A program made the position numbers and the translations under genes. This document shows positions 1 to 32,000 of a stretch of DNA of 32,000 nucleotides, in pieces. How positions within the stretch are numbered: the stretch's first letter is position 1; each line of letters begins with the position of its first letter. Below the pieces are notes generated by a model. The model saw nothing but the letters and a program-made list of their open reading frames with translations. It did no database searches and was not told the origin of the DNA. This DNA comes from Silvanigrella paludirubra (GTDB taxonomy: Bacteria > Bdellovibrionota_B > Oligoflexia > Silvanigrellales > Silvanigrellaceae). The stretch lies in the NCBI RefSeq assembly GCF_009208775.1, contig NZ_WFLM01000003.1, positions 69,374-101,373 on the forward strand, given 5' to 3'.

Positions 1-858
1 TATAATGGAAAAACATATATTGATTATCCAATCTACTTAGGAAATAATTATAAGATTCCATTATTTGTTAGAGAAGGTGCTATTATTCCTCAAATGTTGG
101 TCGATGATAAAACAATGGATATGCTAGGGCTAAGAAGTGATGGAAGTAAAATAAATGATCTCATTTTAAAAGTAGTGCCGAGCAATAATAAAAGTGAATT
201 TACTTTATATGAAGATGATGGTCATTCTATAGATTATAAATCATCTAAATATTCTCAAACTTTAATTTCACAAATTAGATCAGGAAATAATATAACAGTG
301 TCTGTTTCTGCAATTCAAGGAAATTATAATGGAATGCCATTAAAGAGAAAACAATCTGTTGAAATTGCAATTCCAAACGAGACTTTATTATCAATAAATA
401 TAAATGGCAGTCTCTTAAATAAATGCACTGAAAATATAAATGAAAACTGCTGGACACAATCTAGCAGAAATTCTGTAATAGCAAAATTAGGGTATATAGC
501 TACAAATACATCCACTATTTATTCCTTTTCTCTAAAACAAAATGGAAGTAATTATTCGCAGTATAACTTTACATGTTTTAATTCTACAACAAAAACTGGT
601 GAATCTGTTTATATATTAGGTAATACTCCTGAACTTGGAAATTGGGATACATCAAAAGCAATTAAATTAAATCCCGTTGAATATCCAACTTGGTCAGGTT
701 ATTTTTCAAATATTTCTTCAAATACAAATAATATTCAATGGAAATGCCTTAAAAAGAATGATCAATCAAATAATGTTATACAATGGCAAAATGGTCCCAA
801 TAATACATTCAATTCAGTTGTTCGAGGATATGGAGGAAATGTTCAAGGTAGTTTTTAA
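1..858 (+). CDS. glycoside hydrolase, 3' part (GH31-like alpha-glucosidase C-terminus) with C-terminal CBM20 starch-binding module; 5' end lies outside the window
   Basis: Frame 1 is open from nt 1 (YNGKTYIDYPIYLGNNYKIPLFVREGAIIPQ...), so the listed ORF 94..858 is only an internal Met. PLFVREGAIIP resembles the conserved GH31 strand after the catalytic barrel. The last ~90 aa (GESVYILGNTPELGNWDTSKAIKL...IQWKCLKK...VIQWQNGPNNTF) match the CBM20 pattern (LGxW, aromatic platform, W-x-x-G-x-N). Confidence 0.6.
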   Translation, partial: YNGKTYIDYPIYLGNNYKIPLFVREGAIIPQMLVDDKTMDMLGLRSDGSKINDLILKVVPSNNKSEFTLYEDDGHSIDYKSSKYSQTLISQIRSGNNITVSVSAIQGNYNGMPLKRKQSVEIAIPNETLLSININGSLLNKCTENINENCWTQSSRNSVIAKLGYIATNTSTIYSFSLKQNGSNYSQYNFTCFNSTTKTGESVYILGNTPELGNWDTSKAIKLNPVEYPTWSGYFSNISSNTNNIQWKCLKKNDQSNNVIQWQNGPNNTFNSVVRGYGGNVQGSF

Positions 859-910
859 ATAAAAATATTATCTATTTAAAAACTTGATATTTATTTTGCG
901 TCAAATTCAT

Positions 911-952
911 TTATAGAGACTAATATTGTTATTTTATATTCAGTCTCTATAA
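911..952 (+). terminator. possible terminator or regulatory hairpin downstream of the glycosidase gene
   Basis: Perfect inverted repeat TTATAGAGACT (911-921) / AGTCTCTATAA (942-952) with a 20-nt loop, followed by the T-rich TTTATTAT. The long loop and A/T-rich stem make function uncertain. Confidence 0.3.
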
Positions 953-987
953 TTTATTATATGATAAATTTTTTATGGAGTTTTTAA

Positions 988-1518
988 ATGGTAAAAAAGA
1001 TTATTCTTATCATATTATTATTAATTGGATGTGTGCTTGGATACGCGGCATTTCAGCCATCTGAATATGTTATTGAAAGATCCATCCGAATAACAGCATC
1101 ACAACAAACCATATTTGCAAATGTAAATGATTTAAAAAAATTTAATGAATGGAACCCTTGGGCTAAACTCGACCCACAAACAAAAATGACATTTGATGGT
1201 CCAACAGAAGGATTAGGAGCAAGTTACAAATGGGAAGGAAACAATGAAGTTGGCGCAGGACGCATGTCAATCCAAAAAAGTGTACCAAATAATTTGGTCC
1301 AAATGAAACTTGAAATGTTTAAACCTTTTGAAGACGTCAGCTTTGTTGAATTTATCTTGAAACCTGAAGGCAGGGAAACTCTTATCACTTGGAGTATGAA
1401 AGGCAATGCCAACTACATATATAAATTATTATGTTTATTTATTAATAGAGATAAATTGGTTGGAAAAGAATTTGAAAAAGGACTTTCAAACTTAAAATTA
1501 ATGTCTGAAAAGAAGTGA
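988..1518 (+). CDS. SRPBCC-superfamily (polyketide cyclase/START-like) protein with N-terminal membrane anchor or signal
   Basis: 176 aa. GGAG lies 8 nt upstream of the ATG. Hydrophobic N-terminus KKIILIILLLIGCVLGYAAF. The body has the typical length and pattern of Polyketide_cyc2/SRPBCC proteins (WNPW...GxGxxYxW..., alternating beta pattern). Family call is by recollection only. Confidence 0.55.
   Translation: MVKKIILIILLLIGCVLGYAAFQPSEYVIERSIRITASQQTIFANVNDLKKFNEWNPWAKLDPQTKMTFDGPTEGLGASYKWEGNNEVGAGRMSIQKSVPNNLVQMKLEMFKPFEDVSFVEFILKPEGRETLITWSMKGNANYIYKLLCLFINRDKLVGKEFEKGLSNLKLMSEKK
1359..1518 (+). repeat. left copy of 160-nt direct repeat (3' end of the intact SRPBCC gene)
   Basis: Aligns base for base with 6013-6172 at an offset of 4654 nt. 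I count 5 mismatches: 1365, 1394, 1512, 1515 and 1517. Confidence 0.95.
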
Positions 1519-1632
1519 GGGGTTAAGACTCAACCTTAATTTTATCTGACGAAGATATTTACGTGTAATTCATTCTGTTCCATTCAAATTTTGCAAAAGA
1601 TATTTCATTTAGATATTAACTGCCAAAATAAT

Positions 1633-2391
1633 TTACATGTAAAGACCTCCATTAACAGAAATATCTGTGCCTGTAATAAATCCCGAATCTCTGCTGGCTA
1701 AAAAAGTAGCAATTCTAGCGACTTCATAAGTAGTGCCTAAACGTTTTTTAGGGACTCGACTAATAATTATATCCAATTCAGAATTATCTAATGTGGCGGT
1801 GAGATCTGTATTTATGTACCCAGGAGATATTGTATTTACAGTAATATCATAAGACGCTAGTTCTTGTGCAAGAGATTTAGTAAATCCATACATTGCTGAC
1901 TTTGTAGAACAATAATTTGATTCTTTTGATTGACCTTTATGCCCATTTACAGATGAAATATTAATAATTCTACCGAAATTATTATTTTTCATACATTTAA
2001 CTACTGGGTGAGTAATATTATATAAACTAGAAAAGTTTACATCAACAACTGTATTCCATTCAACAAAACTCATTTCAGAAAATTCTTTGTTTCTAGTAAT
2101 TCCAACGTTATTAACAAGGACATCAATTTTACTATTTTTTTGGATGATTTCAATAATTATTTTATCTATTGCCTCTTTATCTGTAATATCTGCTCTAATA
2201 ATATTAAAGAAGTTAAGATATTTATATTTCATTAAGTTATAAAATTCGACTGCCATTATATCATTTTTTTCATATAGAGCGTATACAATTGAACCATGTT
2301 TTAAAAAATCTTCAGATATGGCTTTACCAATACCTCTTGTTCCACCCGTCACAATTACAACATTTGAATTTACTGTGCTTTTATAATTCAT
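1633..2391 (-). CDS. classical short-chain dehydrogenase/reductase (FabG-like)
   Basis: TGGTRGIGKAI cofactor motif, NNVGI, catalytic S...YCSTK (YxxxK) and the PG motif SPGYINTD. Start moved to the ATG at 2391 (MNYKST...), which overlaps the xylA stop by 11 nt. The ORF-track start at 2430 would extend further into xylA. Confidence 0.85.
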   Translation of the reverse strand: MNYKSTVNSNVVIVTGGTRGIGKAISEDFLKHGSIVYALYEKNDIMAVEFYNLMKYKYLNFFNIIRADITDKEAIDKIIIEIIQKNSKIDVLVNNVGITRNKEFSEMSFVEWNTVVDVNFSSLYNITHPVVKCMKNNNFGRIINISSVNGHKGQSKESNYCSTKSAMYGFTKSLAQELASYDITVNTISPGYINTDLTATLDNSELDIIISRVPKKRLGTTYEVARIATFLASRDSGFITGTDISVNGGLYM

Positions 2392-3706
2392 TTTTAAATT
2401 CCCATAAATATTTGTTATATAAATTTTCAATTAATTCATGATTTTCAGAAACTACTTTTGGATTCAGATTATTAAGTAACATATGATCATAGAGATCTTT
2501 TAAGGAAAGTTCACTATTCATGATGCTATTTCCAAATTTTGAGTTCCATGCAGCATATTTATTTTTTATAATATCATCAAAAAAATTATCATTTATGATC
2601 TTTTCTGCAATTAATAAACTTTTTGCTAGTAAGTCAATTCCACCAATATGACTATAAAACAAATCATTTAAATCAGTACTTTGTCTTCGCAATTTTGCGT
2701 CAAAATTAAACCCACCATTTTTAAATCCACCATGCCTTAATATCGAATATATAATAAAGACTGTTTCATCTAAATTATTTGGAAATTGATCTGTATCCCA
2801 ACCAAGCTGTGGATCACCTCTATTTGCATCAATACTTCCAAAAATATTAAGATTAAACGCAGTTTCAACTTCGTGAGCAAAAGAATGACCTGCTAATGTT
2901 GCATGATTTGCTTCGATATTTACTTTTACTTCATTTTCTAAACCATAATTTTTTAGAAATGCGAATACAGTGGAAACATCAAAATCATATTGATGTTTAG
3001 TTGGCTCACATGGTTTTGGTTCAATTAAAATATCACCTTTAAAGCCTATTTTGTGTTTGTATTCAACAACTAGATTAACAAATTTACCGAGCTGCTTAAT
3101 TTCTCTGTTCATAGATGTATTTAAAATAGAAGTATAACCCTCTCTTCCTCCCCATAAGACATAATTTTGACCATTTAATTTGTGAGTTAGATCCATGGCA
3201 TTTTTAACTTTTGCCGCAGCATAACAAAATATTTCAGGGTTAGGATTCGTAGATGCGCCAGACATAAAGCGAGGATGAGAAAATAAATTAGAAGTTCCCA
3301 ATAATAACTTGATTTTTGTATATTCCATTTTTTTTAAGATATAATCTGTATGTCGTTTTGTTTTATCAACAAATTCTGCAAACGAATCAGATTCAGATAT
3401 TAAATCCGTATCATGAAAAGAAAAATATGGAACTCCCAATTTACTAATAAACTCAAACAAAGCATCTGTTTTTGCATAATCGAGATTAGATGAATCTTTA
3501 AACCAGTTACGTTTGAATGTACTCTCTCCAAATATATCATTACCCTGCCAACAGATAGTATGCCAACAGCATATACCAATTTTTAAAATATCCTCCATAC
3601 GCTGACCTAATACAATTTTATTTGGATTATAGTATCGATAAGCTAAGTTATTTCTTGAAGAAGAACCTTCATACATGATTTTTTCAACATTAGGAAAATA
3701 AGTCAT
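2381..3706 (-). CDS. xylA: xylose isomerase, class II (long) type
   Basis: 441 aa with long blocks that I recognise from E. coli/Bacillus XylA: FSFHDTD, YVLWGGREGY, LIEPKPCEPTKHQYDFD, NIEANHATLAGHSFAHE, DANRGDPQLGWDTDQFP, NFDAKLRRQSTD. All metal and catalytic positions appear intact. Confidence 0.92.
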   Translation of the reverse strand: MTYFPNVEKIMYEGSSSRNNLAYRYYNPNKIVLGQRMEDILKIGICCWHTICWQGNDIFGESTFKRNWFKDSSNLDYAKTDALFEFISKLGVPYFSFHDTDLISESDSFAEFVDKTKRHTDYILKKMEYTKIKLLLGTSNLFSHPRFMSGASTNPNPEIFCYAAAKVKNAMDLTHKLNGQNYVLWGGREGYTSILNTSMNREIKQLGKFVNLVVEYKHKIGFKGDILIEPKPCEPTKHQYDFDVSTVFAFLKNYGLENEVKVNIEANHATLAGHSFAHEVETAFNLNIFGSIDANRGDPQLGWDTDQFPNNLDETVFIIYSILRHGGFKNGGFNFDAKLRRQSTDLNDLFYSHIGGIDLLAKSLLIAEKIINDNFFDDIIKNKYAAWNSKFGNSIMNSELSLKDLYDHMLLNNLNPKVVSENHELIENLYNKYLWEFKNEL

Positions 3707-3710
3707 TTTT

Positions 3711-5438
3711 TTATTCTCTATTAAAAGTGTTTAAGTTTTTTAAAGCTAAGGATATTTCATCAATATTAATATCATTAACAAATACATGATTCCCTATTCC
3801 ATTAGGTAACGGAACTCTTTGATAGCCATCTCTGTGTAAAACACGTTCCTGTAAACTATTATATAATTTATTAGCAGATAATTTTGTACTTATTGGCAAA
3901 CCAAATTTTTTAATTAATTCTTTTATTCTTGATAATTCAGAGATAGAAATTAAATTTCTATTAAAAGCAATGATTGACGATATTAAAATATCAACCGCTA
4001 CCGCTTCACCGTGCAACAAATTTTCATCATCTGACATTTCAATAACTAAGCTAAAGGTATGACCAAAATCTACTATTCTTTCTAAGTCAAGCTCCAGGAA
4101 GTTATATTTTAACTCTTCAATCATATCATTTATTGATATATTTAAAATATCTCTTCCTAATAAATTTTGAAATTTATCCGTAATGGAAGTTACACCATGA
4201 TTTTCTAGTAACTCAAATAAATACTTATTTTTAATAACCCCTAATTTAATAATTTCACCAACCCCATTAATTAATTCTCTATCAGGTAGTGTTCTTAAAA
4301 ATGTTGAATCAAGAATACAACATAATGGGGAAGCAAAAGATCCAATTCTGTTTTTATTTTGATTAAAATTTATTCCAGTTTTAATTCCGATTGACGCATC
4401 AATATATCCCATTAAAGTTGTAGGAATTTTAATACAAGGAATACCTCTCCTATATATACTAGCAACAAATCCAGCTAAATCCGTTAATACACCACCACCA
4501 ATTGCAACAATTGGTTGACTACGACGTTGTACACCAAAATCATCTAATATTGTAATTAATTTAATTACATTTGTAATATTTTTATTTTCTTCTCCAGATT
4601 CAAATATAATTGAGTTATATTTTATTTTAAATTTATCAAAAAAGTTATTTATCATATAAATTTGCTCTTTGGATAGTCCAGAATCTAAAATAAGAAATAC
4701 CGCGTTTATTTCTTTAAATATTTTATCAAACATGATATTACTATGGGTGCTAAAAGCATTTCTTAATTCATAAATTTTGTATTCAATAAATGAATCTGAT
4801 TTAATGCTTCCATTAATTTCATTAATAAATGATTTTCCTTCAAATTTATCAATATCGATAAACTTCATATTTGCATTACGTGCAGCTTGAAATCCTGCCT
4901 CAGAATCTTCAAAGACTAAACAATTTTCAGGTGCAACTTTGTGCCTGATGGCTGCTTCAAGAAATAAGTCTGGTTCAGGTTTACCTAATTTAACATCATT
5001 AATTGTAATAATGTCAACAAAATATTTTGTTAAATTATTTATTGCAAGCATTTTACGTATAACTTCTGTTTCTCCTCCAGAAGCTACAATTAATGGTAAA
5101 ACCCCATAATATTTTTTAATAATATTAAGTGTCTTTTCAAATGGCTTCACTTTATTTATATAATTTTTAACGAAAATTTCATCTTTAAGCGCAATCGCTT
5201 TTTTAACATCTAAGCAATAATTTAATTGATGATTTAATACTTTTACTAATTCATCACCACTCGTTCCAGCGTAAGTATCAACAAATTCTTGATTAGATAC
5301 AAAAACACAACCTAATAAACTGTAAGTATCATTCCACGCTTTATAATGCGCCCATACGGTATCCATTAAAGTTCCGTCACAATCAAATATTAAAAGCTCT
5401 GTTTTGTTAAAATCGATAAATTTTTCTAAATATTCCAC
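3711..5438 (-). CDS. fusion protein: N-terminal HAD-IA phosphatase/phosphomutase domain plus C-terminal sugar phosphate cyclase (3-dehydroquinate synthase superfamily, EEVS/DDGS-like)
   Basis: GTG start at 5438 with AAGGA 5 nt upstream. HAD motifs: I FDCDGTLMDT, II IVASGG, III GKPEPD, IV FEDSEAG. Cyclase motifs: IGGGVLTDLAGFVASIYRRGIPCIKIPTTLMGYIDASIGIKTGINF, KNRIGSF, NGVGEIIKLG, DFGHTFS, LLHGEAVAVD. KNRxG and D-A-x-x-G-x-K-T-G-x-N-F resemble 2-epi-5-epi-valiolone-synthase-type enzymes more than AroB (KNLIGAF). The stop lies 4 nt from the xylA start. Confidence 0.75.
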   Translation of the reverse strand: MEYLEKFIDFNKTELLIFDCDGTLMDTVWAHYKAWNDTYSLLGCVFVSNQEFVDTYAGTSGDELVKVLNHQLNYCLDVKKAIALKDEIFVKNYINKVKPFEKTLNIIKKYYGVLPLIVASGGETEVIRKMLAINNLTKYFVDIITINDVKLGKPEPDLFLEAAIRHKVAPENCLVFEDSEAGFQAARNANMKFIDIDKFEGKSFINEINGSIKSDSFIEYKIYELRNAFSTHSNIMFDKIFKEINAVFLILDSGLSKEQIYMINNFFDKFKIKYNSIIFESGEENKNITNVIKLITILDDFGVQRRSQPIVAIGGGVLTDLAGFVASIYRRGIPCIKIPTTLMGYIDASIGIKTGINFNQNKNRIGSFASPLCCILDSTFLRTLPDRELINGVGEIIKLGVIKNKYLFELLENHGVTSITDKFQNLLGRDILNISINDMIEELKYNFLELDLERIVDFGHTFSLVIEMSDDENLLHGEAVAVDILISSIIAFNRNLISISELSRIKELIKKFGLPISTKLSANKLYNSLQERVLHRDGYQRVPLPNGIGNHVFVNDINIDEISLALKNLNTFNRE

Positions 5439-6012
5439 TTTAATCCTTCATTAAATAAAATTTAATTTATAACAACATTATTATAAATAAAAATAGATAT
5501 ATTCTAAAATAATATAAACAAATAAAGAATATTAATAAAATAGTCATATTTTAATTTTCATATAAAATTCAAATATGAGGTAATTAAACACATATTTTAT
5601 ATGTTTTCACGATAATTATATTTAAAATAAAAAAAGTTTATTTATAAAATTAGAACATAATTTAGAATATAAACCATGCGCAGCATCATGTTACGAATAG
5701 CATTTTGCAAATATCCAGTCAAATAATAAATTGGTTTATTTTTTTTAAATATTTTACAATATTAATTATAAATTAAATCGTTTTATCTAAAATATTATTT
5801 ATTCAATAAAATGTTATGAGTAGCTCATTATAAATATGAGTTTTTATAAAATAAATTCACTCTTCTTAAAATCTATGAAAATTAACAATTACTTTTAATT
5901 TGACATTAACCATTCTTCTTTTTTATATTAGCAAATATTTTTCATCATAATATTTCCATCTTGTTTTATAACTACACAAATATTGATTATTTTTTAAATA
6001 AGTTCATTTATA

Positions 6013-6172
6013 GAAACCAGAAGGCAGGGAAACTCTTATCACTTGGAATATGAAAGGCAATGCCAACTACATATATAAATTATTATGTTTATTTATTAAT
6101 AGAGATAAATTGGTTGGAAAAGAATTTGAAAAAGGACTTTCAAACTTAAAATTAATGTCTGAAAAAAACTAA
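6013..6172 (+). pseudogene. orphan 3' fragment of the SRPBCC gene (right copy of the 160-nt direct repeat)
   Basis: Encodes KPEGRETLITWNMKGNANYIYKLLCLFINRDKLVGKEFEKGLSNLKLMSEKN*, in frame and with its own stop. An in-frame TAG (6011-6013) closes it at the homology boundary. It has no start codon or RBS. Confidence 0.9.
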
Positions 6173-6183
6173 AAATTTGAAAA

Positions 6184-6687
6184 TTAATAAGCTCCATCCG
6201 CATAAATCATTTCATATGAATGAGAATATATTTCAATAATATTTCCAAAGGGATCTTCACAATAAACCATGCTAAAAGGTTTTACTCCTGGATTAAAGTA
6301 ACGAACTGGCATTCTTTGCTTGCCGCCTGCTTCTACAATTTTTTCTGCAAGTTCTTCAACATTTGGATCTTGAACACAAAAATGAAACAGTCCTGTTTTA
6401 AATGGAAAAAATTCAGGCATTGGCAATGAATTTGTTTGAGGAAACTCAAACAACTCAACCCCTATTTTATCTGAAGTTGATAAATGAGCAATTCTAAAAC
6501 TTCCGTAACCAGGTCCAAAAACATCTTTACACATCATACCAATAACAGATTTTGGATCTTCTCTAATTTCAGTTGGACGCATAATCATATAAAAACCTAA
6601 AACTTCTTCGTAAAACTGAATCGCTTTTTCTAAATCAGGGACAGTAATTCCGATATGAGAAAACGCTCTAGGGTATGGTTTATTCAT
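6184..6687 (-). CDS. VOC-family (glyoxalase/bleomycin-resistance/dioxygenase fold) protein
   Basis: FSHIGITVPDLEKAIQFYEEVLGF is a typical VOC N-terminal beta-alpha-beta-beta-beta module, and a second module is present (HFCVQDPNVEELAEKIVEAGG...DPFGNIIEI). Start set at the ATG at 6687, preceded by AAGGAG. The upstream extension to 6738 has no RBS. Confidence 0.75.
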   Translation of the reverse strand: MNKPYPRAFSHIGITVPDLEKAIQFYEEVLGFYMIMRPTEIREDPKSVIGMMCKDVFGPGYGSFRIAHLSTSDKIGVELFEFPQTNSLPMPEFFPFKTGLFHFCVQDPNVEELAEKIVEAGGKQRMPVRYFNPGVKPFSMVYCEDPFGNIIEIYSHSYEMIYADGAY

Positions 6688-6853
6688 TATATACTCCTTA
6701 TAAATTTTAGTTTTTAGTATGTAATGCAAAAGAAACATGAAATTATGGCGTAGGACAAAATTAAGTTAACATATTTATTATTTTTGTCAAATAAATTGAG
6801 AGTATAAATTCATTTACTTTTTTTTAAACTTAAAATTTAAAAATAAATATATT

Positions 6854-6997
6854 TTATGGATAATAAGGAGGTGAAGGATTTATAAAAATACAATGTTCCG
6901 GTTTACTCCAAATTAAAAAACATATATTTGCAGAAGCAATATTACTCACAAAAAGGAACCCAATAATAAATAAAGTAGAAAGAAGTTTTAATTTCAT
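6854..6997 (-). CDS. small secreted peptide precursor (47 aa), absent from the supplied ORF track
   Basis: My translation is MKLKLLSTLFIIGFLFVSNIASA/NICFLIWSKPEHCIFINPSPPYYP*. It has a classical Sec signal (K-rich n-region, hydrophobic core, A-S-A cleavage motif). The predicted mature peptide is 24 aa with 2 Cys and a Pro/Tyr-rich tail. GGGGTGA lies just upstream of the ATG and a TTGACA-17-TATTAG promoter lies ~45 nt upstream. Confidence 0.45.
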   Translation of the reverse strand: MKLKLLSTLFIIGFLFVSNIASANICFLIWSKPEHCIFINPSPPYYP

Positions 6998-7041
6998 ATA
7001 TCACCCCTATTTAATAAAGAAATACTTTTAATTCATCGTTA

Positions 7042-7070
7042 CTAATAAACCATTTATTTATATTTGTCAA
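7042..7070 (-). promoter_or_regulatory. sigma70-type promoter for the small peptide gene
   Basis: On the minus strand: TTGACA (7070-7065), a 17-nt spacer, then TATTAG (7047-7042). The -35 is perfect and the -10 matches 4 of 6. Confidence 0.35.
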
Positions 7071-7323
7071 ATTTTAAATATTTAATAATTCAAACAAAGC
7101 AATTAAAATGTCTATTTTAAATACAATCAAGGATTTTTTATAATAAATATTTAGTTAAATTTAGAATAAAATTAAGTTTTATGAAAATAAATATATGTCA
7201 ATTAATATGACATCATTTGAAACAATTTTTTTTATATTTTTAAATTATATTATTTAATTTAATCTTTTATTCATATAATAAAAGTGTTTTATTAACCTTA
7301 ATCAAATAGAGGAATTATTCAAT

Positions 7324-7809
7324 ATGTTAAAAGAATTTCGAATTTTTAATATTATTTTCTTGGTATTATCATTCATAGCAATGAGTAGTACTTATGCGAA
7401 TGAAGTCATAGGTACATCAAAAGTGATTTATAAAAAATTAGATGCTCTTCAATTAAATGGCTCTAATTGCTCTTTAAGTGATAATGAATGCTTAAATTTC
7501 AAAAATATCTGCAACTCACTTTATGGAAATATGCTTCAAAGTGAAATTATTTTAAATTATAAGATTAATACACAAACAAATATGCATTATGGTATTTTAA
7601 CTTATCAAAATATAGATATTCCTTTAGCTTCTGCAGGAATTTCAGGAGAATATACTTTTTTAACCCCTTCAATACCAAGCCCATTAGATAGAACTATTCG
7701 AATTATTTTTTTTACTTTAGATAAAAACTTTGAAAATGCATATTCTTTTCTCCATTTTAGAGATAGCAATACAAATCAAAAATACCAATGTGTTTTAAGC
7801 TCAAAATAA
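7324..7809 (+). CDS. hypothetical secreted protein (161 aa)
   Basis: AGAGGA RBS. Signal peptide FNIIFLVLSFIAMSSTYA/NE. The mature part contains 5 Cys. I recognise no family. Confidence 0.5.
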   Translation: MLKEFRIFNIIFLVLSFIAMSSTYANEVIGTSKVIYKKLDALQLNGSNCSLSDNECLNFKNICNSLYGNMLQSEIILNYKINTQTNMHYGILTYQNIDIPLASAGISGEYTFLTPSIPSPLDRTIRIIFFTLDKNFENAYSFLHFRDSNTNQKYQCVLSSK

Positions 7810-7812
7810 CTG

Positions 7813-7857
7813 TTTAGAAAAAACATTTATATTATGATGAATATGTTTTTTTCTAAA
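7813..7857. terminator. possible bidirectional hairpin between convergent genes
   Basis: TTTAGAAAAAACAT (7813-7826) pairs with ATGTTTTTTTCTAAA (7843-7857), leaving one bulged T and a 16-nt loop. The stem is almost all A/T and overlaps the ABC gene stop, so it is weak. Confidence 0.25.
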
Positions 7858-9610
7858 TTTTCTCTCCCATTTGTATACTCCATAATCCAGAATATATTCC
7901 TTTTTTCATTACTAAAGTTTCATGATTACCTGATTCCATAATTTCGCCATGATCAAAGACAAATATTTTATCTGCATGCCTTATAGTTGACAATCTATGT
8001 GCTACAAGAATTGTAGTTCGCCCTAAAACTAATTTTTCTAATGATTTTTGTATTGCTAATTCTGTTTCATTATCTACTGCTGATGTTGCTTCATCTAATA
8101 TAAGAATAGGAGGATTTTTTAAAATTGCTCTAGCAATAGCGAGGCGTTGTCTTTGGCCACCAGATAATTTTTGACCGCGTTCTCCAATTTTTGTTTCATA
8201 ACCTGACTCTAGTAAAGAAATAAATTCATGAGATTCTGCTAATTTTGCTGCATTTTTGATTTCTTCAAGAGTTGCATGAAACGAACCGTATGCAATGTTT
8301 TCAGCAATTGTTCCATTTATTAAAAAAATATCTTGGCTAACATAACCAATAGATTTTCGTAAATCAAATAAATTAATTTCAGAAATATCTTTTCCGTCTA
8401 TTAATATTTGTCCTGATGTTTTTTCATAAAAACGAAGAAAAAGTTTTAATAAAGTACTTTTTCCCGATCCTGTAGTTCCAACAAAGGCAACGGTTTCACC
8501 CGGAAGAATATTTATATTAATATTTTTTAAAACAGGGCTCGTTAAATAAGAAAATTTTAAATCTTTACAAATAATTTCACCTTTTGTTTGAATTAAATTT
8601 AATCTCTCTCCTTGTTCTATTATTTTAATTGGTGTTTTTAATAAATCCATAACTCGATTTATTGAGGCAAGTGATCTTTGATAATTATCTGTTATTTCAG
8701 ATAACCCTGTTAATGGCCATAAAAGTCTTTGAGAAAGAAATATTAAAATACTATAAATAGCTACGTTTAATTTATTTTCTAATGTTAAAAAACCACCGTA
8801 AATTAAAATAAGCATAAATCCCATCATTACAGCCATTCTGATTATAGGAGTTATTGCGGAACTTATTTTTATGGCTTCATGATTAGATTTTCTATATTTA
8901 TTACTTAAGGATTTAATTCTATTTATTTCATAATTTTCTGTTGTAAAACTTTTAATTGTTGAAATTCCTAAAATATTATTATTTAAAATAGAATTTAATT
9001 CACCCGCATTTTCTCTTACATTATAATATTTAGGACCAATTTTTCTTTGAAAATAAAAAGCTCCGAATAAAATAAAAGGAATAGGAACAAGAGACAATAT
9101 TGCGATTGAAGGTGTTAAAATAAAAAAAATAATTCCTATTAATGTGGAAGACAAAAAAACTTGTATAATAGAATTTATTCCATTATTTAAAAATCTTTCA
9201 ATTTGATTTATATCATCGTTTAAAATAGAAAGTAAGTTTCCTGTATTTTTATTCTCAAAATAGGAGATATCTAATTTTTGAATATGAGAATAGAGATCCA
9301 TTCTAAGATCATGTTGTAAATTTTGAGCTATATTTCTCCATTTAATAGAATATAAATATTCAAAAAAAGATTCTAATATCCAAATTAAAGCTGTTATAAT
9401 TCCTAAAAATAGAATTTGTTCTTTTGCAGATGAAATTCCTAATTTTGATAATATCGCATTCTGTTTATTTACTACAGTATCTATGGCAATACCAATTAAA
9501 ATTTCTGGCATAATATCAAATATTTTATTTAGCGATGAATAAATGCTAGCTAATATAACATCTTTCTGATAACTTTTCGCATATATAAATAGCCGTTTAA
9601 AAGGATGCAT
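7853..9610 (-). CDS. ABC exporter, fused permease/ATPase (type I exporter, MsbA/MdlB-like)
   Basis: N-terminal six-helix TMD region, then Walker A GTTGSGKST, Q-loop, signature LSGGQRQR, Walker B ILILDEATSAVD and H-loop VAHRLS. Start set at the ATG at 9610 (MHPFKRL...); the track start at 9625 is a TTG. There is no C39 peptidase domain. Confidence 0.9.
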   Translation of the reverse strand: MHPFKRLFIYAKSYQKDVILASIYSSLNKIFDIMPEILIGIAIDTVVNKQNAILSKLGISSAKEQILFLGIITALIWILESFFEYLYSIKWRNIAQNLQHDLRMDLYSHIQKLDISYFENKNTGNLLSILNDDINQIERFLNNGINSIIQVFLSSTLIGIIFFILTPSIAILSLVPIPFILFGAFYFQRKIGPKYYNVRENAGELNSILNNNILGISTIKSFTTENYEINRIKSLSNKYRKSNHEAIKISSAITPIIRMAVMMGFMLILIYGGFLTLENKLNVAIYSILIFLSQRLLWPLTGLSEITDNYQRSLASINRVMDLLKTPIKIIEQGERLNLIQTKGEIICKDLKFSYLTSPVLKNININILPGETVAFVGTTGSGKSTLLKLFLRFYEKTSGQILIDGKDISEINLFDLRKSIGYVSQDIFLINGTIAENIAYGSFHATLEEIKNAAKLAESHEFISLLESGYETKIGERGQKLSGGQRQRLAIARAILKNPPILILDEATSAVDNETELAIQKSLEKLVLGRTTILVAHRLSTIRHADKIFVFDHGEIMESGNHETLVMKKGIYSGLWSIQMGEKI

Positions 9611-9647
9611 TGAATTACCTATCAAATAAAAAAATAAAATTATTAAG

Positions 9648-9676
9648 TTAATAAATTATTTTATTTTTTTTGTCAA
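9648..9676 (-). promoter_or_regulatory. sigma70-type promoter for the ABC exporter gene
   Basis: On the minus strand: TTGACA (9676-9671), a 17-nt spacer, then TATTAA (9653-9648). It lies ~40 nt upstream of the ATG. Confidence 0.35.
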
Positions 9677-9809
9677 ATAAGACTTTTGAAACATTAATGA
9701 ATCTAAATTTAATTAGAATACCAATAAATTATCTTAGGTAAAATTTACCGTATATCATTTTAAAAATATTCCGAAAAATTAAAACTAAAATATGACTTAA
9801 GGCTTAAAA

Positions 9810-10454
9810 ATGATTTATTTCAATATTAAATTTATTCAATTTATATGCATCTTCTCTTTAAATATTATTTTAATAAGTTCAGCTTTTTCAAGTAACAATG
9901 AATCCTCTGCTGGTGCTGTCGTTGGTTTATTTCAACCAACTTATGGAAAATTTGCAACAATTGCTTCAAACGCGAGTCAACCTACTTTTCCAACCAGCAT
10001 GTTGATGTTGGGTGGTGATGCTACTTTTATGAGAAAAGGATTTTTTACAGGTGGTCGTGTTTTATATGGAAGCACAGCAACAAGTAGCGTTAGTACTTCG
10101 GCAAGCACTTATGAATTAACAACACTTGGATTAAAATCTGGTTATGGATTTGATTTATCTTTTATAGATTTTAAATTAGGTGGTTTATTTGGAGTAGGGA
10201 ATTTAAATTTTACCTCGATAAATAGTTCACAAAGTGGAAGCATTATAGTGGATTATTTATTTATTGAACCATTTTTAATGTTAGGAGTTTCAGGAGGAAA
10301 AAATTTTAAAGCAAGTATGGGAGGAGGATATCATTATACCTTTCCATATAAAGTAACAACTTATGGAAGTACACTAATCTCTGATCCCTCCCAAGCAACT
10401 GTCTCAGGAATTATGATAACATTTTTACTTAGCTTTGGAGATTTTGGTAAGTAA
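9810..10454 (+). CDS. hypothetical secreted protein, possibly a small outer-membrane beta-barrel
   Basis: Signal-like N-terminus (FICIFSLNIILISSAFS). Gly/Ser/Thr/aromatic-rich with alternating hydrophobic patterns (LTTLGLKSGYGFDLSFIDFKLGGLFGVGNLNF). The fold call is an inference only. Confidence 0.4.
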   Translation: MIYFNIKFIQFICIFSLNIILISSAFSSNNESSAGAVVGLFQPTYGKFATIASNASQPTFPTSMLMLGGDATFMRKGFFTGGRVLYGSTATSSVSTSASTYELTTLGLKSGYGFDLSFIDFKLGGLFGVGNLNFTSINSSQSGSIIVDYLFIEPFLMLGVSGGKNFKASMGGGYHYTFPYKVTTYGSTLISDPSQATVSGIMITFLLSFGDFGK

Positions 10455-10462
10455 AGTAACTT

Positions 10463-11497
10463 TTACAACCGAATTAAACTTCCGCCCCAAGTAAAACCAG
10501 CTCCAAAAGCAACAGTTAAAATTAGGTCACCTTTTTTAACTCTACCTTGCTCAAGTGCTTCATTAATACAAATTGGAATTGTCGCTGAAGTTGTATTTCC
10601 ATATTGATGAATATTATTGAAGACTTTATCTGGAGAAAGCTCCATTTTTTCTCTTACCATTTCACTAATTCTTAAGTTTGCTTGATGAGGAATTAAACAA
10701 GCAATATCGTTCGCAGTGATTTGATGTCTCTTCATTAATGTTTCAGCAACTTCACACATTCTACTTACAGCATGTTTGAAAACCAAACGACCTTCCATTT
10801 TAGGATGCCAGTCACCTAGTCCATGAGTTTCTGGATTTAAAAATCCTTTTGTAGCCGTTCCTGGTGAACGTATCAAAAGAAGTTCTGCACCTGTTCCATC
10901 ACTTCCAAGAATGGTGTCAATCACACCAGATTTATTATTATTTGTAGATGGTAATTCAGACTCAGAACATTCTTCAGCTTCACATATAACTGCAGCTGCG
11001 CCATCACCAAAAAGCACAGCTACGTTTCTGCCATTTGTAGTCAGATCGAGAAGCTTGCTTTGTACATCAGAAAATACCAACAAAATTCGTTTGTATTGTC
11101 CACTTTTAATCATAGCATCAGCTAATTGTGTGGAATAGACAAAAGCACTACATTGCACTCGAATATCTACAGCTGGGATCATAGGAAATCCCAATTTATG
11201 CTGCACAATGGGAGCAATTCCAGGAAAATAAAAATCCGGAGATAATGTAGAGGCGATAATATAATCAAAATCAGAAGGTTTTAATTTAGATTCTTCAAGA
11301 ATTTTCTTTACAGCTTCAATCGCAAGATCGGAAGTTGTTGTGGGTTCTTCCACAAAACGTCTTTCTCTAATACCTGATCTTTCCGTTATCCAAGCATCAT
11401 TTGTGTCCATGAGCTTGCTAAGATCATTATTAGTTACTCTTCCTGGAGGAAGATATCGAGAAAAATGTGTCATTACTGTCTTAAAATGCTTTGCCAT
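10463..11497 (-). CDS. fabH: beta-ketoacyl-ACP synthase III
   Basis: YLPPGRVTNNDLSKLMDTNDAWITERSGIRERRF N-terminal signature. Cys-His-Asn triad contexts VQCSAFVY, PHQANLRI and GNTTSATIP. C-terminal GAGFTWGG. Start set at the ATG at 11497, preceded by GAGGAG. Confidence 0.85.
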   Translation of the reverse strand: MAKHFKTVMTHFSRYLPPGRVTNNDLSKLMDTNDAWITERSGIRERRFVEEPTTTSDLAIEAVKKILEESKLKPSDFDYIIASTLSPDFYFPGIAPIVQHKLGFPMIPAVDIRVQCSAFVYSTQLADAMIKSGQYKRILLVFSDVQSKLLDLTTNGRNVAVLFGDGAAAVICEAEECSESELPSTNNNKSGVIDTILGSDGTGAELLLIRSPGTATKGFLNPETHGLGDWHPKMEGRLVFKHAVSRMCEVAETLMKRHQITANDIACLIPHQANLRISEMVREKMELSPDKVFNNIHQYGNTTSATIPICINEALEQGRVKKGDLILTVAFGAGFTWGGSLIRL

Positions 11498-11679
11498 GTT
11501 TATACGCTCCTCTAGCAACCATGACTTTCGTATGTCTTGCATCTCCTAACCTAAGTAGCATATCATGGCAAATTTTCTTGAATGTGCAAGATTAATAATC
11601 ATAATATGACATGTAATCGGAGCTTTTGGTTGATTTATGATTTTATGATGAAAGCAATTCATTGTTTAAGGAAAAACAA

Positions 11680-13467
11680 ATGTTAAAACAGCTAAATATA
11701 CAAAATCTAGCTATTGCAGAGAATATATCTGTCCATTTTCAAAAAGGATTAAATGTCATCACAGGAGAAACAGGCGCAGGAAAGTCTTTACTAGTAGATG
11801 CCATGTGCCTTCTAAGGGGATGTAGAGTTGACACTAAATTAATAAGAACAGGTCATGAAAGCGCTCTGGTCACTGGAATATTCACTCCAAATAAAAACGA
11901 TTCCTCCATATTTTCTACGCTTGAAGAGTTTGGAATTCCTCTTTATTCAGACGACCCCGATGAAATTGTTATTAAAAGATATATTCAAAGAAATGGAAAA
12001 CACCGAGCTACGATTAATGAAACCATAGTAAGCTCTAAAACTCTTCAATATATATCTGGCGAATTAATAGATATTAGCAGTCAGTTTGAAAATCAAAGAT
12101 TATTAGATAGTGATACTCACACCTCCTTTTTAGATGAGTTTGCCCAAAACACATTAAATTATAAAAATTATATTCATCATTTTAATTTAGGCCATGAACA
12201 ACTAAAGCAATTAAAACAATTAATATTTGAACAAGATTTATTAAGAAGGGAAAAAAATTTATATGAATTTGAACTTTCTCAAATAAATGAAGCCAATATT
12301 TCTTTAAATGAATTTAAAAAAATAGAAGATATTATTTCATTAGGCAACAAATCAAATTTGTTAAAAAGAATTTGTTCTGAAATCAATATGAATTTATCAA
12401 ATGATGAAGTTAATTGTTTAGATCTTTTAAAACATTCAAGAAAAAATATTGAAAAATTAATTAAATTATCTGGTCAAACTGAAATTCCAATTCAATCAGA
12501 AAAAATGGATGAAATCATTTTTCTTTTAGAAGAGCTTGTTCTTAAAATTGAACAAACCTCAAATAAATTTGAAATAGATGAATCCTTATTAAACCAAGCA
12601 TCACAAAGAATCGAAATTTATAATAAATTATTGATTAAATATGGCCCAACCATAGAAGATATTTTTTTGTATAAAAATAAATGTGAAAGTTATTTATTGA
12701 AAGCAGAAAATATAGAAAATGAAATGATTAACTTATCTAAAAAATGTGAAAAAACTTTGAAAAATGCCCTAACACTTTCTGAAGAATTAAAAAACTCGAG
12801 AATGAGCAAATTAGATTATATTTCATTGTCCATAGAAAAAGAACTTTCTGAATTAGGCATGCCTAAATCAAAGTTTATTTGTGAATTAAAAGAAAATATA
12901 AAATATCAAGATGAACAAAAAACTCTTGAATTTATAAACTCAAAAATATCTCAAGAATTATTAAAAAATTTCTTTTCATTATCAAAGTCTGGGTCTGAAA
13001 AAGCACAATTTTTATTAAGTACAAATGTAGGTATTGAAGCTCAAGCCATTGAAAAAGTGGCAAGTGGCGGAGAATTATCAAGAGTAATGCTTGCGATTAA
13101 AAATGTTTTATTTGATGAAGAAACAATGAGTGTCTTTGTTTTTGACGAAATTGACACTGGCATTAGTGGAAATATTGCGGCTAAAGTAGGTAGAAAATTA
13201 TCCGATTTCTGCAAAAATTCATATGGTAACATAACAAGACAAGCATTGTGCATCACTCACTTGCCACAAGTTGCTTGTTATGCTCAAAATCATTTTGTTG
13301 TTTCGAAAGAACTCAGAAACAACAAAACAGTAACAAAAATAATTCAAGCGAATAAAGACGAAAAAATAAACGAAATCGCTATTCTTTTATCTGGTGAAGA
13401 AATTAGCCAAGAAAGTCTTGCACAGGCTAAAGTTTTAGTTATGGAAGCGCAAAAAGAACTTCATTAA
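11680..13467 (+). CDS. recN: DNA repair protein RecN
   Basis: L-x-I-x-N-x-A-I N-terminus, Walker A GETGAGKS, a long coiled-coil middle, SMC-type signature ASGGELSRVMLA and Walker B VFVFDEIDTGISG. ATG at 11680 with AAGGA 7 nt upstream; the track start at 11662 is a TTG. Confidence 0.9.
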   Translation: MLKQLNIQNLAIAENISVHFQKGLNVITGETGAGKSLLVDAMCLLRGCRVDTKLIRTGHESALVTGIFTPNKNDSSIFSTLEEFGIPLYSDDPDEIVIKRYIQRNGKHRATINETIVSSKTLQYISGELIDISSQFENQRLLDSDTHTSFLDEFAQNTLNYKNYIHHFNLGHEQLKQLKQLIFEQDLLRREKNLYEFELSQINEANISLNEFKKIEDIISLGNKSNLLKRICSEINMNLSNDEVNCLDLLKHSRKNIEKLIKLSGQTEIPIQSEKMDEIIFLLEELVLKIEQTSNKFEIDESLLNQASQRIEIYNKLLIKYGPTIEDIFLYKNKCESYLLKAENIENEMINLSKKCEKTLKNALTLSEELKNSRMSKLDYISLSIEKELSELGMPKSKFICELKENIKYQDEQKTLEFINSKISQELLKNFFSLSKSGSEKAQFLLSTNVGIEAQAIEKVASGGELSRVMLAIKNVLFDEETMSVFVFDEIDTGISGNIAAKVGRKLSDFCKNSYGNITRQALCITHLPQVACYAQNHFVVSKELRNNKTVTKIIQANKDEKINEIAILLSGEEISQESLAQAKVLVMEAQKELH

Positions 13468-13583
13468 ATAAAAATAGACAACCAATTTATAATAATAAAT
13501 TATCATTGATATATTTCTAAATTTGACTAAATTTATGTTTGTCTCCTTTCTTTCATTTGCAATTAACAGAATTGGAAATAAAA

Positions 13584-14621
13584 ATGGCACAAACATTATC
13601 CATAAATTTATCTAAAGAAATTCATCTTGCCTCAAGACCAATTGGACTTCCTAAATTAAATGATTTTATATTAGTTGAAAAAAAAATACCTGAAGTTAAA
13701 GAAGAAGAAGTTTTAGTACAAAATATTTGGATGTCTGTTGACCCCTATATGAGAGGAAGAATGGACGACTCACCTAGCTACATCCCACCATTTAAACTAG
13801 ACTCCCCTTTAGAAGGAAGTGCAATTGGAAAAGTAATTTCTTCTAAATCAACAAAATTTACAGAAGGCGAATATGTAATTAGTATGTTTGGATGGAGAGA
13901 AGCATTTGTTTCTCAAGCAAAATATTTAAAAAAATTAAATCTCACGGACATGCCTAACTCGTTACCAATTGAGCTACATTTAAGTATTTTAGGAAATGCA
14001 GGATTAACCGCTTACGCTGCTTTATTCCGAATCGCAAATTTAAAACCAAGTGAAAAAGTATTTATATCAGGAGCGACGGGAGCTGTTGGTTCTGTTGCTT
14101 GTGCACTAGCTAAATCCATAGGCTGTTACGTTGTGGGAACTGCTGGCAGTGAAGAAAAAAGAAAATGGCTTGAAAAAGAATTAAAAATTGATGTCGCAAT
14201 TAATTATAATGACACCCGCTTTTCAGAATCAATTACACAGGCGTTTCCACAAGGTATAGACGTTTATCTTGAAAATGCTGGGGGCGAACAACTTCGTGTT
14301 GCATTAGATAATATGAAACAATTTGGACGTATTGCATTTTCAGGAATGATTGATGGATATAATAATGTTACTCAAAAACCAGGTCCATCAAATTTATTTC
14401 AAATTATTAAAAAGAGTTTAAAATTAGAAGGATTTATTTCAACAAATCACCAAGATTTAAATGAAAGTTTTTTAAATTGTGCTTATCAATTATTAAATTC
14501 TGGTAAATTAAAATGGAATCATAGTGTTTCAGAAGGAATTGAATCTTCTCCACAAGCAATGATTGATCTTTTTACAGGAAAAAGTTTTGGAAAGACTTTA
14601 GTCAAATTAAGCGCAAGCTAA
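13584..14621 (+). CDS. NADP-dependent oxidoreductase, MDR superfamily (YncB/CurA, alkenal/one reductase-like)
   Basis: SVDPYMRGRM motif, nucleotide-binding ISGATGAVGSVA, and length and layout typical of the leukotriene-B4-dehydrogenase/YncB subgroup. Start set at the ATG at 13584; the track start is a TTG. Confidence 0.8.
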   Translation: MAQTLSINLSKEIHLASRPIGLPKLNDFILVEKKIPEVKEEEVLVQNIWMSVDPYMRGRMDDSPSYIPPFKLDSPLEGSAIGKVISSKSTKFTEGEYVISMFGWREAFVSQAKYLKKLNLTDMPNSLPIELHLSILGNAGLTAYAALFRIANLKPSEKVFISGATGAVGSVACALAKSIGCYVVGTAGSEEKRKWLEKELKIDVAINYNDTRFSESITQAFPQGIDVYLENAGGEQLRVALDNMKQFGRIAFSGMIDGYNNVTQKPGPSNLFQIIKKSLKLEGFISTNHQDLNESFLNCAYQLLNSGKLKWNHSVSEGIESSPQAMIDLFTGKSFGKTLVKLSAS

Positions 14622-14623
14622 AT

Positions 14624-15850
14624 TTAACTAGGAACGCTTTCTCCTTCATTATAATCAAGTGAAGCATAATTTGTTTCTTTTAATGTTAATAATGCAATTG
14701 TTCCTAGTATTAAAAAAATACCAGCTGAAATAACCAAACCAATCCACTTTTCATTAAATTGTAAAGACATCCAAGGAACAAAAGCATTCATAATTATAAT
14801 AGAGCATCTTGCTAAATTAGAAATAATAGAAGATGCAATATTTCTTTGGTTTGTTCCAAAACTTTCAACAGCAAAAACCATAAGTAATCCAGAATATCCA
14901 CTTGCAAGACCTATTAAAAATAAAATGGAATAATATACTTCTATAGATACCAAAGAGCCTAAAGAAAATAAACAAATAGATAAGAACATAATTAATAATG
15001 CACTAAAAATAGATTTTTTTCTACTATAAGTTAATTTTGCAATAAATGGAAAAAAATAAGACCCAATAAATGAACCTACAAAATAAACACCTAAAGAAAA
15101 CCCTTGACTAATGGCAGTTTTAATTCCAACAGATTTAGCAATTTCAGGTGCAAAATTTACAAAAAATGCCATAAACCAAAAAGGAACAATTGCTAATAAA
15201 AGAGCAACAACTCTAGCAAAAGAATTTTTATTAAATATTAATAATTTTATACTGCCTCTAACAACATGACTTTGATATTTCATATTTTGATAAATAATAG
15301 AATCTGCAACTGAAATTCGGACAAAAAGCAAAATTAATCCAGCCAATCCACCTACAATAAATAAAACTTGCCAATTAAAATAACTACCTATAAATGCTGC
15401 AAGCATACCACCAACAACACCGGATGAATAAATGATACCAGATGCTTTTGCTCTTTTATCGGCTGGTAATAATTCACTCAATAATGTAATGGAAGCCGCA
15501 AATTCACCCGCTAATCCAACGGCAGCTAAAAATCTCATTAAAGCAAACATGGGAACTGTAGTAACAAATGCATTCAAAATAATACAAACAGAATATAATA
15601 AAATACCTGCTCTAACGGCAGACATTCTTCCAAATTTATCACCCCAAATCCCACTTAAAATTCCACCCACAACAACACCAACCGCTTGAGCATTAAACAT
15701 GAGTGAGCTTACACTTATAAAATCTTCTTGGGGCACTCCTAACGCTTGCAATGCAGGTGTTCTTACTACGGCAAAAATTGTTAAATCAAAAAAATCAATC
15801 ATATACCCTATAGCTAAAATAAATATTATAAATTTTGGATTATTTTTCAT
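14624..15850 (-). CDS. MFS transporter
   Basis: 408 aa with ~12 predicted hydrophobic helices and the MFS loop 2-3 motif GDKFGRMSAVRAG. It lies 13 nt downstream of menE on the same strand. Confidence 0.85.
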   Translation of the reverse strand: MKNNPKFIIFILAIGYMIDFFDLTIFAVVRTPALQALGVPQEDFISVSSLMFNAQAVGVVVGGILSGIWGDKFGRMSAVRAGILLYSVCIILNAFVTTVPMFALMRFLAAVGLAGEFAASITLLSELLPADKRAKASGIIYSSGVVGGMLAAFIGSYFNWQVLFIVGGLAGLILLFVRISVADSIIYQNMKYQSHVVRGSIKLLIFNKNSFARVVALLLAIVPFWFMAFFVNFAPEIAKSVGIKTAISQGFSLGVYFVGSFIGSYFFPFIAKLTYSRKKSIFSALLIMFLSICLFSLGSLVSIEVYYSILFLIGLASGYSGLLMVFAVESFGTNQRNIASSIISNLARCSIIIMNAFVPWMSLQFNEKWIGLVISAGIFLILGTIALLTLKETNYASLDYNEGESVPS

Positions 15851-15863
15851 TCAATTTACCTTA

Positions 15864-17045
15864 TTATAATTGATGATTATTTTTTGAAAGATCACATATT
15901 AATTGATTACGCTTTAGTTTACCAAGTTCAGTCCTCGGAATTTTATCTATAAAATAAATATTTTTTATTTTCTCAAAAGGAAAAACTCTTTTATTAAATT
16001 CATTTTTAATTTGGTCAAATAATTTACTAGATTTTATATTATCTTTTGTAAAAACAAGTGAAATTTTATTTTCCAATCGTTCATCTTTTTCATAAATAAC
16101 TGCAGCATCATCATTATATTCAAGTTCTGTTTTTAAATCTAATAAAATATGATCTAATCTAGATAAAGAAACATTCTCACCTGAAACTTTAATAACATCA
16201 TCACTTCTTCCATAAATTTGAAGAAATGAATCCTTAATATTACCAATATCTGAAGTAATTAAATACTTATCTGATTCATTTGAAATATGAGTTTTAACAT
16301 CTAAAAATTGAGTTTCATTATTTTTTAAAATTATGTATCCAGTTAATAAAGAAGAACCTGAAATACTTAAATTTCCATATTCATTTTTTTTAACATTTAA
16401 ATGATCTAAAATTTTTAATTCTGGATAGGTTGTTTCCCATTTAAAATTTATAGCAGCAGTTGCAATTTGAGAAGCACATTCCGTCATTCCATAGCTTGGT
16501 AATAAAGGCCAATTTAATTTTTTTGCTTTGTCATATAAAGATTTTGATAAAGCACCACCACCAACCACAACGGCTCTAAGGGACGGAGGGGAAGTCAAAT
16601 TTTGATTGATTAAATCATAAATTTGTGTTGGAACTAAAGAAGCAATAGTTACTTTATTTTTAATAATTTCTTGTATGAAATAATTTGCATCCCATTTTAA
16701 AGAATCAGAATATACATTTATTAATTTTGCACCACTTAAATAAGACCTAGAATATAATGATAAGCCACCAATATGAAAATAGGGTAGGGCATTTAAAAGA
16801 ATATCATTTTTAGTACAATCTAAATGATTGTTAACTGATTTTGAAGAATTTAAAATCGCATTTTTACTCAAGGCTACAAATTTCATTTCACTTGAATTTA
16901 AAGCAGTTGAGCCTGATGTTGCTAAAATAATATGGGATTCAAGAGAATAATCTTTAATCACTTTATTCAAAGATAAATTATGTAATGGCAAGGCTTTAGG
17001 ATTTAAAAAAACATGGGATTCATTGGAAAGCCAATCTATTTTCAT
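15864..17045 (-). CDS. menE: o-succinylbenzoate-CoA ligase-like ANL adenylating enzyme (short form)
   Basis: ANL motifs YGMTECAS, ITSDIG, GRSDDVIKVSGENV and IPRTELGKLKR. The P-loop is atypical (TSGSTALNSS rather than TSGTTGxPK). The ATG at 17045 forms an ATGA overlap with the menC stop, with GGAG 10 nt upstream. The men assignment rests on operon context. Confidence 0.7.
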   Translation of the reverse strand: MKIDWLSNESHVFLNPKALPLHNLSLNKVIKDYSLESHIILATSGSTALNSSEMKFVALSKNAILNSSKSVNNHLDCTKNDILLNALPYFHIGGLSLYSRSYLSGAKLINVYSDSLKWDANYFIQEIIKNKVTIASLVPTQIYDLINQNLTSPPSLRAVVVGGGALSKSLYDKAKKLNWPLLPSYGMTECASQIATAAINFKWETTYPELKILDHLNVKKNEYGNLSISGSSLLTGYIILKNNETQFLDVKTHISNESDKYLITSDIGNIKDSFLQIYGRSDDVIKVSGENVSLSRLDHILLDLKTELEYNDDAAVIYEKDERLENKISLVFTKDNIKSSKLFDQIKNEFNKRVFPFEKIKNIYFIDKIPRTELGKLKRNQLICDLSKNNHQL

Positions 17046-18082
17046 ACAAGTCTTCTCCAACGTTCTTTGCTTAATAGTTTATCAAAACCAAATCCATATC
17101 CCTCATTAGAAGGTATTAATTTTGTATCTATAACTGAAAATGTCTCTGAATAACAATTATTTTCATATAAAGTATGTGTTAATAAACCGCACTCATTTAT
17201 TTTTTGCTTATTTTTTACGTAAAACAGAGAGGACTCATATAAAGCGCATAATTGCCCTAAAGGATGATCCATATAACTTGTAAAAAGAATATTCTTGCTC
17301 GTATTGGGATCGATGTTTTCTTCGGAAAAATATTGAATAGCAGGTTTTAATATTAAATAATCAAAGGATAATGAATTTATAAAATTGTTTTTTAATTCAT
17401 TATCTTTAATTCTATCTATTCCAAGTTTTATATTTGGATACTTTGTTTTAATATGTAGCCAATCATTTTCAGAAAATAAAATTGGATCTTCTAAAAAATC
17501 AATTAAATTTAAAAACTCACCAATCTCATTTAAAAAATAAAAAATTTTCTCAAAATCACAAGAATTATTAAAATCTAATCTTAGCTTTATATTTAATTTT
17601 TTTAAAATCTGAGAATTATTTTTAATAACTTGAGCTTCATTTTTTAAATTTAGGCCACATTTTATTTTAATTTTTAAAAATCCTTGCTCATTTAATTGTT
17701 CAATAAATTCGCTTGATAGCAAATTAACATCAGTACAAGTAAAATGATTTTTAGGTATAAATAATCCACTAAAAATATTTTGTTTTTTTGCTCGATATAA
17801 AGAATCTATGTAAGAAAAATAAATGCTCTTTTTTAAATGAATATTATATTCATTATTTTTTAAATTTAAAATTTGATCTTTCAAAGAAAAATCTCCAAGC
17901 TCTTCCCATGAAAAACAATCAGAATAGCCCTCACCAGTTTCTTTAAAATTTATTTTAAGTAAAAAACCCGGTCTGTGATTTGAAGATTTATATTTTGAAT
18001 TTAAACTATATTTTGGCTTTAAAGTATACTCTGCTATTTCAATATTTTGAATTTGTGATTGGATATTAAAAAATTTATTCAT
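17042..18082 (-). CDS. menC: o-succinylbenzoate synthase (enolase superfamily)
   Basis: Enolase-superfamily landmarks in order: KIKIKCG (KxK), KLRLDFN, IDFLEDP, LGIDR and LILKP. Sits in the men operon. Confidence 0.7.
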   Translation of the reverse strand: MNKFFNIQSQIQNIEIAEYTLKPKYSLNSKYKSSNHRPGFLLKINFKETGEGYSDCFSWEELGDFSLKDQILNLKNNEYNIHLKKSIYFSYIDSLYRAKKQNIFSGLFIPKNHFTCTDVNLLSSEFIEQLNEQGFLKIKIKCGLNLKNEAQVIKNNSQILKKLNIKLRLDFNNSCDFEKIFYFLNEIGEFLNLIDFLEDPILFSENDWLHIKTKYPNIKLGIDRIKDNELKNNFINSLSFDYLILKPAIQYFSEENIDPNTSKNILFTSYMDHPLGQLCALYESSLFYVKNKQKINECGLLTHTLYENNCYSETFSVIDTKLIPSNEGYGFGFDKLLSKERWRRLV

Positions 18083-18908
18083 TTGTATAAAATTTTATAT
18101 TCATCTTTTTAGATGATTCTATTTTAGAATTTATATCATATCTTTGTTCATAAAATTGCATTGAGCTGTCAGGTTTAATTCCAAATAATAAAGTTGAATT
18201 TGTACCATATTTTTCACTAGAAATAAACAAAGAGGATAAAAAAACCTCTTGTTCTGGCGGGACACCTGTATCTGGTAGATCAGAGATATCATAAGTTTTA
18301 TTGTTCATCATCTCAGTCTTAAAATAGATCCAATAATCATCAAACGTTTTTAATTTATTATCCTGATTATTAAAAAAGGCTGAAAACGTTTTTTTGGTAT
18401 TTTTAATTTTTGGCCAATTTGAATCTATTTTACCATTACTCAATCCAAAAATTTTTTTTGTATTATCACCTGTTTTAAATAATAATTTACTTTCATGATC
18501 TTTACTATGATAATAATAAATGCACTCACCATCTGAAAAAATTAAATTAAAATAATTATATTCATGGGCTATTTTTTTAAGACGATTTAAGTATGATTCT
18601 GCTGTATCACTTGAATTTAAAAAATCTAGAATAATATCACCTCTAGACTTTAAGTCTTCTTTATAAGATTTTAAATGGCGAATATTTGTTAATATAGCCC
18701 ATTTTGGATTGATTATATTTTGACAAGCAAACCAAGTGCCCTTTTTATATTCATCGCGAGGCGCAATAATATCATTGCCATAAAATTGCAAATCACGATC
18801 CCAACCATTAATATTGGAAGATTTTCTTTTTTTATATTCATCTCTATTAGAGATAATTACTATAGGAAAATCTTTTATTTGATTAATGAATAAAAACAAT
18901 GTGCACAA
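18075..18908 (-). CDS. NRDE-family protein (DUF833, TANGO2 homologue)
   Basis: TTG start followed directly by Cys (M-C-T-L-F). Eponymous motif VIISNRDEY at residues ~17-25. Length of 277 aa is typical of the family. It lies 6 nt after menA and overlaps menC by 8 nt. Confidence 0.8.
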   Translation of the reverse strand: MCTLFLFINQIKDFPIVIISNRDEYKKRKSSNINGWDRDLQFYGNDIIAPRDEYKKGTWFACQNIINPKWAILTNIRHLKSYKEDLKSRGDIILDFLNSSDTAESYLNRLKKIAHEYNYFNLIFSDGECIYYYHSKDHESKLLFKTGDNTKKIFGLSNGKIDSNWPKIKNTKKTFSAFFNNQDNKLKTFDDYWIYFKTEMMNNKTYDISDLPDTGVPPEQEVFLSSLFISSEKYGTNSTLLFGIKPDSSMQFYEQRYDINSKIESSKKMNIKFYTNE

Positions 18909-18914
18909 ATTAAA

Positions 18915-19829
18915 TTACCTTATAAAAAAGCCAATCCCCATTAAAAATCCAAATAAAATTTGAGTTAAGGCAGACATACCCAAATATTTATTAAATATTT
19001 GAGATGGTTCGTTATTTAGTATACTTATAATAATTTTAATTGCTAGAGGTAAAGTTAGCATTGGTAACAAACCTGCCCATATATTTCCGCTATAAACCCA
19101 ATAAATATTAAGCAAATAAGTAAATAAAAATAAAAGAACAATTTCAATTCTAGCAAATTTTTTTCCGAATCGAGCCGCCAATGTCATTTTACCAACTCGT
19201 TTATCACCTATATAATCTCTAAAATTATTAATAGAAATTAATACTGTTGCAAGTAAGCCTACTTGAAGACCAGCTATTATAGGAGCTGCAGTAATAAATC
19301 CAGTTTGTAAATAAAAAACACCAAGAACTGCCGTAAATCCAAAAAATAAAATAACAAATAATTCGCCTAAACCAACATAAGCTAAAGGATAAGGGCCGCC
19401 AGTATATAAATATCCAAATAATAAAGAAATAATTCCAATTATTATGATTGGAATTCCCCCATGAATAACGATTGGTATTGAAAAAAGAATGGCAATCAAA
19501 AAACTTAAAAATCCACCAAACATGACTTGTTTTGAATTTAAAAGACCACTTTGAGTTACTCTTTTAGGACCTAACCTATTTTCATCATCTGCTCCCTTTT
19601 TGAAATCAAGAGCGTCATTAATTAAATTGGTTCCAATTTGAATAAAAATAGAAGCAAGTAGGGCAAATATACTATATGCCCATGTTACTTTATTTTCTGT
19701 AGGGCGTAAAACAGAATATGCAACAGCAGTTGCAACAAAAATAGGGGTAAATGCGGCTGATAATGTTTTAGGTCTTGAAGCCAAAATCCAAGGAATTATT
19801 TTATTTGTTTTTTTTAGCGTGTTATCCAT
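18915..19829 (-). CDS. menA: 1,4-dihydroxy-2-naphthoate polyprenyltransferase (UbiA family)
   Basis: ASRPKTL N-terminal motif, NDALDFKKGADDENRLGP (first Asp-rich motif), second motif NNFRDYIGDKRVGK, and ~9 TM helices. Confidence 0.85.
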   Translation of the reverse strand: MDNTLKKTNKIIPWILASRPKTLSAAFTPIFVATAVAYSVLRPTENKVTWAYSIFALLASIFIQIGTNLINDALDFKKGADDENRLGPKRVTQSGLLNSKQVMFGGFLSFLIAILFSIPIVIHGGIPIIIIGIISLLFGYLYTGGPYPLAYVGLGELFVILFFGFTAVLGVFYLQTGFITAAPIIAGLQVGLLATVLISINNFRDYIGDKRVGKMTLAARFGKKFARIEIVLLFLFTYLLNIYWVYSGNIWAGLLPMLTLPLAIKIIISILNNEPSQIFNKYLGMSALTQILFGFLMGIGFFIR

Positions 19830-19835
19830 TTATCC

Positions 19836-20660
19836 TCACGGAAATCTATCGAATTTATTAAAATCGGGTTTTCTTTTTTCAATGAAGGCTTCTTTTCCTT
19901 CTTTTGCTTCTTCACTTAAGTAATAAAGAAGTGTTGCATTTCCAGCTAAATCAAGCAAACCAATTTGTCCATCACAATCTGCATTTAAGGAAGCTTTTAA
20001 ACAGCGTAATGCAAGTGGAGAATGCTCTAACATTTCTCGGCACCATTTTAATGTTTCTGCTTCAAGTTCATCTACAGGAACAACATGATTTACTAATCCC
20101 ATTTCTAAAGCTTGTGTTGCATTATATTGACGACATAAATACCAAATTTCTCTTGCTTTCTTTTGTCCTACAATTCTTGCTAAATAACTACTTCCAAGAC
20201 CACCATCAAATGAGCCTACTTTAGGTCCTGTTTGTCCAAACTTAGCATTATCTCCTGCAATCGTGAGATCACAAACAACATGTAGAACATGCCCCCCACC
20301 AATTGCATAGCCAGCAACCATAGCTACAACTGGCTTTGGCATAGACCTTATCGCTTTTTGGACGTCTAATATATTTAAACGTGGCAAACCATCTTGACCA
20401 ACATAACCACCATTTCCTCTTACTTTTTGATCGCCACCTGAACAAAATGCCTCTTTGCCTTCACCGGTTAATATAATGACACCGATTTTTGAATTATCTC
20501 TGCATATTTCAAAAGCCTGTAATAATTCTTTTACGGTTTCAGGACGAAATGCATTTCGTACATGAGGGCGGTTTATCGTTATTTTTGCTATACCATCTTC
20601 TGTTCTATCTAATTTAATATCTTGAAACTCATGCATTGTATTCCAAATATTTAAGCTCAT
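19836..20660 (-). CDS. menB: 1,4-dihydroxy-2-naphthoyl-CoA synthase
   Basis: Crotonase fold with MenB-specific blocks [44 protein letters not shown] and a C-terminal [14 protein letters not shown]. Start set at the ATG at 20660, preceded by AAGGAG; the track start at 20756 adds 32 unsupported residues. Confidence 0.95.
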
Positions 20661-20835
20661 AGTGGACTCCTTCATAAAGAGAATTGTAAGTATATCCATA
20701 CCATATTTGTATTTACTTATTTTCTGTTGAAAATTCAACAATTTTGATTCGACCAAAATATATTGAAAAAATATATTTTAAATATTTTTTTACTTGTCTG
20801 AAAACACTTAAGAAACATTATTTCAATTTTTTTAT

Positions 20836-20864
20836 TTGACAATTTATATACTAAGTATTAAAAA
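20836..20864 (+). promoter_or_regulatory. candidate sigma70-type promoter facing the 21014 gene
   Basis: TTGACA (20836-20841), a 17-nt spacer, then TAAAAA (20859-20864). The predicted start site falls inside the inverted repeat at 20864-20898. Confidence 0.3.
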
Positions 20865-20898
20865 ATTTACAGAGTATATTTGTATTACTCTGTAAATT
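20864..20898. repeat. perfect 13-bp inverted repeat (operator, leader hairpin or terminator-like)
   Basis: AATTTACAGAGTA (20864-20876), a 9-nt spacer, then TACTCTGTAAATT (20886-20898). On the minus strand the hairpin is followed by a short T run. Confidence 0.8.
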
Positions 20899-21013
20899 AA
20901 AAGTTTTATAATATAAATCTCATCTCAATTTCTATTAATTTATAAAATAAATAATGTTATAGACCAAATTATATTAGAATTTAATTGCAATTCCTAAAAT
21001 TGGACAATAAAAA

Positions 21014-21637
21014 ATGAGAAATAACTTACAAAAAAATAATAATACGTCTTTTGTTTCAAATAATATGAATAAATTACATAATTCTTTGTATAAAAAAATT
21101 ATTGAAGGAGATAATCAAGATGGGATATTATATATTTTTACACAAACATTCAAATATTTAGAACAAGAACTAAATATAAACAGATATGATATTTTTTATG
21201 AATTTATAGAAAATCATATTTATCTTGAAAAAAAAGAAGATAATCTAATAGAAGATATTTTTTATTTATTTTTAAAAGATTTAAATTTTTTTAATAATAT
21301 AATAGTAAAATATTACTCTCTTCATGAAATGACAAAAATGTTATGCTTAACAAATAAATTTAATACAAATATAAAATCAATAAAATTTAACAGAATAGGG
21401 AAAAGCTATTGGACTGTTATTAACTTTCCTGATTCTTGTGAAGATTTATTTAAAATAAAATTACCATTTAAATCAAACTTTAACGAAATAAAAGTTCTTT
21501 ATATTTCATCAAATAAAGGATTTTTCAACGGAATAATCAATCATAATATTGAAAAATATCTTTATTTATATTCAAATGATGAAATTATTTCTGATTTGAA
21601 TATGGAATCTGTTTTTATGAAAATTGGATTAGTTTAA
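21014..21637 (+). CDS. hypothetical protein (207 aa), no recognisable family
   Basis: Long ORF in an otherwise ORF-poor AT-rich region, Asn/Lys/Ile/Phe-rich. A segment LHEMTKMLCLTNKFNTNIKSIKFNRIGKSYW loosely resembles excisionase/MerR-type HTH spacing. Its 3' end overlaps the convergent ADH gene by 4 nt. Confidence 0.4.
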   Translation: MRNNLQKNNNTSFVSNNMNKLHNSLYKKIIEGDNQDGILYIFTQTFKYLEQELNINRYDIFYEFIENHIYLEKKEDNLIEDIFYLFLKDLNFFNNIIVKYYSLHEMTKMLCLTNKFNTNIKSIKFNRIGKSYWTVINFPDSCEDLFKIKLPFKSNFNEIKVLYISSNKGFFNGIINHNIEKYLYLYSNDEIISDLNMESVFMKIGLV

Positions 21638-22803
21638 TCGTAAGCAGTCCATGCAATTTCTAAAATCCCTAAAATTTCATCTTCTCCAATACGTTTGTTT
21701 TCTCCTAATTTATTTCCTTTTGATACTTCCATTACTTTTTTAGCAATATCAGGCAAATCTTTCTTGGAAATTTTGTATTCAGATAATCTAGTTTTTGCAC
21801 CTAAAGATCTAAAAAATTTTTCTGTTTTATCTATAGCAGAAGAAGCTATTTTATTATCTGAACTATAATCTAAATTAAATACTCTTTTTCCATAAGAAAC
21901 TAGTTTCTCTTTTTTAAATTCAAATTCATGTTTTAATAATGCTGGTAAAATAATAGCAAGAGTTTGTGCATGATCTAAATTATATAATGCTGTTAACATA
22001 TGACCAATTTGATGAGTTGCCCAATCTTGTGGAACACCTTTACCAATAACACCATTTAAAGCATTAGAAGCGCACCACATTAAATTAGCTCTTACATCAT
22101 AATCTTTAGGATTATTGAGCGCTTTTGGGCCTTCTTCAATTAAGGTATTTAAAATAGCTTCGCTTTGGCGATCTTGCAAAGGAGAATTTACTTTGTATGT
22201 TAAATATTGTTCTGTTACATGAACAAATGGATCTATAATTCCATTAATCACTTGTCTTTCAGGTAGACTAAAAGTAACAGATGGGTCTAATATAGAAAAA
22301 ACAGGATAAGAATGAACAGATGAAAAATCTTTTTTTTGCTGCATGCTTCTTCTTGAAATAACACTAAATGGATTCATTTCTGAACCTGTAGCAGGTAACG
22401 TTAATACACAACCAAGAGGCAAAGCATTGTCAGACTGCTCTCCCATTAAAATATTCCAAGGATCGGATTTTTTAAATTTAACTGCATTTGCAATAAATTT
22501 ACAGCCGTCAATAACAGAGCCACCACCAACCGCTAAAATAAAATCAATTTTGCACTTTCTACAAAGCTCAACCGCTTTCATTAAAGTATCATATTCTGGA
22601 TTCGCTTCAATTCCAGAAAATTCATAAACATCTTTATGAATTAATGCAGTTTTAATTTGATCATAAATTCCATTTTCTTTTATAGAACCACCACCAAATG
22701 CAAATAGAATTTTTTCATGGTTTTGTAATAAAGATGGCAAACTGCCTATAGAGTCTTTTCCAAATATAATTTTTACGGGATTGTATAATTCAAAATTATT
22801 CAT
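21634..22803 (-). CDS. iron-containing (group III) alcohol dehydrogenase, YqhD/butanol-dehydrogenase-like
   Basis: AVGGGSVIDGCKFIA dinucleotide/Fe-ADH motif, GTGSE-type LPATGSEMN, and His cluster HQIGHMLTALYNLDHAQ. Confidence 0.85.
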   Translation of the reverse strand: MNNFELYNPVKIIFGKDSIGSLPSLLQNHEKILFAFGGGSIKENGIYDQIKTALIHKDVYEFSGIEANPEYDTLMKAVELCRKCKIDFILAVGGGSVIDGCKFIANAVKFKKSDPWNILMGEQSDNALPLGCVLTLPATGSEMNPFSVISRRSMQQKKDFSSVHSYPVFSILDPSVTFSLPERQVINGIIDPFVHVTEQYLTYKVNSPLQDRQSEAILNTLIEEGPKALNNPKDYDVRANLMWCASNALNGVIGKGVPQDWATHQIGHMLTALYNLDHAQTLAIILPALLKHEFEFKKEKLVSYGKRVFNLDYSSDNKIASSAIDKTEKFFRSLGAKTRLSEYKISKKDLPDIAKKVMEVSKGNKLGENKRIGEDEILGILEIAWTAYD

Positions 22804-22833
22804 TTTTTAATCCTTTTTTAAAGATGAATTTTT

Positions 22834-24312
22834 TCATTCATCTTTAAATTTATAGGTTAATTTTAATTCACGAGCGGCTTTTACTTCATCTATTTTTTCA
22901 CGAAAAGCTCTCTTAGGATGCACCACAGAAGAATCTTTTGAAGTAACAATTTCTTTAATGGATAAAATAAATCTATCCAATTCATCTTTGCTTTCTGTTT
23001 CTGTTGGTTCTACCATTAATGCATTTTTAACGCATAATGGAAAGTAAACAGTGGGTGGATGCATTCCGTAATCAATTAATGCTTTTGCAATTTTAGAGGT
23101 GTCCCATCCACTTTCTTTTTGGTTTTTATCATTAAATACTACTTCGTGCAGATGATTTCCGTCTACTGGAATATGCAATACATCTTTTAATTGTGATTTT
23201 ATGTAATTTGCATTTAATATTGCATTTTCACTAACTTTACGGAGACCTTCACCTCCAAGAGCCTTAATGTAACACCACGCTCGAATAAACATTCCATAAT
23301 TTCCATAAAAAGATTTTACTCTTCCTATTGATTTTGAAAAAGAATAATTTAAATGATAATTTCCATTTTTTTCTTCTACTCTTGGAATTGGCAAATATGG
23401 AATTAGTTTTTCGCTTACTGCAATGGGACCACTGCCTGGCCCTCCTCCTCCATGAGGTGTTGTAAACGTTTTATGTAAATTAAATTGAATTACATCTGCT
23501 CCATAATCACCGGGACGGCTTAAACCCAAAACAGCATTCATATTTGCGCCATCAATATAAAGTAGAGCATCTTTTTCATGAAGTAATTTTGCAATTTGTT
23601 CTATATTTTTTTCAAAAAATCCTAATGTATTTGGATTTGTCAGCATCATTGCAGCAACATCATCTGTTAATACATCTTTTACAGAATCTAAAGTAACATA
23701 TCCATCTTCACCAGTTTGAACTTGAACAATATTATAACCAGCTAAAGCAGCACTTGCTGGATTTGTTCCATGAGATGTATCTGCAGTAATAATTGTCTTT
23801 TTAATTTTTCCTTTATTTCTGTGATAAGCAGAAATTAATAATAAGCCTGTAAATTCTCCTTGCGCTCCAGCACTTGGCTGTAAAGAAACAGCGGGCATTC
23901 CTGTTACTTTTTTTAGATCTTCTTGCAATTCATACATAATTTGCAAATGCCCCTGAGTCCACTCAATTGGATCATAAGGATGCGCTTCACAAATTTCAGA
24001 ACTTCTCGCAATTTCTTCATTTAACCTTGGATTGTGTTTCATTGTACAAGAACCAAGTGGATAAATACCTAAATCAATTGCATAGTTCCAAGTAGATAAT
24101 CTGGTAAAATGGCGAACAACTTCTGGCTCGGAGAGCTCTGGAAGTCTTGCTTTATTTTTTCTTAAATTTTTATTATAAAGTTTTTTATAATTTACTTCAG
24201 GAACATCTAATTTAGGTAACCCTATACCGTAGCCACCTTTATGAGAACGATCAAATAAAAGTTCTTCTTCTAATACAATATTTTGTCCCGTTTTTTTATT
24301 TAAATAATTCAT
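22834..24312 (-). CDS. gcvPB: glycine dehydrogenase (decarboxylating) subunit 2
   Basis: PLP-lysine context FNLHKTFTTPHGGGGPG and conserved GcvPB blocks (LGSCTMKHNP, SLQPSAGAQGE). Confidence 0.95.
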   Translation of the reverse strand: MNYLNKKTGQNIVLEEELLFDRSHKGGYGIGLPKLDVPEVNYKKLYNKNLRKNKARLPELSEPEVVRHFTRLSTWNYAIDLGIYPLGSCTMKHNPRLNEEIARSSEICEAHPYDPIEWTQGHLQIMYELQEDLKKVTGMPAVSLQPSAGAQGEFTGLLLISAYHRNKGKIKKTIITADTSHGTNPASAALAGYNIVQVQTGEDGYVTLDSVKDVLTDDVAAMMLTNPNTLGFFEKNIEQIAKLLHEKDALLYIDGANMNAVLGLSRPGDYGADVIQFNLHKTFTTPHGGGGPGSGPIAVSEKLIPYLPIPRVEEKNGNYHLNYSFSKSIGRVKSFYGNYGMFIRAWCYIKALGGEGLRKVSENAILNANYIKSQLKDVLHIPVDGNHLHEVVFNDKNQKESGWDTSKIAKALIDYGMHPPTVYFPLCVKNALMVEPTETESKDELDRFILSIKEIVTSKDSSVVHPKRAFREKIDEVKAARELKLTYKFKDE

Positions 24313-24324
24313 AATATAATTACC

Positions 24325-25686
24325 TCATCCAAATCTTTTTAAGAGATCAACAAATAAATCTATATCTTCACGAGATTTTTTTTCAGTAACTGCAATTAAT
24401 AAACCATTTTTATCATCCGGAAAAAATCTTTGTAAAGAAACACCAGGAGCAAGGTTATTTTCAACACATTTTTTTATAAATTCAGAAGATGAGGTATTTA
24501 ATTCTAAAACAAATTCATTAAATGTATTTGTATTTGAATATCTAATTTTTGCTTTTCCTGTTTTTGTTAATTCTGATTTTGCATATTCTGATTTGGCTAA
24601 ATTTTGTTCTGCAAGTTCTACAAAACCTTCTTTTCCAACCAACGCTAACCAAATAGATGCCCACAAAGCACACAAATTTTGATTAGTACAAATATTAGAA
24701 GTCGCTTTTTCACGTCGAATATGCTGTTCTCTTGTACTTAAAGTCAAAGTAAAACTTTTTCTACCTAAAGCATCAACGGTTTCACCACAAAGACGTCCCG
24801 GCATTTGCCTTACATTCTCTAAACGTGTTGTAAAAAGTCCTACATAAGGGCCACCAAAACTTTGCGGTAGTCCAAAACTCTGTCCTTCTCCTGTGGCAAT
24901 ATCACAATCATATTCACCAGGTGTTTTTAAAAGAGCAAGACTTAAAGGCTCTGTTACGTTAGCAGAAAATAAAGAACCTTTAGAATGAGAAAGATCGCTC
25001 ATTTCTTGCATATCTTCAATGCATCCCATAAAATTTGGACTTTGTGCTATTACTAAAGCAACATCATCTGCTAATAAAGATTTTAATGCAGATAATGATG
25101 TTGTTCCCTTTTCATTTACTGGAATTAAAGAAACTTCAACTCCTAAATTTGTTAAATAAGTTTTTAATACTTCAACATATTCTGGATGAACTCCAGATGA
25201 AACTAATATTCTTTTTTTATTTTGCTTCATTCTTAAGGCCATTAAAGCAGCTTCTGCCATGCTTGTTGAACCATCATAATGTGAAGCATTTGATATTTCC
25301 ATTCCGAATATTTCAGAAACCATACTTTGATATTCAAATAAAGCTTGAAGTGTTCCTTGAGAAAATTCAGGCTGATAAGGAGTGTAAGATGTTAAAAACT
25401 CACCCCTTAAAGTTAATTGGTTAATCGCAGCTGGGCAAAAATGATCGTAAACACCTGCACCTAAAAAACTTAATGAAGATTTTTTATTTCTTGAATTTTT
25501 TAAAATTTGTGAAATTTTTCTTTTTATTTCTATTTCTGAAAGCCCATCTCCTATAGAGAGAATACTTTTTAAACGAACTTCTTTTGGAATTCCAATTAAA
25601 AGATCTTCCATACTACTAACGCCACAAGATTTAAAAATATCAATTTTATCTTGTTCTGTTGTTGGAAGTAAACGATGTCCTGACAT
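24325..25686 (-). CDS. gcvPA: glycine dehydrogenase (decarboxylating) subunit 1
   Basis: FLGAGVYDH, YTPYQPEFSQGTLQALFEYQ and IRREKATSNICTNQ blocks typical of GcvPA. Confidence 0.95.
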   Translation of the reverse strand: MSGHRLLPTTEQDKIDIFKSCGVSSMEDLLIGIPKEVRLKSILSIGDGLSEIEIKRKISQILKNSRNKKSSLSFLGAGVYDHFCPAAINQLTLRGEFLTSYTPYQPEFSQGTLQALFEYQSMVSEIFGMEISNASHYDGSTSMAEAALMALRMKQNKKRILVSSGVHPEYVEVLKTYLTNLGVEVSLIPVNEKGTTSLSALKSLLADDVALVIAQSPNFMGCIEDMQEMSDLSHSKGSLFSANVTEPLSLALLKTPGEYDCDIATGEGQSFGLPQSFGGPYVGLFTTRLENVRQMPGRLCGETVDALGRKSFTLTLSTREQHIRREKATSNICTNQNLCALWASIWLALVGKEGFVELAEQNLAKSEYAKSELTKTGKAKIRYSNTNTFNEFVLELNTSSSEFIKKCVENNLAPGVSLQRFFPDDKNGLLIAVTEKKSREDIDLFVDLLKRFG

Positions 25687-25700
25687 ATTTATTCCCTTTT

Positions 25701-25728
25701 AAAAAAAAAACGGGTTTTTGTAACCCGT
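25701..25728 (-). terminator. intrinsic terminator or attenuator between gcvH and gcvPA
   Basis: The minus-strand RNA reads ACGGGUU-ACAAA-AACCCGU followed by nine U (plus-strand A run 25701-25709). It lies 17 nt after the gcvH stop and immediately before the gcvPA RBS (AAGGGA). Confidence 0.55.
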
Positions 25729-25745
25729 CTATCGAATTTTTATTT

Positions 25746-26126
25746 TTAATCTTGTCCAGATATATATTTTTCGTATTCGGATGCTGTTAATAGTCCAGTT
25801 GGTTCTTGCTTAATTTCAACTTTAATAAGCCAACCTTTTTCGTAAGCATCTAATGAAAGGTTTTCTGGGTTATCAACTATTTCATTGTTAACATGTGTTA
25901 CAGTACAGGATGCTGGAGTATATAATTCGCTCACTGTTTTAGTAGATTCAATGGTTCCAAAAGAATCATTTTGTTTTAAAATTGCTCCCACTTTAGGTAA
26001 TTCAAGAAAAACAACATCACCTAATTGATTTATTGCAAATTTAGTAACACCAATAGAAGCTGTATTTCCTTCAATTTTAATCCATTCGTGCTCTTTCGTA
26101 TATTTTAAATTTTCTGGATATGACAT
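25746..26126 (-). CDS. gcvH: glycine cleavage system H protein
   Basis: YTKEHEWIK N-terminus and lipoyl-lysine motif IESTKTVSELY. Start set at the ATG at 26126 (MSYPENL...), preceded by AAGGAAA. Confidence 0.9.
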   Translation of the reverse strand: MSYPENLKYTKEHEWIKIEGNTASIGVTKFAINQLGDVVFLELPKVGAILKQNDSFGTIESTKTVSELYTPASCTVTHVNNEIVDNPENLSLDAYEKGWLIKVEIKQEPTGLLTASEYEKYISGQD

Positions 26127-26162
26127 ACCTATTTTCCTTTTCAACTAAACTGGTTTAGCATT

Positions 26163-27287
26163 TTAACCCTGTACACTACCATGAACAAAAAACGGTTTTT
26201 TTACAACCATTGCTAATTTTTTTTCTCCACGGACTTCAATCCAAATTGAAGAACCTATTTTTGAATAATCTGTAGTCACATAAGCCATTCCAATGTTTTT
26301 TGTTAATGTTGGAGACGGACTACCACTTGTAATTATTCCAATTTCTTGTTCGCCATCTTTCGAAGAATAAATTTTATAACCATGACGACCAATTGCTTTT
26401 TCTTGCATTTCAAATGCAACAAGACGCTTATTTAAACCTTTTTCTTTTTGATTTAAAAGAACTTCTTTACCAATAAAAGTATTTTTTTCAAATTTTGTAA
26501 TCCATGACAAACCACATTCTAAAGCAGTCGTTGTATGATCCATATCATTTCCATAAAGGAGATATCCACACTCTAATCTTAATGTGTCTCGTGCACCCAA
26601 TCCGCAAGCTTTAATCCCATAATCGCTTCCTGCTTGCATTAATGCTTTCCAAATTTTAGGAGCTGCAGAAGAAGGAATATATAATTCGTATCCTAATTCT
26701 CCTGTATAACCTGTACGGGCAATAATAGAGGGAACACCTAATACTTTCCCTTCCGCAAAATGATAATAAGCAAGATCTGCTATTTTAACATCAACTACTT
26801 TTGAAACGAGTTCTCTACTCTTTGGCCCTTGCACAGCAATTTGCGCATAATCATCACTTAAATTCTCTAAAATTACACCTTGTTTTGGAGCATGTTCCTT
26901 TAGCCAAGAGTAATCTTTTTCAATATTACTTGCGTTTACGCATATAAAAAAAGAATCATATCCTCTTCTATAAATAATAATATCATCCACAATCGTCCCA
27001 TTTTCATAACAAAATGCGTTATACTGTGCTTGTCCGATTATTATTTTTGATACGTCATTCACAGTCATCATTTGTAAGAAATCAAGAGCACCTCTCCCTG
27101 TTACATTAATTTCTCCCATATGGCTTACATCAAAAAGTCCTACCTGATTTCTCACGCATTTATGCTCTTCAACAACACCAGAATATTGAACTGGCATATT
27201 CCATCCAGCAAAAGGCACCATTCTTGCGCCTAAAGCGACATGCTCATCATAAAGAGGAGTTATTTTTAATTTTTCATTTATGGACAT
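26163..27287 (-). CDS. gcvT: aminomethyltransferase (glycine cleavage T protein)
   Basis: TPLYDEH...GARMVPFAGWNMPVQY, LFDVSHMG, RTGYTGELGYELY and GLGARDTLRLE blocks. GAGGGA RBS. Confidence 0.95.
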   Translation of the reverse strand: MSINEKLKITPLYDEHVALGARMVPFAGWNMPVQYSGVVEEHKCVRNQVGLFDVSHMGEINVTGRGALDFLQMMTVNDVSKIIIGQAQYNAFCYENGTIVDDIIIYRRGYDSFFICVNASNIEKDYSWLKEHAPKQGVILENLSDDYAQIAVQGPKSRELVSKVVDVKIADLAYYHFAEGKVLGVPSIIARTGYTGELGYELYIPSSAAPKIWKALMQAGSDYGIKACGLGARDTLRLECGYLLYGNDMDHTTTALECGLSWITKFEKNTFIGKEVLLNQKEKGLNKRLVAFEMQEKAIGRHGYKIYSSKDGEQEIGIITSGSPSPTLTKNIGMAYVTTDYSKIGSSIWIEVRGEKKLAMVVKKPFFVHGSVQG

Positions 27288-27497
27288 AGGGTTCCCTCGT
27301 ATTTTTAAGGATTGAGTGCCGCTCCTATATTCTTGATTTGGGTAATTTTAGTCAAGCGATACCTTCTACTCATATAGAAGGAAGATTATTTTAAGAATGC
27401 ATTATTTTGTTTCGTAAACTTGCAGTCGCATCAGAATCAACTTACTTTTAAGCGGCTTTGCATAATAGGAAACACATACGAAGATAAGGAATAAAAA

Positions 27498-28133
27498 ATG
27501 ATGAAATTTTATTTTTCTACTGCGACTTGTTCTACAGCATGCCATATTGCTATTGAAGAATTAGGATTAGACTACACTCCCATAGAAGTAAGTTGGAAAA
27601 GAAATTTAAATGTTGCAGAACTCAACAAGCTTAACCCCTTGGGGTCCGTGCCTGTACTTGTTACAGATCAAGGAAAAACCTTAACGCAAAATACAGCTAT
27701 TCTTGAATACTTGGCTGATCAAAAACCATCTGCACAGCTCCTTGAAAAACAGGGAACTTTTGAACGAAACGAAACTATGAGTTGGGTAGCTTTTGTCGCG
27801 TCGGATCTCCAGAAAGCATTTACACCCTTTTTTCATGCAAAAAATATTACAGCATCCGAAACAAATCAAAAAGAAATTATAGATTTTTATACCAAAAAAT
27901 TACATGATTTATTAAGCTATATTGAAGATAAACTTACAAATAAAGAGTATATTATGGGCAAAAACTTTACAATTGCAGATGCCTATCTTTTTACAATTTT
28001 AGGTTGGACAAAATGGGTAAAAATAAACACGAAAGATCATAAAAATATTACAAATTATATGAAACGTGTTTACGATCGCCCAGCAGTTCAAAAAGTTTTA
28101 AATAAAGAGGGATTAATTGATTATCTGCAATAG
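27498..28133 (+). CDS. glutathione S-transferase (bacterial beta-class-like)
   Basis: The N-terminal thioredoxin-like domain has a Cys near position 11 (TATCSTACHIAIEE), as in GstA-type enzymes. GSVPVL cis-Pro motif. C-terminal helical domain with TIADAYLF. Confidence 0.8.
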   Translation: MMKFYFSTATCSTACHIAIEELGLDYTPIEVSWKRNLNVAELNKLNPLGSVPVLVTDQGKTLTQNTAILEYLADQKPSAQLLEKQGTFERNETMSWVAFVASDLQKAFTPFFHAKNITASETNQKEIIDFYTKKLHDLLSYIEDKLTNKEYIMGKNFTIADAYLFTILGWTKWVKINTKDHKNITNYMKRVYDRPAVQKVLNKEGLIDYLQ

Positions 28134-28163
28134 AACTATATGAAAAATAATTGTTAAATTAAT

Positions 28164-28209
28164 ATTAAAAGTCTCCTTATAAAATTAATTTAATAAGGAG
28201 ACTTTTAAT
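28164..28209. terminator. bidirectional rho-independent terminator shared by the GST gene and ppa
   Basis: Core stem GTCTCCTTAT (28171-28180) / ATAAGGAGAC (28193-28202) with a 12-nt loop, extended by A/T pairs. Either transcript ends in UUUU after the stem. It sits between convergent genes. Confidence 0.7.
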
Positions 28210-28234
28210 CAAAAAAATAGTTTATAATTTTAAA

Positions 28235-28798
28235 TTATTTTTTTAGCATTTCTTTATTTCTATTATAAAAATCAATACTTTCATTGATTATTTTTTCAGC
28301 GTCTTCTTTTCCACACCAGCCAACGATTTCAACTTTTTTATTTTCAAGAAGCTTATATGTTTTAAAAAACTGTTCTATTTCTTTTAAATAATGAGGATTG
28401 ATTTCTTCCATTTGTTTAAGATCATTAATATGCTTAAACTGAGGATCATCAACGTGAACAGCTAAAATTTTATCATCAGCATCTCCACCGTCAATCATTT
28501 TCATACAACCAATCACTTTTACATCCATCATGCTGAGAGGATGAACGGGATCTTGGCCAATAACCATAACGTCGAGAGGGTCACCGTCATCACAATAAGT
28601 TTGTGGGATGAAACCATAATTTATTGGATAAAACATAGGACTCGATAAAACACGATCTAGAAATAACAATCCCGAATCCGCATCGATTTCATATTTATTT
28701 TTAGAGCCACGAGGAATTTCAATAATTGCTGTAACAATTGATGGAACTTTTTCACCAACACTCACAGAATGCCAAGGATGCCATGGATTTACGGACAT
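28235..28798 (-). CDS. ppa: inorganic pyrophosphatase, family I
   Basis: EIPRGSKNKYE, YPINYGFIPQT and DGDPLDVMV are family I PPase active-site blocks. Confidence 0.95.
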   Translation of the reverse strand: MSVNPWHPWHSVSVGEKVPSIVTAIIEIPRGSKNKYEIDADSGLLFLDRVLSSPMFYPINYGFIPQTYCDDGDPLDVMVIGQDPVHPLSMMDVKVIGCMKMIDGGDADDKILAVHVDDPQFKHINDLKQMEEINPHYLKEIEQFFKTYKLLENKKVEIVGWCGKEDAEKIINESIDFYNRNKEMLKK

Positions 28799-28869
28799 AG
28801 GACAACTCCAAAAAAATAAGTAAAAAGCAAATAGCCTTCCTATGTAATATTAAATAAGGAAGGAGAAAG

Positions 28870-28932
28870 ATGACGGTATGTTGTACATGCAGTTTGCTCA
28901 TTTGTGAAGAAAAATTAATGCCTCACATATAA
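28870..28932 (+). CDS. speculative 20-codon Cys-rich upstream ORF
   Basis: ATG preceded by AAGGAAGGAGAAAG. Translation is MTVCCTCSLLICEEKLMPHI*. It ends 25 nt before the yciH start. The SD can pair with CCTTCCT at 28835-28841. Short ORFs arise by chance, hence the low confidence. Confidence 0.25.
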   Translation: MTVCCTCSLLICEEKLMPHI

Positions 28933-28957
28933 GCTAAGGGTCAAATAAGGTGGAATT

Positions 28958-29338
28958 ATGACAGAAAAGAAAAAGACAAAACCAACAAAATTAGAGTGGG
29001 TTGGGTCGCTCATATCGACTACAGAAGAAAAACCAATATCATTAAAAGGAAGCGAGTCTTCATCTCAAAAGAATGAAAAAAGACCGGCTCAAAAAATCAA
29101 AGGGAAAGTGCAAGCCCGGAAAGAAACAAAGGGGAGAGCAGGAAAACCTGTGGCTATATTATTTAACTTTACAGATCCAGAAGCAAATAATGAGGAAAGT
29201 TTAAAATTACTTTGTTCCGAATTAAAAAATAAATTAGCTTGTGGCGGAACGATAGAAAATAAAGAAATCATCTTAACATTAAGAGATTTTGATAAATTAA
29301 AAGAAGTTTTAATGAAGTTAGACATTACCTTGAAGTAG
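28958..29338 (+). CDS. yciH: SUI1/eIF1-family translation initiation factor homologue
   Basis: The C-terminal SUI1 domain pattern (KGRAGKPVAILFNF...LKNKLACGGTIENKEIILTLRDF) follows a basic, low-complexity N-terminus. AAGGTGGA RBS. Confidence 0.85.
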   Translation: MTEKKKTKPTKLEWVGSLISTTEEKPISLKGSESSSQKNEKRPAQKIKGKVQARKETKGRAGKPVAILFNFTDPEANNEESLKLLCSELKNKLACGGTIENKEIILTLRDFDKLKEVLMKLDITLK

Positions 29339-29786
29339 TTAAAATATATTTGTTAAAAATAAATATTGGTTATCTTATTCAAATTATTTATCGATATTAG
29401 CTTTTTAATAATTTAATATGTTTAGCTTAATTTAAAGTGGATAAAAAAATAAAATTTTTTTATATAAATTTAAAATAATTATAAATGTAAAATAATTATA
29501 AGAATAATTTCAATATTATTATAATTTATTATAATAATATACTACTTCATAATGAATTTTATTTTTTTTAAATAATATTGACAATTTATCTTATTTTATT
29601 TAATTAAATAAATAGCTACTATGGATCAAAAAAACCATATAGCAATAATCTTCTGGTTATATATTTGATACTAATGGAGAGATTTAAAAAATAATCTAGG
29701 ATATTTAATAGTGCTCATTTTAATCAAAATTTCATAACCAAAATCCTAAATAAAAGTAAAATTTCATATGATAAAGGAATATCAAA

Positions 29787-30713
29787 ATGAAAACTAAAAC
29801 TCTTATTATAAATGATCTCTATGTAGCAATCCACACTCCCAAAAATTGGAATGGCCATTGTGTATTTTATGTCCACGGCGGGCCAGGGAGCCATTCAAAA
29901 GATTTTGAAGAAGGCTTAACTCATTTTAATGCATTTTATGAATCACAATTAGCTTTTATAACTTATGATCAAAGAGGATCTGGCAGATCAAAAATAAAAG
30001 AGAATGAAATAAAAACTTTAAACCATAGAGGAAATATTGAAGATTTAAAAACTCTTCTCATGGCGACACAAGAAGTTTTTAATTTAAAATTACCACCAGT
30101 GTTGTATGGACATAGTTATGGTGCGCGTTTGGTTTACGACTACCTATGGAATAATCCAAAAATGGATTTTAAATTTATTTTATCTGGAACAAGTCTTCAT
30201 CCAAATGATTGTTTAAATACTTCATTAGGGTTGGATCTTCTTGTTTTACGCAATAGTCAACCAAAAGAATTTAAAAAAGCAGTAGAATTAATCTCAAAAG
30301 CTAATATTGAGCCCTATGAAATTTCGCCTGAAATTCGAAAACTTTTTTCAGACTTAAAAATGAGACAAAAAGAAAGACAAAAATATTATTGGGTAAATGA
30401 AAACGCAATGAATTGGTGGAATAAAATAGACTCAGAACATAATGTAAAAGATTCGGATGAAGCTTATTTTAAAATAGTATCCTCATTTAACGACGAAACA
30501 TTTAATTCAGGATCATTTAACCCCTGTTTACTAAAACAAAAAAGTCTTTATATTAATGGATTTCATGACTATTTAATGAATGGAACGATAAAATTTAATA
30601 TAGAAGATCAAAGTAAAATTGTCCGCTTTAATACTTCAGCACATTATCCTCATTTTGAAGAACCGGAATTATTTATAAAAACGTTATTAAAATTTATTTT
30701 GGATGATAACTAG
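29787..30713 (+). CDS. alpha/beta hydrolase (S33 proline-iminopeptidase-like)
   Basis: HGGPGS oxyanion motif (YVHGGPGSHS), nucleophile elbow GHSYGA, a cap-domain insert and a C-terminal SAHYPHFEEP (catalytic His region). Confidence 0.75.
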   Translation: MKTKTLIINDLYVAIHTPKNWNGHCVFYVHGGPGSHSKDFEEGLTHFNAFYESQLAFITYDQRGSGRSKIKENEIKTLNHRGNIEDLKTLLMATQEVFNLKLPPVLYGHSYGARLVYDYLWNNPKMDFKFILSGTSLHPNDCLNTSLGLDLLVLRNSQPKEFKKAVELISKANIEPYEISPEIRKLFSDLKMRQKERQKYYWVNENAMNWWNKIDSEHNVKDSDEAYFKIVSSFNDETFNSGSFNPCLLKQKSLYINGFHDYLMNGTIKFNIEDQSKIVRFNTSAHYPHFEEPELFIKTLLKFILDDN

Positions 30714-30714
30714 A

Positions 30715-31827
30715 ATGAAATATCTTTATTGTATCATTATTAATTTAATTTTTATACAGGCAAATGCTATTCAAATAGATAAAAAAATAGAATTTAATAT
30801 AGGTGTACTACAACCATTTTTATCTGAAGACACACAAGATTCCTATTTATATAAAGGGGCATTTGAAGCAGCTCTCTTTTTTAATTTAGGAATGTTTGCT
30901 GAAAAATTTAAAAAATGTGGCTATCTTCCTAAGTATAAGTTTCAATATTTTCCTCATGAAGATACTCCTAAATTAAAGTCTTTGGCTATGAAATTAGAAA
31001 ATGAAAACAATTGGCTTATTTTAGGTCCAAATAAAAGTGAACAATTTATAAATGCAGCAAGAGTAATTAAAAAAACAGTTATGATAAGTGGCATGGCAAA
31101 TTCTAAAGAAATCTATGAACTAAACTGGCCATTCTATACTATATATCCTTCAAATGAATTATTAGCTAAAGCAACATATTTTTGGGTTAATAAAAACAAA
31201 GAATACTCAGGAAATTATGGAGTTGTTACTGATCCAAGCTGCACTTTTTGTGAAGATTTTAAAAATAATTATATAAAATATGCTGGAAATCCTTCTTTTG
31301 TATATGAAACAAGTGAAGATCTTTTTAATTCAAATTTTTTAAAAAAACAAATTAATAGGTATAATATTACTTCTATATTATTACCTCTATATTCCTCATT
31401 TTCTGGGAAAGTAATTTCTTCATTAAATAAAGAGCCCTTTTCAAAAATAAAATTTATTGCCAATGATGGATTAGGAGATGAATTAAATCATGTATCTTAT
31501 TACCCAATAAGCAAAGAACAAAAGGGTTTTTCAATAAGACTAGGTCCTAAAAAATCGGAGACCATTAAAATTTTAAATACTGAAAATCTTAGTTTATCTT
31601 GGAATGATATAGAGCTATTCCCACCTGATGAAGCTATTTACTTTAAAGAATCTCTTGAAAAAATATTAAATATCTTATGTAAAAATAAACCAAATAATAA
31701 AGATGAATTTAATGAAATAATAAAAAAACAACCAAAAGATTTTTTCCAGTCAAATTTAAATTTTGGAGTTTTTGAACTAAGCGGAAAAAAATTCTTTTTT
31801 AAAGAAATTTTAAATAAAAACATATGA
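30715..31827 (+). CDS. secreted protein, possibly a type-1 periplasmic-binding-protein fold (LivK/receptor-family-like)
   Basis: Start set at the ATG at 30715, one nt after the upstream stop. Signal peptide MKYLYCIIINLIFIQANA/IQ. The alternating beta-alpha pattern (IGVLQPF...LILGPNKSE...VMISGM...GVVTD...) is suggestive of Peripla_BP_6, but the family call is weak. Confidence 0.4.
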   Translation: MKYLYCIIINLIFIQANAIQIDKKIEFNIGVLQPFLSEDTQDSYLYKGAFEAALFFNLGMFAEKFKKCGYLPKYKFQYFPHEDTPKLKSLAMKLENENNWLILGPNKSEQFINAARVIKKTVMISGMANSKEIYELNWPFYTIYPSNELLAKATYFWVNKNKEYSGNYGVVTDPSCTFCEDFKNNYIKYAGNPSFVYETSEDLFNSNFLKKQINRYNITSILLPLYSSFSGKVISSLNKEPFSKIKFIANDGLGDELNHVSYYPISKEQKGFSIRLGPKKSETIKILNTENLSLSWNDIELFPPDEAIYFKESLEKILNILCKNKPNNKDEFNEIIKKQPKDFFQSNLNFGVFELSGKKFFFKEILNKNI

Positions 31828-32000
31828 ACAATAAATTGACAATTAAAAAAATTATATTAAGTATTATTGTTCTAATATTTTTATTATTTATGATTTCAAG
31901 TTCATTTGTTTTAATAAATATAATCAATCTAGAAAAAGATAAACTTGTAGGAATTTCGCCAAGAGTAATTAGGGTTTTATCCAATGATCTTTTATTAGGA
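31824..32000 (+). CDS. membrane-anchored protein, N-terminal 59 codons only (possible sensor/transducer); continues beyond the window
   Basis: The ATG at 31824 overlaps the upstream stop as ATGA. The frame stays open to the window edge: MNNKLTIKKIILSIIVLIFLLFMISSSFVLINIINLEKDKLVG.... One clear TM helix. Not in the supplied ORF track. Confidence 0.5.
   Translation, partial: MNNKLTIKKIILSIIVLIFLLFMISSSFVLINIINLEKDKLVGISPRVIRVLSNDLLLG

Follow-up and report, generated by a model that had tools for sequence, protein, structure and literature searches.

How can a complete metabolic operon enter a bacterial chromosome and leave no mobility gene beside it? The question is raised by a 4.5-kb segment in the genome of Silvanigrella paludirubra (strain SP-Ram-0.45-NSY-1), a cultured isolate and not a MAG, which belongs to an order, the Silvanigrellales, whose mobile elements are essentially undescribed. 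The segment is a three-gene sugar-cyclitol operon lying in the last codons of a small gene of the lipid-binding (SRPBCC) type, and the 3' end of that gene is found on both sides of it. A preliminary description of the locus read this arrangement as a recent site-specific integration in which the incoming DNA supplied a replacement gene end. Here, we analyze the locus within a window of 32 kb, the whole stretch of DNA to which all coordinates refer, and compare it with related loci, denoted by L numbers.

The intact SRPBCC (Polyketide_cyc2) gene, assigned with Pfam, occupies positions 988 to 1518 of the forward strand and encodes a protein of 176 aa identical to KAB8038705.1/WP_153419952.1 of S. 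paludirubra. To its left lies the C-terminal portion of a CBM20-containing GH31 glycosidase (94 to 858, forward strand; Pfam DUF5110 and CBM_20), a conserved neighbor that precedes SRPBCC in every relative whose flanking sequence reaches far enough. The end of the SRPBCC gene (1359 to 1518) recurs in direct orientation at 6013 to 6172, exactly as first described (repeat search of the 32-kb window: 156 nt, 98%), and the five mismatches counted earlier were all reproduced (1365 T/A, 1394 G/A, 1512 G/A, 1515 G/C, and 1517 G/A). As the next-longest direct repeat in the window measures only 40 nt at 75%, the 160-nt pair stands far above chance. Homology is lost abruptly at both outer edges. Three of the five mismatches sit in the final 7 nt, and the uninterrupted repeat therefore ends at 1511; it comprises 153 nt with two mismatches (1359 to 1511), and the longest exact stretch within it is 117 nt (1395 to 1511). 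The left copy is the working 3' end of the SRPBCC gene. The right copy, on the same strand, remains in frame with its own TAA stop, is closed on its 5' side by an in-frame TAG (6011 to 6013) and ends 11 nt from the stop of a convergent VOC/glyoxalase-family gene (6184 to 6738, reverse strand; Pfam, NCBIfam). The repeat search returned no further copies in the window, and each of the 41 related loci searched has a single copy, which rules out a dispersed repeat family. A 31-mer from the repeat had 0 matches in IMG/VR and 2 in the JGI metagenomes, both of them single-copy empty sites.

Comparison with the related loci gives the polarity of the arrangement. In contigs of five allelic lineages (L001/L002/L036; L004; L003; L035; L043-L046 and L048), the SRPBCC stop is followed by the VOC gene 10-11 nt further on, so that the 4.5-kb segment is a real insertion relative to the empty site. 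These close relatives share 86-97% protein identity and include an outgroup clade at about 89% identity, and filled sites are at present confined to the S. paludirubra tip. The same synteny identifies the VOC gene as the original convergent neighbor, as had been proposed. The right copy from 6141 onward (window position 1487 in repeat register), together with the 67 nt that follow the copy, is identical to the empty site L035, which bears out the rightward displacement of the original 3' end. The working gene ends instead in insert-side DNA: positions 1512 to 1518 of the forward strand, which close the gene with AAG AAG TGA (the last two codons and the stop), are seen in no relative, and the protein terminates in EKK* rather than the native EKN*. 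The right end is thus native, and the last 7 nt of the left copy and everything onward are foreign. In the sibling L042/L049 lineage, which is identical to the left copy over 1359 to 1420, an IS982-like insertion makes the operon not scorable. The near-identity of the copies had been taken as a sign of a recent event, but this is weak, since five differences in 160 nt (3.1%) come close to the distance between sister-strain orthologues (three to five in the 153-nt core). Better support for recency comes from the absence of the insert in relatives whose flanks are 94-99% identical.

The sites that discriminate between the copies form a chimeric pattern. The left copy agrees with the closest relatives (L035, L003, the L042 lineage, and L043-L048) at 1365 and 1394, where the right copy has private changes (6019 and 6048), while at 1512, 1515, and 1517 it is the right copy that agrees with them. 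A host allele reconstructed from the left 5' part and the right 3' part matches the closest relatives at five of five sites, and the other, non-host allele carries all five differences. Two further states are common to both copies: T at 1380, which is otherwise confined to the sibling L042, and T at 1486, which no informative relative has.

This pattern also bears on the opposite polarity, in which a repeat-flanked operon would be ancestral in the clade and would have been removed from the relatives by homologous recombination across its repeats. Such a deletion would leave exactly the chimeric single copy of the relatives, and 117 nt of exact homology suffices for RecA. However, the operon is missing from all five lineages whose gene is intact, the outgroup clade among them, so that several independent losses would be needed, every empty-site relative lacks the 1486T and 1380T that both window copies carry, and the origin of the duplication would be left unexplained; we regard this history as very unlikely. 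Even less credible is an assembly artifact in which the shared repeat caused a separate molecule (plasmid or circle), or sequence from a strain mixture, to be joined to the chromosome. The largest default k of SPAdes is 127, and since the 117-nt exact stretch is shorter than both this k and a 300-nt read, the linkages 1394G-1512G and 6048A-6166A would be read directly. Both junctions also lie in unique sequence, and the DNA comes from an isolate, which argues against such a misjoin even though the draft genome (WFLM00000000) was assembled with SPAdes from short reads (MiSeq 2x300, 43x; PMC7386786).

Which machinery could have made the insertion is less evident. Pfam scans of 31 large ORFs across the window (beyond 9 kb, ORFs of at least 120 aa other than the one at 28958-29338) gave no integrase, transposase, or excisionase domain, in agreement with the preliminary description, and the same ORFs contained no conjugation domain. 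For the syntenic relative L001, no recombinase or transposase is on record upstream. Nor do the non-coding parts of the insert offer enough room for a decayed integrase, as they measure only 114 and 574 nt. Of the site-specific integration proposed earlier, the insertion at a gene 3' end stands, but neither a recombinase, nor an att-type feature, nor a second occupant of the site was found to go with it: apart from an unrelated IS in L042, nothing else occupies the SRPBCC 3' end in the related loci, and recurrent attachment there was rejected because 41 of these loci (L001-L040, L042) contain no second SRPBCC fragment.

Assignment to a known class of element gives a mixed picture. Direct repeats and an empty site in relatives are present, as in a self-encoded integrative element, but a tyrosine or serine recombinase or DDE transposase of its own is missing. 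A CIME would retain att sites and lack all recombination and transfer genes. Such genes are absent from the window scan, and the repeats would have to serve as the att sites, but no tandem ICE or IME using the same target was found in the window. An IS or composite transposon, for which we looked for a transposase, terminal inverted repeats, and a short target duplication (2-15 nt), was rejected, as there is no transposase domain, the insert ends share no terminal inverted repeats, and the duplication measures 153-160 nt. A phage or plasmid origin was likewise set aside: PLSDB and INPHARED gave generic xylA similarity only, and IMG/VR had no match for the fusion protein of the operon, the repeat, or either insert end. 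Free or element-borne copies of the repeat segment were found neither in IMG/VR, nor in the JGI metagenomes, nor at the related loci.

The chimeric distribution of the five sites is what one reciprocal crossover predicts, and a single Campbell-type exchange between the chromosome and a circle with its own gene-end allele is the explanation that we favor, with roughly an even chance of being correct. The empty sites of the five lineages count in its favor as well. The circle, of about 4.65 kb, would have carried the three-gene operon, flanking non-coding DNA, and its own SRPBCC 3'-end allele of about 160 nt, and would have undergone one reciprocal recombination with the chromosomal SRPBCC 3' end, the crossover falling inside the identical stretch 1395 to 1511. 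The working gene would then consist of the host 5' part and the incoming last codons, and the native end would now be a fragment beside the VOC gene, 4.65 kb further right and no longer translated. As the insert lacks a recombinase, the exchange would have been catalyzed by an integrase that acted in trans or was later deleted (CIME-like), or by host RecA on the 150-nt homology, two options to which we give about equal weight. What we infer in this reading is that the intermediate was circular, where the crossover fell, and which enzyme acted. Campbell-type integration of a non-replicating circle is familiar from laboratory insertion-duplication and from the integration of specialized transducing DNA, in which one crossover in a short homology likewise places cargo between direct copies and yields chimeric alleles with no site-specific enzyme; the difference is that here there is no known natural source of a circle that joins this gene end to the operon. 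The missing recombinase, second site occupant, free segment copy, and phage or plasmid relative all speak against this reading. The 1380T and 1486T shared by both copies do so as well, and imply that the incoming allele came from the same population or that the copies were homogenized.

A serious rival, although on balance an unlikely one, is a one-step illegitimate duplicative insertion, in which a linear operon fragment was joined at two points 153 nt apart, through an unequal sister-strand join or template switching, so that 1359 to 1511 were duplicated. The last 7 nt of the gene would then be the first bases of the insert, closing the reading frame by chance, and the T>A and G>A changes of the right copy would have arisen later, in a copy that had become non-coding. 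In line with the missing recombinase domains, this requires no recombinase, nor does it require that a homologous allele existed beforehand, and it would account for the two states common to both copies. The copies are mutually closest in the 153-nt core, with two differences vs. the three to five between sister strains; both changes of the right copy are private to the untranslated copy, and the G>A change is toward A+T. The 117 perfect matches are followed by three mismatches within 7 nt, which looks like a homology boundary, and these three differences are equally readable as such under the Campbell-type interpretation, against which they count. The SRPBCC gene is, moreover, disrupted in siblings by an IS and by a nonsense codon; it is thus dispensable there, and preservation of its reading frame need not have been selected. 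On the other hand, target duplications of about 150 nt are not known to be a regular outcome of any bacterial insertion pathway, and the inserted DNA is a neat, complete operon that includes the intergenic flanks on both sides. The left copy also closes the reading frame at the native codon, with a lysine where L001 has one too, and we estimate from base composition that a stop at that exact codon would be a coincidence of about 5-10%. Homology-facilitated illegitimate recombination was set aside, as it replaces or deletes recipient DNA next to its anchor and is not known to duplicate it.

The Campbell-type reading is further supported by its geometry, which has a textbook precedent in cryptic prophage e14/phage 21, integrated into icd of E. 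coli K-12 at the gene's 3' end, and the protein-coding target, presented earlier as unusual, was in this respect overstated. There too, the end of a protein gene including its stop is directly duplicated (165 nt vs. 160 nt here), element-side DNA supplies the end of the working gene, and the original end, now displaced, persists untranslated as icdC at the far junction. However, e14 measures 15.2 kb and encodes intE, xisE, and phage genes, whereas the present insert has 4.5 kb and no recombinase, and the e14 copies differ at 11 positions along the whole repeat, compared to 5 here that are confined to the two repeat ends. Genomic islands that target tRNA or tmRNA genes, with which the preliminary description compared the locus, similarly duplicate the 3' end of their target, which is restored by the incoming DNA, but in the present case the target is a protein gene, the window contains no tRNA or tmRNA, and no integrase is adjacent. 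The CIMEs of streptococci (1.2-13 kb, integrated at the 3' ends of fda, rpsI, rpmG, or tRNA genes) are also small cargo-only islands with direct repeats at a gene 3' end and without integrase or transfer genes, often with carbohydrate-metabolism cargo (PMC7563491). They differ in that their att sites are shared with ICEs or IMEs on the same target, usually in tandem (PMC7563491), and in their streptococcal hosts, the present host belonging to a little-studied order.

With circular DNA recombining into a gene end, the locus would be a clean but fairly ordinary footprint, unusual only in that the segment has no recombinase of its own. It is a single instance so far, and a well-documented case of polarized gene gain in the Silvanigrellales, with filled and empty sites resolved to the base, in which a complete metabolic operon (C7-cyclitol-type cyclase-phosphatase fusion, xylose isomerase, and reductase) entered a chromosome and left no mobility gene. 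If the exchange was driven by RecA rather than by an integrase, it would represent natural insertion-duplication as a route of operon acquisition. The remaining 117-nt perfect repeat could delete the operon again. A more far-reaching proposal, which we consider doubtful, is that the insert is a minimal recombinase-free mobile cassette, consisting of the operon and an "address tag" of about 150 nt copied from the host gene end, which would circularize and re-insert by host homologous recombination. A population could acquire such a cassette, and lose it again precisely, without a dedicated mobility gene.

The spacer between the SRPBCC stop and the stop of the reductase gene (1519 to 1632, 114 nt, 28% GC) is absent from the 36 loci searched, and the AT-rich region upstream of the operon (5439 to 6012, 574 nt, 15.5% GC) fully encloses no ORF of at least 30 aa, and neither an Rfam family nor a counterpart in relatives was found for it. 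The idea that either region holds the degraded 5' part of a second SRPBCC copy, or other DNA derived from relatives, was rejected, as both gave only low-complexity AT-rich matches. In and around the insert, the search for structured RNAs returned one sub-threshold snoRNA match only, no terminator-like sites were found, and tandem or inverted repeats at the insert ends were limited to AT-rich noise.

The operon itself is encoded on the reverse strand. An SDR/FabG-like reductase (1633 to 2391; Pfam adh_short, NCBIfam) likely starts at the ATG at 2391, which gives 252 aa, the length of the orthologue in L037, although the longest ORF extends to 2430. It is followed by a xylose isomerase (XylA; 2381 to 3706), identical to KAB8038707.1 and recognized by NCBIfam TIGR02630 with 616 bits against a cut-off of 533, and by a fusion of an N-terminal HAD-IA hydrolase of the beta-phosphoglucomutase family with a sedoheptulose-7-phosphate cyclase (3711 to 5438; Pfam). 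GC, GC3, codon usage, and tetranucleotide distance of the cargo all lie inside the host range; the cargo is not compositionally foreign, and composition therefore can neither date nor source the insert. The same operon is found at 87% nucleotide identity, with an unrelated flank, in other low-GC (28% GC) freshwater contigs, from samples ERZ27271969, IMG 3300025487, and 3300004777. In this copy (L037), homology ends at the SDR stop codon, the flank beyond it is unrelated, also to the 114-nt spacer, and no conserved element end is visible in comparison with the insert, an observation that counts against the Campbell-type exchange. Together with the host-like composition, the 87% copy would fit a low-GC donor, perhaps a Silvanigrella relative, which could plausibly carry an SRPBCC allele, and this speaks for the exchange. 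Homologues of the fusion protein at about 50% identity are named sedoheptulose 7-phosphate cyclase or 2-epi-5-epi-valiolone synthase, and its closest solved structure is 4P53 (PDB), for which the depositors gave the molecule name "Cyclase".

The last 160 nt of the SRPBCC gene (988-1518, plus strand), positions 1359-1518, are repeated in direct orientation at 6013-6172, as found by pairwise alignment, by a repeat finder (family D1, 1359-1514 and 6013-6168, 98%) and in the raw sequence. The copies differ at exactly the five positions named in the preliminary description (site table, left/right: 1365 T/A, 1394 G/A, 1512 G/A, 1515 G/C, and 1517 G/A), and similarity breaks off abruptly at both edges, again as described. 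Three of the five mismatches are crowded into the final 7 nt, which shortens the uninterrupted repeat to 1359-1511 (153 nt, two mismatches), including a perfect stretch of 117 nt (1395-1511); the second-longest direct repeat of the window has 40 nt at 75%. The right copy lies behind an in-frame TAG (6011-6013) and closes with a TAA; the convergent VOC gene (6184-6738, minus strand) has its stop 11 nt away, so this part of the earlier account is also correct in the raw sequence. The genome is that of a cultured type strain (MiSeq 2x300, SPAdes assembly, 43x; PMC7386786), and misassembly is highly improbable, since the exact shared stretch is shorter than the read length. Another exact direct repeat, the 12-nt ATAATATTTCCA at 5947-5958 (55 nt before the right copy) and 6236-6247 (inside VOC), is probably due to chance in AT-rich DNA.

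Upstream of the SRPBCC gene lies the C-terminus of a GH31 gene (94-858, plus strand). Between the copies, all on the minus strand, are genes for an SDR (1633-2391/2430), a xylose isomerase (2381-3706) that passes the NCBIfam equivalog cut-off, and a fusion of HAD-IA hydrolase and sedoheptulose-7-phosphate cyclase (3711-5438; best PDB match 4P53, deposited as 'Cyclase'), next to an AT-rich stretch of 574 nt (5439-6012, 15.5% GC). The SRPBCC protein is identical to KAB8038705.1 and the xylose isomerase to KAB8038707.1, both of S. paludirubra, and the fusion is identical to an NCBI protein of this species.

Contigs of relatives were reached via homologues of the SRPBCC protein, with amino-acid identities of 89% (L001/L002 and L036), 86% (L004, a Silvanigrella sp. 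MAG) and 97% (L003), and L035 and L043-L048 added further close-relative contigs. In all of these contigs but L047, which lacks the flank, the convergent VOC gene lies 10-11 nt past the SRPBCC stop, so the predicted empty site exists and VOC is the original neighbor. On long enough contigs the downstream order is that of the window: a 161-aa hypothetical gene, an ABC exporter, KAS III, an SMC-like gene, and an MFS transporter. Since the flanks of such empty sites can be nearly identical to the window (highest in L035, 96.6% for GH31 and 99.5% for VOC), presence of the insert is derived, in the S. paludirubra lineage, and the polarity of the insertion is well supported. Ancestral presence with repeated loss in relatives is very unlikely: five lineages are empty and derived sites are shared, which makes this reading unparsimonious.

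From 6141 (window-register 1487), the right copy and the 67 nt beyond it are identical to L035. It encodes the native end (...EKN stop); the working protein, encoded by the left copy, ends in ...EKK, and from 1512 on (GAAGTGAGGGG...) the left copy is like no relative. The reverse holds at 1365 and 1394: here it is the left copy that agrees with all close relatives, whereas the right copy shows A at the two positions, and none of 12 relatives has 1365A. Joining the 5' part of the left copy to the 3' part of the right one gives a host allele that matches the sister strains at each of the five discriminating sites, and all five differences then fall on the complementary allele; one reciprocal exchange inside 1395-1511 would be expected to produce such a chimeric pattern. 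Both copies have a T at 1380, elsewhere seen only in sibling L042, and a T at 1486, seen in no informative relative. These shared states would speak against an independent origin of the second allele, so that either the incoming allele came from the same population or the copies were homogenized. In the 153-nt core, the copies differ at two sites vs. three to five between sister strains, all small numbers.

The chimeric alleles, the closing of the ORF at the native codon and a geometry like that of prophage e14 lead us to favor, at roughly even odds, Campbell-type integration of a circle of ~4.65 kb that would have carried its own allele of the SRPBCC gene end; the enzyme may have been an integrase, acting in trans or since lost, or RecA. 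The topology of the integration model first proposed is right; its site-specific mechanism is unproven. The main rival, a one-off illegitimate insertion duplicating 153 nt of target, is distinctly less probable: the last 7 nt would be insert DNA, and both changes of the right copy would be later mutations in an untranslated sequence. Such an event could do without a partner element and suits the likeness of the two copies to each other, but it demands an unusually long duplication and a coincidental stop codon.

Two features had been regarded as odd, the protein-coding target and the missing recombinase, but both have precedents. In Escherichia coli K-12, e14 sits in icd with the same geometry as the present insert: the last 165 nt of icd are prophage DNA, and the far junction holds an icdC fragment of 165 nt. 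Eleven positions distinguish the two copies, and e14 carries intE and xisE. In streptococci, CIMEs are islands of 1.2-13 kb with cargo only, which keep att sites at the 3' ends of fda, rpsI, rpmG, and other genes and have lost all recombination genes (PMC7563491). A protein-coding target with a replacement 3' end is thus an established feature, and the absence of a recombinase has its precedent as well. CIMEs are defined by their link to a partner ICE or IME, and for this insert the searches described below found no such partner. In line with the first description, recombinase, transposase or excisionase domains were found in none of 31 large ORFs scanned across the window (beyond 9 kb only ORFs of at least 120 aa, with ORF 28958-29338 left out); the window also has no tRNA genes.

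IMG/VR had no match to a 31-mer of the repeat's invariant part, and the only two matches in JGI metagenomes were empty sites. Neither the fusion protein nor the two insert ends matched IMG/VR, and PLSDB and INPHARED yielded generic xylA similarity only, so the suggested further copies in phages and plasmids did not appear in these collections. No related locus searched held a second SRPBCC fragment. Neither the AT-rich region nor the spacer contains an ORF of at least 30 aa lying wholly inside it, an Rfam family or a terminator-like site, and convincing terminal repeats are absent.

Compositionally the cargo is not distinct: GC, GC3, codon usage, and tetranucleotide frequencies are inside the host-gene range. 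The same three genes occur, at 87% nucleotide identity and 28% GC, on three short contigs from freshwater metagenomes (L037-L039), with a xylose isomerase 90% identical. The homology of L037 ends exactly at the SDR stop codon, and the 132-nt tail beyond it shows no relationship to window 1632-1359 (local score 14 vs. 16.6 +/- 2.6 for shuffles; a control intergenic piece scores 86 vs. 22). A related low-GC lineage thus has the operon in another context, and on the SDR side this comparison shows no conserved element end. The longest SDR ORF (TTG at 2430) shares 50 nt with the xylose isomerase gene (2381-2430); the 252-aa orthologue in L037 points to the ATG at 2391 as the probable real start, with an 11-nt overlap. 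In the more distant L040, a cyclase without HAD domain and a xylose isomerase are accompanied by an aldo-keto reductase in place of the SDR, so the enzyme triad is a recurring cassette, present in unrelated contigs. Outside S. paludirubra, the best full-length matches of the fusion are cyclases from Anaerolineales and other groups that share ~50% identity and lack the HAD domain, and no full-length protein with the HAD fusion was seen beyond this species. A genuine XylA beside a C7-cyclitol cyclase is an odd pairing.

Relatedness to L035 is mosaic over window 94-6738: divergence is 3.4-5.4% over GH31, SRPBCC and the first 128 nt of the right copy and only 0.5% from about 6141 through VOC (mismatches 6/128 against 3/598, Fisher p = 0.0014), a pattern that indicates a recombination breakpoint near the insertion site. 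The sibling lineage L042/L049 shares 96.5% identity with window 1-1420, and there an IS whose DDE_Tnp_1_3 (IS982-like) transposase is encoded on the minus strand interrupts the same SRPBCC 3' end (L042 3695/3696, L049 1781/1782, window-equivalent 1420/1421). In L049, a codon near window 1330 has in addition become nonsense (GAA>TAA); the gene thus seems dispensable, and its 3' end was struck independently twice. In L050 (574-606), similarity to SRPBCC is lost past window-equivalent 1150, 32 nt short of the contig end, which could be a third rearrangement or mere contig-end noise. The interval from the SMC-like gene to the MFS transporter holds a zinc-type alcohol dehydrogenase gene (plus strand) in the window (13539-14621) and in L001 and, in L043 (12493-13494), a differing gene with a faint lactonase match (minus strand), a second gene-replacement polymorphism of the neighborhood. 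Farther downstream, a TANGO2-family protein (18075-18908) is encoded within an apparent menaquinone gene set (17042-20756) that also includes an OSBS-like gene, a UbiA prenyltransferase gene, and an enoyl-CoA hydratase/MenB-like gene.

Follow-up and report, generated by a model that had tools for sequence, protein, structure and literature searches.

Three adjacent genes of Silvanigrella paludirubra, encoding an EEVS-like cyclase fused to a HAD phosphatase, a XylA-family isomerase and an SDR, may form a self-contained, horizontally mobile cassette that turns sedoheptulose 7-phosphate (SH7P) into a reduced C7 cyclitol (carbasugar). From the sequences, we take this reading to be about evenly poised between right and wrong. 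That the three genes act as one functional unit is supported by their recurrence elsewhere. The features discussed below lie in the window, the whole 32-kb stretch of DNA that was analysed:

1359-1514, plus strand: left copy of a 156-nt direct repeat, which is the 3' end of an SRPBCC-family gene (988-1518)
1633-2391, minus strand: classical SDR ketoreductase, PhaB/FabG-like, 252 aa from ATG, with TGGTRGIG and YxxxK motifs
2381-3706, minus strand: 441-aa isomerase of the XylA family (Leu-pocket clade), passing the NCBIfam xylose isomerase cutoffs
3290-3301, minus strand: codons for L136-G-T-S139, in the altered pocket motif LLGTSNLF (LWGTANLF in canonical enzymes)
3711-5438, minus strand: fusion gene, 575 aa, GTG start, with an N-terminal HAD-IA phosphatase and a C-terminal EEVS-like sugar-phosphate cyclase (ORF and Pfam/NCBIfam matches)
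3711-4826, minus strand: cyclase domain, sedoheptulose-7-phosphate cyclase/EEVS type, about aa 205-575
4839-5438, minus strand: HAD domain, beta-phosphoglucomutase/YqaB type, about aa 1-200, with FDCDGTLMDT, IVASGG, KLGKPEPD and FEDSEAG
5439-6012, minus strand: AT-rich non-coding leader within the islet, with GAAGGA and a site resembling a promoter (-35 at 5508, end of -10 at 5480); shuffled sequence yields such sites at least as often
6013-6168, plus strand: right copy of the direct repeat (156 nt), an orphan second 3' end of the SRPBCC-family gene at 988-1518 that keeps the reading frame and has a stop codon of its own

The fusion protein is identical to the NCBI entry "HAD-IA family hydrolase [Silvanigrella paludirubra]" (P0001), and 8 nt upstream of its GTG lies the ribosome-binding site GAAGGA. 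A 4-nt gap (3707-3710) separates the fusion gene from that of XylA, which overlaps the SDR gene by 11 nt (2381-2391) if the SDR starts at its ATG. The longest SDR ORF begins at a TTG at 2430; the SDR gene of locus L006, 84% identical, is called at 252 aa, the same length as the ATG-start protein. This is the packing described in the original prediction, and from the spacing we infer that the three genes are co-transcribed. They are also, as claimed there, the sole cargo of a repeat-bounded islet: the two repeats, 98% identical and 4,654 nt apart, bracket 4,654 bp that contain the three genes, about 570 nt of non-coding DNA and nothing else. No Rfam family is matched in the leader. The rest of the 32-kb window holds men genes, a glycine-cleavage system, an ABC exporter and similar genes; no shikimate gene is found there, as had been noted, nor any xylB, kinase, aminotransferase or glycosyltransferase gene.

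The cyclase domain carries IDASIGIKTGINF, KNRIG, DFGHTFS and LLHGEAV, all the motifs that first placed it in the EEVS branch. Its Pfam matches are DHQ_synthase (2e-38) and DHQS_C (5e-22), and its best PDB match is ValA (4P53; 3e-75, 257 bits), followed by weaker ones to DDGS (5TPR; 2e-57, 199 bits), DHQS (2e-44 or weaker, at most 156 bits) and DOIS (2e-27, 100 bits). The E/H/H zinc ligands of ValA are kept in the PDB-match alignment. The equivalents of ValA D281 and H360, which we take to be the two residues that separate EEVS from DDGS, are also kept in the alignment with ValA, so that the domain is of the EEVS type at both; there and in the surrounding motifs, it follows ValA wherever ValA and DDGS differ. 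These comparisons support its predicted place in the EEVS-like sedoheptulose-7-phosphate cyclase branch. Identification as AroB was considered and rejected, with an NCBIfam aroB score of 228 against a cutoff of 305 and an EEVS as the nearest solved structure.

The XylA homologue was predicted to be canonical, which holds for the annotation cutoffs (653 bits against 459 for the NCBIfam xylose isomerase model) but not for its clade or its substrate pocket. It is 56-59% identical to canonical class II xylose isomerases and keeps all 10 catalytic and metal residues, as well as W50, F61, F146 and W189. Compared with the enzymes of xylAB operons, the metal and catalytic residues are thus identical, whereas pocket and gene context differ. 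The otherwise invariant pocket Trp, W140 of PirXI and a listed xylose isomerase pocket residue (PMC9891696), is Leu. It is one of four clade-specific changes (W140L, A143S, Tyr-to-Phe and Gln-to-Lys), all of which mimic class I glucose isomerase (M88, T91, F99 and K118 of 1MNZ). Most likely, the Trp-to-Leu and Ala-to-Ser changes enlarge the pocket on the wall that contacts the C6-OH of hexoses. Leu at the W140 position occurs in 5 of 120 XylA homologues, each linked to a cyclase; two of the five (P0132 and P0168) were chosen by this residue alone, and both were then found beside a cyclase. All five lie in trios, between cyclase and reductase, and form a monophyletic clade (bootstrap 100/100). 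No xylB, xylR or xylose transporter adjoins them at the trio loci surveyed, while the three Trp-type controls all sit in ordinary xyl operons beside xylB.

The neighbourhood survey bears out the claim that the trio is a unit, since the order cyclase, XylA, reductase recurs in five independent lineages, S. paludirubra and four metagenomic ones. The cassettes L012, L015 and L016 encode cyclase, XylA and SDR, and L005 has an aldo-keto reductase (AKR) instead of the SDR, a swap that points to ketoreduction as the required function. Loci L006-L008 hold the S. paludirubra cassette again, at 87% nucleotide identity. The XylAs of the five lineages are 57-71% mutually identical, and the same grouping emerges whether pairwise identities are taken from the cyclases, the XylAs or the SDRs, which indicates co-divergence as a unit. 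The S. paludirubra SDR matches adh_short (3e-53) and is 50-57% identical to its orthologues in other cassettes. Transporters adjoin three cassettes, of the SemiSWEET/PQ-loop type in L012 and L015 and of the MFS type in L016.

The HAD domain had been counted as a core part, but its distribution speaks otherwise: the HAD-cyclase fusion occurs only in the S. paludirubra lineage, and the other cassettes have no HAD or a different phosphatase. It is, by this comparison, a lineage-specific accessory. The domain matches HAD_2 (1e-26, aa 16-194 of the fusion protein), scores under the cutoffs of TIGR02009 and the YqaB-type model, and has beta-PGM, the MtlD phosphatase domain and CbbY as PDB relatives. 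The closest homologues of this domain, at 60-61% identity, are free-standing proteins encoded in unrelated gene contexts. A phosphatase would have no obvious role once the cyclase reaction has removed the phosphate. The domain may provide the substrate, for instance through dephosphorylation of a sugar bisphosphate in the manner of CbbY. The fusion resembles Acinetobacter MtlD (PDB match 7OCN/7OCT), where an N-terminal HAD-IA phosphatase is joined to a sugar-phosphate enzyme and a polyol solute is made. However, the MtlD phosphatase removes the phosphate left by its partner domain, whereas the cyclase in the fusion would already eliminate it.

The trio was proposed to have no known precedent. 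No description of the cassette was found in the searchable literature, yet the pairing of cyclase and xylose-isomerase-like protein does exist in the widely horizontally transferred ebo operon, as the DHQS-superfamily cyclase EboD and the xylose-isomerase-superfamily TIM barrel EboE. EboE is not a XylA and has only a marginal relationship to PF01261; as a further difference, EboD uses mannose-6-phosphate and forms its own clade. The ebo system also needs a UbiA prenyltransferase, a TatD-like hydrolase, a phosphodiesterase and EboA, all absent from the islet. The closest relatives of the S. paludirubra cyclase (48-53% identity) belong to a sister-clade cluster of Anaerolineales and others, which combines a xylose-isomerase-like TIM barrel, a LuxS-like protein, the cyclase, a UbiG-like methyltransferase and UbiA. 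In 77 of 80 genome loci of this clade, the TIM barrel gene adjoins that of the cyclase. The barrel has no BLAST-level homology to XylA, and none of the 80 loci carries a XylA or a trio-type SDR. The cassette, in turn, has no LuxS-like, methyltransferase or prenyltransferase gene.

A pathway can be proposed on this basis. The cyclase would turn SH7P into an alpha-hydroxyketone ketocyclitol, eliminating phosphate. The XylA-derived isomerase would then shift the ketocyclitol carbonyl from C1 to C2 by its two-metal hydride-shift machinery, in a carbocyclic counterpart of the glucose-to-fructose reaction. Finally, the SDR (the AKR in one lineage), probably with NADPH, would reduce the remaining ketone to a saturated polyol. 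This neutral product could be accumulated or exported, and candidate roles for it are compatible solute, glycosidase inhibitor or signal. XylA is placed after the cyclase on three grounds: the order of the genes, the fact that neither the five cassettes nor the 32-kb S. paludirubra window has a kinase gene (xylB, fructokinase or hexokinase), and the repeated pairing of the cyclase clade with xylose-isomerase-fold enzymes. Ketocyclitol isomerisation has a precedent in the inosose isomerase IolI, an enzyme of xylose-isomerase-like fold. IolI likewise moves the carbonyl of a ketocyclitol, but it works in catabolism and is only a distant relative of XylA. True xylose isomerases act on sugars in the open-chain form, which a carbocycle cannot adopt; we know of no member of the strict XylA family that acts on a cyclitol.

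XylA might instead act before the cyclase, isomerising free sugars (glucose/fructose or xylose) and so channelling imported sugar into the pentose-phosphate pool and on to SH7P, with the SDR alone reducing the cyclase product; we consider this unlikely, though credible. It is essentially the ordering of the original prediction, which put XylA and HAD before the cyclase. The XylA equivalog cutoff is passed with every catalytic residue intact, and the pocket changes resemble class I glucose isomerases. In a class II enzyme, W139F raises the preference for glucose. Meng and co-workers (PNAS, 1991) reportedly found that Leu, Phe or Met at the pocket Trp position favours glucose over xylose, so the altered pocket fits a plain hexose isomerase equally well. 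Sugar-type transporters adjoin three cassettes. However, with no kinase the cassette itself offers the isomerase product no way into phosphorylated metabolism, and the Trp-type controls always adjoined xylB. Sugar supply also leaves unexplained why the genes are strictly syntenic one to one, why they have diverged together and why the XylAs form a clade of their own that occurs nowhere else. The observation behind the original prediction is confirmed, its interpretation only in part.

Another sugar phosphate could be the cyclase substrate (for example hexose-6-phosphate, as for DOIS or EboD/DEIS), or another ketocyclitol its product; the same isomerase-then-reductase logic would then give a C6 deoxy-inositol (quercitol-like) or other cyclitol. 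This seems quite unlikely, but identity of trio cyclases to ValA is just 42-44%, and in an NJ tree they are separate from the ValA clade and form no resolved clade apart from LuxS/UbiA-linked cyclases, so they might start from something other than SH7P and yield something other than EEV. EboD, moreover, was long annotated as DHQS/EEVS-like yet uses mannose-6-phosphate, and a hexose-sized XylA pocket suits a C6 cyclitol equally. Against this stand the agreement with ValA at both discriminator positions and around them, and 257 bits against ValA compared with 100 against DOIS.

There is a slim chance that the XylA homologue is a ketocyclitol C2-epimerase or dehydratase that takes the place of ValD/CetB-type epimerases or of the dehydratase step, and that the SDR then yields an unsaturated cyclitol of valienol/streptol type. 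In the validamycin, cetoniacytone and streptol routes, 2-epimerisation and dehydration of EEV precede reduction, and both epimerases and the dehydratase IolE are found among enzymes of xylose-isomerase fold. Streptol is described as a bioactive glucose analogue from EEVS clusters (PMC8599487). True XylA chemistry, however, is a metal-mediated hydride shift rather than enolisation, and the unchanged catalytic set argues for the ancestral reaction type. That the trio consists of unrelated neighbours, namely an AroB of the shikimate pathway with a fused phosphatase, a standard xylose isomerase and a paralogue of FabG/PhaB (the very names automatic annotation would yield), is barely credible and already contradicted by the survey, given the missed aroB cutoff, the EEVS as closest structural relative, a gene order kept across five lineages with such divergent XylAs, and a Leu-type clade exclusive to trios.

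Known EEVS clusters for C7 cyclitols comprise those for validamycin (val), acarbose (acb) and cetoniacytone (cet), the K- and S-clusters for kirkamide/streptol in leaf-nodule Burkholderia, and the vertebrate pair of EEVS and MT-Ox for gadusol. Like the cassette, they begin with a ValA-like sedoheptulose-7-phosphate cyclase and include ketoreductases. A HAD phosphatase is present in many of them: the Burkholderia K and S clusters have a HAD protein, and ValO and AcbJ are the HAD phosphatases of the validamycin and acarbose clusters. The cassette differs in having three genes only, with no kinase, aminotransferase, nucleotidyltransferase, (pseudo)glycosyltransferase, VOC-type epimerase or methyltransferase, and in its true XylA-family isomerase, which a literature search found reported in none of them. 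Flanking mobile elements and horizontal acquisition are common among EEVS clusters; with its direct repeats in S. paludirubra and an IS110 transposase in L005, the cassette, too, looks mobile and horizontally transferred.

Three genes lie on the minus strand of the window, inside an islet bounded by direct repeats. The features, with gene limits taken from ORF translation, are as follows:

1633-5438, minus strand: three ORFs
3711-5438, minus strand: fusion protein of 575 aa
2381-3706, minus strand: XylA-family protein of 441 aa
1633-2391 (from the ATG), minus strand: SDR of 252 aa
1359-1514 and 6013-6168: 156-nt direct repeat, copies 98% identical

The 4-nt gap and the 11-nt overlap described in the original prediction are both present in these coordinates, and such tight spacing suggests that the three genes are co-transcribed. 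The trio is also the sole cargo of the islet, as had been proposed, since the repeat pair encloses exactly these genes and a 570-nt leader. An SRPBCC-family gene (988-1518) has the left repeat copy as its 3' end; the right copy duplicates that end without the rest of the gene, an orphan with the frame kept and its own stop codon. The repeats are thus the duplicated end of this gene, which indicates that a 4,654-bp piece was inserted there. No integrase or transposase is found inside these 4,654 bp, and the candidate routes of entry are a Campbell-type single crossover or an integrase acting in trans. The leader gives no credible match to a riboswitch or other RNA family, and in this AT-rich DNA (G+C of the window about 27-29%) promoter and terminator scans return matches no better than those in shuffled sequence. 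An NCBI protein of S. paludirubra has exactly the sequence of the fusion protein. The species, a freshwater bacterium of the Oligoflexia, has a genome of 3.9 Mbp and 29.3% G+C (PMC7386786).

The remainder of the window is housekeeping, with menaquinone genes, the glycine-cleavage system, a pyrophosphatase and others. The 32 kb hold no shikimate genes, in line with what had been noted about the surroundings of the cyclase, and no xylB, kinase, aminotransferase or glycosyltransferase genes either. A VOC/glyoxalase gene (6184-6738, minus strand) was considered as a ValD/CetB-type epimerase and rejected: it lies outside the islet, just beyond the right repeat, and its product is above the cutoff of TIGR03645 (“glyox_marine”, a hypothetical equivalog), which is not a ValD/CetB-related family. 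The plus-strand gene at 94-858 is cut by the window edge; what is left encodes the C-terminal portion of a GH31-type glycosidase (DUF5110), including a CBM20 starch-binding domain. As a hint of a glycosidase-inhibitor product it was set aside as a coincidence, being outside the islet with another gene between. The menaquinone row (15864-20756, minus strand) consists of MenE-like and MenC-like genes followed by MenA-like and MenB-like genes, and a TANGO2-family gene (18075-18908) sits between the MenC-like and MenA-like members. Four ORFs of the window (7324-7809, 9810-10454, 21014-21637 and 30703-31827; 161-374 aa) have no Pfam match.

In the fusion protein, profiles match HAD_2 at residues 16-194 and DHQ_synthase/DHQS_C at residues 277-530, the DHQS-fold domains being PF01761 and PF24621. 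The cyclase reaches 228 bits against TIGR01357, the aroB equivalog, whose cutoff is 305. Among solved structures its best match is the EEVS ValA (256.8 bits), followed by DDGS 5TPR (198.5), the best DHQS (155.7) and DOIS (99.8), and every solved DHQS chain scores below ValA. The Glu of NGVGEIIK, the His of VDFGH and the His of LLHGE align with E213, H284 and H300, the metal ligands of ValA; this numbering is consistent with a tag offset of 6 residues in the PDB chain. Asp281 (VDFGH) and His360 (HRDG) of ValA, where DDGS has Ala and Thr, reportedly discriminate EEVS from DDGS. At these two sites the window has IVDFGH and LHRDG, as against VIAYGH and LTRDG in DDGS 5TPR, and all trio cyclases are in the EEVS-type state. 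The window also sides with ValA at further motif positions that distinguish it from DDGS (KTG vs KVA, HGE vs HGH). Two EEVS/DDGS fingerprint sites and a 14-site active-site set have been described (eLife paper). The placement in the sedoheptulose-7-P cyclase branch made by the original prediction therefore holds: judged from its sequence, this is not AroB but probably an EEVS-type cyclase. The window cyclase is, however, only 42-44% identical to ValA, and the two fall into separate clades of a neighbour-joining tree (the method used for all trees here).

The second gene encodes a genuine member of the XylA family with an altered pocket. It scores 653 and 616 bits against the class II xylose isomerase models, above both curated cutoffs (TIGR02630: 616 vs 533). 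The catalytic and metal set (H102, D105, E233, K235, E269, H272, D297, D308, D310 and D340 in PirXI numbering) is complete in the window protein and in five other trio XylAs. Residues W50, F61, W140, F146 and W189 line the pocket and have been used as a membership filter (PMC9891696). The trio XylAs keep four of these, but at W140 (position 136 of the window protein) all six have Leu, where 115/115 others have Trp. Correspondingly, the canonical class II motif LWGTANxF reads LLGTSNLF in the window and in three cyclase-linked homologues. Among the best 120 homologues, Leu occurs in 5 and the WGTA motif in 114; one is unmatched by the motif search, and the alignment shows Trp in all 115 that lack Leu. 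The Leu clade is monophyletic in 100/100 neighbour-joining bootstraps. “Canonical XylA” is thus right as to the equivalog cutoffs and all ten catalytic and metal residues, but not as to the pocket or the clade.

Gene context follows this single residue. For two Leu-type homologues, P0132 and P0168, a trio context was predicted beforehand, and both were found in trios (L015 and L016). Two Trp-type controls, P0123 and P0127 (Coxiella sp.), whose identity is similar to that of the cyclase-linked matches, adjoin an FGGY kinase gene, the usual arrangement of xylose operons, and a third, P0129, lies in a full xylR/transporter/GH43/xylA/xylB locus. In all, 5/5 Leu-type genes are in trios and 3/3 Trp-type genes in xyl operons, each of the latter next to an FGGY kinase. 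No xylB, xylose transporter or xylose regulator is present in the window or at any trio locus.

Four changes at invariant or nearly invariant canonical positions are specific to the clade (W136L, A139S, Y147F and Q166K in window numbering). Aligned to the Streptomyces rubiginosus enzyme (the sequence used matches PDB 1MNZ at 388/388 residues), all four correspond to the class I state (M88, T91, F99 and K118). Met87 and Thr89 of class I enzymes, and Trp139 and Thr141 of a class II enzyme, are reported to contact the C6-OH of the bound hexose, and a smaller residue in place of Trp139 reportedly moves preference from xylose to glucose. Such contacts, taken with the clade changes, suggest that the pocket has been opened for a substrate larger than xylose, the chemistry being left untouched.

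The original prediction had called for a survey of gene neighbourhoods, and the trio of cyclase, XylA and ketoreductase does recur, in four metagenomic lineages besides that of the window. Cyclase and reductase flank XylA in 3 of the 5 best XylA matches. The closest, P0121 (90% identical to the window XylA), comes from three freshwater metagenome contigs (L006-L008) with the same cyclase/XylA/SDR layout, 87% nucleotide identity to the window cassette and the 11-nt overlap kept. When L006 (2958-3089) is compared with the window (1519-1632), similarity stops exactly at the SDR stop codon, so the cassette there has another downstream context. In L005, where P0122 (64%) lies, the upstream cyclase is a gene of its own and the downstream reductase is an aldo-keto reductase (AKR). 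Directly after the cassette comes an IS110-family transposase (4293-5231, minus strand), a further sign of cassette mobility. P0125 (58%) sits between cyclase and SDR in L012, adjoining a SemiSWEET-type PQ-loop transporter. The order in L015 is cyclase, XylA, SDR and PQ-loop transporter; in L016 the same three genes are followed by an NT5C-type phosphatase and an MFS transporter. Both L012 (at 4062-5381) and L015 (at 4437-5249) encode, beside the cassette and the SemiSWEET gene, a protein of about 439 aa without Pfam match, 60% identical between the two, which may be an additional cassette component.

Pairwise identities give one grouping common to all three proteins: the window pairs with L006, with L005 as their next relative (in cyclase and XylA, as it has no SDR), L012 pairs with L015, and L016 stands apart. 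The cassette has thus long travelled as a unit. In one lineage a non-homologous AKR stands in for the SDR, an indication that what the cassette requires is a “ketoreductase”. The SDR of the window carries the expected TGxxxGxG and S...YxxxK motifs (VTGGTRGIG, NISSVNG, NYCSTK), scores 181 bits against adh_short and has PhaB and FabG as its closest PDB relatives; its TGGTRGIG motif, as in FabG, presumably reflects NADPH use. On the short metagenomic contigs, which span 2.5-6 kb, the other trio loci have no kinase, aminotransferase, nucleotidyltransferase or pseudoglycosyltransferase as far as the sequence extends. A degenerate DNA pattern for Leu-type XylA had no match in 185,579 species genomes, a collection that evidently does not include S. 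paludirubra. Its one match in the metagenome collection of JGI was the known L007, and absence there is weak evidence since this collection missed two known JGI contigs.

A pathway can be proposed from these elements. [quoted passage not shown] The Leu-pocket XylA would then use its ancestral two-metal hydride shift to bring the carbonyl from C1 to C2. This step would be the carbocyclic counterpart, carbon for carbon, of the glucose-to-fructose conversion, in which the C7 hydroxymethyl takes the place of the glucose C6-OH, at the pocket wall that was opened. Finally, the SDR or AKR would reduce the ketone to a saturated C7 polyol. We propose the steps in this order because the gene order agrees with it and no kinase is there to re-phosphorylate a free sugar. 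[quoted passage not shown] With the EEVS-type cyclase and the ketoreductase it could form a mobile cassette for a new C7 cyclitol, the smallest one known, that circulates among AT-rich freshwater bacteria that are perhaps host-associated. The SemiSWEET and MFS genes next to cassettes suggest that a neutral product, or else a sugar, is transported; candidate roles for the product are solute, inhibitor and signal.

The XylA homologue might instead be a plain hexose isomerase acting upstream of the cyclase, which agrees with the pocket changes but is at odds with the missing kinase and the exclusive synteny, and which we regard as rather unlikely. An identity to ValA of just 42-44% would be compatible with a cyclase that uses a different substrate or gives a different product, an unlikely case in our judgement. 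That the homologue is an epimerase or a dehydratase fits less well with the unchanged catalytic set and is distinctly improbable. Adjacency of the three genes by chance is hardly credible, being excluded by the neighbourhood survey.

Isomerisation of a ketocyclitol by the XylA homologue can also be set against known systems. The ebo operon resembles the islet in pairing a cyclase, EboD, with the xylose-isomerase-like EboE. EboD makes a deoxy-inosose from mannose-6-P (2026 cyclitol review). The operon differs, however, in its eboA, eboB (TatD-like), eboC (UbiA) and eboF (phosphodiesterase), all lacking in the three-gene islet; the sole UbiA of the window is the menA-like gene of the men operon, 13 kb away. 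Unlike the val/acb C7N-aminocyclitol clusters, the islet and the 32-kb window have no cyclitol kinase, aminotransferase, nucleotidyltransferase or pseudoglycosyltransferase. This part of the cyclase superfamily is paired at least three times with enzymes of the xylose isomerase fold, a fold that includes IolI. IolI moves the carbonyl of an inosose. In our reading, the repeated pairing and the IolI precedent favour an isomerase that acts on the ketocyclitol.

The 80 closest cyclases in species genomes (mostly Anaerolineales, with some Proteobacteria, Paracaedibacteraceae and Tissierellales) have neither XylA nor the trio SDR nearby in any of the 80 loci. Beside them are a LuxS-like gene (80/80), a methyltransferase (74/80) and a UbiA prenyltransferase (73/80). 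TIM barrels next to these cyclases were rejected as XylA orthologues: they are IolO/hydroxypyruvate-isomerase-like, and BLAST against the window XylA is not significant. These loci, together with L001 and L003, share a strongly conserved five-gene cluster with a stand-alone cyclase (about 6001-7070 in most), although radical-SAM genes take their place in the Tissierellales version. The cluster has the look of an ebo-like pathway, as yet undescribed, that leads to a prenylated cyclitol, and the trace of it found in the literature is a list of neighbours only (PMC8756737). For the trio, a full-text search linking EEVS cyclases or their products to xylose isomerase gave, as relevant papers, only the ebo paper and one with the Anaerolineales neighbour table; it fell short of some key specialist work, and an earlier description is possible. 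Such a cassette is not mentioned in the available portion of the 2026 review. In our view the cassette belongs with the cyclitol clusters built on EEVS; what is truly unexpected in it is the recruited XylA clade.

If the proposed reading is true, this would be the first carbasugar isomerase within the strict XylA family, and a pipeline-labelled “xylose isomerase” could mask another function behind a handful of pocket changes. Such cases would be recognised by a sequence rule: LLGT[SA]NLF in place of LWGTANLF, in a gene flanked by those of a cyclase and a reductase. Acarbose, validamycin, voglibose precursors, kirkamide and gadusol are among the C7 cyclitols, and any new route to such compounds is of interest for glycosidase-inhibitor discovery and biocatalysis. 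The cassette should be easy to express and test, as only three genes and one central metabolite are needed. Because the pocket changes copy industrial class I glucose isomerases, the clade is also a natural source of data for adapting class II enzymes to substrates of larger size.

The HAD domain of the fusion protein is, from sequence comparison, an add-on to the cassette. HAD and cyclase do share one protein, as predicted, but the fusion is not part of the core: the other cassettes have stand-alone cyclases, one of them (L016) alongside an unrelated HAD-superfamily phosphatase. Motifs I-IV are present (FDCDGT, VASGG, KLGKPEPD, FEDSEAG), and HAD_2 is matched at 94.6 bits, with no HAD equivalog cutoff reached. 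Among its structural relatives are beta-phosphoglucomutase, the phosphatase part of the bifunctional enzyme MtlD, and CbbY, which is a sugar-bisphosphate phosphatase; a speculative possibility is that the domain supplies sedoheptulose-7-P from a bisphosphate. No further HAD-cyclase fusion occurs among the best 150 of 1.84 billion representatives, and the longer matches that were checked are either fused to a ROK kinase or carry N-termini without assignment. The nearest relatives of the HAD domain (60-61% identity) are encoded by stand-alone genes whose surroundings are unrelated and show no link to cyclases. About 3 kb away from the closest of them (61%; locus L099, 8001-8660) is a gene for a giant glucosyltransferase toxin of the TcdA/TcdB type (1-4991), which suggests a host-associated organism.

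Follow-up and report, generated by a model that had tools for sequence, protein, structure and literature searches.

A 32,000-nucleotide stretch of the Silvanigrella paludirubra genome (GCF_009208775.1, NZ_WFLM01000003.1:69374-101373; hereafter, the window) contains an operon of three minus-strand genes, in the order fusion gene, xylA and SDR gene. The fusion gene, which forms the first cistron, encodes a protein in which a HAD-IA domain and a complete cyclase domain are joined in a single frame of 575 aa, with both catalytic sets intact, as had been proposed in a preliminary description of the sequence. The three genes and an AT-rich leader constitute an islet of 4.5 kb that is bracketed by a 156-nt direct repeat. 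The G+C content of the window is 28.2%, as compared with 29.3% for the genome, which is assembled to 3.94 Mb in 30 contigs. The features of the locus are as follows:

1359–1514 (+), 156-nt direct repeat, left copy (3′ end of the SRPBCC gene)
1633–2391 (−), SDR (FabG-like) reductase of 252 aa, the gene sharing 11 nt with the 3′ end of xylA
2381–3706 (−), xylA, canonical class II xylose isomerase (TIGR02630, 616 bits; cut-off, 533)
3711–5438 (−), fusion open reading frame (ORF), 575 aa in a single frame, GTG start and TAA stop
3714–4823 (−), putative sedoheptulose-7-phosphate cyclase domain (ValA/EEVS-like), aa 206–575, from Pfam, sequence, fold and tree
4801–4822 (−), two off-frame ATGs (4822–4820 and 4813–4811) and an off-frame TAA (4803–4801), from frame inspection
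4824–4853 (−), junction, aa 196–205, in which the HAD tail runs straight into the first cyclase strand, from AF2 pLDDT and alignments
4830–5438 (−), predicted HAD-IA (C1 cap) phosphatase domain, aa 1–203, from motifs, models and AF2 fold
5439–6012 (−), AT-rich operon leader of 574 nt, from sequence
5444–5448 (−), AAGGA ribosome-binding site, 5 nt 5′ of the GTG of the fusion ORF
6013–6168 (+), 156-nt direct repeat, right copy, 98% identical to the left copy

The start of the fusion ORF is well supported, since its GTG is aligned with the initiator Met of stand-alone paralogues; the GTG and the good AAGGA site (5448–5444) had both been pointed out in the preliminary description. An internal start at M191 was considered and rejected, because no Shine-Dalgarno sequence is present upstream of it and M191 is a conserved HAD position. 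In the fusion protein, Pfam matches were obtained for HAD_2 at aa 16–194 (E 1e-26), DHQ_synthase at aa 277–390 (E 2e-38) and DHQS_C at aa 392–530 (E 5e-22).

The inserted operon and related cassettes

Overlap or tight spacing is typical of the other genes in the operon, and the xylA start lies 4 nt from the stop of the fusion gene. The xylA of the islet is the sole xylA of the genome, and a genome search for xylB (xylulokinase) yielded no match above the cut-off, which argues that the XylA of the islet does not serve xylose catabolism. No Rfam match was obtained for the leader, and promoter-like sites occur in it only at chance level.

In metagenome contigs with flanks 96% identical to those of the islet (L053–L056), the SRPBCC gene is followed directly by the glyoxalase gene, the 156-nt sequence occurs once and the islet is absent. 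The duplication of the 156-nt sequence at the islet and the empty site in these contigs identify the islet as an insertion, and the operon is read as horizontally inserted. The adjacent VOC/glyoxalase gene was rejected as a pathway partner, since it is present at the empty site without the islet.

Contigs from three metagenome samples (L050–L052) contain the 3′ part of the cyclase, xylA and the SDR gene at 87% nucleotide identity. The dN/dS values calculated against these copies are 0.19 for the cyclase, 0.09 for xylA and 0.15 for the SDR gene, and the cassette is under purifying selection. A sister cassette, found on contig L021, encodes in the same order a cyclase of 375 aa (P0003, 52% identical), a XylA (64%) and an aldo-keto reductase (AKR). 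P0003 differs from the fused cyclase in that it stands alone, without a HAD domain, and the reductase of its cassette is an AKR whereas that of the fusion operon is an SDR; no HAD gene was found within the 356 nt upstream of the P0003 gene. In a maximum-likelihood tree, P0003 is the sister of the fused cyclase domain (support, 99/96), and the next relatives are Chloroflexota cyclases of LuxS/UbiA-type cassettes. The TIM barrel encoded in the Anaerolineales cyclase cassette was considered as a homologue of XylA and rejected, there being no significant similarity.

The two domains of the fusion protein

The HAD and cyclase halves were modelled separately with AF2. The cyclase domain is matched by both PF01761 and PF24621, and it retains the GGGVxTD NAD motif (G314–D320), K353, N363 and R454, as well as E395, H460 and H476, which we take to be the Glu/His/His metal ligands by DHQS numbering; the columns of the NAD motif, the metal site and the phosphate-binding Lys/Asn/Arg are invariant among 11 relatives. 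The sequence scores of the domain are 256 bits for ValA, 199 for DDGS and 155 for DHQS, and its identity to ValA is 35%. The AF2 model, built from an alignment of these 11 relatives, has high confidence throughout residues 206–575; its top Foldseek match is 4P53 (ValA; TM 0.93, rmsd 2.6 Å), and its TM scores to structures of the DHQS family range from 0.75 to 0.93. Among the positions visible in the alignment, the six at which ValA and DDGS differ follow ValA (VDFGH, HTF, HGEAV and HRDG.Q). For ValA-type active sites, a fingerprint of 14 sites was reportedly described by Kean in 2014. Two positions are unlike ValA, namely L464 in place of Pro and R541 in place of His, the latter being DDGS-like. 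We call the cyclase half a putative EEVS-type sedoheptulose-7-phosphate cyclase, and because of these two differences no single cyclitol product is assigned to it.

Two other identities of the cyclase domain were examined and rejected. For AroB, the TIGR01357 score is 228 against a cut-off of 305, the R..N.GH...H box, of which the Asn and the second His are expected in AroB, reads VDFGHTFSL, and a separate aroB is present in the genome, directly after aroC (chorismate synthase) on contig C10. For DDGS, the residue at the DHQS Asn268 position is Asp (Ala in DDGS), and the motifs read HTF rather than HTW and HGEAV rather than HGHAV. The cyclase of the fusion thus has in common with ValA the NAD and metal motifs, the Asp at the Asn268 position, HGEAV and HRDG.Q; it differs from ValA in that it carries a HAD domain and that the neighboring genes encode XylA and an SDR, rather than a kinase, an epimerase or an aminotransferase.

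The HAD domain contains the motifs FDCDGT (18–23), ASGG (119–122), GKPEPD (152–157) and EDSEAG (177–182), with a catalytic set composed of D19 (nucleophile), D21 (acid/base), T23, S120, K153, E177 and D178. The motif columns are invariant among 36 homologues in the alignment, in agreement with the earlier statement that all four motifs are intact; the substitution of a catalytic Asp, which the preliminary description had named as a point against its own proposal, was not found, D19 and D21 both being kept. The domain passes the TIGR01509 cut-off (58.6 against 29.4) and matches PF13419 over model positions 1–176 of 178, but it falls short of the curated thresholds for TIGR01990, TIGR02009 and NF008000. 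The AF2 model of residues 1–211 has a pLDDT of 94 up to aa ~200, with the helices of the cap, inserted between motifs I and II, at 28–110 and the last HAD strand finishing at residue 195. The fold neighbors of this model are the phosphatase domain of Acinetobacter MtlD, beta-phosphoglucomutase (beta-PGM) and CbbY. The HAD domain is best read as a probable sugar-phosphate monoesterase, that is, a phosphatase rather than a mutase.

The junction and the origin of the fusion

The fusion protein forms a cluster of one sequence from one contig. A word-indexed search of 5.8 billion clusters for further fusions of a HAD and a cyclase domain returned only this protein. Of the 150 best matches in an exhaustive HMMER search of 1.84 billion representatives, none but the query combined both domains; a HAD domain joined to a far more remote protein of the cyclase superfamily would rank below these 150. 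The multi-domain relatives among these 150 are either ROK-kinase and cyclase fusions or proteins with non-HAD N-terminal extensions; P0265, P0230, P0266 and P0249 (~590–600 aa, with an N-terminal extension) were inspected as candidates for further fusions and rejected, none having a HAD domain. A scan of 185,579 reference genomes and the JGI metagenomes yielded no close relative, and among 60 related genomes no cyclase more than 37% identical was found. All close relatives of this cyclase are stand-alone. The architecture is therefore very rare, with only this protein detected in the searches run, and its description as unusual was borne out across protein, genome and metagenome data. N-terminal fusions to the cyclase fold are nevertheless tolerated, as seen in the ROK-cyclase fusions and in AroK-AroB models. 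The ROK fusions (~600–770 aa), which are frequent among the best 150 representatives, resemble the present protein in having an N-terminal partner on the same cyclase family; their partner kinase can act on the cyclase product, whereas the partner here would remove a phosphate.

The junction was located at aa ~196–205 (nt 4824–4853), where it had been suspected from the outset. The pLDDT is below 50 at aa 194–204, and the first cyclase strand occupies residues 206–213 of the AF2 model. Stand-alone HADs of the same clade finish 8–10 residues past the equivalent of residue 197, and stand-alone cyclases start 4–12 residues ahead of the equivalent of residue 210, with their N-termini aligned at ~206–210. 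The ends of the stand-alone relatives thus abut, indicating that there is no translated intergenic spacer and almost no linker.

The addition of one base anywhere in nt 589–644 of the ORF (~55 nt) would yield a HAD of 197–218 aa and a downstream cyclase frame. When the base is added within nt 619–644, after the first off-frame ATG, a cyclase of ~370 aa begins at that ATG, and when it is added just past the second off-frame ATG, the HAD stop is the TAA at 4803–4801. Both sizes match those of the stand-alone relatives, which are 200–219 aa for the HADs and 372–386 aa for the cyclases. Since off-frame stops and ATGs turn up often in AT-rich DNA, this one-base-away pattern is suggestive rather than proof. 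A search for a second copy of the junction, performed with aa 100–330, retrieved only stand-alone HADs, and the 87%-identical contigs L050–L052 end at window positions ~4582–4591, in an A-rich run ~220 nt before the junction; no second sequence spanning the junction was thus present in the collections searched.

That the junction lies one base away from two normal genes both keeps the question of an artefact live and hints at how the fusion arose. In the former case, the real genome would carry one additional base at the junction and two overlapping genes, for a HAD of ~212 aa and a cyclase of ~370 aa. The recovery of two genes of normal size, the short A and T runs at the junction, the occurrence of the fusion in one assembly only and the stand-alone state of the close cyclase relatives all favor such an error; however, the local runs consist of only 2–4 bases, the assembly is clean (30 contigs, 91% of bases in frames of at least 100 aa and 70 frames of more than 1000 aa), and an error that left both domains in one frame would be an unlikely coincidence, although a real mutation would give the same frame. 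We regard an artefact as unlikely. In the assembly the join is genuine, but since a single base separates it from two ordinary overlapping genes, the fusion counts as a curiosity rather than as a novel type of enzyme. Its most likely origin is a one-base deletion: the cyclase gene would have lain downstream of a HAD gene, overlapping it by a few codons at the stop/start and already co-transcribed with it, and the base lost from this overlap would have made one polypeptide of the two enzymes.

A proposed carbasugar pathway and the role of the phosphatase

In the proposed pathway, the cyclase, depending on NAD+ and a metal, would oxidize, dephosphorylate and cyclize sedoheptulose 7-phosphate, giving a C7 keto-cyclitol, either 2-epi-5-epi-valiolone or one of its epimers. 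XylA, which works by a metal-assisted 1,2-hydride shift on alpha-hydroxy-carbonyl compounds, would then perform the ketol isomerization of the cyclase product, an alpha-hydroxy-ketone, and reduction of the ketone by the SDR would yield a carbasugar polyol. An accessory role may fall to the HAD domain, which would either generate the cyclase substrate from a bisphosphate or strip from the cyclitol a phosphate added by host kinases; it would hydrolyze another sugar phosphate and spare the substrate of the cyclase itself.

The functional tie between the HAD and the cyclase is weak, given that members of the HAD clade occur in unrelated contexts and that the sister cassette has no HAD. A rival reading is that the fusion is real and the HAD a passenger, i.e., a general sugar-phosphate phosphatase welded on by a recent neutral frameshift, with no metabolic coupling. 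Four other members of the clade are found in unrelated contexts, relatives 45–61% identical being located beside genes as varied as those for a decarboxylase, ABC-F and GST/GFO, among others; the genome itself has a stand-alone paralogue with 60% identity; and a DHQS-like plus TIM pair is accompanied by a HAD gene in some congeners and not in others, and lacks one elsewhere in this genome. Against this, the HAD lies inside the islet and has therefore travelled with the cassette, and an unfused HAD of this clade, with 53% identity, is positioned just upstream of a different DHQS-family cyclase in two further settings, a congener and metagenome contigs, which exceeds what an unrelated gene would be expected to show. 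A mere passenger is, in our assessment, rather unlikely. Another reading, in which the fused HAD is a dedicated feeder that would convert sedoheptulose 1,7-bisphosphate or another sugar bisphosphate to the monophosphate and pass it directly to the attached cyclase, so that the two steps would channel material into a XylA-dependent carbasugar pathway not described before, draws on the CbbY-type bisphosphate phosphatases among the fold neighbors of the HAD domain; this is quite unlikely as well.

The preliminary description had itself offered two roles, neither of which is supported by the present data. One was that of a late-pathway phosphatase of the VldH kind acting on a re-phosphorylated intermediate; in this reading, for which AcbJ is a further model, a kinase encoded elsewhere would re-phosphorylate the cyclitol and the HAD would strip this phosphate last. 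HAD hydrolases do act in the validamycin and acarbose pathways, and VldH is an OtsB-like (trehalose-phosphatase-like) HAD that works with a cluster-encoded kinase. The HAD domain of the fusion, by contrast, is of the C1-cap IA type; it is best matched by models of the beta-PGM/YqaB-type IA families, and the matches listed include no model of a trehalose phosphatase. A partial precedent is provided by Acinetobacter MtlD (mannitol-1-phosphate dehydrogenase/phosphatase; PDB 7OCN), in which, as in the fusion, an N-terminal HAD-IA domain (a variant-3 phosphatase) is attached to a sugar-phosphate enzyme; the MtlD phosphatase acts on the phosphorylated compound that its partner produces, whereas the product of a DHQS-type cyclase is phosphate-free. 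In Burkholderia, the K and S cyclitol clusters also contain HAD hydrolases along with EEVS genes, but there the HAD comes with a ROK kinase (bioRxiv 10.1101/2022.09.27.509721). The islet, its sister cassette and the copies at 87% identity all lack genes for a kinase, a nucleotidyltransferase or a glycosyltransferase, and since every version of the cassette is without a kinase, what usually calls for a phosphatase in a cyclitol pathway is missing, making a late-pathway role improbable. The other proposal was a beta-PGM-like mutase that would supply the correct phospho-isomer to the cyclase. The best sequence matches among solved structures are beta-phosphoglucomutases; the C1-cap HAD-IA fold, the catalytic Asp pair, the Lys and the Glu-Asp are common to the domain and beta-PGM (L. 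lactis PgmB)/YqaB, and the hinge Thr and cap His are conserved as T27 and H31. However, the TIGR01990 score is 72.9 bits against a cut-off of 189.4, and plain phosphatases rank equally high in the fold search. In beta-PGM, R49, S116, K117 and N118 bind the distal phosphate of the bisphosphate intermediate; the residues aligned to them in the fusion are G61, G122, E123 and T124, and the distal-phosphate site is thus absent. A mutase is accordingly the least credible of these roles and very improbable.

As a whole, the locus is explained somewhat better than evenly by a gene for a bifunctional HAD-IA phosphatase and sedoheptulose-7-phosphate cyclase that originated by a one-base loss and is located in an inserted operon. 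The fusion alone is a small result, being an architecture unseen elsewhere among the billions of proteins searched but composed of two well-known families; its value lies in the example of a gene fusion by single-base loss in a stop/start overlap for which unfused relatives are available for comparison, and in the attention it draws to a compact cassette of a C7 cyclase, a canonical xylose isomerase and a reductase in a genome without xylulokinase. If the phosphatase feeds or protects the cyclase, this would explain the recurrence of HAD genes beside cyclitol genes. The cyclase-XylA-reductase cassette is a more promising lead than the fusion; it is under purifying selection, recurs elsewhere and may make an undescribed carbasugar.

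Borders and other copies of the islet

The 4.5-kb islet, which carries the HAD-cyclase fusion gene (3711-5438, minus strand), is flanked by a 156-nt direct repeat (window positions 1359-1514 and 6013-6168, 98% identical), the unit of which is the 3′ end of an SRPBCC gene. An empty site with one 156-nt copy was found in contigs 96% identical to the islet flanks. A length of 156 nt is unusually great for a target duplication. No recombinase gene was identified within the 4.5-kb islet.

An 87%-identical cassette is present in three metagenome contigs from different samples (L050-L052), which start within 9 nt of one another in an A-rich run (window positions ~4582-4591); this common start probably reflects a break in assembly where the sequence is of low complexity. 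On contig L021, which carries a sister cassette encoding a stand-alone cyclase, XylA and an aldo-keto reductase, a transposase-like ORF (4293-5231, judged by eye from the sequence) adjoins the cassette and would be consistent with its mobility.

Related cyclases and dehydroquinate synthases

The next-closest cyclases to the fused domain lie in two further cassettes (contigs L019 and L022), one in the order TIM barrel, LuxS, cyclase, methyltransferase and UbiA (Anaerolineales), and the other in the order radical SAM, cyclase, Methyltransf_21, TIM barrel, LuxS and radical SAM.

The housekeeping dehydroquinate synthase of the genome scores 205.6 bits, below the aroB cut-off, and is encoded downstream of the chorismate synthase gene and upstream of a glyoxalase-family gene. 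A separate gene pair, found genus-wide, consists of a gene for a DHQS-like protein of ~375-395 aa, of the GHTFGH type, and a gene for a ~295-aa TIM barrel of the AP_endonuc_2 family, and may represent a candidate eboD/eboE-like pair. The SRPBCC gene beside it in both congeners is the same kind of neighbor as at the islet.

Dehydroquinate synthase and DHQS-like loci in the islet-bearing genome (G000) and two congeners (G004, G005)
G000, contig C10:715.6-718.0 kb (L003): housekeeping dehydroquinate synthase, 423-aa frame
G000, contig C18:114.3-117.8 kb (L001/L030): DHQS-like and AP_endonuc_2 pair, MFS transporter upstream
G004, L028 6926-8968: DHQS-like and AP_endonuc_2 pair, SRPBCC gene adjoining
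G005, L014 3459-6321: DHQS-like and AP_endonuc_2 pair, stand-alone HAD upstream, SRPBCC gene adjoining

Xylose isomerase of the islet

The islet gene at window positions 2381-3706 is the sole xylose isomerase gene of the genome, in which no xylulokinase scored above the cut-off. Because the stand-alone sister cyclase of contig L021 is likewise followed by a XylA, 64% identical to that of the islet, XylA seems to have been recruited to cyclitol chemistry.

Follow-up and report, generated by a model that had tools for sequence, protein, structure and literature searches.

A TANGO2/NRDE-family gene in the menaquinone operon of Silvanigrella paludirubra encodes a candidate DHNA-CoA thioesterase

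Our results support the view that the TANGO2/NRDE-family gene located between menA and menC of Silvanigrella paludirubra is a real, selected cistron of the menaquinone operon. The most likely role of its product is that of a thioesterase for 1,4-dihydroxy-2-naphthoyl-CoA (DHNA-CoA) that feeds the prenyltransferase MenA, a reading to which we give a probability of roughly one in three. The gene was studied within a window of 32,000 nucleotides, the whole stretch of contig NZ_WFLM01000003.1 that was analyzed, and the features that bear on the argument are listed in Table 1.

Table 1. Genes of the men string and the ribosome-binding site of the TANGO2/NRDE gene, with positions counted from the first nucleotide of the window.
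Feature	Position	Strand	Remarks
MFS transporter, last cistron of the string	14624..15850	(-)	PF07690
menE, o-succinylbenzoate-CoA ligase, short form	15864..17060	(-)	PF00501; TIGR01923
menC, o-succinylbenzoate synthase, Bdellovibrio type	17042..18082	(-)	PF22015 OSBS_N; NF047905
TANGO2/NRDE-family gene	18075..18908	(-)	277 aa; PF05742 match
AAGG ribosome-binding site	18918..18921	(-)	Read from sequence; within menA 3' end
menA, DHNA polyprenyltransferase	18915..19829	(-)	304 aa; PF01040 UbiA; TIGR00751, 162.9 bits against a cut-off of 102.15
menB, DHNA-CoA synthase	19836..20756	(-)	NF005637, 493 bits; TIGR01929, 449 bits; both above cut-off

Membership of the gene product in the TANGO2/NRDE family is established by its match to the Pfam profile PF05742 (E 6.4e-48, 164.6 bits, cut-off 22.6), which is full-length and pairs protein residues 1-257 with profile positions 1-255 of 257. 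A search against the NCBIfam models, those for MenI included, gave no match. The gene is present as a single copy in the 3.94-Mb genome of S. paludirubra, and dN/dS values of 0.11-0.24 demonstrate that it is under purifying selection.

The operon setting claimed in a preliminary description of this DNA, made up of a short gap to menA, an overlap with menC, and a TTG-encoded Met followed by Cys, was confirmed by the coordinates and the family profiles. The gene lies immediately downstream of menA, from which it is separated by 6 nt (18909-18914), its 3' end overlaps the start of menC by 8 nt (18075-18082), and menB, menA, menC, menE, and the MFS gene are all on the same strand. The best NCBIfam matches of menC (NF047905, Bdellovibrio-type MenC, E 1e-51) and menE (TIGR01923, E 5e-45) both fall below the cut-offs of these models, and menB probably begins at an internal Met, its family match starting near residue 37. 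An MFS gene 3' of menE is also found in four relatives (L123, L125, L126, and G011). In a scan of the operon for promoters and terminators, the counts did not exceed those of shuffled controls in this AT-rich DNA.

The deduced N-terminus of the protein is M-C-T-L-F, and because Cys2 is conserved among homologues (96% of the 57 aligned), the TTG start can be regarded as confirmed. The AAGG site is located 9 nt 5' of this codon and abuts the stop codon TAA of menA (18915-18917). The same layout, ATA(A/G)GG-TAA combined with a non-ATG start (TTG or GTG), recurs in all nine genomes of the genus that carry the gene, S. paludirubra included.

We then consider the distribution of this arrangement. 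The men-linked TANGO2 sequences form a monophyletic subclade (support 100/99) on a stem of 1.34 substitutions per site, with members from Silvanigrella, Pigmentibacter, Fluviispira, and uncultured relatives that share 40-100% identity. All members with readable context, that is, those of the nine genus genomes and of 11 metagenomic contigs (L121-L126, L151, L152, and the contigs of P0018 and P0019, the latter lacking a named upstream neighbour), lie among menaquinone genes, and three gene orders occur: menA-T-menC-menE, menA-T-menE, and ubiE/menG-T, where T denotes the TANGO2 gene. The order menB-menA-T-menC-menE is kept in 8/8 of the other gene-carrying genus genomes, and the metagenomic members, down to 40% identity, show menA-T-menC, menA-T-menE, or ubiE/menG-T. 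Only in P0018 does the gene directly follow a UbiE/MenG-type methyltransferase; otherwise it comes after menA. Co-location with men genes is therefore conserved across divergent genomes and gene orders, and it is confined to one monophyletic clade. A profile search of 1.84 billion representatives retrieved only 3 clusters of the men-linked type, after which the scores drop from 311 to 199 bits. The neighbours in question, menA and menG, serve the lipid-phase steps of the pathway, and menB is not the adjacent gene; a lipid-handling role would fit this placement equally well.

The residues expected of a cysteine-dependent enzyme are conserved. The NRDE motif (N21-R22-D23-E24, residues 21-24) is invariant in the 57 aligned homologues, and further conserved residues are R28, T74-N75, R89-G90, S157-N158, W165-P-K167, and Y234-G-T. 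Residues C2, R22, D23, N75, N158, and K167 align with C2, R26, D27, N75, N157, and K166 of human TANGO2, and this Cys/Arg/Asp/Asn/Asn/Lys set, the putative Cys-Ntn active site of the human protein, is invariant across the men-linked clade. In human TANGO2 these residues superpose on those of BSH, acid ceramidase, and NAAA. In addition, R28 and R89 correspond to human R32 and R88, a pair that contacts sulfate in one crystal structure and that published docking places at the diphosphate of CoA. The alignment around the loop of human K56 is ambiguous. The constellation of a Cys-Ntn hydrolase, consisting of an N-terminal Cys, an Asp at the alpha-amine, an Asn oxyanion hole, and Arg/Lys, can thus be putatively assigned from the alignment, and the earlier suggestion that the Met-Cys start fits a Cys1 nucleophile holds, Cys2 and the putative Cys-Ntn residues being intact.

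An AlphaFold2 model (pLDDT 95.4, pTM 0.92) predicts a four-layer alpha-beta-beta-alpha fold like that of the human crystal structure. The best Foldseek match of this model is human TANGO2 (8sv7, TM 0.80, E 5e-18), and the next matches are Cys-Ntn enzymes, namely acyl-CoA:isopenicillin N acyltransferase (2x1d), penicillin V acylase, bile salt hydrolase, and NAAA.

From these observations we infer catalysis, its substrate, and the hand-over of DHNA to MenA. DHNA-CoA is suggested as the candidate substrate because the gene is conserved directly after menA. In the proposed mechanism, removal of Met1 would free the thiol of Cys2, which would attack the thioester of DHNA-CoA, the product of MenB; CoA would leave with formation of an acyl-enzyme, and water would resolve this intermediate to release free DHNA for the membrane prenyltransferase MenA. 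A Cys at position 2 suits removal of Met1 by methionine aminopeptidase, and loss of Met1 has been observed in human TANGO2. The protein would then be a dedicated counterpart of MenI with a fold other than hotdog, supplementing generic hotdog thioesterases and not being indispensable. We know of no TANGO2-family protein for which catalysis has been demonstrated, which counts against the thioesterase reading. Human TANGO2 binds acyl-CoA through its NRDE motif (PMC11867700), and hydrolysis of acyl-CoA by its Cys2 has been put forward as a hypothesis from docking (PMC12359130). We found no paper in the literature that links TANGO2 to menaquinone. More tentatively, and with some doubt, the clade as a whole may represent a Cys-Ntn-fold DHNA-CoA thioesterase, a third, structurally unrelated solution to the MenI step and the first TANGO2 type with a defined natural substrate.

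Hydrolysis of DHNA-CoA is the only step of the pathway at which a thioester is hydrolyzed, and different lineages use non-orthologous hotdog enzymes for it. A census of the genome identified a MenF-like protein, MenD, a MenH candidate, MenC, MenE, MenB, MenA, and two UbiE/MenG-type genes, so that MenI is the only step without a match above cut-off; none of the hotdog proteins of the genome reaches the cut-off of the MenI models. As the preliminary description had observed, MenH is not encoded in the window, but its proposal of MenH as an alternative missing step was rejected, since a full-length candidate is located elsewhere in the genome (C18:381925-382653), scoring 164 and 148 bits against two MenH models, whereas the next family reaches only 29 bits. 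The genome also encodes at least six hotdog thioesterases of the 4HBT type, including three that are YbgC-like in type. One of these, at C10:547881-548306, has orthologues both in a genome with the TANGO2 gene (G012) and in one without it (G011), so that no metabolic gap is demonstrated. Within the genus, YbgC/FadM-type matches occur in both kinds of genome, and a complementary distribution of TANGO2 and hotdog thioesterases was not found.

The idea of a missing men step survives in part. Conserved linkage, selection, and the putative active site speak for it, but a gap to be filled is not demonstrated and the linkage is restricted to one lineage, running deep within the clade and occurring at 0/83 TANGO2 loci outside it, from other phyla (80 genome loci and 3 further contigs). 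Only half of the combination that the preliminary description had named as contrary to its idea, clear MenI and MenH enzymes together with no linkage in other taxa, was encountered. A single MenB 7 kb from the TANGO2 locus of a Virgibacillus MAG was judged coincidental.

An explanation that we consider unlikely, but that fits several observations, is that the protein handles lipids or quinones during the late membrane-phase steps and hydrolyzes nothing, its large amphipathic pocket holding polyprenyl diphosphate, demethylmenaquinone, or DHNA between MenA and MenG. UbiJ and COQ9 are analogues of such handling in ubiquinone synthesis. The position of the gene directly after menA, or after the methyltransferase gene in P0018, and never beside menB alone, is in accordance with this role, as is the cavity of human TANGO2, of about 956 cubic angstroms and with a hydrophobic entrance; moreover, it is the lipid part of acyl-CoA to which the human protein binds (PMC11867700), and the heme binding reported for it is non-specific. 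However, the catalytic residues of Cys-Ntn enzymes are invariant in the clade, although the human protein needs the same residues for ligand binding, no menaquinone pathway is known to require such a chaperone, and none is present in the operons of G003, a member of the same genus, and of other families of the phylum.

The latter operons also bear on the improbable case that a resident TANGO2 gene landed in the men operon as an unrelated passenger and was kept for its expression only. In G003 the operon runs menB-menA-menC-menE without interruption and lacks the gene, the four smallest genomes of the genus lack it, and in the examined operons of two other families of the phylum (f4 and f8) menA is followed by menC or a MenC-like ORF. 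Because the other families have menA directly before menC, the TANGO2 gene is best seen as a lineage-specific insertion into an ancestral menA-menC order; this gain is deduced from that order and not from the MenA tree, which within the genus shows long branches for G001 and G003. No thioesterase occupies the slot after menA in the f4 and f8 operons, and displacement in place of a hotdog gene was not found, the related families having menC or a MenC-like ORF there. The gene is thus not present wherever the classical pathway exists, and TANGO2 in turn occurs without MenA in three related genera, which indicates that the general function of the family is independent of menaquinone. The insertion, these absences, and the highly variable contexts of the wider family all speak for a passenger. 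Against it, the linkage persists in members as distant as 40% identity and through three rearrangements of the operon, among which menC left the slot and the TANGO2 gene moved to a place beside menG. In addition, stop and start codons overlap or nearly do so, and the long stem of the clade suggests a functional change on recruitment.

It is also distinctly improbable that the protein is a hydrolase for another CoA thioester or by-product of the pathway, such as OSB-CoA or mis-made acyl-CoA, with a role in proofreading or CoA recovery, for which EntH, the proofreading counterpart of MenI, offers an analogy. The arguments from fold, active site, and CoA binding apply to this activity as they do to DHNA-CoA hydrolysis, the gene overlaps menE, encoding a CoA ligase, in subclade A, and genes with CoA- or acyl-related products (thiolase, Nudix, SIR2, LuxC-type reductase) are frequent neighbours in the family at large. 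The constant partner, however, is menA and not menE or menB, and by-products of this kind are hypothetical in S. paludirubra.

HtpA-like heme trafficking, with co-expression letting two respiratory cofactors arrive together, is very improbable. In its favour, HtpA of Shewanella is a heme-binding protein from the Pfam family considered here and increases the amount of cytochrome c (PMC10470608). However, a heme role for TANGO2 homologues is contested (PMC12782551), the heme interaction reported from crystallography is non-specific (PMC13044924), most homologues could not replace HtpA, and tight coupling within the biosynthetic operon of another cofactor would be unusual for a trafficking factor. 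There are no ccm genes near the TANGO2 locus. The published, disputed role of HtpA (PMC10470608, PMC12782551) also corrects the earlier statement that NRDE proteins have no established bacterial function.

In humans, deficiency of TANGO2 is a severe metabolic disease, and the biochemical role of the protein is disputed. Trafficking of heme, binding of acyl-CoA, and a hydrolase activity yet to be identified are among the proposals; two crystal-structure papers propose a Cys-Ntn hydrolase without a proven substrate. The men-operon subclade narrows the candidate substrates to a few CoA thioesters that can be purchased or easily made, chiefly DHNA-CoA and OSB-CoA, and offers simple genetic read-outs in the amount of menaquinone and the rescue of an E. 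coli menI mutant. If DHNA-CoA hydrolysis were true, the most variable step of classical menaquinone synthesis would gain a third non-orthologous type of enzyme, and the view that Cys2 cleaves or transfers acyl-CoA thioesters throughout the family, human TANGO2 included, would be supported. Because of the long branch and the lineage-specific linkage, a result for this clade may reflect neofunctionalization and would not necessarily carry over to the human protein. Our findings suggest a men-linked role of TANGO2 that is unproven and confined to Silvanigrella and its relatives.

Among known systems, human TANGO2 (8sv7, 9bwa) is the closest structural relative, with a phmmer E of 2.6e-11 against the 8sv7 sequence and an identity of only about 21%. 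Both proteins share the Met-Cys N-terminus, the NRDE, T-N, S-N, and W-x-K motifs, and the Arg residues that contact sulfate or the CoA diphosphate. In contrast to the human protein, which binds long-chain acyl-CoA, the S. paludirubra protein is encoded in a menaquinone operon, and the divergent bacterial subclade to which it belongs is marked by two insertions and by substitutions of its own, such as Gly50 to Pro. The hotdog MenI enzymes (E. coli MenI/YdiI, cyanobacterial Slr0204, and Staphylococcus and Listeria MenI) catalyze the reaction proposed here, from DHNA-CoA to DHNA, with another fold and chemistry, and the S. paludirubra protein, with its predicted Cys-Ntn alpha-beta-beta-alpha fold, would be a functional analogue at most. 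Slr0204 was reportedly identified through its clustering with men genes, the same type of evidence as for the TANGO2 gene. Acyl-CoA:isopenicillin N acyltransferase (2x1d/2x1e) resembles the S. paludirubra protein in fold (Foldseek probability 1.00, TMq 0.56) at an identity of 8-9%, and illustrates that the thioester of an aromatic acyl-CoA is open to reaction with the N-terminal Cys of a Cys-Ntn enzyme. That enzyme is activated by internal autoproteolysis and transfers its acyl group to an amine, whereas in the S. paludirubra protein the nucleophile follows Met1 and the proposed acceptor is water. HtpA of Shewanella oneidensis (SO0126), the sole bacterial TANGO2 homologue studied, is related at the Pfam level only; it is proposed to direct heme traffic to cytochrome c maturation, and neither a menaquinone link nor a men neighbourhood was reported there.

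The men operon of the window, which covers contig C3 from 69374 to 101373, carries the sole TANGO2-family gene detected in a search of the 3.94-Mb genome, an ORF that matches the Pfam family PF05742 (TANGO2) over its full length with an E value of 6.4e-48 and whose closest named homologues in a database search belong to Silvanigrella, Pigmentibacter, and Fluviispira. Its coordinates and gene matches agree with the preliminary description, which had placed an NRDE gene between menA (6-nt gap) and menC (8-nt overlap) in a menB-menA-X-menC-menE string, and, as had likewise been described, the ORF starts with a TTG-encoded Met followed by Cys; its first residues are M-C-T-L-F. In this AT-rich DNA, an AAGG ribosome-binding site lies within the final menA codons, 9 nt 5' of the TTG, and all nine gene-bearing genomes of the genus (the window and loci L024-L031) have TTG or GTG as start codon (window 18906-18908), ATG starts being confined to a subclade lacking menC. 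Weak starts that are conserved, together with a ribosome-binding site that falls within menA, suggest that TANGO2 translation is coupled and probably sub-stoichiometric. The longest menB ORF has 306 codons from a TTG, with about 36 N-terminal residues preceding the family match, and the true start is probably an internal Met near residue 33 (MSLNIW...).

Menaquinone genes and the TANGO2 gene in the genome of Silvanigrella paludirubra; positions are those of the window or, where prefixed, of the contig (C) named
Feature	Position	Strand	Remarks
TANGO2 gene	18075-18908	minus	277 aa, TTG start
menB	19836-20756	minus	upstream of TANGO2 gene
menA	18915-19829	minus	upstream of TANGO2 gene
menC, Bdellovibrio type	17042-18082	minus	downstream of TANGO2 gene
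menE	15864-17060	minus	downstream of TANGO2 gene
MFS transporter	14624-15850	minus	downstream of TANGO2 gene
MenF-like isochorismate synthase	C3:109976-111055		TIGR00543 162 bits, below 224.75 cut-off
MenD	C10:67727-69331		264 bits, above cut-off
MenH candidate	C18:381925-382653		best two matches MenH models, 164 and 148 bits, both below cut-off; next family 29 bits
UbiE/MenG-type methyltransferase	C27:95182-95850		TIGR01934 231 bits, above cut-off
UbiE/MenG-type methyltransferase	C18:404994-405665		TIGR01934 178 bits, above cut-off

A TANGO2 gene was found in 8 of the 12 other genomes of the GTDB genus, always in the order menB-menA-TANGO2-menC-menE, and identity to the window copies across these eight genomes is 50-86% for TANGO2 versus 42-82% for MenC. 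Metagenomic relatives retrieved in database searches reach down to 40% identity, and all those with a readable context are linked to men genes. The canonical order menA-TANGO2-menC-menE is seen in three contigs (L123, L125, L126), and menA-TANGO2-menE without menC in others (L124, L121/L122, L152); the member furthest removed in sequence (L151, 40% identity) lies between a C-terminal MenA fragment and the start of MenC. The contig encoding protein P0019 carries, in order, an unidentified partial ORF of 139 aa, the TANGO2 gene, and an AMP-binding (MenE-like) gene, and according to the gene table, a UbiE/MenG-type methyltransferase is encoded 13 nt upstream of protein P0018. In one uncultured relative, menB is split from menA by a gene of 536 aa on the opposite strand (L121:702-2312, L122:3327-4937), for which no Pfam match was obtained. 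In a maximum-likelihood tree, the men-linked proteins grouped as a single clade, supported at UFBoot/aLRT 100/99 and subtended by a stem 1.34 substitutions per site long; the clade divides further into arrangements with and without menC. A search of 1.84 billion representatives with the clade profile yielded only three clusters of the clade type (439, 407, and 311 bits), the next scores being 199 bits. The clade-wide contexts, the tree, and the profile search together demonstrate that the men linkage is old, survives rearrangement, and has a single origin.

The linkage across genomes that the preliminary description had proposed to profile was thus present within one clade, in several gene orders, but not at the loci examined outside it. 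A control sample of 80 TANGO2 loci (L041-L120) was skewed to deltaproteobacterial lineages (Syntrophales, Desulfobacterales, Geobacteraceae) and included Bacilli, Bacteroidota, and others in smaller number; no MenA, MenC, or credible MenE was encoded within up to 8 kb on each side, and one menB lay 7 kb from TANGO2 in a Virgibacillus MAG. Three further contigs, from Flexistipes and two others, had no men genes near TANGO2. Within the phylum, TANGO2 occurs in 16 of 131 genomes; men genes were absent within about 1.5 kb of four copies outside the clade (G015, G018, G019, G036), and in genome G084 menA and TANGO2 are on separate contigs. In the GTDB family, MenA is encoded in all 12 genomes of this genus and in none of seven other genera, three of which carry TANGO2. 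The absence of men linkage outside the clade and the occurrence of TANGO2 in genera devoid of MenA therefore indicate that the general function of the family is independent of the classical menaquinone pathway. MenA is patchy in the phylum, being found besides this genus only in families f4 (2/2) and f8 (22/22). Genes beside general-family TANGO2 copies have a loose connection to acyl or CoA chemistry. In Syntrophales and Desulfobacterales the recurrent ones encode a thiolase, a Nudix hydrolase, a SIR2-type deacylase, and an HDAC-like amidohydrolase, in rows related by phylogeny and not independent, and in Flexistipes (L158) TANGO2 lies 4 nt downstream of an aldehyde-dehydrogenase/LuxC-type gene.

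MenH, which had been named as the other step without a gene in the window, is ruled out as the missing step by the candidate on contig C18. None of the six 4HBT hotdog proteins of the genome reached the cut-off of a MenI (DHNA-CoA thioesterase) model. Three of the six are of the YbgC/FadM type, to which the MenI model for Staphylococcus and also Slr0204 belong. YbgC-type genes are present in genus genomes both with and without TANGO2, and the YbgC-type gene C10:547881-548306 has orthologues in G011, which lacks TANGO2 (66% identity), and in G012, which has it (55%). The suggested correspondence between absence of a hotdog DHNA-CoA thioesterase and presence of the NRDE gene was not seen in the genus, which shows no complementary pattern. 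The genome is without a specific MenI, yet a gap in the pathway is not demonstrable.

Within the genus, TANGO2 is missing from four genomes, and no others are as small as these. In G003 (1.8 Mb, 94% complete), menB-menA-menC-menE is unbroken and menA overlaps menC. A full-length TLC ATP/ADP transporter (L038:9377-10936, G003:C3; PF03219, E 2e-163) directly follows menE there, which together with the small genome and the fast-evolving men genes hints at a host-associated, energy-parasitic lifestyle. The men operon appears damaged in two of the smaller genomes: G011 has a gene order like that of G003 with one frameshift in menA (L039:6771-7639, G011:C1), possibly an assembly error in a homopolymer, and in G010 (L148:1-1448, G010:C217) a truncated menA runs into menE without menC. 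In G001, an unrelated ORF lies downstream of menA. Since in families f4 and f8 a MenC-like ORF directly follows menA, often with a 4-nt overlap, the menA-menC junction is ancestral and the TANGO2 gene was inserted into it; three f4/f8 representatives searched against NCBIfam proved to be MenC, and a menE-like gene comes next in several loci. Evidently, a genome can encode the pathway without TANGO2. Within the genus, TANGO2 may have been gained and then lost where genomes are small, or it may have been absent basally, two histories that the MenA tree does not separate.

An AlphaFold2 model of the TANGO2 protein, built with 26 homologues as input (pLDDT 95.4, pTM 0.92), matched best the human TANGO2 crystal structures 8sv7 and 9bwa (TM 0.80), followed by CV2077, penicillin V acylase, acyl-CoA:isopenicillin N acyltransferase (IAT), bile salt hydrolases, and NAAA, the Cys-Ntn hydrolase group. 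Human TANGO2 binds acyl-CoA via its NRDE motif (PMC11867700), and Cooper et al. hypothesise from docking that it hydrolyses acyl-CoA (PMC12359130). By alignment to the 8sv7 sequence (E 2.6e-11) and a 57-sequence family alignment, C2, R22, D23, N75, N158, and K167 correspond to human C2, R26, D27, N75, N157, and K166, the putative catalytic set (PMC13044924), and R28 and R89 to human R32 and R88, which bind sulfate in the crystal (PMC13044924) and contact the CoA diphosphate in docking (PMC12359130). Pairwise dN/dS values of 0.11-0.24 in the clade place the gene under purifying selection. Published work already covers the TANGO2 family with its fold and the acyl-CoA hypothesis; full-text literature searches found no paper tying TANGO2/NRDE proteins to menaquinone biosynthesis, and the conserved, rearrangement-robust placement of one subclade in the men operon is new.

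Hydrolysis of DHNA-CoA to DHNA, the substrate of MenA, is the sole hydrolytic thioester step of the classical menaquinone pathway, and menA is the gene that TANGO2 consistently follows. Context, fold, and conservation point tentatively, with a probability of about 0.35, to a dedicated DHNA-CoA thioesterase as the single likeliest role: the TANGO2 protein would cleave DHNA-CoA, the DHNA would pass to MenA, and the enzyme would work beside generic hotdog enzymes, which would explain its dispensability in G003. In the main rival reading, which we consider unlikely, the protein would catalyse nothing and would instead carry a hydrophobic late intermediate from MenA to MenG; the constant adjacency of the gene to lipid-phase genes and the large amphipathic pocket favour it. 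Less probable still is that the gene is a mere passenger, unconnected with menaquinone synthesis. A hydrolase acting on a different CoA thioester in the pathway, or on a by-product, ranks below these as improbable. A heme role like that of the Shewanella homologue HtpA is the least probable; such a role is itself contested for TANGO2 homologues (PMC12782551, PMC13044924).

Through the men-operon placement, the acyl-CoA idea, so far a vague one, comes within reach of a specific and cheap experiment. Among known systems, IAT is a Cys-Ntn enzyme that reacts with aromatic acyl-CoA, and it is a structural neighbour of the TANGO2 model.
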